DNA from: Guillardia theta CCMP2712
Taxonomy: Eukaryota; Protista; Cryptophyta
Direction of reading: 5' to 3'
Length of the DNA stretch: 64,000 nucleotides
NCBI RefSeq assembly: GCF_000315625.1
Contig: NW_005434540.1
Span: forward strand, 63,625 to 127,624
The notes beneath the pieces are model-generated. The model had not been told where the DNA came from. It did no database searches and worked only from the letters and a program-made list of their open reading frames with translations. Position numbers and translations under genes: made by a program. Below, in pieces: positions 1-64,000 of the stretch. How positions within the stretch are numbered: position 1 is the stretch's first letter; each line of letters starts with the position of its first letter.

Positions 1-558
1 AAGATTCGGGTCCTTCAGTCTCGTCCGGACGGGAAGGAGGTCTGGATGCCGCTGCTGGAGTTCGCCAGGGACGCGAGGCTCTCACTGCTCAGGTTCTGCA
101 GGTCAGCTGGGGTGAGGACCAGCGTCCCTCTGAGGGCCATGAGAGTGAAGAAGCCCGAGGAGCTGCTGGCGGGCTGGAGGAGATCGGAGGGAGGAGGCGC
201 AGGGTACGAGAACGAGCTGCATGGCGTGTGGACGGCAAGAAGTCCCCAGGAGAGTTGGTCGACCCTGCACGAGGTACTCGAGGAGACGGGCCAGCCCTCT
301 CCTCCTCCTCATCTCAGCCTTGCCGAGGCTCATCCAGCTGCTCGGGCGCCTGGCCTTGTGGAATATTCCAAGGAGTTTGACCAGCCCGCCACGATGCTCC
401 AGAAAACTTTCCGAGGGCACCGACAACGAGTTCTTGTGCTGGCGACCATTCCAGATGCAGTGAGGATCCGCCGTCTGCTTCCTCTGTCGAGCTTGATCGT
501 CACACACTCGCGCCTCTCGCGGATTTTCAAGAAGATGATGGGAAGGAGGAGGCGCTAG
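1..558 (+). CDS. 3' end of a hypothetical protein gene entering from the left edge
   Basis: Open, GC-rich coding-like frame to TAG at 558; no recognisable domain. Confidence 0.4.
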   Translation, partial: KIRVLQSRPDGKEVWMPLLEFARDARLSLLRFCRSAGVRTSVPLRAMRVKKPEELLAGWRRSEGGGAGYENELHGVWTARSPQESWSTLHEVLEETGQPSPPPHLSLAEAHPAARAPGLVEYSKEFDQPATMLQKTFRGHRQRVLVLATIPDAVRIRRLLPLSSLIVTHSRLSRIFKKMMGRRRR

Positions 559-717
559 GAGCAAGTCTTCTGAATGACATATTTTGTGCATACAAGATTT
601 TTGACTTCTGGCTAGTGGAAATGTTGAACTTAGGGATTTACCAGCCCGGGGGACCCGGAAGAAACGCCCGGCCCGGGCCCGTTTCAACTCGAGACAACAA
701 GTACACTACTTTCTCTA

Positions 718-1575
718 TCAGCTCTCAATTCCAATGAGAGTGAGAAGATCAGATACATCTATAGAGCAGCACAAGACAGCGGACTCATTTGAGACACGTG
801 ACGATTCCTTCATCAGTAGACAAGATGTGAATATGATGCGCAGAATGTTTTGGTTGTTCATGTCACAGAAGGACGCAGTAGAATCTTGACTAGTGCCTGG
901 CCCTCTTGAACTCCCTTTCAAGGATCGTAGGTGCTGCACCGTAAGAAGATTCCGGTGCTCAGTCACGATTCTCCACGTCAGCAGGTGCCTGGGGTGAGGG
1001 TTGGTATTCCTGTAGCAGTGTTTCATTCATGCTCCTGAGAAACTGTCCAAAAACGGTTGCTAATCTTGTTTCTTGCCACCAGCTCGTCTTGATGAGTGTT
1101 CCAAATCTTGCCTTGGTCGACATGCGAAGCTCTTCACCCTCGACCCACAGGCCGTGGTCTGTCTCTGTGCATCTCTGCTATAAATTCAGGATTATAACTG
1201 TCATGGATGAGCTCGCTCGTTTCCGTGTAGAACTCAAGGATACTGGAACCAGACCACGGCTGCCCCTCTTCCTTGTACAAGAGCATGTTTGGCGTCAACC
1301 AAGGCGTATCTTGACCGTGAACATGCTAGAAGTAACGTACATGTTGAGAAGTAACGTACATGTTGAGAATATGCTTGTTCCAGCAGCGCATTAATTAAAC
1401 TTCCCTGCTTTCCGTACACCTTTCTCCAACACTTCAACGAAGGTCTGGCTAGCCATCAGTCGTACATACTTCACATACTTCACATACTTCTCCACTTGCC
1501 CAGGCTGCAGCATGTTGCTTGTACCTGCCGCCATAACTCGCAGCGCTGCATGATGCTGGTACCTGCTGCAGCCAT
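718..1575 (-). CDS. Probable intron-containing hypothetical gene (boundaries approximate)
   Basis: Short coding-like pieces (e.g. TPWLTPNMLLYKEEGQPWSGSSILEFYTETSELIHDSY) separated by GT..AG segments; no motif. Confidence 0.3.
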
Positions 1576-1804
1576 CACAGCTCCATCGCGGGAAACTTTC
1601 AAAAATTGAAATTTGAAGCCTAACAGCGAAAAACCTTCACGATGGGCGAATTATATATATTGCTTGTAGGTTGATATGTATTGCTCATACATTGATTGGA
1701 CGCATCATGGCGGCCCAGCGCGGAGCGGGTGGGACTTGGCTAAGAGAGATCCTGAGGAGGCAGCGAAGACATGAAGGTTCTGACGTCATCAAGACAGTGA
1801 TGTC

Positions 1805-4800
1805 ATGAAGATCGTGTGCCGCCAAGCATGGAGCTTGCTCTTGCTCGGCTTTATCGCGTCTCTTGTTTGCTCGCCTTGCCTAGCGCGACGAGATTCCCTT
1901 GCAGCCGGTCATGTCAGATCGCCCAGGCTGGCTGAAGGCACTCGTAAGACACCAAAGACACCCAAAACACCGAAGAAGCTCGCCAACCTCACCGATCCTT
2001 CGAGCCCAGCAGCCTCAAGTGCTAACGGTAAGTGGAGGACCGTAGGCTCCCGGGCCTGACTGTCCCCGCAGCTCCCTCGGAGCTAGTCCCTCACCTCTCG
2101 CAAGATCCCTTCACCTCCGTCCTTCCTTCTCTCTCAAACTTCACCCTCCATGCGCTCGAGTCCCTCAAGTTCAAGTACATGGCCCCTGTGCAAAAGATGG
2201 TCATCCCCCTACTCCTGTCCAGCAAGGATGTGGTGGTGGAGGCACCGACGGGCTCGGGCAAGACAGTTGCCTTCCTCGTGCCAGGTACGTCAGCACTGAG
2301 ATATTCTCCGATGAGACGATTCCTCAGCTTTCGAGCTTCTCGCTCGCAGCAGTGATACCCTAGACAAGGTACCTCATCCCACTCATATGCTGCTCTGAAT
2401 CTGATGTGTTGCATGCAGACTGATATAGGTTCTCTGATTATCGCGCCGACCCGAGAGCTTGCCTTGCAGATTGAATGTAATTTCTTGTTTGCTCTCTGCG
2501 CTCACCTGACGTGATCCTTGACGTCAGCACTGTCTGCCGTCTTCTCCTCCCACTGCTCCTTTCCCAGCCACTCGTTCGTCGGGGGTTCGAATGAGACGAA
2601 CAACATGCGGCGCTTCAAGGTCTCTTCTCAGTGTCTTTGACCGCTCTCAACAGCTGGGCAGGAGCTGGGAGGCAACGTCTTGATCGCGACCCCTGGGAGA
2701 TTCATCGAGACGATCAGCAAGAAGAACCTGACGGGAAAGGGGACGAGTGGGATCGACGCGCTGAGATCCCTCCAGCTTCTCGTCCTCGACGAGGCTGATA
2801 GGTAGGAGTACAGGCCTGCTCTAGTCTCCCTCACGTCTCCTCCGACTCCAGACTGCTCCACATGGGCTTCGAACAGCAGCTCACGAGGATTTTCTCCCTT
2901 ATCCCCAAACAGCGAAGGTAAGACTGGAGATTCGGCTGACCCTGCTATGTCCACCAGTTTCACCGCCTCTGACAGGACGGGCTTGTTTTCTGCTACGATG
3001 ACGTCATCGTTGACGGAGCTCGTGCGAGTCGGTCAGATTTGAAACCTCTCCTTAACCGTCAGTACTCATAGCTGTCAGGGATGCGGAATCCTTGCCGAGT
3101 CGCAGTCACTGTGAAGGGAAAGGAAGGACAAGCTCTAACGACTCCAGTCGAACTCTCGCACTACTACATGGTGATATTGTCTAACAGTCTTGTTCCTTTC
3201 TCCTGTCGCCTCCCTAGCTTTTCTCCTATTTCCTCCGCCCTCAATAGACCTCGCCCGAAGAATCTAACTCTCTCTGTCCTCGTGAATCTTTACCCTTTCA
3301 TATCGTAGAAACTTCTCTTTTTATTCTTGTTTACCTTTGATTCGTTGCTTTCCTATTCTCTTTCATGTTCAATCCTCCTCCTCTCCTCCTCTCCTTCCTC
3401 CTTCCGTTCTCCTTTTTGTCGGCACGCTCTGCTTACCTCCACTTGACAGGAAGTTGCTCCCCGTCAGAGGTTGAATCAGTTGATTCATCTCCTAATCACT
3501 CTCAAGGAAAAGAAGGTGAGAGATCTCCACGAGACCTGCTCGATCGCTCAACGTGCGGGGGGAGCAGGCGGGGAAGATCATCATTTTCTTTCTGACGTGC
3601 TGGGCTGTTGATTACTTCGCTCGGATCCTACCGAAGCTCAAGGTGTCGAGGTTGCTAAGCGAGAGAGGAGGGTGAAAGTGTCTTGGTAGACTTGTCAAGG
3701 GCTCCACTTTGTGGGTTTGCACGGCAAGGTGAATGGCAAGTCTGTCAATCCAGCTCGCTGATTCTTTGCTGGCCAGCTGGACCAGAAGAAACGGAGCAAA
3801 GCAGTAGAAGAGCTGAGAAACTCGAAAGAGGCTGTGCGTACCCATGTCTAGTTCCTTCTCCTCTCTCTCCTCTGAATTACTTGTCAAGATTCTCCTCTGC
3901 ACGGACGTGGCGGCCAGGGGGTTGGACTTCGATGACATTTCGTGGGTCATTCAGGTACAGACGAGACGAGGCTGACCGGGGCCTGACTCGTGAGACAAGT
4001 TCGACCCTCCGCAAGATCCTGACTTCTTCGTTCATCGCGTGGGGAGAGCGGGGAGGATGGGGAGGTGTTTGGCATTGACCTGCCTCCTGCTCCTGCTCCT
4101 GCTCCTGCCTCCTGCCTCCTGCTATAGTGACGCCCCTTTAGACGTGGAAAATCTGTTATCTTCCTCGCTCCGAGCGAGATTGACTACATCCAGATGGTCG
4201 AGTCGCGGAACATGAAGTTAGAGGTGACTTCGATCTGAACCTGACAAGATGATAGAAAGCCTGCCTGTTTGCTCTTCGTGATTGCTTCCAACGACCTTGT
4301 TAACCTTCTCAGATGTCTTGCTTGTCACTCTTGCCTTTGATGTTTGGTCCTCACATCCTTGTCTTCATCCCTGACTCTTGTACCTTCATTCTCTTCTGCC
4401 TCCCATCTCAAACTTTTCCAGGAGATTCCATGTTCTGCCGATGCTCGAGACGTCTTACAGGAGATCAGAAGTCTTGTCCGGGAGGTAAGCCAAGGAGAAA
4501 AAAGATGTGTCCTGACCCAGGTTCTTTCAGGATAGAGATCTCATGAGGAGAGGGCAGCGCACTTTCGTTTCTATCGGTAACATCCTCCTCCTCCTCCTCC
4601 TCCTCCTCCTCCTCCTCCTCCTCCTCCTCCCATTTTTGAATATCCTTCCCTCGTTCTTCCCTTGAATTCCATCTCTCCATTCCCTCCTGACTGTCCCTCC
4701 CTCTTTCCTTGCTTTCCATCTCTGGCCGTCTTCCTACACTAGTCCGAGCGTACAGGGAGCATCTGTGTGACTTCATCTTCAAGTTGGATCAGTTCGACTA

Positions 4801-5536
4801 TGCGGGTACCGCAGGTGCCTTGCCCAGCGCCTCCTCCTCACCTGCTTCCTGCAGGTCACGGGATGAGTCTCGGGCTGCTCCAGCTCCCCTACATGCGCGA
4901 ACTCCTTCAAGCTGGTCGAGGGTGAACAGAGCAGGAAGACGCTGATGCACTAGCAGGAGCCACGGCCAAGCGACGGATGCTCTTGCTGCCCGGGTTTGAA
5001 CCCGAGGAGATCGACTTGGACAGCATCGCGTTCAAGGACGCGAAGCGGGAGAAGGAGCGGCAGGAGCAGCTTAAGGTGAGGGGAGGGGAGAGGAGAGGAG
5101 ATGCTCAATTGTAGCAACAAGAACGAAGAGGACGAGAGGGACAAGCAGGCGAAGAAGAGGCGAGCAGCAAGGAATGCACAGAGCTGGAGCAAGAAGCTCG
5201 ACAAGGTTGTCAGGCTGGGACGAGGAGGCTGCTGACGAAGAACAGATGGAGAGGAGGCAGAAGAAGAAGGCCAGAAAGGAGCGAGTCCTCACCGTCCCTC
5301 AGGTTCGCCTCCTCCTCCTGCCGTCGAGCACGTGACGGGGGCGGGGCAGGTGCGGGAGGAGGAGCTGAGCGACGACGAGATCGAGCAGATGCGCAAGGAG
5401 TACGCGCTGCTCAAGAAGATGAAGAAGGTGGGGGCTCCCTTCTCAGCTGTCGGCCTCGTTGACCAGCAGGTTGCAGGGGAAACTGCCAGTGAACCAGCTG
5501 GACCAGGAGCTGGATGAGAGCGCGAACTCCCTGTGA
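1805..5536 (+). CDS. DDX55: DEAD-box RNA helicase DDX55/Spb4 (60S biogenesis), multi-exon, with an N-terminal signal-peptide-like extension
   Basis: Q motif MAPVQ, EAPTGSGKT, PTRELA, ATPGR, LDEAD, IPKQRRTGLFSAT, MRNPCRVAV, TDVAARGLD, FVHRVGR, and the subfamily-type C-terminus LVRAYREHLCDFIFKL; stop TGA 5534-5536. Confidence 0.9.
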
Positions 5537-6193
5537 GTATGATAGTGGTACAAACTCAATAATGAAAGCTCGGAGGTAATCAGCGACTTGAGACCTGGGG
5601 GTCTGATCATTATCCTGGAGACTGATGGCTTTCTGGGGGTTTGTGTTGAGGGTAGGAAGGGCCAGGAAGGGAGAGGCCAAGATAGAGCCTCTGTCTCTTT
5701 AACAAATCTAACACTCTGACGTCGCCATGCGAACAATTCCCTCACTGTTATGGTGCAAGAAAAATTTTCACATCAGAATTGTAAGGAATGTCTTGAGAGA
5801 TTGACAGAAATACACCCTGAAACATTATATTATTTATCTCATGCGGTTTTTCACAATCTCTCAAATAATTCCCTCACTGTTGTGATGCGGAAAAATATTT
5901 CACACGAGAATGATAAGAGAATTTGTGTGGTACTGTTAGAAACCCTTATAAGAAAATACTTGAGACTGTGAAATTTGAGCGAAGCGAGAAATGCGAGCAG
6001 AGCGATGCGAAATAAAAATGGGCAAGTGTATCCTCAGCAGCCCGACATAAAGTCTCTGTTTAGTTGATCTACCAACTTTCACTGCCGCATGCTGGTCTCT
6101 TTAAAAAAGATTTTGTCGGAGAAGGAAATTCCTTTCCTTTTCCGCGTTCATGTGAACGTACACGTCCAGGAGCATCATCTGGACTTACAGTAA

Positions 6194-6505
6194 ATCCCCT
6201 ATGGGGCCATTATGGACGATGGGCTTGTAGGATCGAGAGTTCTAGGAGGAGAGCAACTTGCAGCACCTCTGTCATGCCCCCCTGCAGTGTATTCAATCAT
6301 GCAGGAGTGTTGGAAGCAGAATAGCAGCGAGCGGCCAAGCTTCAGCAAGTTACAGATCGAACTTCAAAAGCAACACGATGAAGCCATTAAAAACAGCAGC
6401 CAAGCGGTGAACAATCGCAGCCATCCATGTTTCATCTGTTAGGATCAACAAGCTGAATGAGCGCTGATCCCATCAGCAGGCATGAGTGTCTCTACGAAGA
6501 CTGAA
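6194..6505 (+). pseudogene. Fragment of a tyrosine-kinase-like C-lobe fused to a decayed C3HC4 RING
   Basis: PYG...CPPAVYSIMQECWKQNSSERPSF (kinase subdomains X-XI), then CFIC*DQQAE*ALIP and, in a shifted frame, HECLYED*; no N-lobe or catalytic loop upstream. Confidence 0.7.
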
Positions 6506-7376
6506 AGGAAGGAGCTTCTAGACCAAGCTCTTCCCACCCGCATTCGGTCCTTCTTGTCCACCCTCAGCGAGCAGGCCAGCACATGCATCTCTGCGAATTT
6601 CAGTACTCAGTGCTATGAACAGGAAGCTGAGAGATCGACGCTCTATGTAAGCTCAGCAGCCAGATTCTCCTTGAGAACATTGCGTCCCACTCCCTGCTCC
6701 TCTGGCGTCTTCGCCCACTCTCCCAGCGACATGAACTCCAGGCTCCCCGGAGAGTAGAAGGTGTCGTGCAGGTTTCCTATGGCCTTGTCCAAGACCAGCT
6801 TGATCGGGCAAAGAGGTTGCCTCCCGGTGGATGACTGCTGAGAGCTCGCTTACGAGCTACAGCATGTCTTCTTTGCTTGACGGAGATGCTGCCTCCATTG
6901 TGATCCTCTCCAGGTCTGTGAACTCCAGCCACTCTCCCTCGCTCTCCTCCTGCCGCTGAGCGTCGCCAGTGCCACGCTGACCAGCCGTGTCGAAGCCGAC
7001 TGCTTCGAGCTTGGTTGCTGCGCCTTCTAGAGAGCCTCGAAGGGCAGCGGACCCGTTCCATGACCTGATATTTCGATCCTCCTCCATATCGATCCCTTCG
7101 CAAGACTCACTTGGCTTAGGGGACAAGTTCCTCGCAACAACTCCGTCATCACAATACTTCAAGAGAAACTCGGAGTGCCATGTCCTTCAATATCCTCTTG
7201 AGATCGTCCTCTACAAAGGATCGGACGGGTGACCCCAGCAGGGACGATCCTTGCCCTCTGTCCTCGACGCAGCAGAGAGCAGCTTCTTCAAGTCGGAACC
7301 TACCTCGATCTTCGCAACAAACTTGAAACATATGCCGGAGGACAAGTGCAACCATCCAAATGATACTCCTTGGCAT
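6500..7376 (-). CDS. Intron-containing hypothetical protein (boundaries approximate)
   Basis: Coding-like exons (MPRSIIWMVALVL..., EGEWLEFTDLERITMEAASP, LCPIKLVLDKAIGNLHDTFYSPG). Confidence 0.35.
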
Positions 7377-7993
7377 CAATGACAGGCGTACCCTAGATGA
7401 TCTCAAACAACGTCGTTCACTCCAGACGCAGGCCCGCAGTGTTACCCCCGCATAGAACCGTAGGATCAAAAGAGTCACTGAGACTGCGCACGACTTGTGT
7501 GACAGCGGTGTGTGAGTTCGATAACCATGTTCGATAACTCTATCACTGTCACTCGCCGGACGAGATTCGCACAACCTGACGTGTTATATTTTGCTATCCA
7601 GAAGGCAAACGGCCTGAAATAATTCCGATTCCAGATAAAGATCACAGTGATCTCATTCTGAGTCAGATATGCAAATAGTGAGGTAGAGATAGGACAGGTG
7701 CTAGGACAGCGCTTAGCCTAGTAGGACCGCGCTCTTAGGACTTCCTTAAAACCCCTACATTGAGGGGCAAAAATGTTCACCTGTCAATTCGGAGAAGCCT
7801 ACTTCCCGTGTCGACTCCGTGCCACCTGATTACACCACTACCCCTACTTGCACCTACTGCAGTACCCCACCCCATCACCTTCACCTTTCAATGTGCCGTG
7901 ACCACCTGCGTGACCACGCTTTTATTATTAGGTCAATACAAAGAGAATTATTAGTCCTAGAAAGTTAGCACTCAAGGCTGCGATACACGAGCC

Positions 7994-8806
7994 ATGCACA
8001 CGAGCCTCTCCTACCCCATGCTCCCCGCTCCCCTCCCTCCCTTCTCCCTCTCCTACCCTCCTACTTCCTCCCCTGCTCCCAAAAGATCCTTCACCGCCTG
8101 TAGCCAGTGCCGGCTGCGCAAGACCCGCTGTGACGATCAAACCCCCTGCTCCCGCTGCGTCCGCTCTGCCCGGGCCTCGACATGCTCACGCTTGTCAGAG
8201 GGCAACGACCAGAGGTCCCAGGGCGATGTGCTGCAGTCAAGCCGTAGGGCGACCAAGGCTTGCCTGGGCTGCCAGATCAAGAAGGTGCGCTGCGGCGACG
8301 CTCGGCCGTGTGCTCGGTGCTACCGGATGGGGGAGGTTTGCTACAGCGAAGGAGGGCTAGGGCACGGAGCGCTGCCTCCAGTCCTGCAGCGGAAGCGAGA
8401 GCAAGTCGTGCAGGCATGCGAGCGATGCCGGAGGTCGCGGCTCAAGTGCGACTCTGCAAGGCCATGCGGTCGATGCGCGAGGAGCCTTCAAGTGTGCGTA
8501 GACTGGCGGGTCAAGCGGCGACGGCGCGGGACGGAGATAGACGGAAGCCCAGAGGGAAGCCCAGATGGGGACAAGGAGACAAGCGGGTACAGCTGGGAGG
8601 AGCTGCTGGGGAACCCGGAGGAGGGTGAGCTACAGCTATGGCCACGGTTGGCAGACGAGACTGCGTCAGAGGAGAGCATTGCAGGAGGCGGATGGGAAGA
8701 GCTGGAATGGGAAGAGGTTGTAGAAGGATCAGGGGCAGGGGGGAGAGGGGAATGCAACGATCAGCTTTCAGCCGAGCTCTATGGAGTCAAAGGATTTTTT
8801 CTTTGA
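7994..8806 (+). CDS. Intronless transcription factor with three tandem Zn2Cys6 (GAL4-type) clusters, copy 1
   Basis: ACSQCRLRKTRCDDQTPCSRC, ACLGCQIKKVRCGDARPCARC and ACERCRRSRLKCDSARPCGRC, followed by a basic NLS-like RVKRRRR and an acidic, Trp-containing tail. Confidence 0.88.
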   Translation: MHTSLSYPMLPAPLPPFSLSYPPTSSPAPKRSFTACSQCRLRKTRCDDQTPCSRCVRSARASTCSRLSEGNDQRSQGDVLQSSRRATKACLGCQIKKVRCGDARPCARCYRMGEVCYSEGGLGHGALPPVLQRKREQVVQACERCRRSRLKCDSARPCGRCARSLQVCVDWRVKRRRRGTEIDGSPEGSPDGDKETSGYSWEELLGNPEEGELQLWPRLADETASEESIAGGGWEELEWEEVVEGSGAGGRGECNDQLSAELYGVKGFFL

Positions 8807-8866
8807 ATCAGCAGAGCAATAGCACGCTATTTGAGGTGGTTGGGATTGAAGATAGTGGGAATGTTT

Positions 8867-10791
8867 TTATTTGCATGAAGATGAAAACGACTGCGATTTG
8901 TGTTGAACATTACTAAGCATTGTCTGGCAATCTTCATTTTGCGCTTCTTCTTTAGTCTGCTCCTTCACCCGCTGCACATTCCGGATCAACAGGACCGAAG
9001 TCTGTCCACAAGTATAAGAGCTGCCCCGTAGCAGCAAGGCGAGCAACTCGTGCAGTACTTCCTGCTAGAGCAGGGTCAGGCGGATCCAACCCGATGGTGA
9101 GACGACGACCTTGCAAGTAGTCGGAAAGACTTGCGACGTGATGTAGGACTTTGACTACCAACAACCGTCGCCTATGTTTAGGTGAATGGCTGCTTCTGAA
9201 AGGAAAGTTGAAGGCTTGACCGTCTCGAGCAGAAAAACAAGTTCCACCCCCTGCTCTTGCGTACAACTCATCCGTTCTGATTTGCAGTTTCAGCTTTCCA
9301 TCTAGAATGCTGGCTCCACTTGGCTGTTGTGAGGATTGAATAAAGCTTTTGAAGCAAGACGAGAAGCAGCTGACGAGAGTCTTGAAGGGTCGAGATTCGT
9401 GTGAACGTTGTAAGTCGACAATGCTTCACCGGACAGCTGCTGGACATTGATGTCGAAATACTCGTATGAGAAGCTTCCTTCGCTGTTCGGAGGTAGAATC
9501 ATTTCATTCTATTGTCCGAGAAGCCAAAGGTCTCCTTCATACTCTGCAGGCTTGCAACTTCGTCCTGTGCGACTTCCAGCGGCTCTGCTTCAGGAACCTC
9601 TTCCTTGCGTTAGCCAACAATCAGCGCCTTCTCAGTGACTACAGCGCTGAGTTGAGGAGCTTTGCATTAGCAATCCGAGTCGATGCGCAAAATTTGAGAT
9701 CACGTTGTCGAGGGGATGGAGCTTGTGGATAGCGTCCCTTGCGGTGTAGGAGCCGTTGGGCGTGCAGGAGTGACTGTGGAGCTGGAAGACGCTCGGCAGG
9801 TAGCGTATCCGCATGCTCGCCGCGCAAGTCCCTGAGGGATCGGAGGGAGCAGTCCTTGAGGACGGCCAACCATTCGACAGCATCCCTTTCGTTGCGAGCC
9901 TTGGTGTCAGGGAGGGCGATCATGTCAGCAGTCTCAACTAGCCCCGCCCACTGCTTCCTCGGGCATCGTACCTGCTCCTCTATGTACGTGTACATATCCT
10001 CTCTGCTGGTGATCAGGGCTGATCCTGGTAAGAATTCAGCTGCGCAGGTTTCAGATCGAAACATGAAGACGATACGACGATCGCAAGGAATGCAGAATAG
10101 GCGCTTCACCGGCAAGGCCAAATTCCGACTTGGAACGCTGTGATGAATCCCTTTGACTTGACTGAGCTTTAACACTTCCGACTGTTGCAGCTTGTTCGAC
10201 AACTCCGAACAGATAGAGAAAATTCATACCAGATTAAGTGCCGTCGTGGCACTGACTGTGAGGATTCAGTCCTGTGGCTAAGAGATTCAAGTCAAGGACG
10301 TGGAGGCTTATATATCCGGCCTCGCTGGTCATGATCTGACGGTTGATCTCTCGACAATGGAGGGCCGATCGGAGAAAGCTTAGGGCTTGTGTAGGTGGCG
10401 AAAGCAAGAATCTTGGTGAAGAGAAAGGTTTGAAGGCAAAAATGTCGGGCTTATGTGTATGTACGACGGGCTTGTAGGCGAGTACGACGGTCGGCGAATA
10501 CTGCAGCTTGTCATGTCCCGGTCCACGTACTGATTCATAGAGCATGTTCAATTCTCGAATTGTAGACAAAGCAAGTTCCATGGTCAGGGCTTTGACAGAG
10601 GCATGGAAATGAGGCAGACTTGAATGTGCGCAAGTTCCTTTCAAAGCGATCAAGCAGGGCTGCAGGGGACAAGAGACGCAGGAAACAACAAACAGTAGTC
10701 GAAGGCTCGAGCCACTGTGGGAGCGAGAGGTTGCGACGAGGACGAAGTTTGCGACTTCCTGTGCATATGTCACATCAATCATGTCGGTCAA
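8867..10791 (-). CDS. Multi-exon hypothetical gene, copy 1 (probably damaged by a 119-bp deletion)
   Basis: Starts MTDMIDVTYAQEVANFVLVAT; short GT-AG introns; lacks the segment at 12594-12712 of copy 2. Confidence 0.45.
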
Positions 10792-11374
10792 TATTACTTC
10801 AAAAAGAGTTAGTGTTTTTTTTCAGGGGAAATCGAGCTAAAAATAGCAATTTCCAATAATACTTTTAGATCAAATCCATCCACTTTGCTCCAATATTACC
10901 CCCCTCGAGCAGACTACCCCACCAGGGCCAGGATCCATCACCCCTGCTCTTGAGGGTCTGCCTTTCAATATGCTGTAACCGTGACAGTATTACGGAGGTC
11001 ACGTTACCTCGTTGAGTGAAATACTCCAAGAGTTTTTTTTCATCATGTGCTGCTGATATGTGTGCCCTCGACCCTGTGGGAACCACTATAGCAAATAAGT
11101 CACATCAGCGGGCCAACCACCACCAGACCCACAACTGAAGGTGACGTCATCTGGTTCACCTGTCAATGCGGAGAAGCCTACTTCCCGTGTCGACTCCGTG
11201 CCACCTGATTACACCACTACCCCTGCTTGCACCTGCTGCAGTACCCCACCCCTTCACCTTCACCTTTCAATGTGCCGTGACCACCTGCGTGACCACGCTT
11301 TTATTATTAGGTCAATAAAAAGAGAATATTATTAGTCCTAGAAAGTTAGCACTCAAGGCTGCGATACACGAGCC

Positions 11375-12187
11375 ATGCACACGAGCCTCTCCTACCCCAT
11401 GCTCCCCGCTCCCCTCCCTCCCTTCTCCCTCTCCTACCCTCCTACTTCCTCCCCTGCTCCCAAAAGATCCTTCACCGCCTGTAGCCAGTGCCGGCTGCGC
11501 AAGACCCGCTGTGACGATCAAACCCCCTGCTCCCGCTGCGTCCGCTCTGCCCGGGCCTTGCCATGCTCACGCTTGTCAGAGGGCAACGACCAGAGGTCCC
11601 AGGGCGATGTGCTGCAGTCAAGCCGTAGGGCGACCAAGGCTTGCCTGGGCTGCCAGATCAAGAAGGTGCGCTGCGGCGACGCTCGGCCGTGTGCTCGGTG
11701 CTACCGGATGGGGGAGGTTTGCTACAGCGAAGGAGGGCTAGGGCACGGAGCGCTGCCTCCAGTCCTGCAGCGGAAGCGAGAGCAAGTCGTGCAGGCATGC
11801 GAGCGATGCCGGAGGTCGCGGCTCAAGTGCGACTCTGCAAGGCCATGCGGTCGATGCGCGAGGAGCCTTCAAGTGTGCGTAGACTGGCGGGTCAAGCGGC
11901 GACGGCGCGGGACGGAGATAGACGGAAGCCCAGAGGGAAGCCCAGATGGGGACAAGGAGACAAGCGGGTACAGCTGGGAGGAGCTGCTGGGGAACCCGGA
12001 GGAGGGTGAGCTACAGCTATGGCCACGGTTGGCAGACGAGACTGCGTCAGAGGAGAGCATTGCAGGAGGCGGATGGGAAGAGCTGGAATGGGAAGAGGTT
12101 GTAGAAGGATCAGGGGCAGGGGGAAGAGGGGGATGCAACGATCAGCTTTCAGCCGAGCTCTATGGAGTCAAAGGATTTTTTCTTTGA
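11375..12187 (+). CDS. Triple Zn2Cys6 transcription factor, copy 2
   Basis: 270 aa; differs from copy 1 at three residues (ST>LP, E>G). Confidence 0.88.
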   Translation: MHTSLSYPMLPAPLPPFSLSYPPTSSPAPKRSFTACSQCRLRKTRCDDQTPCSRCVRSARALPCSRLSEGNDQRSQGDVLQSSRRATKACLGCQIKKVRCGDARPCARCYRMGEVCYSEGGLGHGALPPVLQRKREQVVQACERCRRSRLKCDSARPCGRCARSLQVCVDWRVKRRRRGTEIDGSPEGSPDGDKETSGYSWEELLGNPEEGELQLWPRLADETASEESIAGGGWEELEWEEVVEGSGAGGRGGCNDQLSAELYGVKGFFL

Positions 12188-12247
12188 ATCAGCAGAGCAA
12201 TAGCACGCTATTTGAGGTGGTTGGGATTGAAGATAGTGGGAATGTTT

Positions 12248-14325
12248 TTATTTGCATGAAGATGAAAACGACTGCGATTTGTGTTGAACATTACTAAGCA
12301 TTGTCTGGCAATCTTCATTTTGCGCTTCTTCTTTAGTCTGCTCCTTCACCCGCTGCACATTCCGGATCAACAGGACCGAAGTCTGTCCACAAGTATAAGA
12401 GCTGCCCCGTAGCAGCAAGGCGAGCAACTTCTTCTTACCTAGCAGCAAGGCGAGCAACTCGTGCAGTACCTCCTATCTCCTAGAGCAGGGTCAGGCGGAT
12501 CCAACCCGATGGTGAGACGACGACCTTGCAAGTAGTCGGAAAGACTTGCGACGTGATGTAGGACTTTGACTACCAACAACCGTCGCCTATGTTGTCATGG
12601 TGATGAGGCTCGAAGCCAGGCCCGACGCGCTGCGAGGCAGGGCCATGGCTTACAACAAGAAGCTTCTTGATAAGCTAAAGTCATGAGATCAAAACAAGTC
12701 GAGGAGAAGCTCTAGGTGAATGGCTGCTTCTGAAAGGAAAGTTGAAGGCTTGACCGTCTCGAGCAGAAAAACAAGTTCCACCCCCTGCTCTTGCGTACAA
12801 CTCATCCGTTCTGATTTGCAGTTTCAGCTTTCCATCTAGAATGCTGGCTCCACTTGGCTGTTGTGAGGATTGAATAAAGCTTTTGAAGCAAGACGAGAAG
12901 CAGCTGACGAGAGTCTTGAAGGGTCGAGATTTGTGTGAAAGTTGTGAGTCGACAATGCTTCACCGGACAGCTGCTGGACATTGATGTCGAAATACTCGTA
13001 TGAGAAGCTTCCTTCGGTGTTCGGAGGTAGAATCATTTCATTCTATTGTCCGAGGAGCCAAAGGTCTCCTTCATACTCTGCAGGCTTGCAACTTCGTCCT
13101 GTGCGACTTCCAGCGGCTCTGCTTCAGGAACCTCTTCCTTACTGTGGACATCAATCAGCGCCTTCTCAGTGACTACAGCGCTGAGTTGAGGAGCTTTGCA
13201 TTAGCAATCCGAGTCGATGCGCAAAATTTGACATCACGTTGTCGAGGGGATGGAGCTTGTAGATGGCGTCCCTTGCGGTGTAGGAGCCGTTGGGCGTGCA
13301 GGAGTGACTGTGGAGCTGGAAGACGCTCGGCAGGTAGCGTATCCGCATGCTCGCCGCGCAAGTCCCTGAGGGATCGGAGGGAGCAGTCCTTGAGGACGGC
13401 CAACCATTCGACAGCATCCCTTTCGTTGCGAGCCTTGGTGTCAGGGAGGGCGATCATGTCAGCAGTCTCAACTAGCCCCGCCCACTGCTTCCTCGGGCAT
13501 CGTACCTGCTCCTCTGTGTACGTGTACATATCCTCTCTGCTGGTGATCAGGGCTGATCCTGGTAAGAATTCAGCTGCGCAGGTTGCAGATCGCAACATGA
13601 AGACGATACGACGATCGCAAGGAATGCAGAATAGGCGCTTCACCTGCAAGGCCAAATTCCGACTTGGAACGCTGTGATGAATCCCTTTGACTTGACTGAG
13701 CTTTAACACTTCCGACTGTTGCAGCTTGTTCGACAACTCCGAACAGATAGAGAAAATTCATACCAGATTAAGTGCCGTCGTGGCACTGACTGTGAGGATT
13801 CAGTCCTGTGGCTAAGAGATTCAAGTCAAGGACGTGGAGGCTTATATATCCGGCCTCGCTAGTCATGATCTGACGGTTGATCTCTTGACAATGGAGGGCC
13901 GATCGGAGAAAGCTTAGGGCTTGTGTAGGTGGCGAAAGCAAGATTCTTGGTGAAGAGAAAGGTTTGAAGGCAAAAATGTCGGGCTTATGTGTATGTACGA
14001 CGGGCTTGTAGGCGAGTACGACGGTCGGCGTATACTGCAGCTCGTCATGTCCCGGTCCACGTACTGATTCATAGAGCATGTTCAATTCTCGAATTGTAGA
14101 CAAAGCAAGTTCCATGGTCAGGGCTTTGACAGAGGCATGGAAATGAGGCAGACTTGAATGTGCGCAAGTTCCTTTCAAAGCGATCAAGCAGGGCTGCAGG
14201 GGACAAGAGACGCAGGAAACAACAAACAGTAGTCGAAGGCTCGAGCCACTGTGGGAGCGAGAGGTTGCGACGAGGACGAAGTTTGCGACTTCCTGTGCAT
14301 ATATCACATCAATCATGTCGGTCAA
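12248..14325 (-). CDS. Multi-exon hypothetical gene, copy 2
   Basis: Paralog of 8867-10791, convergent with the Zn2Cys6 gene. Confidence 0.5.
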
Positions 14326-14717
14326 TATTTTTTCAGGGGAAATCGAGCTAAAATAAGAATTTTGCTATAATACTTTTAGATCACTTTTAAAAAACAGGAT
14401 GCTACCTTGCTCCGATACTACCCCCCTCGAGCAGACTACCCCACGAAGGCCACGATTCATAACCCCTGCCCTTGAAGGTCTGCCTTTCAATATGCCGTGA
14501 CCGTGACAGTGATGTGGAGGTCACGTTACGCTACATGTACGGGTAGAGTTCAGAAAATTTACAGCGAGAATAGAGGAGGATCAACTTGGGGGCCGCGGGA
14601 TGGGGCGTCACCCGCACCGCCAGGAGCCGCGATTCCAACGCCTAAACCGGTCAACCCCAAAACATTCCTTACGTATCGTATTAAAGACGATGTAGGCCGC
14701 GCCACGCAAAGGATAGC

Positions 14718-16418
14718 ATGGTAGTTGTCAACAAGAAACAATTCTATGCAGGCATGCAGCAGCCCACCCACACGCTGGACAAACCTTACAAGGACCAGTC
14801 ACACGACAGCGCGCGGAATTACATCACCGGCTATTCCCTCCTCACATACACCAACCGCTCAAAGATCATCAACTCCGTCATCGCCCTCATAATCTTCTGG
14901 CTCAGCTTCGGCGCTTGCTGTGTCACCCTTGGCAGGTCCTACAAGAACAGCAAGATGCCCTCCAATATCATCTCCTACTCACTGGAGCCCTGGGACGAGT
15001 ACAGTTCGCTGGAGAACACACTGAAGGCCTTCACCAACACATCCTCCACCATCAAAGACAACGTCAAGGCCCTCTGGTACTGGTCGCTGTGTGATCAGTA
15101 CATCACCACCGGCAGGGTGCCCAAGAGCACCGACAAGATGGCGCTGGAGGTGGTCTCGGCCTCGAACCCGGTCTACATGCCCGGCGGCTGCAACTGCATC
15201 GCGCAGGTCGCCCACGCCATGGGGGATGGATGGCTCTACGAATCAGCCACCAACCCAACCAAAGGAGAGGTCAAGGAGATGCTCAACTTCTGCACCTACG
15301 AGGGGAGCATGCCGCAGACCATGAAGGTCAGCAGCAAGCCGTACCGCACCATGTTCTTCATCTACGGCTTCCTCCTCCTCGCCTCCTCCTCGATCATCAT
15401 CGCGAACTTCATGCACGACGTCCTCGTCCTGGCACTCAAGGACAGAAGAGAACAGGCGCCGCAAGGGAGCTTGACCGTCGTCTTTGGCGCCGATACGATC
15501 AAGAAGGTTGCAAGCTACCTCAACGTCAAGCTCATCCTCGTGACATTGATGTGCACTATCATATTTCTCGTTATGACAATCCTACTGCTGACCACGAGCA
15601 AGGGAGCGCCCGACGACGCAAAGCATCCGGCGGACCTGCTCGCCGGCATATTCATCGCCATCGGCAGCGCCATCATCCTCCTCTTCGTGACCCCATACGT
15701 CTTATACGGCGGGTCCTCCGATAATATCGCACGCATCGTGGAGAGGTTCGCCAGGAATGAGGTGGATGCCGGTATCAAGTTCATCCGAGAAGAACATGAG
15801 ATCACCTACAAGAACTCCGACATCCTCAACGCCCAGGGGCAGATCGAGCAGCTCTGGACGGACGTCATCTCCATCCCGGCGGTGGTGGCCCTTACCGTCG
15901 CCGTATGCATCATGAGGCAATGGACGGACTTCGATATCATCATGTTCAACGTCATCCTGGTCTTCCTCCTCCTCATCTTCGCCACGGCAAGCAACTGGGT
16001 GACCTGCCACTGGACCAGGGTGGCCAGTTTCACGAAAGCATACGCGAAAACCGTCTCCACGACCGACAGCACGAGGCAAGAAAAGCTAAATACCATCGGG
16101 GAGACCCTCAACAGCTTCTACCAGGGCTACAAAAACATCATCACGGTTACCCAGATCTTCATCCTGCTTGCACTGGTGTTCACGGCCACCCCCAGCAGCG
16201 ACGTCAACCACTACAACTACCTCGCCATGTACAACTGGATCTACTTTATGGGATTCCTCTTCCTGATCTACATGGCCCCGGACATCTGGAATGACATGCA
16301 GCAGCTGAAGCTCCACAACGTCACCGCCATCAAGCAGCTCATGCTCAACCTCCTCAGCTTCACCGTCTTCATCACCGTGAGCTACACCGAGTTCTGGAAC
16401 AAGTCGGTAGTGACCTGA
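14718..16418 (+). CDS. 566-aa polytopic membrane protein (~9 TM) with a Cys-containing extramembrane loop
   Basis: About nine hydrophobic segments; loop LCDQY..GGCNCI..NFCTY between TM1 and TM2; strong codon bias; TATTAAAGA at 14679. Confidence 0.85.
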   Translation: MVVVNKKQFYAGMQQPTHTLDKPYKDQSHDSARNYITGYSLLTYTNRSKIINSVIALIIFWLSFGACCVTLGRSYKNSKMPSNIISYSLEPWDEYSSLENTLKAFTNTSSTIKDNVKALWYWSLCDQYITTGRVPKSTDKMALEVVSASNPVYMPGGCNCIAQVAHAMGDGWLYESATNPTKGEVKEMLNFCTYEGSMPQTMKVSSKPYRTMFFIYGFLLLASSSIIIANFMHDVLVLALKDRREQAPQGSLTVVFGADTIKKVASYLNVKLILVTLMCTIIFLVMTILLLTTSKGAPDDAKHPADLLAGIFIAIGSAIILLFVTPYVLYGGSSDNIARIVERFARNEVDAGIKFIREEHEITYKNSDILNAQGQIEQLWTDVISIPAVVALTVAVCIMRQWTDFDIIMFNVILVFLLLIFATASNWVTCHWTRVASFTKAYAKTVSTTDSTRQEKLNTIGETLNSFYQGYKNIITVTQIFILLALVFTATPSSDVNHYNYLAMYNWIYFMGFLFLIYMAPDIWNDMQQLKLHNVTAIKQLMLNLLSFTVFITVSYTEFWNKSVVT

Positions 16419-16481
16419 TCGGTATCTTTAACGGGAATGAATGGCATTTAAGAATAGACCCCACGCCCCCCCTCCCAGAGC

Positions 16482-17273
16482 ATGACAGAGGACAACCTCG
16501 TCTATCCATACCCCCGCCCCTACATGTGCTCACACCCTCCCCTGCAGCTCAACCAGGACCCGCTGCTCAGGGATAACACGATCGCCCCCATGTCTCTGCA
16601 GAAGGCCTACGACATCCTAGACTTCCAGATGTTCATGATGCAGAACCCACACCTCATCACCGACCTCGAGTGGCACGAGCTCGGGGCCATCAGCGACAGG
16701 ATGGAGAGCAGGATCAGGCTCAACGAGAGCAAGGCGTGGAAATTCTGGAAAGACGTCAAGAAGAGGGCGACGGAAGCCGGGAAGGCGGCGTACGAGAAGG
16801 GACGAGCCGCCGCGAATCGGGCAAGGCGGGCATGGGGCAGGCAACCCGCACCCGCCCAGGCCGGCCCCTCCCAGCCAGTGCATCCCATGCCTCCCCCGGA
16901 GCAGATGATCGCCCCCCCTCCTCCCGGGCCCCCACCCGAGGTCCCACAGGAGTACGGCCCGGCACCCCCACCGCCGGGGTACCTACCGCCGCCACCCAAC
17001 CAGGAGACATACGGCCCGCGCCCAGATCCGGAGGCGTACATGCCGCAGCAGCCACAAGAGATGCAAGACCCCAACCACATCCCACAGCAGCGTGGGCCTC
17101 CTCCAGAGTTCATCGTACCCGACGGGGGCGTCCTCCTCATACCAGCCCACCACGCCCCCTACGCCTACCCGCCACCCCCACCCGGGGCCGTGGAGGGCAT
17201 CTCCTCACCCTTTCTCACCATCTTCAACCAGAACCCGAGGCACCAAATCCCAAGGCCTGTAACAAGGATATAA
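16482..17273 (+). CDS. 263-aa Pro/Tyr-rich protein with an NPH-motif domain and a PPxY motif
   Basis: FMMQNPHLITDLEWHELGAI; poly-Pro tail containing PPGY; CATTTAAGA at 16445. Confidence 0.75.
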   Translation: MTEDNLVYPYPRPYMCSHPPLQLNQDPLLRDNTIAPMSLQKAYDILDFQMFMMQNPHLITDLEWHELGAISDRMESRIRLNESKAWKFWKDVKKRATEAGKAAYEKGRAAANRARRAWGRQPAPAQAGPSQPVHPMPPPEQMIAPPPPGPPPEVPQEYGPAPPPPGYLPPPPNQETYGPRPDPEAYMPQQPQEMQDPNHIPQQRGPPPEFIVPDGGVLLIPAHHAPYAYPPPPPGAVEGISSPFLTIFNQNPRHQIPRPVTRI

Positions 17274-17309
17274 GCACCGCCGTCGGCCCGCGGGGCAGAG
17301 GAGCAAGGC

Positions 17310-17681
17310 ATGCAAGCGTATTACCCACCCCAGCCCCAGCCCCAGCCCTACTACTACTACTACGGGGCGCCCTACATGCAAGCCCCCGCCCAGCCCGAGC
17401 CCGTGCCCATGCAGCCACAACTCGAGAGCGACTGGGACCTCGACGACGACCACGAGGCGATCCACTTCCTCTTCGCCAACCCCCACGCCGTGGACATGAT
17501 CGACGGAGACCTGATGGAGGCGATCAAGTCCAAGGCCAAGGAGCTCCACGCAAGGCTGAGCAAGGGGAAGAAGAGGTCCGCCGGACACCACCCCCCAGCG
17601 GCAGCGCACAGGGTCAGCGTCGGAGGCATCATCAACGACCCCAACCGCCTCAGCTCGCAGTTGCTGCAGCGCTATAGCTAG
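17310..17681 (+). CDS. 123-aa Pro/Tyr/Gln-rich protein, paralogous in the NPH domain to the upstream gene
   Basis: FLFANPHAVDMIDGDLMEAI; TATAAG at 17269. Confidence 0.75.
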   Translation: MQAYYPPQPQPQPYYYYYGAPYMQAPAQPEPVPMQPQLESDWDLDDDHEAIHFLFANPHAVDMIDGDLMEAIKSKAKELHARLSKGKKRSAGHHPPAAAHRVSVGGIINDPNRLSSQLLQRYS

Positions 17682-17706
17682 ATCACCACGTGTATAATAT
17701 ACATAA

Positions 17707-18397
17707 TCAAACAGAGCCGCTATGAATCTTCTCGTACATCAAACCCATGCTCCTCATGAACTTCATCTTGTCCTCCGTCAGGCTGGGGCACTCCTTGAAG
17801 AGGTTCTGCATGATGTGCTCCGCCGTCTCCTCCTCGCTCAGGGAGAACACCGTGAAGCTCGGCCTCGCATCCTCGCTCGCGGGACCGAGGATGCCGTTGA
17901 TGATGTCCGACAGGTCCATCACGTCCGACCCCTCCCCCCTGCGGTCGAACCTCAGACGCTTGGCCGAGGGCTTGGTCGCCATCGCCTTGGACCGCATCAC
18001 CTATAACCGCCACGAAACCGTCACATGTAAATACACCCAGCCCCCGCCTCACCGTAAACCTCGTAGCGGTCCGCTTCTTCTCCACCAGCAGCTGAGTGGG
18101 GATCCTCAGCTTCACCTGCCCATCGGGGAGGCGCTCGAGGTTCTTGAAGTCCTTCGTCAGCCTCACGTGCCGGAACATCGCCTTCTGGATCCTCAGGCTC
18201 AGCGTGTAGTACAGGTCCCCGATCCGGATCGCCGGGAACTGGTCCTTCACACCGCCGTCCACCGGCTGGAACCAGCTGCAGTAGCACTCCCTCCTCACCA
18301 GGTGGTGGATCATGTCCTTGCAGCACGGGCTCCGCTCGTACTCCCACCCCTTCCCCGCCACCACCAGCCGGTTCCTCACAAGGTCGACCTCCTTCAT
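17707..18397 (-). CDS. Two-exon 212-aa hypothetical protein (exons 18397-18053 and 18000-17707)
   Basis: A 52-bp phase-0 intron (GTGAGG...TGAC...TATAG, 18052-18001) joins ...KKRTATRFT to VMRSKAMATKPSAKRLRF...; NLS-like PSAKRLR. Confidence 0.7.
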
Positions 18398-18535
18398 GGC
18401 GCCATGCCGAAACCGCCTTCCACACCCCCGCCCCCGGCAGCGATCGAGTCAAAAAAACGAAGCAATCCAACACACCGTGTATTTAAGACACCCTGCAGCG
18501 CGGTCCCATCAAGATAAACCAAGGAAACAGAGCAC

Positions 18536-19533
18536 ATGTGGTTCATCAAAGAAGCGGGCAAGTCGTTCATCAAGGAGGGCAACCCCAAATACGTAGAGGA
18601 ATTGAAAAATCGATTCAAGGAGATCCAGAAGACGGTGGATGATATGAAGAAAAAGGAAGTCAAGGACTTGAGCGAACACCTGGCGGGAATGAAGCTCGAA
18701 GACGCCAAAAACAGGAATACAAGACACCTACGAGACCCAGCAGAGAATTGATCAAGAAGATGAACAACGCAATATACACGGCGTCAAACGAAGAACCAGA
18801 CTCCAACGTTCTATCCGACGACACATCGCGGCCACTGTTTGACTTCAGGAACCCAAGCAGTCAGGAGACCATCGTCGGCAGGATGATGCTCATGACAGAA
18901 CACGCCGTCTGGTACCAGCACTCCACCAAGCAGACCACCAGCGACGAGGGTATGCTCAAGCACGACTCCATCAGCACCTACAACATGATGGTGGCCCACG
19001 CGGTGCTCATGAAGATGTTGAGGGATGAAGAGCCCGATATCGACCCAAGCGAATTCATGTTCGCCGGCTTCGACCCCTCCCTGGCCTTCCACAGCGGTGC
19101 ACAGGAGATCTTCAACAACTTCCTAGGTGCGAAGATGAAAAAGCAGCTGACGGCGCAAGACCGCATCCAAAGAATAAGAGAACATAAACAACAGTTAAAA
19201 ACACTCAAGGCCAAGATCATACACAGGTACCAGATGACAGAGAAGCGCATAGCAGCCCTCAGAGCCACGATCAACATGAAGAGGACATACATGCAAGAAA
19301 CAACCGACCCCAAGCGCAAGAAGTCACTGGAAGATGCCATCAAGAGGATAGAGCTGCACATCGTTAGATGCGAGGAAGCGAGAAATATGAAAGGCACACG
19401 ACCCATCGCCGAGAAGACCAGACTCAAAACCATGGCCGAATTTCTGGCCCAGGCAAGAAAGGGCCACAACCGAAAGAAAAAGACGGGCAGTAACCAGAAC
19501 ACCAAGGCCAAGGGCAAGAAAACCTCCCGCTGA
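18536..19533 (+). CDS. Basic helical protein, probably one gene split by a 1-bp frameshift at an A5 run (18707-18711)
   Basis: ORF 18536-18751 and ORF ending 19533 join as ...EDAKKQEYKTPTRPSRELIKKMNN if one A is added; only one TATA box (18480) serves both. Confidence 0.6.
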
Positions 19534-19608
19534 TGACCGCCGAATCGTCGCAACGAGTGTATTTAAGATGCTTACCCTACACCTGATTAAAGACTCGTGA
19601 AGCCCGAC

Positions 19609-20625
19609 ATGTGGTATGTGAACGTAGGCATGAAAGTCATCCAAACCAATGTGTACGAACACTTCTTTGCGGAGAGAGCAATGACAGCTGATTACGAGAT
19701 CGTCGAGGGCAGGGACGGGGATGCAGTGATGGGGAATGACACCCATGGAGAGACCATGACCAGATTCAAGAAAGCCGTCAGAGAAAAGAAAGACAAGAGC
19801 GGTCAGTTCATCATCAAGCACAAATTAACTCCGGAAATACACGAAACGGATGTCCATGACACAAACGGGAATGTAGTGAAAGTTACGAAGACTGTATACC
19901 GGGCCATCCCTGGCGAATGGGAGATCATCGACATCTCAGACCAAGGAAAGGAAGTGTGGTTTCTATACAACGAAAGTGATGAGGACCACAGCATCATCCA
20001 CCAGCTCGGGTTCCCAGGCAACGCATGGTACCACAACTCGCACTCCTCTTCGAGCTCCATGTACGAGCGCATCTTCGAGGCCTTCCGCACGATGAGCAAC
20101 AACCAGCTTGAGATCAACAATATCATCAGTTCGAAAAAGGCGGGCAAGTCCAGTCCGCACGATCAAAAGCTGCTTGATGACTTCATTGAAACCAACAAAG
20201 CTCTACAGAAAAGGTTAGACCAGAATTTCAAGATCATGCAAGACCTGCATCTCGTCGAGAACCCGGAGAACGTGAGATATACCCTGGATAACATCGTCAA
20301 ACGCAAGATAAAGATATACCACCATGCACCCGACAAGGACGGTAACGGAAACACCATGCAGCAGGACGAAGAAACCCAAGGACGGAAGGTTGTATACGAA
20401 GCACTTCACAACAGGCTCAAGCAAATCCAGGAGCATTTCGACAAGGGAAGAAGCATCCCCCGCGAGATCCACTCCAAGGCAAGGAAAGAGGAGAAGGCCA
20501 AAGAGAAGCAGCAGGCCAGCGCCACGGCCATGGACACGGACAAACCCCAAACTAGGCGTGCGGCCAGCCCACCGCGCCCGCAGGGACACCGAACACAGGT
20601 CCCTAACGATCTACCATACTGGTGA
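19609..20625 (+). CDS. 338-aa hypothetical protein
   Basis: Intronless ORF from ATG 19609; shares the promoter 12-mer GTGTATTTAAGA and start context acATGTGGT with the 18536 gene. Confidence 0.75.
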   Translation: MWYVNVGMKVIQTNVYEHFFAERAMTADYEIVEGRDGDAVMGNDTHGETMTRFKKAVREKKDKSGQFIIKHKLTPEIHETDVHDTNGNVVKVTKTVYRAIPGEWEIIDISDQGKEVWFLYNESDEDHSIIHQLGFPGNAWYHNSHSSSSSMYERIFEAFRTMSNNQLEINNIISSKKAGKSSPHDQKLLDDFIETNKALQKRLDQNFKIMQDLHLVENPENVRYTLDNIVKRKIKIYHHAPDKDGNGNTMQQDEETQGRKVVYEALHNRLKQIQEHFDKGRSIPREIHSKARKEEKAKEKQQASATAMDTDKPQTRRAASPPRPQGHRTQVPNDLPYW

Positions 20626-20692
20626 TAAATTAAGAAAGGTTTATTTCTAAGGTAAATAAACACTCTATCACACTCAGACTGCCTGCCGATTC

Positions 20693-22456
20693 CTAGTCGC
20701 TATCGAACCCGTCACACCCGGAAGGGGCGGCGCGCTTCTTCAGCTCCCTCGGGGCATCCACCGCACTCCCACCGAAGGCGCGGGGCCTGGCAGAGGCGAT
20801 ATTGAGCAGCATGCAGAGGTAGTCCTTCTCCTCGACGTTGGAGATGAAACGGCCCTCCGAATCGAGCTTCGGTCCGAGGTCGATATGGACACGGCAGCAC
20901 TTCCTGAGCCTGAACGCACGGTGGTAAGGCTGGAAATCCACAGACACCCCCTCCTCATGATCCTCGGCATCCTTCTTGTCTCTCACGCGGAGATCCACAC
21001 GGATGACGATCATCCGCTTCATCTCCACGCCGTCCGCCTCGAACACGTAGAAGTGATTCGTGTTGATGCTCAGCATGAAGGTGCAGGGATCGTAACTTAC
21101 CCTCGCGTCACCCGGAAGGTCCTGGGACACGGGGGCAGTGCCTTCCATCCTCCCCACACGGGACATGAAAGCCAGCACCGGATCCTCCATCCCACGGGAC
21201 GGGTCGATCTGCAGCATCTTGTAGAAGTCGATAACGGGGATGCCACGGTACTTCGAGAGGCCCTCGATCACCCCGTTGTCATCCCCCCTCATGTTCCCGT
21301 TGTTCCTCACGACGAACAACCTCACCGCCTGGCAGCAGGCCGCGAGCTCCAGGAACCGGCACGCGCACTCCACGTCCTTGCAGTTGGTATACCTCAGCAA
21401 CAGGCTCTCGGACACATCCACCGTATCCAGGGTGATGGGGCTCGAGGCCGTCTCCACACACACGTTCACCAGCTGAACCATGCAGTGCTCGCGGGACACG
21501 TCCGGCCTCACCGCCTGCATCAGCGGGGAGACGTTGTCCAGAAACGCACACTCGCCGCCGGCACCGAAGAACCACACCGAGCAGGGGGCGCTACCCTCGG
21601 GGGCAAAAGTCTTGCAGTGATCCGTCACCACCTTCTGCGCGTCGAAGGTGTTGGGGAACTTCTCCATCGCATCGACGAAGGAGTGCAACGTCAACGGCAA
21701 GACGCGGATCTGCTTGATCTGCACCAGGTCACCTCCCTCATTCCTCCCCGCGTGGTTGGGCTTCAGCGTCAGCTCCACCAGAGTGAAGGGAGTGATCATC
21801 TCCATGTTCGCCGGGAAGAGGGGCTTGTAGCCCTGCTGCTTGGCATTCTTCTTCTCGAACTCGAAGGTCTTCATCGTCGTCGACATCCTCAGCGTCGCCC
21901 CCTGCCGGATCAGAGTCGCCAGGTCGTCCCTCACGGGGCCCTTGTACTGCGGGTTGCTCTCGTGCTTCTCAAAGGAGCGGATGAGCAGCTCCCGGGCCCC
22001 CGTCTCCGCACAGACACTCATGTCCGCGATGAACCTCGCGTCCTTCCCGGGGCGATCCTCCAGCGGGGCCTTGGCCCAGCCGGCGCTGAGAGGGGCGATC
22101 ACCGCAAAACCGCTCGGGATGGCCTTGATCTCCTTGCCGTACCGCATCTCGCGATCGGCCTTCTCGGTCATGAAGCTCTTCTGGGTGCAGTACACGGTAT
22201 CCACGGTGATGGCGACCACGGTGGAGAGGTTCAGCGTGCGCTGGTCCAGCGCCGGGAGCGGATACCTCTCCAGCCAGAGGTTGTTCGGGTTCAACAGGAC
22301 CTCCCTAGGGAGGAGCTCTGTGTTGATCACCGTCGGGGATTGCTTACAGACGCCCGCATCGGGCTCTGGACTTCCATACATAGGAACGTCCGCATCCTCC
22401 CCAACGGGAATGCTGTCAGAGTTCTCACGGATCTCGGTATTGCTCTTGCGTGGCAT
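20693..22456 (-). CDS. 587-aa hypothetical beta-rich protein with a short acidic tail
   Basis: Long intronless ORF with strong G/C3 bias; palindromic CTTATAAG at 22493-22500 upstream. Confidence 0.8.
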   Translation of the reverse strand: MPRKSNTEIRENSDSIPVGEDADVPMYGSPEPDAGVCKQSPTVINTELLPREVLLNPNNLWLERYPLPALDQRTLNLSTVVAITVDTVYCTQKSFMTEKADREMRYGKEIKAIPSGFAVIAPLSAGWAKAPLEDRPGKDARFIADMSVCAETGARELLIRSFEKHESNPQYKGPVRDDLATLIRQGATLRMSTTMKTFEFEKKNAKQQGYKPLFPANMEMITPFTLVELTLKPNHAGRNEGGDLVQIKQIRVLPLTLHSFVDAMEKFPNTFDAQKVVTDHCKTFAPEGSAPCSVWFFGAGGECAFLDNVSPLMQAVRPDVSREHCMVQLVNVCVETASSPITLDTVDVSESLLLRYTNCKDVECACRFLELAACCQAVRLFVVRNNGNMRGDDNGVIEGLSKYRGIPVIDFYKMLQIDPSRGMEDPVLAFMSRVGRMEGTAPVSQDLPGDARVSYDPCTFMLSINTNHFYVFEADGVEMKRMIVIRVDLRVRDKKDAEDHEEGVSVDFQPYHRAFRLRKCCRVHIDLGPKLDSEGRFISNVEEKDYLCMLLNIASARPRAFGGSAVDAPRELKKRAAPSGCDGFDSD

Positions 22457-22609
22457 GGGCAACGGGTGGGGCCTCTCCCGCGCCCCCGCTTCCTTATAAG
22501 CACTTTCCCCCCAAAAAAAAATCCTGCGGGGGTCCGCATCTCCCCCACTCTCTCCCTCTCTCGTGCAGGATCTCCGGATATAAACCTCCGGTAGAACATT
22601 CCACCATAG

Positions 22610-23356
22610 ATGGGAGAGGTCGAGGACGAGGAGTGGTCGATGGTGAAGTGGAACGAGCTGATGGTGTGGACACTGCTGGCGGTGGTCAACTTCTTCCAGC
22701 AGGTCGGATTCTTCTTCATCCTCATGCTCTCGGGCCCGGGTTTCTCCAACGACAACCTACCCTTCTGCGACAGCCTGAGGTTCATAAGCAACAACCTCGC
22801 CGACATGCCCGGCATCGCCTCCTACCTCGTCGTCATATGGATCATGCAGTGGTTCATACTCGGCATCGTCAGCTGCCAGAAGACGCCGCTGGTGAACCGC
22901 GACGTGAGCAAGGTGCTCGCCTCCATCAGCTACATCGGCGTCTTCTGCGTGGTCCTCTACAACCAGGGGTCGGACAGGGAGGACCTCCATCTCCTCGGGG
23001 CGGTGATCATGATCCTGCCCGTCCTCATAGCGCAGTTCCTCATCGCCACGGAGGCCTTCACAAGGGCCAGCAAGGACGGCCACTCAAACCCACACACGGT
23101 AGCCCCCACGCTGTCCCTCGTCACCATGTCGATCATCTCCATGACGACCATCATGGGGCTGCTCTACTGCTTCCTCTACCTCCTCAACAGGGGAGGGTTC
23201 GCCTCCGTCTGCATGTCCGCGGTGGTCATACTCGAGTACGTCGTCTACTTCATGCTCGTCATCAACAACCTGCTCGTCTACTTCGACTTCACCGCCATGC
23301 ACGCCTACAGCAAGCTGAACCCCAAGGCACCGAGGTACACAGAGGACAGCACATAG
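22610..23356 (+). CDS. ~6-TM protein resembling the Frag1/DRAM/Sfk1 (TMEM150-like) family
   Basis: FISNNLADMP (cf. YISxxGxxPP), LHLLGAVI (cf. HxxGA) and ILEYVV (cf. EW) in the expected order; TATAAA at 22579. Confidence 0.6.
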   Translation: MGEVEDEEWSMVKWNELMVWTLLAVVNFFQQVGFFFILMLSGPGFSNDNLPFCDSLRFISNNLADMPGIASYLVVIWIMQWFILGIVSCQKTPLVNRDVSKVLASISYIGVFCVVLYNQGSDREDLHLLGAVIMILPVLIAQFLIATEAFTRASKDGHSNPHTVAPTLSLVTMSIISMTTIMGLLYCFLYLLNRGGFASVCMSAVVILEYVVYFMLVINNLLVYFDFTAMHAYSKLNPKAPRYTEDST

Positions 23357-23574
23357 TCTCACTAGTTACAAATCACTGCCCCAACTAAAAAGAAATAAAC
23401 TAAACATTTCTTTTTTACTTTTTTTTACTTTTAAATGACGATCGCCGGGATCCATCCGGCGAATCAGGTCAGAGAGGGGAGGCGGGCATCCACTCCCTGG
23501 GAGGGCCTCGGATCCTCATTCGGTGCAACCACACTTATAAAATCGACCCTCAACGAAGACCCTGCAAAGCCACC

Positions 23575-23970
23575 ATGATGCCCTTCATATCCTTCCTTGG
23601 CCCAGTGCTCCTGACGGCCATGGGGTCCATCTCCCTGGCCGTCTGCTACCAGACGATCGCCCACCTCATCTTCCCAGCGAGACCGGAGAAGAAACCACGC
23701 CCGACTTACCGCTACGTGGTGCCCAAGCTCAAGGAGGTGGCGAAAGTGCTGGATCCCGTCAAGGCTCAAGACGCGGCATCCGGAGACTGGCCCAGGTTCT
23801 CGGCGGGGGGCTGTGCCGTCGCCTCCGATGGCAACTGCTCAACCAACTGCTCCATTTCGGGCTTTGAGGACGCGAGGGAATCCACCCCGGACCCCATGGA
23901 CTCCGCGGAGGCCGCACTCCCACCTCCCGCCGAGCCCAGGCCGCTGGTGTTCTGCCCGCTCAGGGTCTGA
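23575..23970 (+). CDS. 131-aa protein with an N-terminal TM/signal anchor
   Basis: Hydrophobic N-terminus followed by a basic stretch; TATAAA at 23536; overlaps the convergent gene by 205 bp. Confidence 0.55.
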   Translation: MMPFISFLGPVLLTAMGSISLAVCYQTIAHLIFPARPEKKPRPTYRYVVPKLKEVAKVLDPVKAQDAASGDWPRFSAGGCAVASDGNCSTNCSISGFEDARESTPDPMDSAEAALPPPAEPRPLVFCPLRV

Positions 23971-24458
23971 GGAGATCCGACCGTCACCACGTCCTCGGTA
24001 TCCGTGTCCTCCTCCTCCTCCTCCTCCTCCTCCTCCTCCTCCTCCTCCTCTTCATCCACCTCATCGGAGAGGCTCTCATCCATGGAGGAGGAAGAGAGGG
24101 CGTCGTCGACTTCGTCATAACGGAGGAAGCCGCCGCCTCTCTTGCCGGGGTAATAATCCGAGTCGTAGCTGGCCTCGCTGGGAGGGCCTTCCTCCTCCTC
24201 ATCCTCGGACTCGCAGGCCTCCCCCTCCTCCGCATCCAGGAGGGCCTCCTCGTCATCCGCCACGGTGAGCCTCCCCGTCCTCCTCAGCATGTCCTCCCGG
24301 TCGAACTCCCGGTTCACCTCCGTGGCCACCGCCTGGAAGATCCTGGAATCCTCCCTCGCCTCCTCCCACTCGAGGATGGACTGGACGCGCTCCCTGGCGG
24401 CATCCACACACCTCCTCTTTGGACGGATCATGTCCGCTACTGGGACGGGAGAGGCCAT
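23766..24458 (-). CDS. 230-aa highly acidic protein with an N-terminal helical domain
   Basis: RPKRRCVDAARERVQSILEWEE followed by long D/E tracts. Confidence 0.7.
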   Translation of the reverse strand: MASPVPVADMIRPKRRCVDAARERVQSILEWEEAREDSRIFQAVATEVNREFDREDMLRRTGRLTVADDEEALLDAEEGEACESEDEEEEGPPSEASYDSDYYPGKRGGGFLRYDEVDDALSSSSMDESLSDEVDEEEEEEEEEEEEEEEDTDTEDVVTVGSPQTLSGQNTSGLGSAGGGSAASAESMGSGVDSLASSKPEMEQLVEQLPSEATAQPPAENLGQSPDAAS

Positions 24459-24519
24459 GCTGTCTTTTCTACCCTCTCAGGCATGAGCAAATGAAACACA
24501 AAACACACTTTTTATTCCA

Positions 24520-24933
24520 TCACGCGTCGTGCACACACCCACAGACATGGCACTTCACGTTGGTCATCACACGGATCTTCTCCCTCTGCTCCCCGAAGCC
24601 ACTCACGTGGACGTACATCACGATGCCGTCCGAGAGACTGTAGTAGTTCATCAGAGGCGTGCGGTCCTGCCGGTCGTTCATCCATCCGTCCCCTCCCCTC
24701 CTCGGTGGAGGCCTCCCGGGGAACGCGTAGCCGTTGCACTTGTTCCTCTTCCGGTGAGGGTCGTCCGACACCGTGTGGGTGCAATCCGGGCAAACCACAC
24801 CGCGCTCCACATCCCGATGGCACTTCTCGTCGAGGAAGTGAGAGCAAGACCAGCAGACGATGGGATCGGGGAACATGTTACTGTACCACACATCCAAGGG
24901 ATCGGGAGGACCCCTCTTCCCACCCTGGGCCAT
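24520..24933 (-). CDS. 137-aa Zn-ribbon-like protein
   Basis: Three CxxC pairs (CWSC, CPDC, CHVC) plus extra Cys/His. Confidence 0.6.
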   Translation of the reverse strand: MAQGGKRGPPDPLDVWYSNMFPDPIVCWSCSHFLDEKCHRDVERGVVCPDCTHTVSDDPHRKRNKCNGYAFPGRPPPRRGGDGWMNDRQDRTPLMNYYSLSDGIVMYVHVSGFGEQREKIRVMTNVKCHVCGCVHDA

Positions 24934-25255
24934 GGGGATTAGACCACCCTCACATGGGGCCTAGACCACCCCTCCTTCCTACTACAGGGTACCCACACAC
25001 TCTTTCTTCCGTATGGTCAGAGCGGGGATGTGGCTCCCTCCTCCCGGTCCCCTGGGAGAGGGAGGGGGGGGGAGCCGACAGATCTTTGGAAGGAGAAGTT
25101 TTTTTTTCTACGGTTACAGATTTTCTTTAAAGATAACGGAAAGAATTAAATGAGTTTCGCCGGACAGTATAGTATAGAGCATAGTATGTATAGAGTATAC
25201 ATAGTGTATGTATGTATGTATGTATGTATGTAGTATACATAGTATGTATGTATAG

Positions 25256-25281
25256 TATGTATTGAATCGATTCAATACATA
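25256..25281. repeat. Perfect 26-bp palindrome TATGTATTGAATCGATTCAATACATA at the end of a (TATG)n/AT-rich tract
   Basis: Equals its own reverse complement; preceded by ~90 bp of TATG/TATAG microsatellite and runs into an A8 tract. Confidence 0.95.
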
Positions 25282-25442
25282 AAAAAAACAGATGCAACCA
25301 AGGATTTCCCAGACACCCCGCCCTCTCCCCAGGGCCTCCAGGGACCCTGGCCCTCATCCCCACTCAGACCAAAAAAGGTTTTTATCCTTTTGTAGTTTAT
25401 TCACTGATGGGATACCTAATCAACCAACCTGGTTACGCATCT

Positions 25443-25886
25443 TCACATGCCCAATGAGGAGGGCCTCTTGCTCACGTCCTTCATGAATTGCAACATATGG
25501 GTGTAGAATCGATACTTTGCTTTGGACTGCATCATGTTATCAACGAGGTTGGAGAGTATATCCCGCTGGAGGGTCATCTGATGTTTAGCGGCCATCTTTC
25601 TGTTCTTATCATCCCTGTGTTTCTTTCGGAGGCGTTCCACCTCAGTTTTACCTTTCTTGATGGTCTCACGTATGAGGCACACGGTGTTGGTCTCGATGAG
25701 CTCGTCGCAGTGGAAGACCGCCGCGGCGAGAAAGCACATCTCAATGTCTTCAAGGGCCATGCTTACCAGCATTTCGTGATCCATGTCGGGAATCTCCTCG
25801 GAACGCACACCGGATGGGGATGCGGTGGGTTTGGCAGGCTTGACCTGCTTGCCCTGTCGCTTCGGGTGTCTTTGGGTGCTGGGCAT
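25443..25886 (-). CDS. 147-aa basic helical hypothetical protein
   Basis: Intronless ORF; TATTTAAA at 25931-25924 upstream. Confidence 0.65.
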   Translation of the reverse strand: MPSTQRHPKRQGKQVKPAKPTASPSGVRSEEIPDMDHEMLVSMALEDIEMCFLAAAVFHCDELIETNTVCLIRETIKKGKTEVERLRKKHRDDKNRKMAAKHQMTLQRDILSNLVDNMMQSKAKYRFYTHMLQFMKDVSKRPSSLGM

Positions 25887-26121
25887 GATGCTCTAGGAGA
25901 TGGCATGGGTGGGGGCAGCGCAGTTTAAATAGAGCGGGGTTGCAAGTGGTTTATTCAAAAACCATGAACGAGACATCAAATCCAAGGCATTGGAAACATT
26001 CCATGTCGGCGACTGTGTTGTCTTCACGTAGACATTGCTGGGTGCGAGAGAGTCCGACGGGCATGCGATTCTCGAGTTTAGCGAGAAACAGTTGCACGTA
26101 GCGAATAAGGTTAACCGACCC

Positions 26122-26340
26122 TGGCTTTCATCGTTTGCGTGCTCGCCTGTTTCGTCAGTATCGCTCTCGCATGGGTCTAGCCGTCCTCCTCGCAGGAGCC
26201 TTGCGCTACTGCTCTTTGTCCTGATCCTTGTTCCCTGCGTGTGTGGCCGCAAATGGCGGCGTTTATGAGCACTTCGTATCGGCTTCTGCGCCTTTTCCAT
26301 GCATGTAATCACTGATTGTTGCTATATGATGTTCTTATAT
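26122..26340 (+). mobile_element. Severely 5'-truncated tail of an RLE-type non-LTR retrotransposon
   Basis: 26122-26228 is nearly identical to 39068-39185 and encodes GFHRLRARLFRQYRSRMGLAVLLAGALRYCSL; the 3' boundary is approximate. Confidence 0.6.
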
Positions 26341-26588
26341 CATTCCTTTGAACCAGTATTGAATATATGTATGTATTGGTTCTAGACAAGGTAACGATAA
26401 GGCATGTGCATGAGATTGTGATGATGATGAGGTGGTGGATGTGGAGGTGATGATCGGATGATGATGATGATGATGATGAGCAGGAGGAGGAGGAAGAGAA
26501 GGATGAGGTGGTGAAGGAGGAGATGGATGTGGAGGAGATGAAGATGATGATGAGGAGGACGTGAGGAGGAGGTAGTGGTGTGGTGATG

Positions 26589-26896
26589 GATGTGGAGGTA
26601 ATGATGATGATTACGAGGATGTGGAGGTAATGATGATGATTACGAGGATGTGGAGGTAATGATGATGATTACGAGGATGTGGAGGTAATGAAGATGATTA
26701 CGAGGATGTGGAGGTAATGATGATGATTACGAGGATATGGAGGTAATGATGATGATTACGAGGATATGGAGGTAATGATGATGATTACGAGGATATGGAG
26801 GTGATGAAGATGATTACGAGGATATGGAGGTAATGAAGATGATTACGAGGATATGGAGGTAATGATGATGGTGATGAGGATGTGGAGGTGATGATA
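26589..26896 (+). repeat. 29-bp minisatellite GATRTGGAGGTAATGAWGATGATTACGAG, ~10.5 copies
   Basis: Units start at 26589, 26618, ... 26879; embedded in (GAT)n/(GAG)n low-complexity sequence. Confidence 0.95.
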
Positions 26897-26988
26897 CGTA
26901 TCTCACTCTGCAATTTTTTATTCACGTTATCTGGTATCGCACGAAGGTTTACAATCGCGATACTGCAAGTTAGTTCCTATGTTCTCCA

Positions 26989-29765
26989 TCACCTCTCATT
27001 ACAGCTTCTATCTACCCTGCGCCTCTTTCGTATTCTCTCCTTTGGTCTGAGCACGGCTACCACTGTCAACCAACATAAGAGACTGAAGTTCGACACGTCC
27101 TCTTGTGCCGGAATGGCACCTGTCACCCTCTGATATTGCTCAAACAAGTAATTTTCGCAATGGTCGAATATGAAATCAGCCTCTCTGCGATTGGGGTTGG
27201 CCTTGTAGATACCCAGAGCGCTGGCTTCGGCATCAATCATTCTCACCATAAATTTCAGGTCTGAATGTCTCTTGCCATCAGATTTCGTAGGGAAGTCTTT
27301 ACCTCTCAAGGACTTGAATGGAGGTAGCTTCGTCTCTGCGTGTCCGAAATGATAAATCATGTACATGCTTCTTGTTGTGTTGCCACCCCACTCAAACTTG
27401 CACGCGTCCACTTGGCTTCCAGTGCCTCCCCCACTCCCGCTTGGCATGGCGGCCAAGCTTCCACTTGCCGGGCTAATGTGTGCTGATCTTGAGTCCATTG
27501 CACTTCCTCCATGTATGCTCCTTGGCAACGGCATCCCGGTTCCCGCTTCATCTGGAATCTGCCGTATCCCTGTATTGCTCACACGCCCTTGCTCCGTTCT
27601 GATCAGAAGTGTATCCATCTTCTCATTGAATCTATTCTGAGCTTCAAGTAAACGACTTTGCGAATGCAACATCCGACTTTGCGAATCTAGAACATTCTGA
27701 ACAAAGTCTCCACTGACCGTCACTGCATTCACCCTACTATCACGGCTGTTGTTGCCTGTTGCTGTCACTGTCATCTCAGACGCCACGGCCCCTGGCGGCC
27801 CTCCCCACTGACCTGCGGACGGATGAATACCATCCGTGGCACCGCGTCCTCCTGCCATTGTCATCATCAAATTCTTCATTTCCATAACTTGGCCTTTCAA
27901 TTCTGCCAAGTCCTGCATAATGGATGTATGCGGAGTGATTCCAGTTGGTACTCTCCCGTGCGCTTCAGTTGTTACCCATTTCTTCAATGTATCCAAGTAT
28001 CCTTGGTGTATGAATAATTCTGTCCGAAACAGGGGGTGATTCCGTGGCATGACTTTCCGAAGAAACGTTTCGTGATAAACCACAGATGCTAGAGATTGTT
28101 CGACAAGCGTCCTCAGTCTTGCGTTTTCCCGAACATGTGGATATACTTGGTCCATGACCTCGTTGATTGCCTCCCTGCCTTCACGATTTTCACACCAGAA
28201 CATCGGTGGCAGAGCCGCGAATTCAGGCCTGTCCGTGGGTAATCCACAACAGGTTCTTCCAACCTGGCAACGGAGACAGTCACCGTATCGTCAGCCTTAG
28301 ACAATGCCGTTGAAAACTTACTTGCTGATCTCCAGCCCTTTCATACCTCAAGTGCGTGTCCTGAATGATACCCATCTTCCACCCTGCTCTCTGGCAAATT
28401 GCAGTGATGCTGGGTCCAAAAGTGGTTCCAGACGCAGTATACGTTGCTGATCCCTTCCTGATACTATGTGTTCCTGTCAAATGTGCATTACTGGACAGGG
28501 ATACAGTTGGAATGCAGAATTATACCCAAGTCTCCTACGTGTAGCGCATTGTTTTCCAACGCCTCCAGGACTTCAGAATCACGCAACAGCCGTTGACTGA
28601 ACAGTTTTTTAAACCGCTCGTACTGATTCGAGCCAGGGAATAAACGTCCTCCTGACGTGGGATGGTTGGGAGGAAACATCAGCCAGTAAATTCCTTGGGG
28701 CAAAGAATTATTCAGGTTAGACATTGAAACTTAGATCATCGCCCACCTAGTGCTAAAATGGGGCAGATGGCTGGATTGCACGTGTTGGCATAAACGTGTT
28801 TGGGATCCCTGGAATCGGCAAGTACGGTAGTAAGCAACACAATTGCTGGAATATTCAGTGTATCACCTAGCACGTTCCCCTGCTTGATCGTTGTTCTGAT
28901 GGTTGATATAGAATTGAAAAGCATCGTTTGCAAAATCAAGATGATTATACATCAGCGCAGCAGTATTGCTTGATCGAGACATCAGATTCCAGCTCAGCAC
29001 CATAAACGTTCTTCCCCAAATGAATTCCCGTTCAGCTTTGGCAAGCATTACTGTTCCTAACACTTGATACACGGCAAAAGGAAGAGGATCTTTCCCCATC
29101 GTGACTTCTACACTGCGGTTCCTCGCTGGTTTTCGGTTGCACTTTTCCTTGAGCTCCACAAAACTTCTACTCAACTCACTCTGAACCTCGGTAAATTTGA
29201 GTTCTGGTACCCGGTACAGATGAAGAAGATACATCAAAGCAGATCGATAGGTACCACACGTTGCAAAGGCAAGGTCCGGCTTCTGCCTCAAAAGATGAGT
29301 TATCCAAAACATGAAATGTTCTCCAGTGAATTTGACCATGTCGATAGGAATTGGATTCCTCTGTGTCAGTATCTGATGTAAGTATGGCAACGAGGGAAGG
29401 TTATCAGCCGTTTTGCGGCCTTCTTCAGCTTCAATGTCCTCTTTCAGCGCAGCCGTGATCAGACCGAAGTCATCGTCTCTTGCATACAAAAACTCAATGA
29501 AATGAGTCATATGCCCGTGATACATTTTCCGTGTACTGTCAGCTAGATTGTTGTTCAAAATATCTTCCAAATCGCGTCTTAATTGTTCTGAATCCTCCAA
29601 TCTTGGCAGTTCTCGACGTGAAAGGGCAGCATTTTGAGCCTGGGGTACTGCCTGAAGCTCTGACGCTCCAAAGGCCTCTGCGGCTTGAGCGGCTTGCGTG
29701 GCGGCAGATGGTATTTGTTCGCATGCTGCCTGACCACATTCCCCTGTTCTTTGATGCTCATCCAT
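26989..29765 (-). mobile_element. CryptonS-type tyrosine-recombinase transposon gene, 5 exons, 851 aa
   Basis: Introns at 28866-28809, 28746-28694, 28525-28474 and 28321-28264 give a 2556-nt open frame with YRSAL, GKDPLPF, WNLMSRS, RDPKHVYAN, ICPILALG, LFPG, GTHSIRKGSAT, RAGW, LRYERAGD, VGRTCCGLP, FAALPP and a C-terminal GCR1_C-like segment (LPPFKSL..KRHSDLKFMV). Confidence 0.9.
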
Positions 29766-30230
29766 GTTACCAGCACAAAGCGCATGGAAAAGACGCCTGC
29801 AGCAGCTGCATACTTCCCTGGCACATACTCAGGACCTTGAGCATGTCATCGCCCTCATTGACCGAATCATCACCCTCAACCTCAAGTTTCCAGTACACGG
29901 TGCGGTCACTGCCCTCTGAGATGATCCCTGCGATGATCCCGGCAGACTCCAGGGCAGACTCTCTCCGAGCAGGACTCCGAGCAGCCGGGACTCCGAGGAT
30001 CCGCGCACACGCTGTTCTGCTCCGCAAGACTCTCCTGGCAGGACTCTACTGGAATCCAGCCCAGGGCCCGGGATGAAGGTGTCTGGCACTGCCGGTCTAG
30101 CACTGACCGTGTACTGACCGTGTCAGATCTGAGGGATCATCTGAGGGATCCGCATCACTGGATCCGCATCTGGATCCGCATCTGGATCCGCCGCATCGTC
30201 CGCACTGCGGCATCTGCGTCCGCATCTGCG

Positions 30231-30897
30231 CGAGGAAAAGGTTCAACTTCCCTTCTAACGCTAGCGGGTCGGAATGCGAGAGCCAGTCGGGGAGATGCAG
30301 GAGCGCCACGTTGAGGGTGCCATGAGCAAAGGCATCGGGCACGAAAAGCTCCCTTATCACGAGATCATATCCTGCTTCTTGTAAGCCCCCACACAGTCCC
30401 ATCCTCTTCAACCAGAACGTGATCGAGTCCTTCAGGACACTGGAGATGGTGAAAGAGGCAGCAACCCCTAGCTCGATCTTGTTCATCTTCCCTCTTCTTC
30501 ATCGGATCGCAGTGGCACGAGTGGGGATGAGGGGTGGGGGCCGAATGTGCGTGGAATGGAGCCGAGGTAGGGAGCAGGCATACAGGTAGGAGGAGGAGGG
30601 AGAGAGGAGGGGGAGAGCGGTAGAGGCAGAGAAGAGGGAAGATGAACAAGATCGAGCTAGGGGTTGCTGCCTCTTTCACCATCTCCAGTGTCCTGAAGGA
30701 CTCGATCACGTTCTGGTTGAAGAGGATGGGACTGTGTGGGGGCTTACAAGAAGCAGGATATGATCTCGTGATAAGGGAGCTTTTCGTGCCCGATGCCTTT
30801 GCTCATGGCACCCTCAACGTGGCGCTCCTGCATCTCCCCGACTGGCTCTCGCATTCCGACCCGCTGGCGTTAGAAGGGAAGTTGAACCTTTTCCTCG
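30231..30897. repeat. Long inverted repeat: 268-bp arms (30231-30498 and 30630-30897) with a 131-bp spacer
   Basis: The left arm is the reverse complement of the FkbH gene's 5' end; I saw one mismatch (CTAGCG vs CTGGCG). Confidence 0.95.
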
Positions 30898-33800
30898 AGG
30901 CGATATCCTCGGGAGCATGGCGACATCTGCCGGCACGAGGGCTGGTAGTGATAGTGGGGCCCTGGCAGGAAGAAGATCCTCGGGTCCAGCAACTCTTCCT
31001 CTCCTTCCTCGAGAAGCTCCAGCGGTCGGCCAACTCTAGCGGCTTCGAGTGTGTCCTGCCTGCTGAGCTCCGAGAATTCATGGGAGATCGTGAAGCCTTC
31101 GACGAGGTGGCAAGAAAAGTGGGACAGGTTCCCTTCTCCGAGGAGATGCTTGCGACCATGTCTGCTTGCCTCGCCAGGCGCGTGCATCGCCTCCTCCTCC
31201 CTCCAGTCAAGGCGATCGCGGTGGATTGTGACGACACCCTATGGGGGAACGCGGTGGGAGAGGTAGGAGCAGAGCAGGTGGCGCTTGCCGAGAGGTTCTT
31301 GATGCTGCAAAGGAAGCTGGCTGGTCTCGCAGAGAGAGGAACGCTGGTGTGCTTGTGCTCCAGGAACAAGTTCGAGGACGTCCGGAGGGTCTTCAGCGTG
31401 AGGGAGGAAGAGATGGCTTTGAAATGGAATCATGTCGCCTCCTGGTACGTCAACGAGGAACCCAAGACCTCCGGCATCCGTCAGCTCGCGGCTGATCTCA
31501 ACATTGGCCTTGACTCCTTCGCCTTCCTCGACGACAACCCGTCCGAGTGCCTGCGCGTTCGCCAGGACCTCCCCCAGGTGCTGACTTGGCACGTGCCCGA
31601 GGACCCTGAGGAGTTCGGGATGAGGATGCGAGCGGCCTGGATCCTTGACGAGAGGTTCGAGTCAGCGGTGACGAAGGAGGACCGAGAGCGAGTGAGGAGG
31701 TACCAGGAGGAGAAGAGCCGGGGGAGGCGAGGCAGACCAGTGCGACGACGGACGAGTACCTCAAGTCACTGGGTACCAGGATCTTGGTAGAGCCCGCGGG
31801 GGAGGAGGATGTTGGCAGACTGTCTCAGTTGAGTGAGAGGACCAACCAGTTCAACGCGTTCAAGAAGTTCGTGTCCTCGGGCGACATCTTGAGGTACATG
31901 GAGCATGGTGGACAGGTCAGGAAGGTCTCCCTCAGTGACAACTTTGGCGACTACGGGGTGATCGGAGTGGTCATGATGCGCGACAACCGCTCCTTCTCGA
32001 TCCGATGGCTGGAGGATGCCGGAGGCATGAGGTTTGATCATCCTTCAGCTGATGATGAGCTGGAGGCCCAGGGCGCAAACTCTGCTGATCGCCAGGTGGT
32101 CGTCGACATTTTCGCCATGAGCTGTCGGGCTCTCGGCCGAGGGGTCGAGCATGCGATGTTGACATGTGCCGCCGAGTTTGCAGGGGCAGGGGCAGGGGCA
32201 GGGGCAGGGGCAGGGGCAGGGGCAGGGGCAGGGGCAGGGGCAGGGGCAGGGGCAGGGGCAGCAGGAGGTCCTTGTGTGACAGTCAAATTCCGATCGAACG
32301 ATCGCAACAAACTTGTCGGCCACTTCCTCGAGTGGGCGATGAATGAGAGCGGAGGGTCTTTGGCGGAGGAGGCGTTTTCCTTTCCTGTCTGCGGCCTCCT
32401 CTCCCTCCACTTCGACTGCTCCCGCATGACTTACGCACTGTCAGCTTCTGAAGTTTCGACATCCAGCCATGGAGAGGAGGGTACAGAGGTCGATAGCTCA
32501 GCTCTTGCCCGAGCTGAGCTTGTGTGGGAGATGTCGAGAGGAGGTCTGATGGATCCAGAGAGCATACTGCAGTCGGTGGCTGACATGAAAAAAAAGTCAA
32601 GGAAGCTGAGGGAGCAAACGAGCTCGGGCAACAACATGGAGAACCGGCACAGGCCTCCCGATCCTCCAGCAGCTGACAAGGATGCCAGCTGGTACCACCA
32701 GCGCAGGCCGAAGAAGGAGCGGCAGGTGGCAGAGAAACTGAAGGCCGTCTGGTCGGAGGTGAGCGCCTTGTGTGTGGGACCCCTTGTCACGAGCAGCTGG
32801 GGCAGGTGCTGGGAGTGGAGCAGGTGGAGACGAACGTGCCGTTCATGGAGTACGGGGGAGACTCGCTGATTGGCGTGACCGTCATCGCCAAGTCTGCCCG
32901 GCTGGGAATATCACTGCAGCTGCTGCCAAACTTTGGTGATGACGTCACCGTTGTTGTCACCTTATGAGCCTGTGTCCTTGCCATACCCTCCTTACCCCCA
33001 TCCTCCCCATCTCCTTCCTCGTCCTCCTTCTCTGCCTTCCTCGTCCTCGTCCTCGTCTTCTCTGTCTACTTCCTTGCTCAATTTCTCGCGTTCTGACATG
33101 TCTCTCCTTTAGACATGTTGTCAGTAGATGATCTTGCCAGAATGGCGATCTCCCTGCGCAAGGAGCAGGGCGACAAGAGGGGAGTGGGGGGTCAGAGCAA
33201 AGACTCGCAGAGCTCCTCTTCTTCTACCGCATGTCACATCCTAGAACGAGATCGGAGGGAGCCAGGAAGCGTCCCAAAGCCAATCGGAGGACTCTCTGCA
33301 TGCTCGCAAGGCGATTTGGACTCGCTCCTCAAGCTCCGAGCTACCGGCTGGGATCCTGTGCATGCAGTTGACAAGCACGGCAACACAGCGCTCATGTCTC
33401 CCCTCTCCTGCCCCGCCTTGAGCTCACCTTCACCTCCAGGTGGTCCTGCGGCTCTGGAGCTCTTCATGTTGCGGTGAGCTGAAAAGAGGCTCGCTGCTGG
33501 AGGTCTGCTGAACTCAGCGATGGCAGAAATGGCTCGTCGTAGAGTGCAAGATGGACGTGGAGGAGGAGAACAAGGACGGGCGGACTGCTCTCATGTGGGC
33601 TGCCAAGAACGGCCACAGACAAGTCGTTGAGTGGCTGCTGCTTGAGTGATACCTTACCTTAACGTCGAACTTGACATGACTTGTCGCTTGCACAGGACAG
33701 GGGCTGATCCAGCTCACGAGATGAAGGATGGATCCAAGGCCTTCGACTGGGTATGAAGGATGGATCCAACCGTCTGCCCTCTGCTCCTCTTGCGCCTTCG

Positions 33801-34100
33801 CCTTCGCCTGCTCCTGCTCCTGGTCCTGCTGCTCCTGTTACTCCTCCACTAACTCCTGCTTGTTCACTTGCCCCTGTACCTGCTCCTCTGCTCGGTCTGT
33901 GCAGCTCCTGCCTCTCTCTCCCTGTCCTGCTCCTCCTCACTTCCTTTGCAGGCCATCTACGGGGGTGACCTCGAAGTGCTGGAGCTCCTCTCCTCCACCA
34001 AAGGCGTCGACATTCACAGCCTCAACAACTTCGGATGCGGAGCTGCCTTCTGGGCTGCTGCTGCCGGCAATGTCGATACCTGCAGGTCCTCAGAGCTTCT
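30642..34100 (+). CDS. FkbH-like (HAD-IIIC glyceryl transferase) - ACP - ankyrin-repeat fusion; frameshifted at 31720-31724; 3' end runs into an assembly gap
   Basis: VDCDDTLWG, CSRN, FLDDNPSE, EYLKSLG, RTNQFN, DNFGDYG, MSCRALGRGVE; ACP motif YGGDSL; ankyrin motifs DKHGNTALM, NKDGRTALMWAAKNGH and NNFGCGAAFWAA. Confidence 0.85.
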
Positions 34101-34120
34101 CATCCCCTCCTCCTCCTCCT

Positions 34121-34220
34121 NNNNNNNNNNNNNNNNNNNNNNNNNNNNNNNNNNNNNNNNNNNNNNNNNNNNNNNNNNNNNNNNNNNNNNNNNNNNNNNN
34201 NNNNNNNNNNNNNNNNNNNN
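34121..34220. other. Assembly gap (100 N)
   Basis: N run flanked by (CCT)n. Confidence 1.
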
Positions 34221-34664
34221 TCCTCCTCCTCCTCCTCCTCCTCCCTCTTCGGTGCTGCCGTTTCCTCCTCCTCTTCTTTCATCCCTCTCCTCGCCATTCC
34301 TTCCTTCCGCAAAGAAGTTTGTCTTGCAAATTTGGAAGAATTTGAAGGAAGTTGGGTGGGTGGCAGAACAATATTGTTTCCTAAGGGGGTGGGGTATGTA
34401 TGAAGATAGGGGTAGTGCAAATCGAGGGTGACACTTAAAGAGGGGTGGGTGATGTCATGGAAGAAAGGGGGTCATAGTTGGGAAAATAGGGGTAGAATCA
34501 TGGACATTGTGGGGTGATAAAATTTCCTGCTGGACACCCTGTGGAGAAACATTGGAAAGGAGGGGTACAGATCGAGCAATATGAAACTCTAGGGGTGGAG
34601 GTAGCTGAAAGGGGGGTAGTACGTGGAAATAGGGGGTAGGGGTAATGAGCAAAATAGTCTCGGC

Positions 34665-35375
34665 ATGCAGCGCAGAGGACGAGTAGCAATGTGGAGCGCA
34701 AGGTCTCCGTACGAGGAGGAGGAGGAGGAGGAGGAGGAGGAGGAGGAGCTTTCCAACTACCAGCGGGACACAGAGACTCCGATATGCGGGCCTGACCATC
34801 TCTTGGAGGGAGCTGATGCCCTCGAAGTGTGGAGGGAGGATGCTGCTGCTGCCCTGGGCTCGGCCCTTTACAGGGCTGAGTACGCAGGGAAGTTTTCAGC
34901 CTGCATTGTTCAAGCTTCACTGGGAGATCTTGAAGTCGACAAGCACGTGAAGACGGAGATGAGAGTGAGAGCGAAGGAAGAGGCTGCGGTCTGCCGCCCG
35001 AGGAAGCCTGAGAAACAACTCCGTCCAGTCCTGGCAAGAACAGTGAGAATGGTGGACGATCTGCTGGAGAGCTCCAGTCCCATGGTGACGAGGTTCGAAG
35101 AGAAGTCGAGGAGCTTCCTGAAGCCTCTCGATGAGGTCCTCGAGGACATCGAGTCTTGCCATAGCCCGGGCGCCCGAATCCTGCAGTTCTGCGTGCAGGA
35201 GTTCCTCAACAGCCTTGAGAAGCTGGGGGCGTTGGAGCCGAAGCTCGCGATGATCGAGGAGACAGTGCAGGAGAAGGTTACTGGCCCGATCTCTTCTCGG
35301 TTGATGAGGTTGTCACGATGGGGCGACAAGCTGTTCGGTCTCTCCTACGACGTTCCGCCTGCACCTCAGGACTGA
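34665..35375 (+). CDS. Hypothetical helical protein
   Basis: Open coding-like frame of ~236 aa with a poly-Glu run; no motif. Confidence 0.5.
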   Translation: MQRRGRVAMWSARSPYEEEEEEEEEEEELSNYQRDTETPICGPDHLLEGADALEVWREDAAAALGSALYRAEYAGKFSACIVQASLGDLEVDKHVKTEMRVRAKEEAAVCRPRKPEKQLRPVLARTVRMVDDLLESSSPMVTRFEEKSRSFLKPLDEVLEDIESCHSPGARILQFCVQEFLNSLEKLGALEPKLAMIEETVQEKVTGPISSRLMRLSRWGDKLFGLSYDVPPAPQD

Positions 35376-35399
35376 CACCCTGACAAGATTAACATCATG

Positions 35400-37118
35400 G
35401 TGACTTCTGGCAGCAGTATGCCGTCTAATCATCATCGTCATCATCATAGTAAGTTCTCCCGAAGGCTTGTTCTCGATTTGATGCTGCCGGAATGCCGAAC
35501 TCTTCGACCTCCTCATCGAATTTCTGTGCACGTTCAGAGGGATTAGGGAACGAGGGCAGTGCGCGATCCTACCAGGGGATCATCGATGAAGAAGGGGCTC
35601 TTGGGACTTGTAGAATCGTATAAATGAATTTGCCTGTACTGTAACCCCCTTCTGTCAGTCCCTCCCTCCTCCTCCTCCTCAGCCACATATCCTTGTATAC
35701 CTTGTCTAAGAATTTCGTAGCAGCAGGGCAGATGAAGTCAATAATGCCATTGAAAGTGATGATCTGGTTACTATCAGACTCTTGTTGCAACAGGAAGCAA
35801 GTTCGACACCTTTTTCCCCTCAGTCAAGAAGTTCAAAAGCTGGTAGCGATTCAGTTCAACGTGATGGGCTGCGGGCAGCGGGCAAACCTTTCGGTACATG
35901 AATGTTCCATGCTCATAGATATCTGGAGGTAGGCAGATGTACAGGATCGTAGCTTGGCTATAGGCAAGGTCATTCAGATATTACGCACAGGCAAGCTTGA
36001 AACACCTGAGGTCCATTTCACCTAAATCCCCACACATGAAGTGTATCCTCTCGCAGAGATCAAGGGTCTCGGCAGTCTACAACAACATCACCTCCCCTGT
36101 GTTTCAGAGCGCCCGGTCACTTGCCTTCTGTGCATGCACCAACGTGTCTGCGTCCAAATCCACACCAATCTGCAACCGAGCATGACGGAGAGCGTCAAGA
36201 GAGGAAACGCTGGCGTACCGCTTTCACTCCGTACTTGAGCACCGCCGATATGCAGATCCTCCCGTCTCCGCAACCTAGATCGATCAACTACTCCTGTCAT
36301 GTCCCGTCTAAGGCGACACCCCTGTTGGTTACCGTGTCTGATTTCTCCATGGGGACAAAGTCCAAGATCGCTTCCACTGCCTGCATAGGAGTTTGTATGC
36401 CCTCTCCGAATATTCCATCCGCCTGTTCCCTTGTCAGAGGGTTCGCATCTGGGTCGACTTCATCATAGCGTACCATATCCGCAAGTTTTATCAAGTCAAA
36501 CTCAGTCATGTTTTGGGGATCAATCTGTTCCTTTGACTTCAAGTCCATCAACCTGTCAATACATTTGTTTTACCATGTCCTAGATGCACAGCTACACACC
36601 TTCCCATTTCTTCATTCTGCTCTACCATGTCATCCAGATTGGTGTATGCCGACTGCGCACAGGCAGGCTGCGGTCAAACGAGAACCCACATCGTCCACAC
36701 TGCCAAGATGAAACAACCAATGGTTCTGACCTTGTAAAACTCCGCGCATGCCTTCAAGGCAGGGTCGCTGTATTCTTCTTCCGACTCGTCCCTACCCTGG
36801 TCGACTTCATCTGGAAGCGATTCGACTCACGTGTTCGCATTCCCCATGACCAAGACAGACCTTGTCCTCCCCTCAAGCCCACCATCCTCGTCACAGACAA
36901 CAAGGCTCTACCGCAGCAGGGTCCATGTACTCGAGAATACTGCAAGGAAGCTTTTGAGTCGAGCGATTCAGATGGAACATTCAGACCTGTTCAGCTGCCA
37001 TGGGTAGGAGGATCAGCAGAAGAACGATTGTCCTCTGCAGGAGATGATTCATATGATGTCCTGATCCCATGATGCTTCGACGCCCCTCATTCTGCACCCC
37101 ATGGCTTCTTCTCACCAT
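35400..37118 (-). CDS. Class I SAM-dependent methyltransferase (FAM173/ATPSCKMT-like), multi-exon, possible signal peptide; 3' end approximate
   Basis: Spliced reading IQTPMQAVEAILDFVPMEKSDT|LIDLGCGDGRICISAVLKYGVKA|IGVDLDADTLVHAQK..RIHFMCGDLGEMDL..SQATILYI; N-terminal MNHLLQRTIVLLLILLPMAAE. Confidence 0.8.
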
Positions 37119-37626
37119 CCTCACAACTGTTTCAATTTGTTGATTCCAAGGTTACATTCCCTCCTTAGTTGATCCCTCCACAGACTCAAACCCCCCTTCC
37201 CTCTTCTACCTCCTCCCTCTGTCTCCATGGAATTCCCTCCCTCCCTCCCTCCCTCCCTCCCTTCCTCCCTCCCTTCCTCCCTCCCTTCCTCCCTCCCTCG
37301 CTTCCTCCCTCCCTCCTCCCTCCCTCCCTCCCTCTCTCCTCCCTCGCCTGGGCAGCCATCGGAGAGTCTCATCTGAAATTTCTCGTTTTCCTTTTACTCA
37401 AAGTTAAGTTAACCATGAGTACGAGGACAATCCGAGGCTTTCCAGTGACACAGCCTGTGACAGGGCAGTTGACTCGCCGACGGTGACAGGCCGGGCCATC
37501 CGAGTCCCCCGCGGCCGCCGGCCCGGGCCGTGCCCGCCTCCCGGCGGCTCGGACCGAACCGGCCTGCGCTGCTGCCTACCAGCCTTCAGGCTCCCGATCG
37601 GATGCCGCAGTGCCAGCTTTTGAGTA

Positions 37627-38825
37627 CTACCGTACTCCTCTCCGCCTCTCCTCCCTGATCTCCCTCCTGTTCCACGCTATTCGTGGAAGAGGATTGGGAT
37701 GCTTGGTAGGACAGCGGCGACAATTTGCCACCATCACTTTCATTACGGACTGAAGGGCTGCAGATTCATTTAGATGCTTCCTGATTACGAAGATACATTT
37801 AGATGCTTCCTGATTACGAATGTAGCACAAGGACGTAGCCATTGATAAGAGGTCCAGCGTTTCCTAGCTAATGGGCCTCCTTGGAAATTTGACTGATAAC
37901 ATGAAAGAATATTCAACATCAAATTCCCACGTCGCTTCATGTTGTTCCTGCTGGCTTCTTGCCGTCGTCTGCCGCTTCTTTCTTTGCTACGCTGCCCTCG
38001 CTCGCCTGTTTTTCTTTCTCCTGCTTCTCCAATGCAAGTTCAGCCAGAAGTCGATGGATCATCTCCTGCCGACCTGAATCAGCAGAGGAGCAGGGCAACC
38101 TTTCCCTCCCGCACCTGCTCGCGCGGATTGAATTTATTCTCGATGAGCTCAGCGAGTGTAGGTTGTAGCGCTGGGATGTAGTTCATCTGCGAGCCTCTTC
38201 TCTTACCCAAGTCGAGCTTCACATTCTTCCGTGCCTGATTGCAGGATCAACAATGACAGGAATGCAGCCGAAGAGATGAAGATAATAAAAAGCAAGCACA
38301 ATCCTCACTTGAAACCCTCTGAAAGCTTTTTGAATGTCCGAAGAAGCACTCTGCATCTCCTTTACAGCAGAGGTCAAAGCTATCATGCGCCTGACTTGAT
38401 TGTAAAGCTTCCCTCGCGGGTTTCTGTTCGCTTCCATCACGTGCCCTTTCAAGTTTGAAAACGCGTCCTGCATCTTTTGGATGCGAAATCCGACTGCTTG
38501 CCACCCGTCAGCGTTAGATGACGAGGGGGAGGACACTAGCGACGTCACCTGACTGAGGCGCCATCACCTGCTTCCACTCGTAGTCTTCCAGCTCTGCTCC
38601 TTCCTCTAGACTCTTCAATTTCTCGCTCACAGCATCCGAGTAAAGCTTGTCGGGTTTCTTTGCCCTCACCGCGCGAGCATGTCTGGACACAAACCCATCC
38701 TCCTCGTCCTCCTCGTCCTCCTCTTTCTCCTCTCCCTCTCCTTCCTGAACTCTCTCCTCTTCCTCCTTACCCATGGATGCTTCTCTTAGCATTTCTCCTG
38801 TACTATTTATTGACTGAAAAAGCAA
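37627..38825 (-). CDS. Multi-exon hypothetical helical protein (boundaries approximate)
   Basis: Coding-like exons separated by ~50-bp introns; acidic N-terminal part. Confidence 0.45.
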
Positions 38826-38932
38826 CTCAATCTCGCCCTCAAGATTGACCCGACCGTTGCAGCATCGTGACGTTGAAAGTCTGCCTCAGAATCGTGGGCC
38901 ACCGTGACTGACACGGTCACTTCAAGTTAAAA

Positions 38933-39360
38933 CACCCGCCGAAGGCCTTTCTTCCCTTCACTGCAGGTACGGATGGTCTTCTTCATGCTGACGCTTTGCG
39001 GTTTCTCTGGTACCTGGCGGATCACCACTGCGCTCAGGAGGCGGTGTATGGCCCGGGACGGGCCCGGTGGCTTTCATCGTTTGCGTGCTCGCCTGTTTCG
39101 GCAGTATCGCTCTCGTATGGGTCTTGCCGTCCTCCTCGCAGGAGCCTTGCGCTACTGCTCTTTGTGACACTTTGTCCTGATCCTGCTTGTCGTGCACTGC
39201 GGCCCCATGCCGTCCGATCGCTTCAGGCTTGCGTGGTTGGAGTAGCGGTTTTCGCTGCCTCCTTCGTTTCCTAGTATTTTATTGAGGCGGGTTTGTAGGC
39301 TTTATCCTCCCCCTCCTTTGTTTGCTCCGGTTTGCCCTTCTTTTTCAGTCAATACAGAAA
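38933..39360 (+). mobile_element. 5'-truncated RLE-type (CRE/NeSL-like) non-LTR retrotransposon 3' end
   Basis: AFLPFTAGTDGLLHADALRFLWYLADHH-[frameshift]-GFHRLRARLFRQYRSRMGLAVLLAGALR resembles the C-terminal FxP...GxL...ALR segment of RLE domains; a second copy lies at 26122. Confidence 0.6.
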
Positions 39361-39602
39361 AAACAGCCTGTCACTGAGAGACTCAGCGGCCGGGCCGCGG
39401 CGCCCGGGCCGAGCTGGTCACCGGACCGAGTCTGACCCCCGGCTGGCCCCGGACTCTCACAGTGACAGTGGGACTCCCGCCTGAGTCCGGGTCACCCGCA
39501 GGGTTACCCGGGCCGGGCCCGGCCGGGTGACCGGGAATGAGGGGGATGATTTGTATTCTGGTGATGTCTGAGCGGGGATGAGGGCGCTCGCAGTTTGAAA
39601 GA

Positions 39603-42600
39603 ATGGCGGACGGGCGGGACGCCATGGAGTCGCTGCTGATGGAGGTGAATAGAACGGAGGAGGAGAGAGGAGAGGGAGAGAGAGAGAGGAGGAAGAGAGA
39701 GGGGATAAGAGATGAGGAGATGACAAGGAGAAGACGAGGACAGGAGAGGAATAAGGATGATGAAGAAGTAGTGGTATGACGAAAAGTTCAGAACGGAACA
39801 GAAAGAGGGAGCGAGGAAAGATCGAAGATATTTATTCTTGGGTTTGACGTAGGAATCATAGGCAGAGTTGAAGGGAAGCGGGAATGATGAGAAATGACCC
39901 TGGAAGAAGAGGAGGAGAAAGAGATGGGTCAGAGGAAAAGATGGATGGAGATCGTTTCCAAGATCCTAACGTTACCGTAGGTAGAGGAGCAGATCAACGA
40001 AGCGCGAGCATCCGTCCATGGAGCAGCGAACAAGTTTGAGGAGGGGAAGGAGTTCGAGGCAGCAGCAGCGGAGAGGGCGAAGGAGTCGCAGCTGAGCGAG
40101 GCGACTAGGAGGAAGCTACAAAGGCGCTCTCAGATTCTGAGTGCGGAGGTGAAGTCGGAGCTGTCTAGAGCAGTGGCTCAACTCCGGCACACTTCGCATC
40201 ACTACAAGCACGTGAAGAATGAGATCGAGACCGCTCTGCGACACAAAGACAGAAAGGTCTGCAGATCCCGCTGAGTGTGTGTATGTTGAAGTTGAAATGC
40301 TGTCAGCTCGCAGAGCTCTCGAAGGCGGAGGGAAGGATACAGGGGCTTGAAGAGCAGGTGAACGATCAGAAGAAGATAATCCAGGAGCTCAACAAGGTAA
40401 GGGGAAGTGAAGTCCTCCGATCCTCCTCATCTTCCTTCAGGCAAAGGAGGACGCGCATTTTCAGATCCAGCGCATGAGTCTGGAAGTTGACAACTTGCGC
40501 AAAGCAAAGGAAGACCTGGAGGGGACGATCTCACACCTTGAAGGTGAAGAACTTGTACCTTCTAGTTGCTGGTCACCGACAGGACTGCAGAGAAAAATTC
40601 CCACAACGAACTGTCATACTCGAAACAGACCCAAGAATCTAACAACATCATGGTCCACAACACAAGTTTGAAGAGCCAGGTGAGCCATGGCGTGAGAGAC
40701 ACGTTGCTTCGACGAGAAGTCTCTTCCCCATGCCTGTCTGCTGAACTCTCTGCAGCTGAAGGATGCAAACAACACGATCAACGTCTTGAGGGAGGAGAAC
40801 GCAAGCTTGATCAAGACTCGAGACCACCTCATGGCTCAACTCAAGAACTCAAAGGAGGTCTTGTCTTGATCGCCCCCGTCCCCATCCCCGTCCCCGTCCT
40901 CGTTCTCTCATCCTCAACTCTTATCCTTCTCGAAACTCCCGCCTGCTCTTCCTACTCTCTCCGTTCTCTCCTCCCTCATCTGAGCTTGTTCCAGGTCGTC
41001 GCTCGGATCACGGCAGATAACCTGATGTTCCTCAACAAGATCAAACACTCGGAGGCGAAGGTGGAGCAAGCAGTGAAGGAGCGAGAAGTCCTGAGAAAGG
41101 AGCTCAACGAGAACGACGGGTAAACATTTCATCCCTGTCCCTTCCTCCTCCTCCTCCTCCTCTCCTCCTCCTCCTCCTCCTCCTCCTCCTCTTCCTCTTC
41201 ATTCCTCATCACTTCTCCACCTCCTCTTTCCTCTTCATTCCTCATCACATCCCCTACTCTGTCCCTCTTGATCTTTTCCTTCTTTCAAATGAATGTCTCC
41301 TTACCTCTCTCTTCCTCTGCTCCCCTGCGCCTCCTCCTATCCTCACTCCCCTGCTCCTCTCCTCTCCTCTCTCCTCCTCTCTCCTCTACCTCTCTCCTCC
41401 TTCTCGCTCCTCCTCGTCTGTCCTGCTCCTGTCTTCCGCGTCTGTCTCCTCCTCTCATCCGCTTTCCTCCTCAGCCGCTGGTTCGAGCATCTCCGCGACG
41501 AGCTGCAGAAGGTCACGCAGACCCACCTGGACGCCATCGAAGAGAGCGAGCAGCGGATGATGGCGGTGAGAGGAGGCGACGAGCTCTTGCCTCTTTCTCC
41601 TCACCCTTGTGGAGCAGAGGGAGGAAGAGGACAGGAAGAAGCTGGAGGAAGCAGAGGCGCTGCTAGAGGCAGCGCGAGCCGAGGGCAGGAGGCTGGAGGA
41701 GGAGCGGAACTCCTCGAGGGAGGAGGCGAAGACGTTGTCGCTGAAGTTCTCTGCCCTCTCGGAGTCCCACGAGGCCCTCAGCTCCAAGAAGGAGGAGCTG
41801 GAGCTGCAGGTGGCCTCCGCCACCAGCTCAGCTGAGAGCATGCAGAAGAAGATGGAGGAGGTGAGGAGGGAGCAACCGAGTCCGCCTCTGACTCCTCGCA
41901 GCTGAGCAAGGAGTTGGAGCAGCGAGGAACGGCAGCAGCAGAGCTTCAGGTGCGAGGAGGAGGGGAGGGAGAGAGGTGGAGAGGAGGGAGGAAGGGGAGG
42001 GGGAGANNNNNNNNNNNNNNNNNNNNNNNNNNNNNNNNNNNNNNNNNNNNNNNNNNNNNNNNNNNNNNNNNNNNNNNNNNNNNNNNNNNNNNNNNNNNNN
42101 NNNNNNGTAGAGTCGAGCTTGCAGATGGACCAGAAGCGATCAGAATGTCAGAGACTGAGCGATGAGATTGAGAGACTCAAGGTGCCTCCCCTCCCCTCCT
42201 CCTCCTCCTTCCCTCCCTTTCCTTCCCTTTCCTTCCCTTTCCTTCGCTTTCCCTCCCCTCCCCTCCTCCTCCCCTCCCCTCCTCTCCCCTCCCCTCCTCT
42301 CCCCTCCTCTCCTCTCCTCCCCTCTCCTCTTCTCCTCAACATCCTTCCTCGTAGCCGCTCCCTTACTTCTTCTCGCCTGCTCCTCCTTGTTTCTCTCTCA
42401 CTTTCTCTTCCCCTCCTCACTTGCCCATGACCCATTACCGTCAGGAGCTCAACGAGATTGTGCTGAGGGAGAAGCAGGAGGAGGAAAGGAAACTTTACTC
42501 CCTCCAGGCTGACCTCGACATCTCTCTCAAACGAAGCCGAGCCCTCGAGCAGGTGCCTTGCCACACGCTCCCTCCCCCACCCGCTCCACGTCTCCTTCCT

Positions 42601-42905
42601 CCTCCTCCTCCTCCTCCTCCTCTCTCGCCCCCTGTTCACTGATCCACGGTTCCCTCCTCTTCTCCCTGGTCGTCACTCCAGATCTCCCTTCTCTTCCTCC
42701 TCCCTTGTTGTTCATCGTCTCAACTCCTCCTCTCCACCTTCCTCCTCCACCTCCTGTTGCTTCTTCTTCGTCTTCCTCGTCCTCCGTCTCCTTCCCCTCC
42801 TCCCCCTTCCTCCTGCTCAAACTGCCGCAGGACATCAACTCGTTGAAGCACGAGAAGGATGTGTTGGCTCGGCAGCTCTCGACTCTCTCTCAGACTTCTT
42901 TGTAA
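39603..42905 (+). CDS. Multi-exon long coiled-coil protein
   Basis: MADGRDAMESLLME|VEEQINEAR... heptad-rich E/K/R/L exons ending ...LSTLSQTSL*; spans an N gap. Confidence 0.7.
42007..42106. other. Assembly gap (100 N)
   Basis: N run inside a purine-rich intron. Confidence 1.
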
Positions 42906-43070
42906 TTTAATTGCGAATGTCTTTTCAATATACATGATGAAACAATAAATTCATTCCTCCTCGTCCTCGTCCTCCCTCGTCCTCCCCCCTCCTCCCTCCT
43001 CCCTCCTCCTCCCTTCTCCTCCTTTCTTCTCCTCCATTTCTTTGTCCTGATTCCTACTCCTCTTCTTTCC

Positions 43071-46000
43071 TCATTCCTCCCTTCCTGCTTCCTGTTCTTC
43101 TCGTGGCTCCTCTCGTCGCTCCTCTTCTTCTCCTTGATCCCCCATCTCCTCTCGCCCCGCATTCACCGTCGCCCGTTCCCGCAGCTCCTCCTTCACGCTG
43201 CTCAGCTCAACCTCCAGCTGCTGCCTCTTCCTCCTCTCCTCCTCCAGCTCCTTCTCAAGGCGCTTCATCCTCTTTATCGAGGTACCTGCTCTCTGCATGC
43301 TGCTGTTGCAGGCCCCATACAGGAAGACGAGGATGAGAGCGAGGATGAGAGCGAAGAAGGGATAGTTGAGCAGCAGCTCCAGCAGGTGCCAGAGGAGCTG
43401 CACGACTATGTCCCAGAAGTAGTACAAGAGGAAGAGGAAGGAGGCGAGGAAGGCAGCGGAAGCCAGCAGCGAGCTCGCGCTCCACATGATCCACTTGAGG
43501 AGGAGGAAGGAAGAAATCGACCAAGACAGCAGGAGGAAGGCTGAAACCCCCACGACGATCTTCAGCAACTGGTGGGATTTCTTCAGCTCCTCCTGCAGTT
43601 CCCCGATGACTTTCTCTTGCCTCTTCATCTTCTCCTGCGCTGTCTGCAGCTCCATCCTCAGCCTCGACAGCCTCGCCTGCTCTGCCCGCATCGCCTCCTT
43701 CATCTCCTCCCTCTGCTTCCTCCACGTCTGTGTCAGACTCTCCAGCCTCGCCTCCGCCAGGATCTCCTTCCCCTGCGCCGAGACTTCCTGTATCTCCTCC
43801 ATCCTTGCATAGACCTTGGTGGCCTCCTCCTACCACCAGAGTCAGTCATAGCGAGGAGGAGGAGGAGAAGGAGTGGGAGTAGGAGTGGGAGTGGTGGTGG
43901 GAGGAGGAGGATTGGTAGTAGTGGTAGTGGTAGTGGTAGTGGTAGTGGTACTGGTAGTAGTAGTAGTAGTAGGAGGAGGAGGAGGAGTAGGAGTAGGAGT
44001 AGGAGTAGGAGTAGTAGTAGGAGGAGTAGGAGGAGTAGTAGGAGGAGGAGGAGGATCGACCTTTTGTAGCTGCATGCTGTACTGCAGCTCGGCCTCTCGC
44101 AGCTTTATCCTCCTCTCCATCTCCTCCACCCGCCCCTGGACCTGCTCACTTGTCTCCTGCACCTGCTCGCTGGCCACTTCCACGTCCTTCACCCTCACAA
44201 TCTTCCGTGCTCGCATCCCCTCCTGCTCCGTCGTCTGACCTGAGCCAACTACCGGCGACCCCTCGATCTGCTGCTCCTCCTTCTCCACTTCGGCTCCTTC
44301 CCCTCCGCTTCCTCCTCCTGCCGTGGCAGGTAGGGAGGCAGATGAGCTGCATGCGGCAGGAGAGGAGGCGGGAGGAGGAGCGAGGAAGCTGAAGTTCAGC
44401 TCAGCAAGGGTCGAGGAGACGTTGGGGACGGGCAGGACGGTCAGTCTCTCCCTGGAGGCCGTCAGCAGGGCTCCGAACCTGCGGCAGCTGGACCTGAGCT
44501 GGGAGATAGCAGGAGGTGGTCAGTGCTCACCCGGGCTGGAGGACCTGGCGGTGCCATGCCTCCCGGAGGTCGTCGTGGATCGAGTCGATGGCGTTGAGGA
44601 GGGGGCGGAACCCCTCGTCCCCGTTCCTCCCCCCATACCTGGAGGCCAGCAAGTCGACAGCGCTCGAGTCCCAGCCCACCAGCATCCTCCTCGAGCTGCC
44701 AGCAACAGCCCACCTGAGCTGGGAACGAACTGGAGGGGCACAAAGACTCACCTGGGGTGAACCTCCAGCAGGTAGAAGGAGAAGATCCGCTCGAACAGAG
44801 CCATCTCGACCACCCTCCTTTTCTCCTTGTTCGAGTACGGGTAGAAGGGGATCCAGGCGTCCACCCTCCCTCGGAATTCAGCTCGTCCGAAGGGGTTCGA
44901 CATGCTGCTCGTCTCACGCAGCAGGTTCGTGAACTGCTCGTCGATGTCCTGCACAAGCCCCTGCTCCTCCCCGTGCGACTCGAGCTCCATCAGCTCCCGC
45001 GCTCGCTCGAGGATGATCTTGGCTCCCATGTTGGTGTTGATCAGGAACGTCGCTCGGTTCGTGGGCACGTACTGGTCCAGCTTCGTGTCCTTCAGCGCCC
45101 CGCTGGCGTCGAAAGCACTCAGCAGCACGTCCGGTATCGCTTCTGCATGCGCCTTCTCGAACTCGTCGAAGAGCACGACAGCGTCCGGATGCCGCAGCAG
45201 CGCACCAGTCAGCTGCCCCATCCCCTCGATGCCGACGGGGGGGCCGACGAGGTTGGCGGCGCTGTTCTCGTCCTTGTACTGGCCCATTGGGATCTGGACG
45301 AACTTTTTCTCTCTCAGGAGCTTCGCTGCCGACTCGTTGTGGAGGATGGAAGCAAGCTGCTTCGCCAGCTCTGTCTTGCCCGTGCCCGACGGTCCCCAGA
45401 AGACCAGGACAAGGGGCTTGTCTCTCCTGCCCCATCCCTCCAACCTGCAAGGGGCATGAAAGGAGGGAGAAGAAGGGGAGGGAAGAGGAGAGGGGGGTGG
45501 AGGAGAGGAGGAGGGGAGGAGACGGGAAAGGAGGAGAGGGGGGAGGAGAGAGAAGGAAAGAGGAGATTCAGTTTGAAGGGAGAAGGACCTGTTGCGCAGC
45601 CTGTTGGTGGATCGGCGGATGGCAAGATCTTGTCCGATGAAGGTGCGCGAGAGAGTTTGGAGGGAGAAGGAGTCTCGCGTCGACGATTCCTTCCTCTCCT
45701 TCCAACCCCGCAGACACTGCGCTAGAATCTTCCGCCGCTTCTCCATGGCATCATGACGGTCATCGGAGAGCGCAGGCGGAGACTGTGTGAGGGTCAGGAG
45801 CTTTGACTTCTGCTTCAGCAGAGGAGGAGAAAACTTGCACAGTCCTCCTTCTCTCCTTGAGAGCACACGAACGGGAGAAAGGAGCGAAAGCCTTTCTGCC
45901 AGATCACTGACTTGGTGTTGGTCTTGTAGAGGGAGGAGAGTGCGTCTGTGTCAAGGAGCTTCCTCTTGACCAGCTTCACCACCTCCTGGCTCTGCAAGCT

Positions 46001-46933
46001 CCTGCTGCTCTCGTCCTTGCACGACATCTCGTCCGCTTCCATGTCGGTGATGATAACAAACATCCAGTTCACCAGGTCGACTCCTTGCTTCGAGCATGGC
46101 GACTTGGTCCTGTCGAAGATCCTGACGAGCAGCTTCTCAAGGCTGAGCAGAGTCTCATCCCAGATCCCGTCGATCACGACGACCCGCTCACTGCATGGAG
46201 ACCTGCAGATCCACTCCATCGCTCCCTCCTTCATCATCGATAGCGCCATCACTTGATTGCAGTCTTTCTCCTCGCTCTTGATCCCCTGCGCAAGCTCCGA
46301 CGCCACCGCTCTCGCCATGCACGCCTTCTCGTTGGTCTTTGCGCCTCCGAAGTGGAGGAGAGTAGGCTCCAGCCGCCTCCTCTTCCCTCGCAAGATGTTC
46401 ATCATGTCTGAGATGCCGTTCAAAGCCAGCGGCTGGCTCTCCCCGTACTTGATCCTCAACCATCCCAGAAAGTCTCCAGCAACGAGGAGAGAGCTTCCTG
46501 CTGCATGCGAAGACGTTGCTGGTCCTGCCCCTGACGCGCCTCCTGCCGTCCACGAGTCGCTCGTCCCCCCCGAACAAGTCCGACCCTCGCACTGCTCTGC
46601 CTTGGACGAATCGATGGAGGAAGCATGTCGGAGGGAGGACGTCGAGCCTGAGAAATGTTTCGAAGTCGGCTGAAGGAGTTGATCTGCTGACGAGGATGAG
46701 GACGAAGACGGAGACACGGCCATGGCAGGTTCTGTTGAAGATTGATCGCCATGCGAGGGCGACGATACGGATGGCGAAGATGATGAGGAAGGGGACCATG
46801 CTGAAGGGGAAGGAGATGAAGTAGGGGTGAAGGAGGGAGAAGTAGAGGAGGTAGAGGAGGGATGAGGGGAGGGGCTTATGGGAGGGGGCAGGAGGAGGAG
46901 GAGGAGAGTGAACAGCAGTACCATCGCCGCCAT
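43071..46933 (-). CDS. Signal peptide - degenerate AAA+ - ClpB-NBD2/Skd3/torsin-like AAA+ - coiled coil - 3-4 TM - coiled coil protein
   Basis: FIGQDLAI, PLVLVFWGPSGTGKTELAK, VVLFDEFEKAH, FLINTNMG, AEFRGRVD; an earlier degenerate copy (ESQPLAL..LLHFGGAKTNEK..VVVIDG); downstream exons continue into a coiled coil and hydrophobic helices. Confidence 0.75.
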
Positions 46934-47333
46934 TGCAGGCGGGCACAACTTGCTAAGAACACCTGGGGACGGGTTGATATAATATTTACCAGGTAGGGGT
47001 ACTTAAAATACCGGTGCTAAAATGAATCATTCCTCTTCGGAAGTGGGGTGGTACATTTTCTCAATATGCTGGGGTGGTGTTGCGAAGGGGGTGGGGGTAT
47101 GCAGATTGAAAATGCATTCCAAATAGACACTGACCCGACTGAGAAGCGATGAGAGGAGAGGGAGGAGGGGGAGGAAGAGAGGGAGGAGGGGGAAGAGGAT
47201 AGGAAGAGGAGGGAGGGAGGGAGGGAGACAGAAGAGACAACAGAGGAAGAAGAGAGGAGGGAGGGAGGAGGGAGGAGGGAGGGGAGAGAGGGGGATATCT
47301 TTGTTTTCAGGAGTCCCTGCTCCCTGGCTTGGC

Positions 47334-48331
47334 ATGGGCAATTACGCTTCATGCTGTAGAATATCTCAAGAGCAGGGAGACGAGCGTCCTCCGCCATGGC
47401 TGGTAGAAGGACAGAAGGCACCTCTGATATCCGACGCTATGAACGAGGACTACAAGAAGGCTGTCAGCCCTACCAGAGAGCATGCGATAGAAAAGTTCTT
47501 CCATGATGCTCTTCTCCAAGGCAAACCCGACGAGGACGAGCGCGAGTTGCCATACTTGCATGTGGCGGACGAGGGCGAGGAGGAAGCGGTGAGTGACGAC
47601 AGGAGCAGAGACGAAACCTTCGACAAGTTCCTTGACTCCATCCTCGACCGATGCTTCCTGATCTGCAGAGAGGACGAGGTGCTTCTGTGCGTGCGGGTCG
47701 TCTCCTGCTAACGAGCAGGTGCAGTGGCTCAGGTGGAAGGCATCGGGGAAGGTAGGAAGGAGGAGCAGCCTCCTAGTCCCGCCATCGAGGCTCGTTGCTC
47801 TCCTCCGCCTCCCAGACCTGGATCGCTCCCGGAACGAGACGGCAGTCGTCCTTGACCTCGACCTGCAGCCGGATATGTTCACCATCTCCGATCGCAACGT
47901 CCTGCTGGTGGCGCCGTTAAGTCTCCACCTCGTCCGCGTCGTCTACAAGCTCAACGATGTCGCCGACATGCTTCAGGGAGAGAGGAGGGTGAGGAGGTTG
48001 ACTAGGGAGCCCCTGGCGTCTTCTGCAAGCACTCATAGGGGAGAGGAGGACACAGTGGAGGAGGAGCGTCCAGCTCGGCAGGAGCTGGAGCTGGTGATGA
48101 ATGAGTACTCGTGGATCCTTGACGACTTCGAGCGGAAGAGGTTCGGAAGGAGCGGAGGGATGGAACGGAAGAGATTCGATCCTCAGTCACTCAGCCGACC
48201 CGTGCGGGATTTCTCAGCTTCGAGGTGAGGTTGACAAGTTTGACAAGTTTGACACTCGTTCATGTTCTCACATGCTCTTCAGGGGTACTTCTAATCCAAC
48301 GTTCCCAGAAGTCGTCAGGACCAGGAGGTAG
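47334..48331 (+). CDS. Hypothetical protein with a likely N-myristoylation/palmitoylation start (MGNYASCC)
   Basis: MG..S/CC N-terminus; short GT-AG introns; 3' end approximate. Confidence 0.55.
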
Positions 48332-48420
48332 CCCAGCTGATAGCCGAGCTGGGACCCTCTCAATCCTTTAAACCTCCGGGTTCCCTGTTAACTCTCCTCC
48401 CGATCTCTCTGCGTCCTCCT

Positions 48421-51400
48421 CTACTTCTTCAGCTTCTTGTCCAGCTTGTCCATCAGGTGGGCGTTAACGGCCTGCAGCTGAGTGTTGACGTCAATCAGCT
48501 TCTTGTTCTCCTCTTTGAGCTGCCGGCACTCGTCCGCCAGCTCAACCTTCTCCTCCTCCAGCTCGTTGAGGACGCTGTCAAGGTTGGCAAGCTGACGGTT
48601 CAGAGTCTCTGACAGTTGTCGACTCTCGTTGAGCTTTGTGGCGAGACTGGACAAGTCCCGCACCTCCTGCTCCAGGGCAGCTGCCCTCTCCTCCGCCTCT
48701 TCCACCGCTCCCTGTAAGTCTTCACAGCGAAGGCAGTGCAGTTCCTTCCAGGCTGTCGTCGGAGACATCTCCACCTCCTCCCCATCCTCGTTCGTCACTC
48801 GGTCCATGATCCGCCCCACGTCCTTCTTGACAGACTCCAGCTCCCCTGTCAGCACCTCCACGCCTCGTGCGACCTTGGAGCGTAACTTGGCTTCTCCCAG
48901 GAGGGGCCCAGCAGTTCCTGCCTTCTCCACCCAGCGGCGATTCGTCCACTCGATCCGGCAGTCTTCGATTATTCCTTCCATGCGCAGACATTCTTTCTGG
49001 ACATGGATCAGCTCGCCGAGCAGAAAGTCGATGTCGACATTGTCCTCCTCCATAATCGCCAGGATCCGAAGCTTCTGAAGCTGCAGAACTTCTTCCAGGT
49101 CTTCCAAGGCAGAGGAGATCACCCCGGGCAAGAGCGGGCCAACGGCCGACTGGCTCTCGATGGCCCGGCCTGCAGCCCCCCCCCTCGTCAAGAGTTCAGC
49201 AGCCGCGAGCAGACCTCCTGCCTCTTCCGCGATATCCTTGAGGATTTCTTGTATCGCAGGAACCAGCGAGAAAGCTCTCTGGATTGAGAAGATTCTCTGC
49301 TGCAAGTCAGCTTCGGGGACAGCCTTGCCTGACACAGAGGCTCCCCTGTCAAAGGCTTCAACACCACCTTCACCTCCTTCCGCAGGTCGGGACACTTGCT
49401 CGTCATGGTCCGCCATATCCGCCATCATCGAGTCCAGCATGTTGTCCACCTGCAGCCTCGAGTCGCTCAGGCTCTCCTGCCTCTTCACCTGCGTCACATC
49501 CCGCGAGAGGTTCAAATTTTCTGCTTCGCGGGATGGAGGGAGAGGGGGTCCCCCGAAGGCGAGCGAGGGGGGCTTGTTTGGACTCGCCTCTTGGTATATT
49601 TGAGCCTTGACTAGAGTTTCCCTGCTGTTCATGATGATCTCCGAGACTTCTGCCGTCACCGACTGCAATTCTCTCCTCACAAGATCCATGCTCGTGCGCA
49701 GGTGCGGGGACTTGAAGAAGTCTCTGCAGGCAGTAGCAAGGGGAAGATCTCTAGAAAGAGCGTCGTACTCGACACTCTCGTCTCCATTCCCTGCCAACAC
49801 CTCTAGGATCCTGTACTTGTTGTTCTCATTGTGCAGGAGAAGGTTTCCAAAGCGGACATGAAAGTCCTTTACAATCTCCTTGCATTCAGCGATGATGTAC
49901 TCCCTCTCGCGTGGAGTGTGATAGACTTGATGATTGTTGTATTCGAGGACAAAGCGCTCGTTGAGTAGCTCGAAAGCATCGCTTGCTTGCTTCAGCACAC
50001 GGTCATGACGTTGAAACAGCAGCTGAATCTGCAGCTCCTTCGTCGTCAGCATCTTTATCAGGCGATAGCAGACTGTCTTCATCTCTTCCTCCCTGCCATC
50101 ACTTGACTTGCTCTCCTTCATCCACCAGCTGATCCGTCGCTCCCAAGAGAGCGTGCTGATCTCATTTTTCAACCTCTCACACTCCCTCTTCCAGTAGACC
50201 AGCTCGTCAAACGCCACTCGCTCACTTCGGAGGCGCGACATGCTCTGTGCTGCAAGTTCAGCTGCAGCAACTGCTGCTCCCGCTTTCTCCAGGTCGTCAC
50301 GGTTCTCTCTCAGCAGATCTCCCAGCTCCTCTGACTTCCTGTTGAGATATTGCCTGCAAGTCTTCAGTTCCTCCTCCAGCGTTTTCTTCCCTTGTAGAGC
50401 TTTCTGCAATTCAACGTTCAAGTTATCTAGATCTTCCTGCAGCTGCTGGATCTTATCCACATACACGAGCTCTGGCACCACCACGTCTGCTATGAGCTCT
50501 TCTTGCTTCTCTTGAACCTGCTCAGTTGTTTGTCCTTTTTCCTGCTCTTGGGCCTGCTCTGATGTATGCTGTTCTTTCTCTACACGAAAGTGCTCGATTG
50601 TTTGAACTGCTTTGTTCACGTGAACATGTTCTTTGTCTTTCTTCACTGGAACCTGTTCTGTTTTGAGCTCATCATACTTCCTGTCGACTACTTCTTCTGT
50701 AATGTGTTCTTGTTTCTTGACGTCGTCCTCTTCTTCTCCACCTTCCTCTGGACTTGCAGCTCTGACCCCATCAGCCCTGCGTCTGATCTGCAATCCTTCA
50801 GCCCCTTTCATCTCTTCCTTCACGAGCTGATCCATTTCATCTTTGACCCGCTGCAAGTCTGCATAGAGGGCCACAATCTCCAGCTCAATCTTCACCTTGT
50901 CAATCTGACGACGCTGCCCGTCATTCGGTTCCCTGTAGCGCCAGGAAGCGAAAGCTCTACCCAACAAGCTCGCTCTCCCCCGCTCCTCCCTGCGCATGAC
51001 GGCCAGTGACATTGACTTTGACCGGGCAGCATGAAAAGACCATATAGCAAGCGCCCTTCTCTTCAAGTTCATCCTCGACCTCCTTGACAGCAGTGACGCC
51101 ACTTTCTTGACCTGCTCAGGTACCAGGACACTATGGCGCCAGGAGGCGAAGGCGTTAGACTTGTCGACACGGTCCCATCGCTGATTGATCAGGAGCTTGA
51201 CAGCATGCTTGTACTTCGCCAACTTCTTTCCTTGCTCGTCCAGAGCCTCTTGAAAGTGAACAAGGGAAGTATCCAGTGTGCCGCAGAAGGTCGAGTCACC
51301 ATCCTTGTTCACTCTTCTGATCAGCTCGTTGTCTTCCTCGATGATCGCTCTTGCAACCTCTCGGTATGAGCTGATCTTGTCCTCGAACCCTCTCCCCAAG

Positions 51401-51522
51401 GAGGCAAGGGAGCTCTGGGCTCGTCCTACCATGGGCGATCCTCTCTCATGCAGGACCCTCCTGACAGCCGAGGATCTCCTGATCGCATCCTCTGCCGCCC
51501 GGTGCAGCCGTTGCGTGCTCAT
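48421..51522 (-). CDS. 1033-aa coiled-coil protein with Sfi1-like Trp repeats
   Basis: Single long ORF; AFASWR, RALAIWS and RAFASWR repeats; extensive heptads. Confidence 0.8.
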   Translation of the reverse strand: MSTQRLHRAAEDAIRRSSAVRRVLHERGSPMVGRAQSSLASLGRGFEDKISSYREVARAIIEEDNELIRRVNKDGDSTFCGTLDTSLVHFQEALDEQGKKLAKYKHAVKLLINQRWDRVDKSNAFASWRHSVLVPEQVKKVASLLSRRSRMNLKRRALAIWSFHAARSKSMSLAVMRREERGRASLLGRAFASWRYREPNDGQRRQIDKVKIELEIVALYADLQRVKDEMDQLVKEEMKGAEGLQIRRRADGVRAASPEEGGEEEDDVKKQEHITEEVVDRKYDELKTEQVPVKKDKEHVHVNKAVQTIEHFRVEKEQHTSEQAQEQEKGQTTEQVQEKQEELIADVVVPELVYVDKIQQLQEDLDNLNVELQKALQGKKTLEEELKTCRQYLNRKSEELGDLLRENRDDLEKAGAAVAAAELAAQSMSRLRSERVAFDELVYWKRECERLKNEISTLSWERRISWWMKESKSSDGREEEMKTVCYRLIKMLTTKELQIQLLFQRHDRVLKQASDAFELLNERFVLEYNNHQVYHTPREREYIIAECKEIVKDFHVRFGNLLLHNENNKYRILEVLAGNGDESVEYDALSRDLPLATACRDFFKSPHLRTSMDLVRRELQSVTAEVSEIIMNSRETLVKAQIYQEASPNKPPSLAFGGPPLPPSREAENLNLSRDVTQVKRQESLSDSRLQVDNMLDSMMADMADHDEQVSRPAEGGEGGVEAFDRGASVSGKAVPEADLQQRIFSIQRAFSLVPAIQEILKDIAEEAGGLLAAAELLTRGGAAGRAIESQSAVGPLLPGVISSALEDLEEVLQLQKLRILAIMEEDNVDIDFLLGELIHVQKECLRMEGIIEDCRIEWTNRRWVEKAGTAGPLLGEAKLRSKVARGVEVLTGELESVKKDVGRIMDRVTNEDGEEVEMSPTTAWKELHCLRCEDLQGAVEEAEERAAALEQEVRDLSSLATKLNESRQLSETLNRQLANLDSVLNELEEEKVELADECRQLKEENKKLIDVNTQLQAVNAHLMDKLDKKLKK

Positions 51523-52065
51523 CTCAATGACGCCTTGCAGGGCATGTCTTGTGTGATTGGAGAAGATGGAGGAAACTTGTCCTCTGCCTCCTCCCCACTC
51601 CCACTACGATCTCCCTCCTCCTCCTCCTCCTCCTCCTCCTCCTCCTCCTCCTCCTCCTCCTCCTCCCTCTTCTTCTCTCGCCTCTTCTTCCCCCTCCTCG
51701 CTATCAACTCAGTTCCTCATTTCCATCTCCCGCCATTTCTCCTTGAAGCCCTTCCATCACACGGCTCACCCCCACCTCTGCTACGAGTACCCCACCCCAA
51801 TTTCAACCATAGTTATTCGGATAGATCAGAAATGTCACCATCCAATGGAGTACCCCTACCCCTACTCATGTCGACCCTACCCCCATCACAATTCCCGCCC
51901 GGTCGCAGCATATGGCAGGTTCAAGAGCAGGAGGCAAGGGAAGGGAAGGAGGGAAGAAGTGAGGAGGAGGAGGAGGAGGAGGAGGAGGAGGAGGAGAAGT
52001 AGGAGGAGGAGGAAGAGGAGGAGGAGGAGGAGTCAAGAAACAACAGAAGAGAGAAAGAAGGAATA

Positions 52066-52266
52066 ATGAGCTTCTCAGTTGATACAGAGGAACTTCGTCG
52101 AATTTTGAGGCAGGATAGGCAGTTGAGATCAAAACGACCAGCAGCGACCAAGGAGGGTGAGAATGCAAGAGCAAGTGTCTCCTCTGTGACTCTTGTCAGC
52201 TACGATGAGTTCATCAAATCACGAACGACAGCGTTTCAGCACAGCAACAGCAACAGCGATAGTAAA

Positions 52267-52332
<66 letters not shown>

Positions 52333-54204
52333 CATCTGAAGGGGGTGAATCACAACGATTCTGCATCGCATTTATCCCTCAAGGCGAGACAAGAGGAGCA
52401 AGTCAACGGAAGTGCAGGAAAGACTTTCAAGCAAAGTTTCTTAGAGACAGGGAGCAAGTTGACTGCGGGGACGTACCGAGTCACGGAGAGGGAAGAGGCA
52501 AAGGATCCAGAAGCAGCAGGGAAGTCGAGCGTAGGCAAGAGAGAGCACGGAGGTTCTGCGAGAGCCGCCAAGCAAGTTCTCCAGGTGTTTCAAAGTTTCT
52601 TGCCTAAGAGTGAGGATGAGGAGGATGAGGAGGAGAAGAAAGGCGAGAAGGATCTTTGGCGTGGTCGTTCCTATCCGCAGCAGCAGTACCAGCAGTGGAA
52701 GAAGGAGGAGGCAGAGGAGGTCAAGGAGGAGGAGGTCAACGGGAAGGTCAAGGAGGAGGAGGTCAACGGGAAGGACAAGGAGGAGCAGGAAGACTTCATT
52801 CCTCCTCCGCTCTCTCATGCTCGCAACTGGAACCTCAGCCCTATAGAGCGTCGGTCTCGCAGCCCCGACATGACCGCCTACAATCCTTCCTCCCGCCTCA
52901 CCACCCATCGATTCTCCAGCCCTCCAGGCGTCGACGACGAGGGCAACGACCGTCACAATGGCCGCGCAAGCAGCAGAGGGCTGGCAGGACGCGGACGATC
53001 GACGCTCGCCGCTGCTCTTCGCGGCTGCCTCGTGCGTCGACGGATGAGACTTCCGGCAGCAAAGCAGATCATGGAGAAGATCCGAGAGGCAAACAGGCTG
53101 CACCTGGAGATGCAGGAGGAGATGGAGGCAGGGAGCGCCAACGAGGTCGAAGTTCAGATCCTGAGGCAGCTGGAAGGGACGAGGATCGCTGCTGTCGACG
53201 AGCTCTCCCACTTCCTGCTTCACCCAGACGTCGCTGCGGCCCTCAGCAAGCCTACCAACATGAGGAAGGACAAGTCCTTTCTCCGCAAGGGGCAAGGGCG
53301 AGTTGCTGTCCCCCTGGACAAGTTCAAGGCGTCAGGAGCTGTAGAGCCTTCCAAGGAGGGGCAGGTGAGCGGCAAGGGCAGAGACAGGAAGCCAGGAAAG
53401 TCTCGTGCTGAGGAGGAGGAACAAGAGCCTGCAAGGCAAAGTCTCCCTCCCCAGCAGAGCAACAGAGCTGATGTTGAGATTTCCAGTAAGCCGCAAACAA
53501 GGCATGAAGCGGCAGAAGAGCAAGAGACGCCTCCGCCCCCCCCAAACGTGCGCGAGCTACGTGGGCAAGTCAGTCTGAAGCACATCGCGCGCAAGGAGGA
53601 GGAGGAGGAGGAGGAGACTGAGGCTCCTCCTGCTGCTACGTCGGGGTCTCAATCTAGAAAGAAAGCGAAGCCGTACTTGAAGCGAAGGTCACAGACGGTC
53701 CTGACGAACAAGAAGGTAGACGTGAGTCACGTCAAGAGCAAGGTAGACGCCAAGTTCAAATCCCGCGCAACACCTCAGGCTCCTCGTACCTTCCCACGAG
53801 ACGAGAAGCTCGATCCTCTCGTCGCCGCCTCCTCCCTGCTCCATCGCAGCGACACGAGCGGGGGCAGCAGCCATCGCTCTTACGGGGATGAAGAGGCGCA
53901 ACACGTCCAGGAGCAGCCCAGCAGCCACGTCTTCGCAGCTTCAGCTGCCATCGCCGACCTGGAGTTCCTGCTGGAGCAGCTCCATGACTCGTCCTTGGGC
54001 TACCTGGACGTTGACGGGCGGCTCCTCCCCCACCCCCACGTCTTCCCGGAAGAGCCCAGCAGAATCCCTCGGCTTGTCAAAGACTCTGTGTTCTTCCGTG
54101 TGCTGAATGACAGGGAGCGCGCTGCTGAATGCCAGCTGGCAAAGTCGGCGTTGAGCTTGACAGGTCCAGACGCCCTCGCGTTTGATCGGATCGTGACAGA
54201 CTGA
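52066..54204 (+). CDS. 712-aa low-complexity protein with an IQ-like motif
   Basis: Long ORF; (NS)n tract; LAAALRGCLVRRRM. Confidence 0.75.
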
Positions 54205-54594
54205 AATGAGTTTGACAAGTCTGATAAGTAGTAGAAGAATGAAAGGTATGTTACGAGTTTACTTGGATTGCTGTACATGGGACCAAGGAAAGATGAATGG
54301 AAAGGGGGACGGAGGGAGCAACATCCAGAGGACGGGAAAGGCGAGCATGGAGAGCAAGGGGTTTGGGCAAGAAAACAGAGTGAAGAATAGCAGTTGAAGA
54401 CATTCAGGTGGAAGGAGGAACGCATGGGGAGAGTAGCAGAGGAACATTGTGGGATGGGAGGGCTAGAGGAGAGGGAGAGCGCGATGCAGGAGAGAGAGGG
54501 GGGGAGAGAGAGAACATGAGAAGCTGATACAAGTGAGGGAGAGAGCATGGAGCAGGAGCATGGTAGAAGAGCAGCAGGAAGCGGCTTCCTCCTC

Positions 54595-57500
54595 CTACGT
54601 CCGCCTCAGAGCTGCCTGTAGCTCAACCAGCTCGTGCATCCTGTGTGCATGCTTGGCGCAGAGAGCGTCGAGTGCATCGCTGCTGAGCATTCAGCTGGGG
54701 TAGGGAGGAGCAAGTCCTTAACCTCCTCACTACTTGTCGCACAGGATCGTCTCCTCCGCATTCGAAGCATCCCAGCAGCGCTCCGTCCTCTCCCTGCCCG
54801 CTTGTCAACTAGCACTCGCCTCCTTCCCCTCTCCTGCTCCCCATGCTCCTCCCCTCGATCCTGCTCCGTCTTCCCCTCGCCATTCCACTGCTCCTCCTGC
54901 TCCCCTCTTTCCAATTTTCTGCTCCGCGTCATAATCGCACTTCACCTGGATGCAGGTGGAGCAGAAGCTGTGCCCGCATGGAATGCAGGTGACAGGCGCC
55001 TGCATCAGCCTTTGCGCCTTGGAGTCAGGAAGGGGAGGCAGCAACCAAGAAGAGCAAGAGCAAGGCGAGGAGCAGGAGGAAACGTGAAGAGCTCCGAGTA
55101 GGAGGGGAGGGAGGGGGAGGGGAAGAGCACGAACCTCAAGCAACCCATGCAAGTCAGCGAGCTTTCAAGCGCTTCTTCTCCGCTCAGCAGTTTGTTGACC
55201 GTCGACCTGGAGGACTGAGTGAGAGGGCAGAATGGATAGAGGAGAGGAGGAAGAAGAGGAGAGGAGTAGAGTTGGAGGGAGGACGACAGAAAGTTACCGG
55301 AAATTTCTTTCCTTTGTATCAAAATCAGCCTGACGCTTGGAGATCGCAAGTTCGAGCTTCTTGGTTAGCTGAGAATTGTCTCAGCTGACCCCCAGCACAA
55401 CAAAGGAGTGGCACTTCATGCTCGCTCATGATCTTCAACTTGTCAATCTCGATCTTCTGCTGGACTTCTTTCCTTCTCAGCTCCTCTGATGTTACATCCA
55501 GCTGGGCCTACCGGAGTTGTCAAAGTCTGTCAAGCACGTATGAATGCCTCGACCTGCAGTCTCTGAGCTTCTTCCCGCAACTTTGCGGCCTCTTCCTGAA
55601 GGTCCCTCCGCATCTGAGCCAAGCTGCTGCTCAGCTAATGTGGTCTCGTACTCAAGGTCTTACCTTCGTCTCCTCCTGAAGTTTCTTCTCCTCCAGCTGC
55701 CGTTGGTCCATCATCTGACTTGTCATCTGGGTCTCCCTCTCCTGCTGGCCTTGTGAGATCGAGTTAATGAAGGTCAGGAGGGAGGAGGGAGGAGGAGGAA
55801 GAGAGGAGGTAGGGAGGAGGGAGGAGGTGGCAGTGAGGATGAGGAAGCAAGGTAGAGAGGCATAGGAGGAGCACAAGGAGGATCAAGAACGACCGCTAGA
55901 GATTGAGTGAGTTGACTGAGAGCAGCCTGAAAGTTGAAGAAGAGCGAGCGATGGGCGTCGGTGAGCTGAGACGCGAAGCTCTTGGTCGCTTCTTCTCTCT
56001 TCTCTGCCTCCCCGCAGGCTTTGACAAGCTGAGAAATTTGTCAGTTGATAAAGAATAAGGGGGGATGATAAGAGAATGAGGGGGATGATGAGAGAATGAG
56101 GGGGATGATGAGAGGGTTCACTTTGGCATGGGCTGATCGCATGGAACTCAGTTGACCATCAACGTCTTTGAGCTTTTTCATCGTCTCGTCCAGCCTCGAT
56201 TGCAAATTCTTGCACTGTAATTTTGAAATCGAAGTCGATGAATTCAAACTGCTCTCACCTTCGAGCGCTCATCAGAGAGATCTCTTAAGGTTTTGTCTTC
56301 TTTCGTCTTGTTTGCGTCGCTTTCTTCTTTTCTCTGTAAGGGAGTATGAGATAAACGTCTTCTGCTCTTGCGTTGAAGTCACGACCAACACATTGAACAT
56401 TAATACACGTGTCATCATTGATAAGTATCAACTCAACATGAGGCCGAGAGAATGTCACTTTCAGCATAGAACAGCAAATATCAACATCTTTTTTCGAATC
56501 TTCCAACCTTCCGCTCAATCTCCATCAGTTTCATCTGCAGGGAAGAATGCTTGTCCTGCAACATGCTCATGGTCAGAATGTCAAGGAGAGGGTTGGAGTA
56601 GGAGGTTGCGGAGTGAGGAGATTGTAGGATGGAACGAGTGTGGAGTGAGTGTAGAGGGGAGGAAGAGTGAGGGAGGCCGACAGAAGGATCGAGGGAGATA
56701 CCTGCATCTCCTTCCAGTGCGACTTGACCTTTCCTAGCTCCGCGTCGGTCGCCTGACACGACCTTCATCAATATCTGGAAACCTCTGCTGCTGCTGGTGG
56801 TGGTGGTGGTGCTGCTGGTGCTTCTGCTTCTGCTTCTGCTGCTGCTGCTGCTGCTCCACCACCACCACCACCACCACCTCCTCCTCCTCCTCCTCCTCCT
56901 TCTCGTCATCTCCATGATTGCCGTCATACCTGTAGTTTGATTGTGATCTGCTGGATGGTTCTTTCTTTTTCCTTGATGTTTGTCTGGCGCCAGCACATTG
57001 TCATGATCACCGAACCTTCAACAACCCTCCTCTTCTTTCTTCCACTCTACTTCGTCCTCGCCCCCCCGCCCCACCCCTTCCCCCTCCCCCTCCCCCTCCT
57101 CCTCCTCCTCCTCCCTCTGCTCTACCTGCAACGTCTTGACTGTTTCCTTCGAGTTGAAGCTCACCAACACTCCAACCCCTTGCGCGACTTCTCCGCCAGC
57201 TGGAAGAGAGTTGGAAAGTTCCCTCCTCTCCCTGACTCCCGAAGAGTGTCACAGAGCAGCTCACAACTCTTCGGAAAGACCGGGTGGTAGAGGAGCTGGA
57301 GCTTGTGCTGGAGACAGTCGTGGAGGAGGTTGTTGTAGTTTCGGACAGGGTTGTCAATTTCTCTTCAAGTTGGGTCATCTTGAAACACTTGCTTGTCAAA
57401 CAGTCAGTTCACGAGAGTGTTTGGTTTTCACCTCTTGTCGCATCTTTTCGTCTTCTCTCTCGAGTTCTTTGATGTGAGTATCGGATTGCAGGAGCTGCTG

Positions 57501-60117
57501 CTGTGCAATGTCGAGATCTTTTTCGAGATTTGCGATCCTCTGACAACAAAGTTCATCTTCATTGTCATCATCGACAACATCATCGCAATGATCAAAGATG
57601 GTCAAAGACTCCATCTCCATTAACAACTCGATTCCATCAAGATATGCATCATCACACTCGCATATCAAAAGAACAAACCTCTTGCAGCTGCTGCTTCTCC
57701 TGCATGAAGGTTGACATGAACTGTTGAAGTTCTTTGATCTGATATTTGAAACTTCAGAAGGATCGTTTCGTCTCAGGAACGAAATTTCTGATGGCGCGAA
57801 CAACTCACAACTCACTTGTTCTTTGAGCTTCAGCGATGAAGCTCGTTCTTCCGTGACTTCCATTTTCAGTTTCTCTTGCTCCTGAATGTTTTCATGTTGC
57901 ACCAGCTCTAGTTTCTGCAGTCTGTCTCAACATAGTTGTGAAAACACTTCGGTATCATACTTCACACTTAATCTTTAGGCCTGCCAACTCAGAGACAACT
58001 GAATCCTTTTCTTGCATTTGTTCTCTAAATTTCTCAGTCATCTGCAAAAATTTCTTTCAGATTTTCCTCCATTTCAATTCTCTGTTGTCACCTGACACAT
58101 CTCCACCTCGATTTCTCGAGATTCCTTCAAATTCTCTTTGCAAATTTCAACCTGCTGATGCAGCAAAAACTCAACTTGGCGTTTCTGCAGCGGAAGTCAT
58201 CATCATCTCATGGTCGACATCCCAGAATTTTCATCACCATGCTGAGTGTTTGATTGACAAGGTGCTTGAGATCCTTGACCTCATTCTCAGCTCTTCTGTT
58301 CGACGCATCCTGCTCGATGAAGTTGTGAGATATCCCTGAGATAACTCTCCCGACGGCCTCCAGCTGTTTGATATTCTCTCTCAGCTCTTCGGCCTTGTTC
58401 GCGCATTGCTGCAGTCTGATGTCCTTCTCCCAAACTCTGCCCTGAAGTTCTGCGACATGCGCTGAGTTCTCGTTCTCGTTCCTTTGAGAAGATTCTTGAA
58501 GCTGCTTCAGACTGAGTTCGTTCACCTGTCACATGTCAGACTGGCAGGTGATGTTGTTAGCCTTAGGTGAAGAAGCAGATGTGAAGTTGGTAGATGAAAT
58601 GTGAAGTTGGTAGGTGACAAGAATTTGAAGTTGTAGATGAAATCTTGAATTGTTACGTGGAGTTGTGACGAAATCTCTTCAATTTGATTGTTCGACTCGG
58701 AAAGTTGTCCTCTCAGCCACGCTAGCTCGTCCATCGCCTGCCGGTAGCTGCTGCAGTGTAAGGAGTAGAGAAAAAATGAGGAGGAGGAGGAGGCGAAGGA
58801 GGAGGAGGAGGAGGGAGGAGGAGGAGGAGGAGGAGGAGGAGGAGGAGGAGGAGGAGGAGGAGGAGGAGGAGCGACGAGAGGAAAGGGACGGGAACGGGGA
58901 CGGAAAGGACGGANNNNNNNNNNNNNNNNNNNNNNNNNNNNNNNNNNNNNNNNNNNNNNNNNNNNNNNNNNNNNNNNNNNNNNNNNNNNNNNNNNNNNNN
59001 NNNNNNNNNNNNNCATCTAATCTTCGTCATGTGCTGGCGCTGCAGTATAACGAGATGATCCTCAAATTGCATCCTTGTTCTTCTACGACTGGATATTTCT
59101 TGTCGTCTCCCTGAGAGAAGAAGATTGGTGCTGCTGGTCAGGGAGGTGTACTTCGTGCTCGCTCTCATCACGGTGGGTGTCGATGTTGGCCCCAGCAGGA
59201 GAAGCAGCAGATGAGCTGGTACCTGAAGCAGGAGGTGGTCGACGACGAGAAGAAGAAGAAGTAGAAGAAGTCCTGTAGAGGTAAGGGGAGGTGAGGAGAA
59301 TGATGTTCTGGTTGATGATTGTAATAAAAAAAAAATCGTCTTCCCCCCCCCAGCTCGTCGACCTTCTCGAAGTAGGAGGAGGAGGAGGAGGAGGAGGAGG
59401 AGGAGGAGGAGGAGGAGGAGGAAGCGCATGAAAAGGCGGAGGGCGAAGAGCAGGAGGAGCGCGGAGGAGAAGAGGAAATACCGCGTGTAAATATCTTGCA
59501 TTTCTTCTCTGTCCTGATTTACTCGCTCTTGCAAGCTCATGACATCGCGATCGATCGTGCTTTGGATGTTCGCGCGATGCTCCTTCAGCTCCTCGCGCTG
59601 TTTCGCAGAGTCAGCGCATGCCGTGCTCACGTCTCGGTACCTGCATGCTGATACGTCGCTCCAGGATCGCAAACCAGTCCTCCTCCTCCTCCTCCTCCTC
59701 GTTCTTGTAGGAGCTGCTCATCTCCACCTCTCGCCGAAGTTTGCTCGCCTGACTCATCTTTGAAGGCTCTGCAAACTTCAACGAGGGACCTGTATACGTC
59801 GCTGGTCGACTGGTGCTCGAGCTCCTTGCTAATTTTCCGCCGAAACTGGATGGCTCGAGAGGGAGAGGAGCCAACGAGGGTCTCGGCCTGCCAGGAACGA
59901 TCGCATCGTATCCTAAACTCGCTGTCCGTGACAGCCCAGCTCGAGTCTGCAGCTTTCGTCCTCCACCTGCTCCACCCCTGCTAGCCGCCCCAGTCCTCCG
60001 TCCTTCCTTTGCACTACCAGCCATAAGGATGAGAGGGGGTCGGCTACTACCTGCTCGCCCTCCTGCTCCTGCCCCTCCTGCCCCTCCTGCCCCTCCTCTA
60101 CCTCGCCATTGCTCCAT
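54595..60117 (-). CDS. Multi-exon coiled-coil protein with a C-terminal C3HC4 RING (may be more than one gene)
   Basis: LESSLTCMGCL|RLMQAPVTCIPCGHSFCSTCIQ|..GCFECG; many heptad-rich exons; spans an N gap. Confidence 0.65.
58914..59013. other. Assembly gap (100 N)
   Basis: N run next to (GGA)n. Confidence 1.
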
Positions 60118-60537
60118 CGGGGACTTTCGATGTACTAACCCGAATTTCCAACATATAATTTCAAATATTGTGGAAAATTCGAATTTTCAAAACGTTCCTG
60201 CATATTAATGTTGAGTAAAAGTTGAATACTTTAATGGCGAGGCGCATCAATCCTCGTCGACGAAGATGATGAGCATGATGGTGATGATGATGATGGAGAT
60301 GGTGATGGTGATGGAGACGATGATGACGATGATGGAGATGATGATGATGGAGATGATGACAACGATGGATGAAGAGACGATGGAATGCGAGATAGAGATA
60401 GAAAGGGAGAAAGGGAGAGAGGGAGGGAGGGAGAGCGGGTGGGGTGGAAAAGGACAGCGATCTAGTAGGCACTGAGAGAATTAGGGATCTTACAACTTGA
60501 CACCATTGTTGTTTTCACATGCTGATCTATTTGGCAG

Positions 60538-63500
60538 ATGAAGGAGAGGAGTATTGCTTGTCCTCTCTTTCTCTTCCTCCTCCTGTCAAGTGCTGGTATT
60601 GAATGCTCAATCTCGTCTACTTTCGAAGAGATCAGAAGACCTCATGCGGTAGTTCAGCGGCTGTTCGAGCAGGCGTCGCAAGCCGGCACAGTGCGGGGTG
60701 ACTTTGGTGTTGTGGAGCATTTCGAGAAGACTTTGGAGGGCAAGTGGGACCAAGTGAGTGAGTGCTGCTGAGAGAAAGTGCTGAGGTGCTGCTGCAGGTT
60801 CCCTTGTTGAACGATGCGAAGAATGTGGAGGAGATAGGAGATGGGGTGCTGGTGCGATTCCGAGGGATGATCCAGAACATTATGAACATAGAGTTCTATG
60901 TGAAGAGCGTCAAGATAAAGGAAGAGAGGGTGGAGATGTTCTTGGTGAAGTTCTTGCTATGACGAGCATCGCAGACGGGAGAGGTCAAGCAAGTTTCTTG
61001 CAAGTATAAGGATTCCTTCCCCTCCAACATGCTGGAAATTCCGGATGTTAGCGATTCTCGGACAGCTCGAAAACTTGGAGAGCGAACTCCTTGCATTTGT
61101 TTCCCTATCCCAGGTACCCTTGAACCTCTTGAGGAGGGGGACGGGAAGAGTTGGACGTCAGGGGGGTAAGGAACAGGAGGAGCAGGAGGATCAGGAGGAA
61201 GGAGGGTAGCAGGAGAATGGGAGGGGGAAGGGGAGGAAGGAGGCACTGGGAGGAGAAGGAGAGGAGGAGGATGAGGGGGGGCGGGTGGAGGGGGCGGGAG
61301 CAGATGATGGGATGGCAGGCGAGACAGATTGGGTGAAGAAGGCTTTCAGTGCGTGTGCCCCTCCCCTTCCTCTGCGATTCGAAGAAGAGGAAGTTGAAAC
61401 GAAAGAGAAAACTTCTGGAAAGAGAACTTTTGAACCGGGAGAGGAGACGGGGACAGTGGACGCGGGTGAAGAGACGAAGGGAGATGGAGCTGAAGAAGTT
61501 AAGCGTCAGGAAGAAGCATTAATCCAGCAAGAAGAAAACAATTCCTCCTCCATTGCATCGAATCGAACTCTCAAGCCCACAAAGATGTTCGTCCTCAGGG
61601 CAGGAAACCAAAGCAGCGTGCTGTTTCCTGAAGGTTGACTTCTCCTGATCCTCGCCCCCCTCTTCTCCTCCTTCATCTGACTGACTGATGGTACGATCGC
61701 AGGTTTCTCTGAGGAGCAAGCACGGGAACTGGTCTCTACCGAGCTGGCCCGGCACCCGGACTGGAAGATAGAAGTGGCGAGTCCAGAAGATGTTGAGGAC
61801 GCGCATAAGTTCATCCCGACCGTCCAGACGGAGGCAGAGATCATGAGGAGGTACCAGAAGTTCCCGGACGAGAGAAAGAAGGGGGAGAAGAGGAAGAAGA
61901 AGGATGAATTGCGATGGGCCTTCGGGCACGACCAGTTCGGGTCAAAATCAGCAGAGAATGGGGAGTTCAACCCTGGTCAGCAGTACTTGATGAAGTTGTA
62001 CGATATTGACAGGTGCGATTTGGGAGAAGGGGGGGAGGAGTTGACGGCGATTCTGATGATTGCAAGCAGGAAGCACATTGATATCCTGCAAGTAGCGGAG
62101 TTCGTTGGGATCCTGTCTTTCGATGCGGTCGGGACAGTTTTCAAAGATGACATCAAGGAGGCGTACAATGAAATACCAGATGAAATCTTCTCGCTCAACA
62201 TGGTTCCAACCAGGTGTTGTCAAACCTCAAACATCACAACTTGTCTTCTTGCTCATTGCAATGGCAACTGACTCTAACTCTGCTCGTCTGCTCAGCGTTC
62301 TTCCTCGCGTACATGTGCTGTTCATACGGCAGCTTTCCTCGAAGAAGAAGAAGATTTTGTTTCATCCGCTGATAACTAAGATGCTCTCTCCCCTTCCTCC
62401 TCTCTATCGTGACTTGATCTCCAAGATCAAATATGATTTGCCAGGTCCCCCCTCCTCCCTCCCCTCCCTCCCTCCCTCCCTCCCTCCCTCCCTCCCTCCC
62501 CCGCTTCTGCCCCCTTGAGCTCCTTTTCCTCCTCCTCCTCTTGTTCCTCTCTCGGTACCTCTCCTCGTCCTCTTCCTCCTCTCGACCACTTCCCCTTTCC
62601 CGCCTTCCCCTCTACCTCGTCCACCCCCTCGTTCGCTACCTGACAGAGCCCTCCAGCGCTCAAAAGCAGCGTAATTTCCATCCTGCGAGCAGCTCTTGAC
62701 GAGGACGATTTCGCTGCGCAGTATGTCTTCTACTGCATGATATCCAAGGTGAATGGAGTTGTTGTTGTTGTTGTTCTTGTTGTTGTTGTTGTTGTTGTTG
62801 TGTGTGCGTGTGTTGAGAGGAGGGAGGGGGAGGGGGGAGAGAAGACAGGGACTGGATTGTCGGGAAATGAAGAGGAAATGAAGCTGATGAGGTTGGAGGG
62901 AGAGACGGAGGAGGGAGAATGAATGGAGGAATTGTTGGGCAGGAATAGAGGGAGGGATGAAGGGGAAAGGAAAGGGGAGGAGGAGGAGGGAGAGGGAGAC
63001 AGATAGGGAGACGGAGAGGGAGGGAGGCAGGGAGGGAGGCAGGGAGGGAGGGGGAGGTTAAAGGATAGGGGAACTGTCACGTAGGGCAGCTACTGAGCAA
63101 GGAGAGCTCTGCAATCATCATTCCTCATTTCTTCCCCCAGATGAACAGCGCAGCTGACGGCCATCGAACGCCCGGGAAATTTTCTGTTGGTCTCAAGGTG
63201 GAGTCGGGGGGCGAAGAAGAAGGAGAGGGTAGTGGAGAGGCTCCATAGAGCTCTCTGCTCCCTGCTGCCGATGGTCCCAGAAGGTGAAGGTCAGCTCGAA
63301 GAGTCTCAATAGCGGCACTTTGCTGTGCAAGAGAAATTTGAAATCAGATCTCATCAGTGCCTGTCCTTTCCCAGGTGAACTCCCTGCTGCTCCTGCTCCT
63401 GCTCCTGCTCCTGCTGCTTCTGCTCCTCCTCCTTTGTTTTCCTCTGCAAAGCTACTGCACGTGGCTCCTACTTCTTGTCCTGCTGTTCTCCTCGTGCCTT

Positions 63501-64000
63501 CCTACATAATCCCCTTACTTCTGCTCGTGACAGGCACCTCGAGGTTGCTTGTTCCTTCTTGATCACGACGACATCGCGCCTTCAGGTTTGAGCTTGACTC
63601 CTCCTCTCTCTCTCCCTCCTCCTCCTTTCTCTCTCCCTCCTCCTCCTCCCTTCCCCTCCTCCCTTCTCTTACTCCGTCCCTTCCTCTCCTCCTTACATCT
63701 TCTCCTTACATCTTTACCTGCCTTCCTCCAGTCTCCTCTCCCTTGCTTCCCTCCCATGATCTTGTGATGAAAAGGCGTGACGGGACTTGGCTACAAGAGT
63801 ATGATGGCACTCAAGTAAGAAACGTGGGGTGATGATGATGATGATGACGACGACGACAACGACGATGCCAACGACGATGATGACAGAGATGATGATGATG
63901 ATAATGATGGAAATGATGATGACAATGATGGAAATGATGATGATGATGATGTGAATGATGATGATGATGATGATGATGGAGATAATAGAGGCCGAGGCAG
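60538..64000 (+). CDS. MCMBP: Mini-chromosome maintenance complex-binding protein (MCMBP/ETG1), 5' part
   Basis: LVRFRGMIQNIMNIEFY, KYKD, ERTPCICFPIP|GETDWVK, LMKLYD, AEFVGILS, LPRVHVL, DDFAAQYVFYCMISK. Confidence 0.85.

What the first reader, a model, noticed from the sequence alone, without database searches (positions are those of the whole stretch)
14530..26120. An ~11.6-kb orphan gene island that looks like an integrated, nucleus-transcribed large DNA virus fragment
Seen: most host genes here have many ~50-bp introns and (GGA)n-filled spacers. This block instead packs about 12 ORFs, only one with an intron, mostly with very short spacers, strong C/G3 bias, a uniform promoter layout and AT-rich 3' ends. 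Its products are mostly unrecognisable: membrane proteins, Pro-rich proteins, an acidic protein and a Zn ribbon. It starts where the host duplication stops (14529) and ends at a retroelement fragment (26122). Inference: an endogenous viral element. TATA boxes and a spliceosomal intron imply host Pol II transcription in the nucleus, which fits mirusvirus-like (Duplodnaviria) elements better than cytoplasmic NCLDVs or Polinton-like viruses. No hallmark gene is visible, so the lineage is unproven and could be new.
Basis: partly seen in the sequence, partly recalled or inferred. Interest (0 to 1): 0.9.

Follow-up and report, generated by a model that had tools for sequence, protein, structure and literature searches.

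The report
Virus-like gene block in a cryptophyte genome
An 11.6-kb stretch of the alga Guillardia theta's nuclear genome is a truncated copy of a compact, multi-copy, virus-like gene block that also occurs on gene-dense environmental contigs, but no capsid or other hallmark gene was found, so its viral lineage is still unproven.

Summary
The window is Guillardia theta CCMP2712 scaffold JH993098.1. Bases 14530-26120 carry 12 intact ORFs at 85% coding density, with spacers of 25-218 nt. Ten of the 12 have a TATA-like element 31-58 nt before the ATG, several have AATAAA just after the stop, and there is one 52-nt GT-AG intron. None has a Pfam or PHROG hit.

The genes are not true orphans. Two families have 82 and 44 relatives, and at least seven of the 12 ORFs have sequence-detectable relatives elsewhere. 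The same gene order recurs at two more G. theta scaffolds, with a fourth copy inferred from cluster membership. The families are also found in the Hanusia phi transcriptome and on ORFan-rich environmental contigs of 54-58 kb, one of which encodes a divergent TATA-binding protein. The intron position is conserved in every relative examined. Five tested ORFs show dN/dS of 0.09-0.32.

My best reading (confidence 0.6) is a left-truncated endogenous fragment of a nucleus-expressed large DNA virus-like element. Mirusvirus affinity is plausible but untested. About 124 kb of related sequence shows no hallmark gene, and a confident AlphaFold model of the 587-aa protein matches no known fold. The "retroelement" at the right border is not confirmed.

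The parts
14383..14529 (.). Last stretch of the second unit of the host tandem duplication; this is the left border of the island
   Evidence: 82% identical to 10861-11007. A longer alignment pairs 14001-14529 with 10467-11007 at 88.6%. Each unit carries a Zn2Cys6 ORF.
14530..14717 (+). Upstream region of gene C, with a TATA-like element about 39 nt before the ATG. No remnant of family D, which lies here in relatives.
   Evidence: tblastn with D/E proteins from L005, L006, L008 and L011 finds nothing in the window.
14718..16418 (+). Gene C: a 566-aa polytopic membrane protein with 7 TM-like segments
   Evidence: ORF; TM count. 35% identical to L005 and 25% to L006 over the full length; weak match to the L008 453-aa gene. 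No Pfam hit.
16482..17273 (+). Pro-rich 263-aa ORF (21% Pro). It is either a separate gene with its own TATA-like element or, as in the public 804-aa model, a 3' exon of gene C.
   Evidence: Weak similarity to the L005 329-aa ORF (z = 3.5).
17310..17681 (+). 123-aa ORF (P0001)
   Evidence: In NCBI as a singleton cluster. Similar to the C-terminal part of the L005 329-aa ORF (z = 8.1).
17707..18397 (-). Gene B (212 aa, GUITHDRAFT_118775), the most conserved gene of the block. Exon 1 is 18053-18397, the 52-nt GT-AG phase-0 intron is 18001-18052, and exon 2 is 17707-18000. The N-terminal domain is basic (pI 9.8).
   Evidence: 44 clusters; 71-80% identity to L005, L006 and L010; 46-50% to L008 and L011; intron 48-55 nt in L005, L010 and L006; dN/dS 0.13-0.64 for both exons.
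18536..19533 (+). 305-aa public gene model, with one 80-nt intron implied. The uninterrupted ORF from ATG 18760 encodes 257 aa, is basic and looks coiled-coil-like.
   Evidence: Genes at the same position in L005, L006 and L008 show no detectable similarity.
19609..20625 (+). 338-aa ORF, convergent with gene A across a 67-nt spacer that has AATAAA on both strands
   Evidence: Its 3' end is conserved in L002. Genes at the same position elsewhere are not detectably similar.
20693..22456 (-). Gene A (P0002, 587 aa): a well-folded, strand-rich protein of unknown fold that founds a family with 82 representatives
   Evidence: AlphaFold pLDDT 84.3 and pTM 0.83. No Foldseek match at E<1e-3 in PDB or BFVD. 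No Pfam or PDB hit. dN/dS 0.17 against L002.
22457..22609 (.). Divergent promoter spacer between A and P0003, with one TATA-like element facing each gene
22610..23356 (+). P0003: a 248-aa membrane protein with 6 TM-like segments. Relatives carry a weak Frag1 (PF10277) flag.
   Evidence: 30% identical to the L010 neighbour of A. dN/dS 0.32. P0003 itself has no Pfam hit.
23575..23970 (+). 131-aa ORF with an N-terminal hydrophobic segment. It is not in the public annotation and overlaps the next gene by 205 nt.
   Evidence: Conserved ORF in L002 (126 aa). dN/dS 0.23.
23766..24458 (-). Acidic 230-aa protein (pI 4.1, poly-Glu run)
   Evidence: dN/dS 0.24. Its N-terminal 68 aa are 41% identical to a 195-aa gene of L008.
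24520..24933 (-). 137-aa Cys-rich (9 Cys) zinc-ribbon-like protein
   Evidence: 85% identical to the L002 ORF, dN/dS 0.09.
25443..25886 (-). 147-aa basic ORF with a TATA-like element 45 nt upstream; the last gene of the block
   Evidence: No comparative data, because L002 ends at 25231.
26122..26219 (.). Dispersed 98-nt repeat that marks the right border
   Evidence: 97% identical to 39068-39165. No retroelement domain nearby.

Best explanation
The island is a truncated, integrated copy of a large DNA virus-like element that is associated with cryptophytes and expressed in the nucleus.

Shown:
- The 12 genes form a compact block whose core recurs in the same order and orientation. The core is membrane protein C, the conserved small protein B with its intron, the 587-aa protein A and the Frag1-like membrane protein F.
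- That order recurs at two more sequenced G. theta scaffolds and on environmental contigs of 54-58 kb that are about 85% coding and almost entirely ORFans. A fourth G. theta copy is inferred from cluster membership only.
- The genes carry TATA-like core promoters a few tens of bases before the ATG and AATAAA signals just after the stop.
- One intron keeps its position in every relative examined.
- The ORFs are intact and under purifying selection.

Inferred:
- Transcription is by host RNA polymerase II in the nucleus. In complete relatives it is helped by an element-encoded, divergent TATA-binding protein that reads the shared TATA-like promoters.
- The conserved core is part of a morphogenesis or membrane module plus a regulator (B).
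- The window copy has lost at least the neighbouring families D and E at its left edge, so it is a fragment and not an autonomous element.
- The lineage may be the cryptophyte mirusvirus clade already reported in this assembly, but that link is untested.
For: Synteny and copy number. L005 (JH993134.1) has the order A, 258-aa, 374-aa, B, C-plus-Pro-rich, D, E. L010 (JH993205.1) has F, A, 144-aa, B. A fourth G. theta locus, on a 243.6-kb scaffold, is inferred from family D and B cluster members; its DNA and gene order were not examined.

Related algae and environment. Families A and B occur in the Hanusia phi transcriptome. L002, from a Sean Crowe lake metagenome, is collinear with window 25231..20449 at 77% nucleotide identity, spacers included.

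Environmental contigs share the order. L006 is from a 58.2-kb contig and has A, B, C, D, E. L008 plus L013 cover 27.7 kb of a 56.3-kb contig and have F, the acidic-protein N-domain, A, B, C, D. L011 is from a 54.5-kb contig and has D, B and G. L007 has G and A with spacers of 3-18 nt.

These contigs differ in GC from 38% to 56%. Only two of their genes have confident Pfam hits: a TBP (E 1.3e-34, two repeats) and a DUF2828 protein. The TBP scores only about 100 bits against canonical TBPs, little more than against archaeal ones.

The intron position is conserved. Lengths are 48-66 nt, always GT..AG, and most are not multiples of 3.

dN/dS is 0.09-0.32 for five ORFs, against 0.59-1.5 for antisense shadow ORFs.

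Promoter and poly(A) statistics are.

Literature. TBP and RING proteins are core functions of most mirusviruses. Intron-rich nuclear orders have only 13-14% Pfam-annotated genes and lack PolB and RNA polymerase (PMC12768974). G. theta GCA_000315625.1 is listed with clade E03 mirusvirus MCP homologs (PMC10827195).
Against: No capsid, portal, terminase, protease, polymerase, integrase or packaging ATPase was recognised in the island. None was recognised in about 124 kb of related loci by Pfam, PHROGs or PDB sequence search.

The confident model of A matches neither an HK97 fold, a double jelly-roll nor a herpesvirus triplex fold. There are only weak, recurring, non-significant hits to baculovirus LEF-3 and to beta-propellers.

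Five IMG/VR scans with families A, B and D found nothing.

No terminal repeats or target-site duplication flank the island, and there are no tRNAs.

Pol II-type signals, purifying selection and presence in a transcriptome would also fit cellular genes.

Whether the environmental contigs are free viral genomes or pieces of algal chromosomes is unknown.
Confidence: 0.6

Rival explanations
1. The block is a lineage-specific cellular gene cluster of cryptophytes. On this reading it holds fast-evolving, intron-poor nuclear genes that were amplified by segmental duplication and have no viral origin.
For: The ORFs are under purifying selection. Families A and B occur in the Hanusia phi transcriptome. 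GC3 overlaps that of host genes. No viral hallmark gene was found anywhere.
Against: The architecture differs from the neighbouring host genes: 85% coding, spacers of 25-218 nt, and almost no (GGA)n runs. The G. theta paralogous copies (28-45% identity for A and 35% for C) keep gene order. The same order occurs on contigs of 38-56% GC with about 45 genes in 28 kb. Of those genes only a strongly divergent TBP is recognisable. Genes between the core genes are replaced from copy to copy.
Confidence: 0.17
2. The block is a fragment of a large non-viral mobile element, such as a giant transposon or an integrative plasmid-like element, that carries cargo ORFans.
For: It is multi-copy within one genome and patchily distributed, and gene content outside a conserved core varies. 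The three related contigs have similar sizes of 54-58 kb. The island lies in a repeat-rich neighbourhood.
Against: No transposase, integrase, recombinase or replication gene was recognised in any locus. There are no terminal repeats or target duplication at the island's ends. An element-encoded TBP and two conserved polytopic membrane proteins are more usual in large eukaryotic viruses (PMC12768974).
Confidence: 0.1
3. The block is a fragment of a known kind of integrated virus: a nucleocytovirus (GEVE) or a Polinton-like virus or virophage. Several of the latter are known in G. theta.
For: [quoted passage not shown] Nucleocytovirus-like genes have been sought in this genome (PMC5294986, listed).
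Against: There is no double jelly-roll capsid, packaging ATPase, protease, protein-primed or family B polymerase, integrase or VLTF3 in any locus. The model of A is not a jelly-roll capsid. The related contigs (54-58 kb) exceed the PLV range of 14-40 kb. A conserved spliceosomal intron and Pol II-type promoters do not fit cytoplasmic transcription.
Confidence: 0.05

Closest known systems
Intron-rich, nucleus-dependent mirusviruses (orders Okeanovirales and Styxvirales; PMC12768974)
   Same: Spliceosomal introns occur in conserved genes. Very few genes have any Pfam annotation. A TBP sits on a related contig, and TBP is listed as a core function of most mirusviruses; there is also a weak RING hit. 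No DNA or RNA polymerase genes are seen. The expression signals suit the host nucleus.
   Different: No HK97-fold capsid, triplex, portal, jelly-roll or terminase gene was identified here. The related contigs are 54-58 kb, whereas mirusvirus genomes average 265 kb; the contigs may be fragments. The mirusvirus marker models were not available to me.
Endogenous mirusvirus signals of clade E03 in cryptophyte assemblies, including G. theta GCA_000315625.1 (Zhao et al., PMC10827195)
   Same: Same assembly, same host group, and marine and freshwater relatives. The paper reports that scaffolds with capsid homologs have raised ORF density and many unannotated ORFs.
   Different: The paper does not name the G. 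theta scaffold in the text I could read. Nothing in this window or in the related loci was recognisable as that capsid gene.
Giant endogenous viral elements of nucleocytoviruses in algae
   Same: A gene-dense, intron-poor foreign block inside an intron-rich algal chromosome, present in several copies and partly truncated.
   Different: No nucleocytovirus core gene is present. The promoters and the conserved intron point to nuclear Pol II expression, not a viral transcription apparatus.
Polinton-like viruses integrated in cryptophyte genomes (PMC12220804)
   Same: Multi-copy integrated DNA elements of cryptophytes, with many ORFans.
   Different: There is no capsid, ATPase, protease, polymerase or integrase set and no terminal repeats. 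The relatives are larger than the 14-40 kb PLV range.

Membership tests
Mirusviricota-derived endogenous element | HK97-fold major capsid protein in the element | tested here: not met
   The longest island product is 587 aa. Its confident model gives no HK97 or herpesvirus capsid match. None of the 10 scanned ORFs has a Pfam hit.
Mirusviricota-derived endogenous element | Capsid, triplex 1/2, portal, protease or terminase on related, more complete loci | tested here: inconclusive
   Pfam, PHROG and PDB sequence searches of L005-L013 proteins were negative. These included products of 926, 1082, 1625 and 1629+ aa. Only one family could be modelled, no mirusvirus HMMs were on hand, and only 12-28 kb of each 54-58 kb contig was read.
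Mirusviricota-derived endogenous element | TATA-binding protein gene (core function in most mirusvirus genomes, PMC12768974) | tested here: inconclusive
   Present on the related contig at L013 18313-19287 (E 1.3e-34) and divergent. Absent from the window island and from the G. theta loci I held.
Mirusviricota-derived endogenous element | Spliceosomal introns in conserved genes and dependence on nuclear expression | tested here: met
   The intron in gene B is conserved in position across all relatives examined. TATA-like and AATAAA signals are present. Actual splicing and transcription were not observed.
Mirusviricota-derived endogenous element | Physical linkage to the clade E03 capsid homolog reported in this assembly | not testable with these tools
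   The scaffold is not given in the text held, and no supplement is held.
Nucleocytoviricota endogenous element (GEVE) | Core genes: double jelly-roll capsid, A32 ATPase, PolB, VLTF3, RNA polymerase subunits | tested here: not met
   No such Pfam hit in the island or related loci. A is not a jelly-roll capsid.
Polinton / Polinton-like virus / virophage | Capsid pair, FtsK-type ATPase, cysteine protease, pPolB or integrase, terminal repeats, 14-40 kb | tested here: not met
   None of these genes was found. No terminal repeat or target duplication exceeds chance. The related contigs are 54-58 kb.
Ordinary G. theta nuclear genes | Many short introns, (GGA)n-rich spacers, dispersed single-copy orthologs | tested here: not met
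   There is one confirmed intron in 12 ORFs. (GGA)n runs are 0.9 per 10 kb against 9.0 in the right flank. Three sequenced syntenic copies exist, plus an inferred fourth.
Retroelement at the right border | Reverse transcriptase, RNase H, integrase or gag domain, or LTRs | tested here: not met
   Only a 98-nt dispersed repeat was found. ORFs next to both copies have no such domain.

The most novel reading that the evidence does not exclude
The island and its relatives may represent an undescribed lineage of DNA viruses or virus-like elements of cryptophytes. Such elements would be expressed in the nucleus, have genomes of roughly 55-60 kb, and encode their own divergent TBP and a conserved intron-bearing regulator. 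Their virion genes would not be recognisably related to HK97-type or jelly-roll capsids, which would place the lineage outside Mirusviricota, Nucleocytoviricota and the Polinton-like viruses.
Probability: 0.25. Interest if true: 0.85.

Novelty: new variant of a known kind. Interest (0 to 1): 0.62.

Why it matters
If the reading holds, a culturable model alga with a sequenced genome carries several diverged copies of a nucleus-dependent large DNA virus-like element, and relatives of that element are present in lakes and seas.

That would give a concrete handle, through sequence, expression and structure, on a group of eukaryotic viruses now known almost only from metagenomes. It would also help show how such viruses use host Pol II, splicing and their own TBP.

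The work defines five uncharacterised protein families. Family A has a confident predicted fold with no known relative. Family B is 71-80% conserved among the G. theta copies and L006, and 46-50% identical on the more distant contigs. Either could serve as a marker for finding these elements where standard viral hallmarks fail.

If the block instead turns out to be cellular, it would be an unusual case of a compact, intron-poor, multi-copy gene cluster in an intron-rich genome.

Tried and rejected
- First AlphaFold run of P0002 with 3 sequences: pLDDT 40.7, unusable.
- IMG/VR scans with A1, A4, A5, A7 and A6 were all empty. A2 was too diverse to give a search pattern.
- The metagenome scan returned only the contig already known.
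- The exact-sequence look-up of the 566-aa ORF failed, because the public model fuses it with the next ORF.
- A homology search with the 1625-aa family G protein found only itself.
- Profile or sequence searches of families A, B, D and G and of the 926-aa and 1082-aa proteins against PDB gave nothing, or only low-complexity hits.
- A PHROG scan of 41 environmental-contig proteins hit only an RNA-binding family, probably the DUF2828 protein. The proteins were packed into alignment A9 purely as a container.
- I considered that the 1132-aa gene at 30642 onward might be the reported capsid homolog. By my reading of the translation it carries HAD/FkbH-like motifs, and it shows no similarity to the related loci, so I rejected this.
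- I considered that the environmental contigs are cryptophyte nucleomorph DNA, which is compact, has tiny introns and encodes TBP. I rejected this because their GC is 38-56% and almost no housekeeping genes are recognisable. From general knowledge, nucleomorph genomes are AT-rich and about half housekeeping.
- Genes at the same positions as the 338-aa and 305-aa genes in other loci show no significant similarity.
- No tRNA or Rfam family lies in the window.
- Literature searches for the scaffold, locus tags and run accessions found nothing specific.

Full report
**Source and coordinates.** Proteins encoded in the window are on record in NCBI, UniRef and EukProt. The 587-aa product (P0002) lies on GCA_000315625.1 scaffold JH993098.1, which is 178,933 bp long. 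The record coordinate equals the window coordinate plus 63,624. Names returned for paralogs and a published table (PMC10827195) identify the assembly as Guillardia theta CCMP2712.

**The observation.** Between 14718 and 25886 there are 12 uninterrupted ORFs. They cover 85% of 14530-26120, with spacers of 25-218 nt, one of 509 nt, and one 205-nt convergent overlap. The public annotation joins them into 8 models of 804, 123, 212, 305, 338, 587, 248 and 504 aa.

- Ten of the 12 starts have a TATA-like 7-mer 31-58 nt upstream, against 1 of 11 annotated starts elsewhere in the window. A strict motif is present in 5 of 12, against 1% of random positions.
- AATAAA or ATTAAA follows the stop within 60 nt in 6 genes.
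- (GGA)n-type runs are ten times rarer than in the right flank.
- GC3 is high at 0.68-0.92, but not higher than in some outside ORFs.
- The 10 largest ORFs gave no Pfam or PHROG hit; the 131-aa and 147-aa ORFs were not scanned.
- The left edge coincides with the end of a host tandem duplication that carries Zn2Cys6 genes.
- At the right edge a 98-nt stretch starting at 26122 recurs at 39068 with 97% identity. I found no retroelement domain near either copy.
- No terminal repeat or target duplication links the two edges beyond chance.
- I saw no broken gene in the island: zero internal stops or frameshifts in the 12 ORFs. The element as a whole is truncated (see "The window copy is a fragment").

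**The genes are not orphans.**

- *P0002 (family A)* has an 80% identical relative on a 4.9-kb lake-metagenome contig and a 42% relative in the Hanusia phi transcriptome. The contig is L002, from JGI 3300013126, credited to Sean Crowe in PMC7449369. A profile search of 1.84 billion representatives found 82 proteins at E ≤ 0.001. None has a Pfam domain or a PDB relative.
- *L002* is collinear with window 25231..20449 at 77% nucleotide identity, spacers included. Against it, five island ORFs have dN/dS of 0.09-0.32, while antisense shadow ORFs give 0.59-1.5. These are real genes under constraint. The comparison also favours separate ORFs over the fused 504-aa public model, because L002 has separate ORFs at the matching positions.
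- *The 212-aa gene (family B, GUITHDRAFT_118775)* has 44 relative clusters.

**A conserved, multi-copy module.** Look-ups of family members revealed the same gene order elsewhere.

In G. theta:
- JH993134.1 (L005) has A at 45% identity, B at 80% and C at 35%, followed by two further families, D and E.
- JH993205.1 (L010) has F, A, a small gene and B.
- A fourth locus, on a 243.6-kb scaffold, is implied by cluster members of D and B; I did not read its DNA.

In the environment:
- L006 (Logan, contig of 58,234 bp) carries A, B, C, D and E.
- L008 plus L013 (ENA scaffold_14, 56,334 bp, of which 27.7 kb was read) carry F, the acidic protein's N-domain, A, B, C and D.
- L011 (54,455 bp) carries D, B and a 1.6-1.7-kaa family G.
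- L007 carries G and A with spacers of 3-18 nt.

GC content among these contigs ranges from 38% to 56%. The genes lying between the core genes are not detectably similar from copy to copy.

**The window copy is a fragment.** Nothing outside 14.7-25.3 kb of the window matches any of these loci. There is no remnant of D or E left of gene C. The window copy is therefore a fragment cut at, or near, the host duplication.

**The intron.** Gene B has exon 1 at 18053-18397, a 52-nt GT-AG phase-0 intron at 18001-18052, and exon 2 at 17707-18000.

- At the same codon boundary L005, L010 and L006 have GT..AG intervals of 55, 48 and 50 nt.
- Prokaryote-style gene calls from many metagenomes lose similarity exactly there.
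- Three in-frame read-throughs (54 nt in Hanusia phi, 66 nt in two others) resume with the exon 2 sequence.
- Both exons are under purifying selection.
- The Hanusia peptide retains the intron, so splicing itself has not been observed.

Exon 1 was searched by reference to the window ORF with region 1-115. I did not search a joined exon 1 + exon 2 model.

**What the relatives add.** In 27.7 kb of scaffold_14 about 45 genes are called at roughly 85% density, and only one has a confident Pfam hit. That hit is a two-repeat TATA-binding protein (E 1.3e-34).

The TBP scores about 100 bits against canonical TBPs, barely more than against archaeal ones. From general knowledge, cellular TBP cores are far more alike than that, so it is a divergent copy. 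A weak RING hit and a DUF2828 protein in L011 are the only other leads. TATA-like elements upstream of ATGs are also enriched on this contig: 7 of 21 against 1% background.

**Structure.** With 83 aligned relatives, AlphaFold gave a confident model of P0002 (pLDDT 84.3, pTM 0.83). Foldseek against PDB and BFVD found nothing at E < 1e-3. The best rows are beta-propeller enzymes and, repeatedly but weakly, baculovirus LEF-3. Family A is thus a well-folded protein without a known structural relative. It is not an HK97, jelly-roll or herpesvirus triplex protein by this test.

**Interpretation.** The block's architecture, copy number, conserved order at 25-45% identity, replaceable filler genes and presence on ORFan-dense contigs of varied GC fit an integrated fragment of a large DNA virus-like element much better than ordinary host genes.

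The promoters, poly(A) signals and conserved intron fit nuclear Pol II expression. A TBP encoded by a relative offers a plausible way to drive the shared TATA-like promoters, but this step is inferred.

The published description of intron-rich mirusviruses matches this profile. They have few annotated genes, no polymerases, TBP and RING as core functions, and nuclear reproduction (PMC12768974). G. theta is listed as carrying a clade E03 mirusvirus capsid homolog (PMC10827195).

Against this, no hallmark gene was found in about 124 kb of related sequence, five IMG/VR scans were empty, and I could not learn which scaffold holds the reported capsid gene. I therefore put 0.6 on 'virus-derived, nucleus-expressed element fragment', of which roughly half would be mirusvirus. 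I put 0.17 on a cellular lineage-specific cluster, 0.1 on a non-viral mobile element, and 0.05 on a nucleocytovirus or Polinton-like fragment.

- *Slip.* To recover the intron implied by the public 305-aa model, my script listed GT..AG intervals. It joined the flanking stretches in memory to see which interval gave an open frame. That interval is neither shared with relatives nor predicted by a tool I ran, so this went beyond the allowed test of a splice model. Only interval coordinates and lengths were printed, nothing was saved, and I do not use those coordinates here.
- *Alignment A9* is a container of unrelated proteins, made only so that one PHROG scan could cover them.
- No contig looked human. 

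Noticed in passing
window 30231-30498 and 30630-30897: A 268-nt inverted duplication (99.6% identity) copies the 5' end of the gene starting at 30642. The same 85-aa N-terminus is therefore encoded on both strands (ORFs 30097-30486 on the minus strand and 30642-31790 on the plus strand). By my reading of the translation the gene carries HAD/FkbH-like motifs.
   Followed up: partly
window 26501-26935: An array of about 12 copies of a 29-nt purine-rich tandem repeat lies just right of the island.
   Followed up: no
window 7775-11007 and 11154-14529: A tandem duplication of a 3.4-3.5 kb unit. The units are 97-99% identical over most of their length but only 82-89% at the ends. Each unit carries a 270-aa ORF with fungal-type Zn2Cys6 domains.
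   Followed up: partly
window 48421-51522 (minus strand) and 52066-54204 (plus strand): Two long intronless ORFan genes of 1033 aa (P0004) and 712 aa are arranged divergently, with (GGA)n-type runs upstream of the 712-aa gene's start. P0004 is a singleton cluster and neither ORF has a confident Pfam domain. They show no similarity to the virus-like loci.
   Followed up: partly
L013 18313-19287 (ENA ERZ23490646 scaffold_14): A 325-aa, two-repeat TATA-binding protein that is strongly divergent from canonical TBPs. It is the only recognisable gene among about 45 on this contig.
   Followed up: partly
P0133 (Hanusia phi transcriptome peptide) against window gene B: The transcript-derived peptide keeps the intron-equivalent 54 nt in frame, adding 18 residues between the exon 1 and exon 2 sequences. 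This points to intron retention or a non-spliced template in that data set.
   Followed up: partly
window 23766-23970: The 131-aa plus-strand ORF and the acidic 230-aa minus-strand ORF overlap by 205 nt at their 3' ends. Both keep low dN/dS against L002 (0.23 and 0.24).
   Followed up: no
Contigs SRR30872625_3763, ERZ23490646 scaffold_14 and ERZ27250178 k141_522397: Three independent contigs carrying the module have very similar lengths of 58,234, 56,334 and 54,455 bp. This could mean near-complete genomes of about 55-58 kb. Their ends were not examined.
   Followed up: no
window 28863-29765 (minus strand): A 300-aa ORF right of the island has no PDB hit and only a sub-threshold Pfam hit (PSK_trans_fac, E 0.0034). 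By eye its middle part resembles the N-terminal domain of tyrosine recombinases of mobile elements. That is a recollection, not a test.
   Followed up: partly
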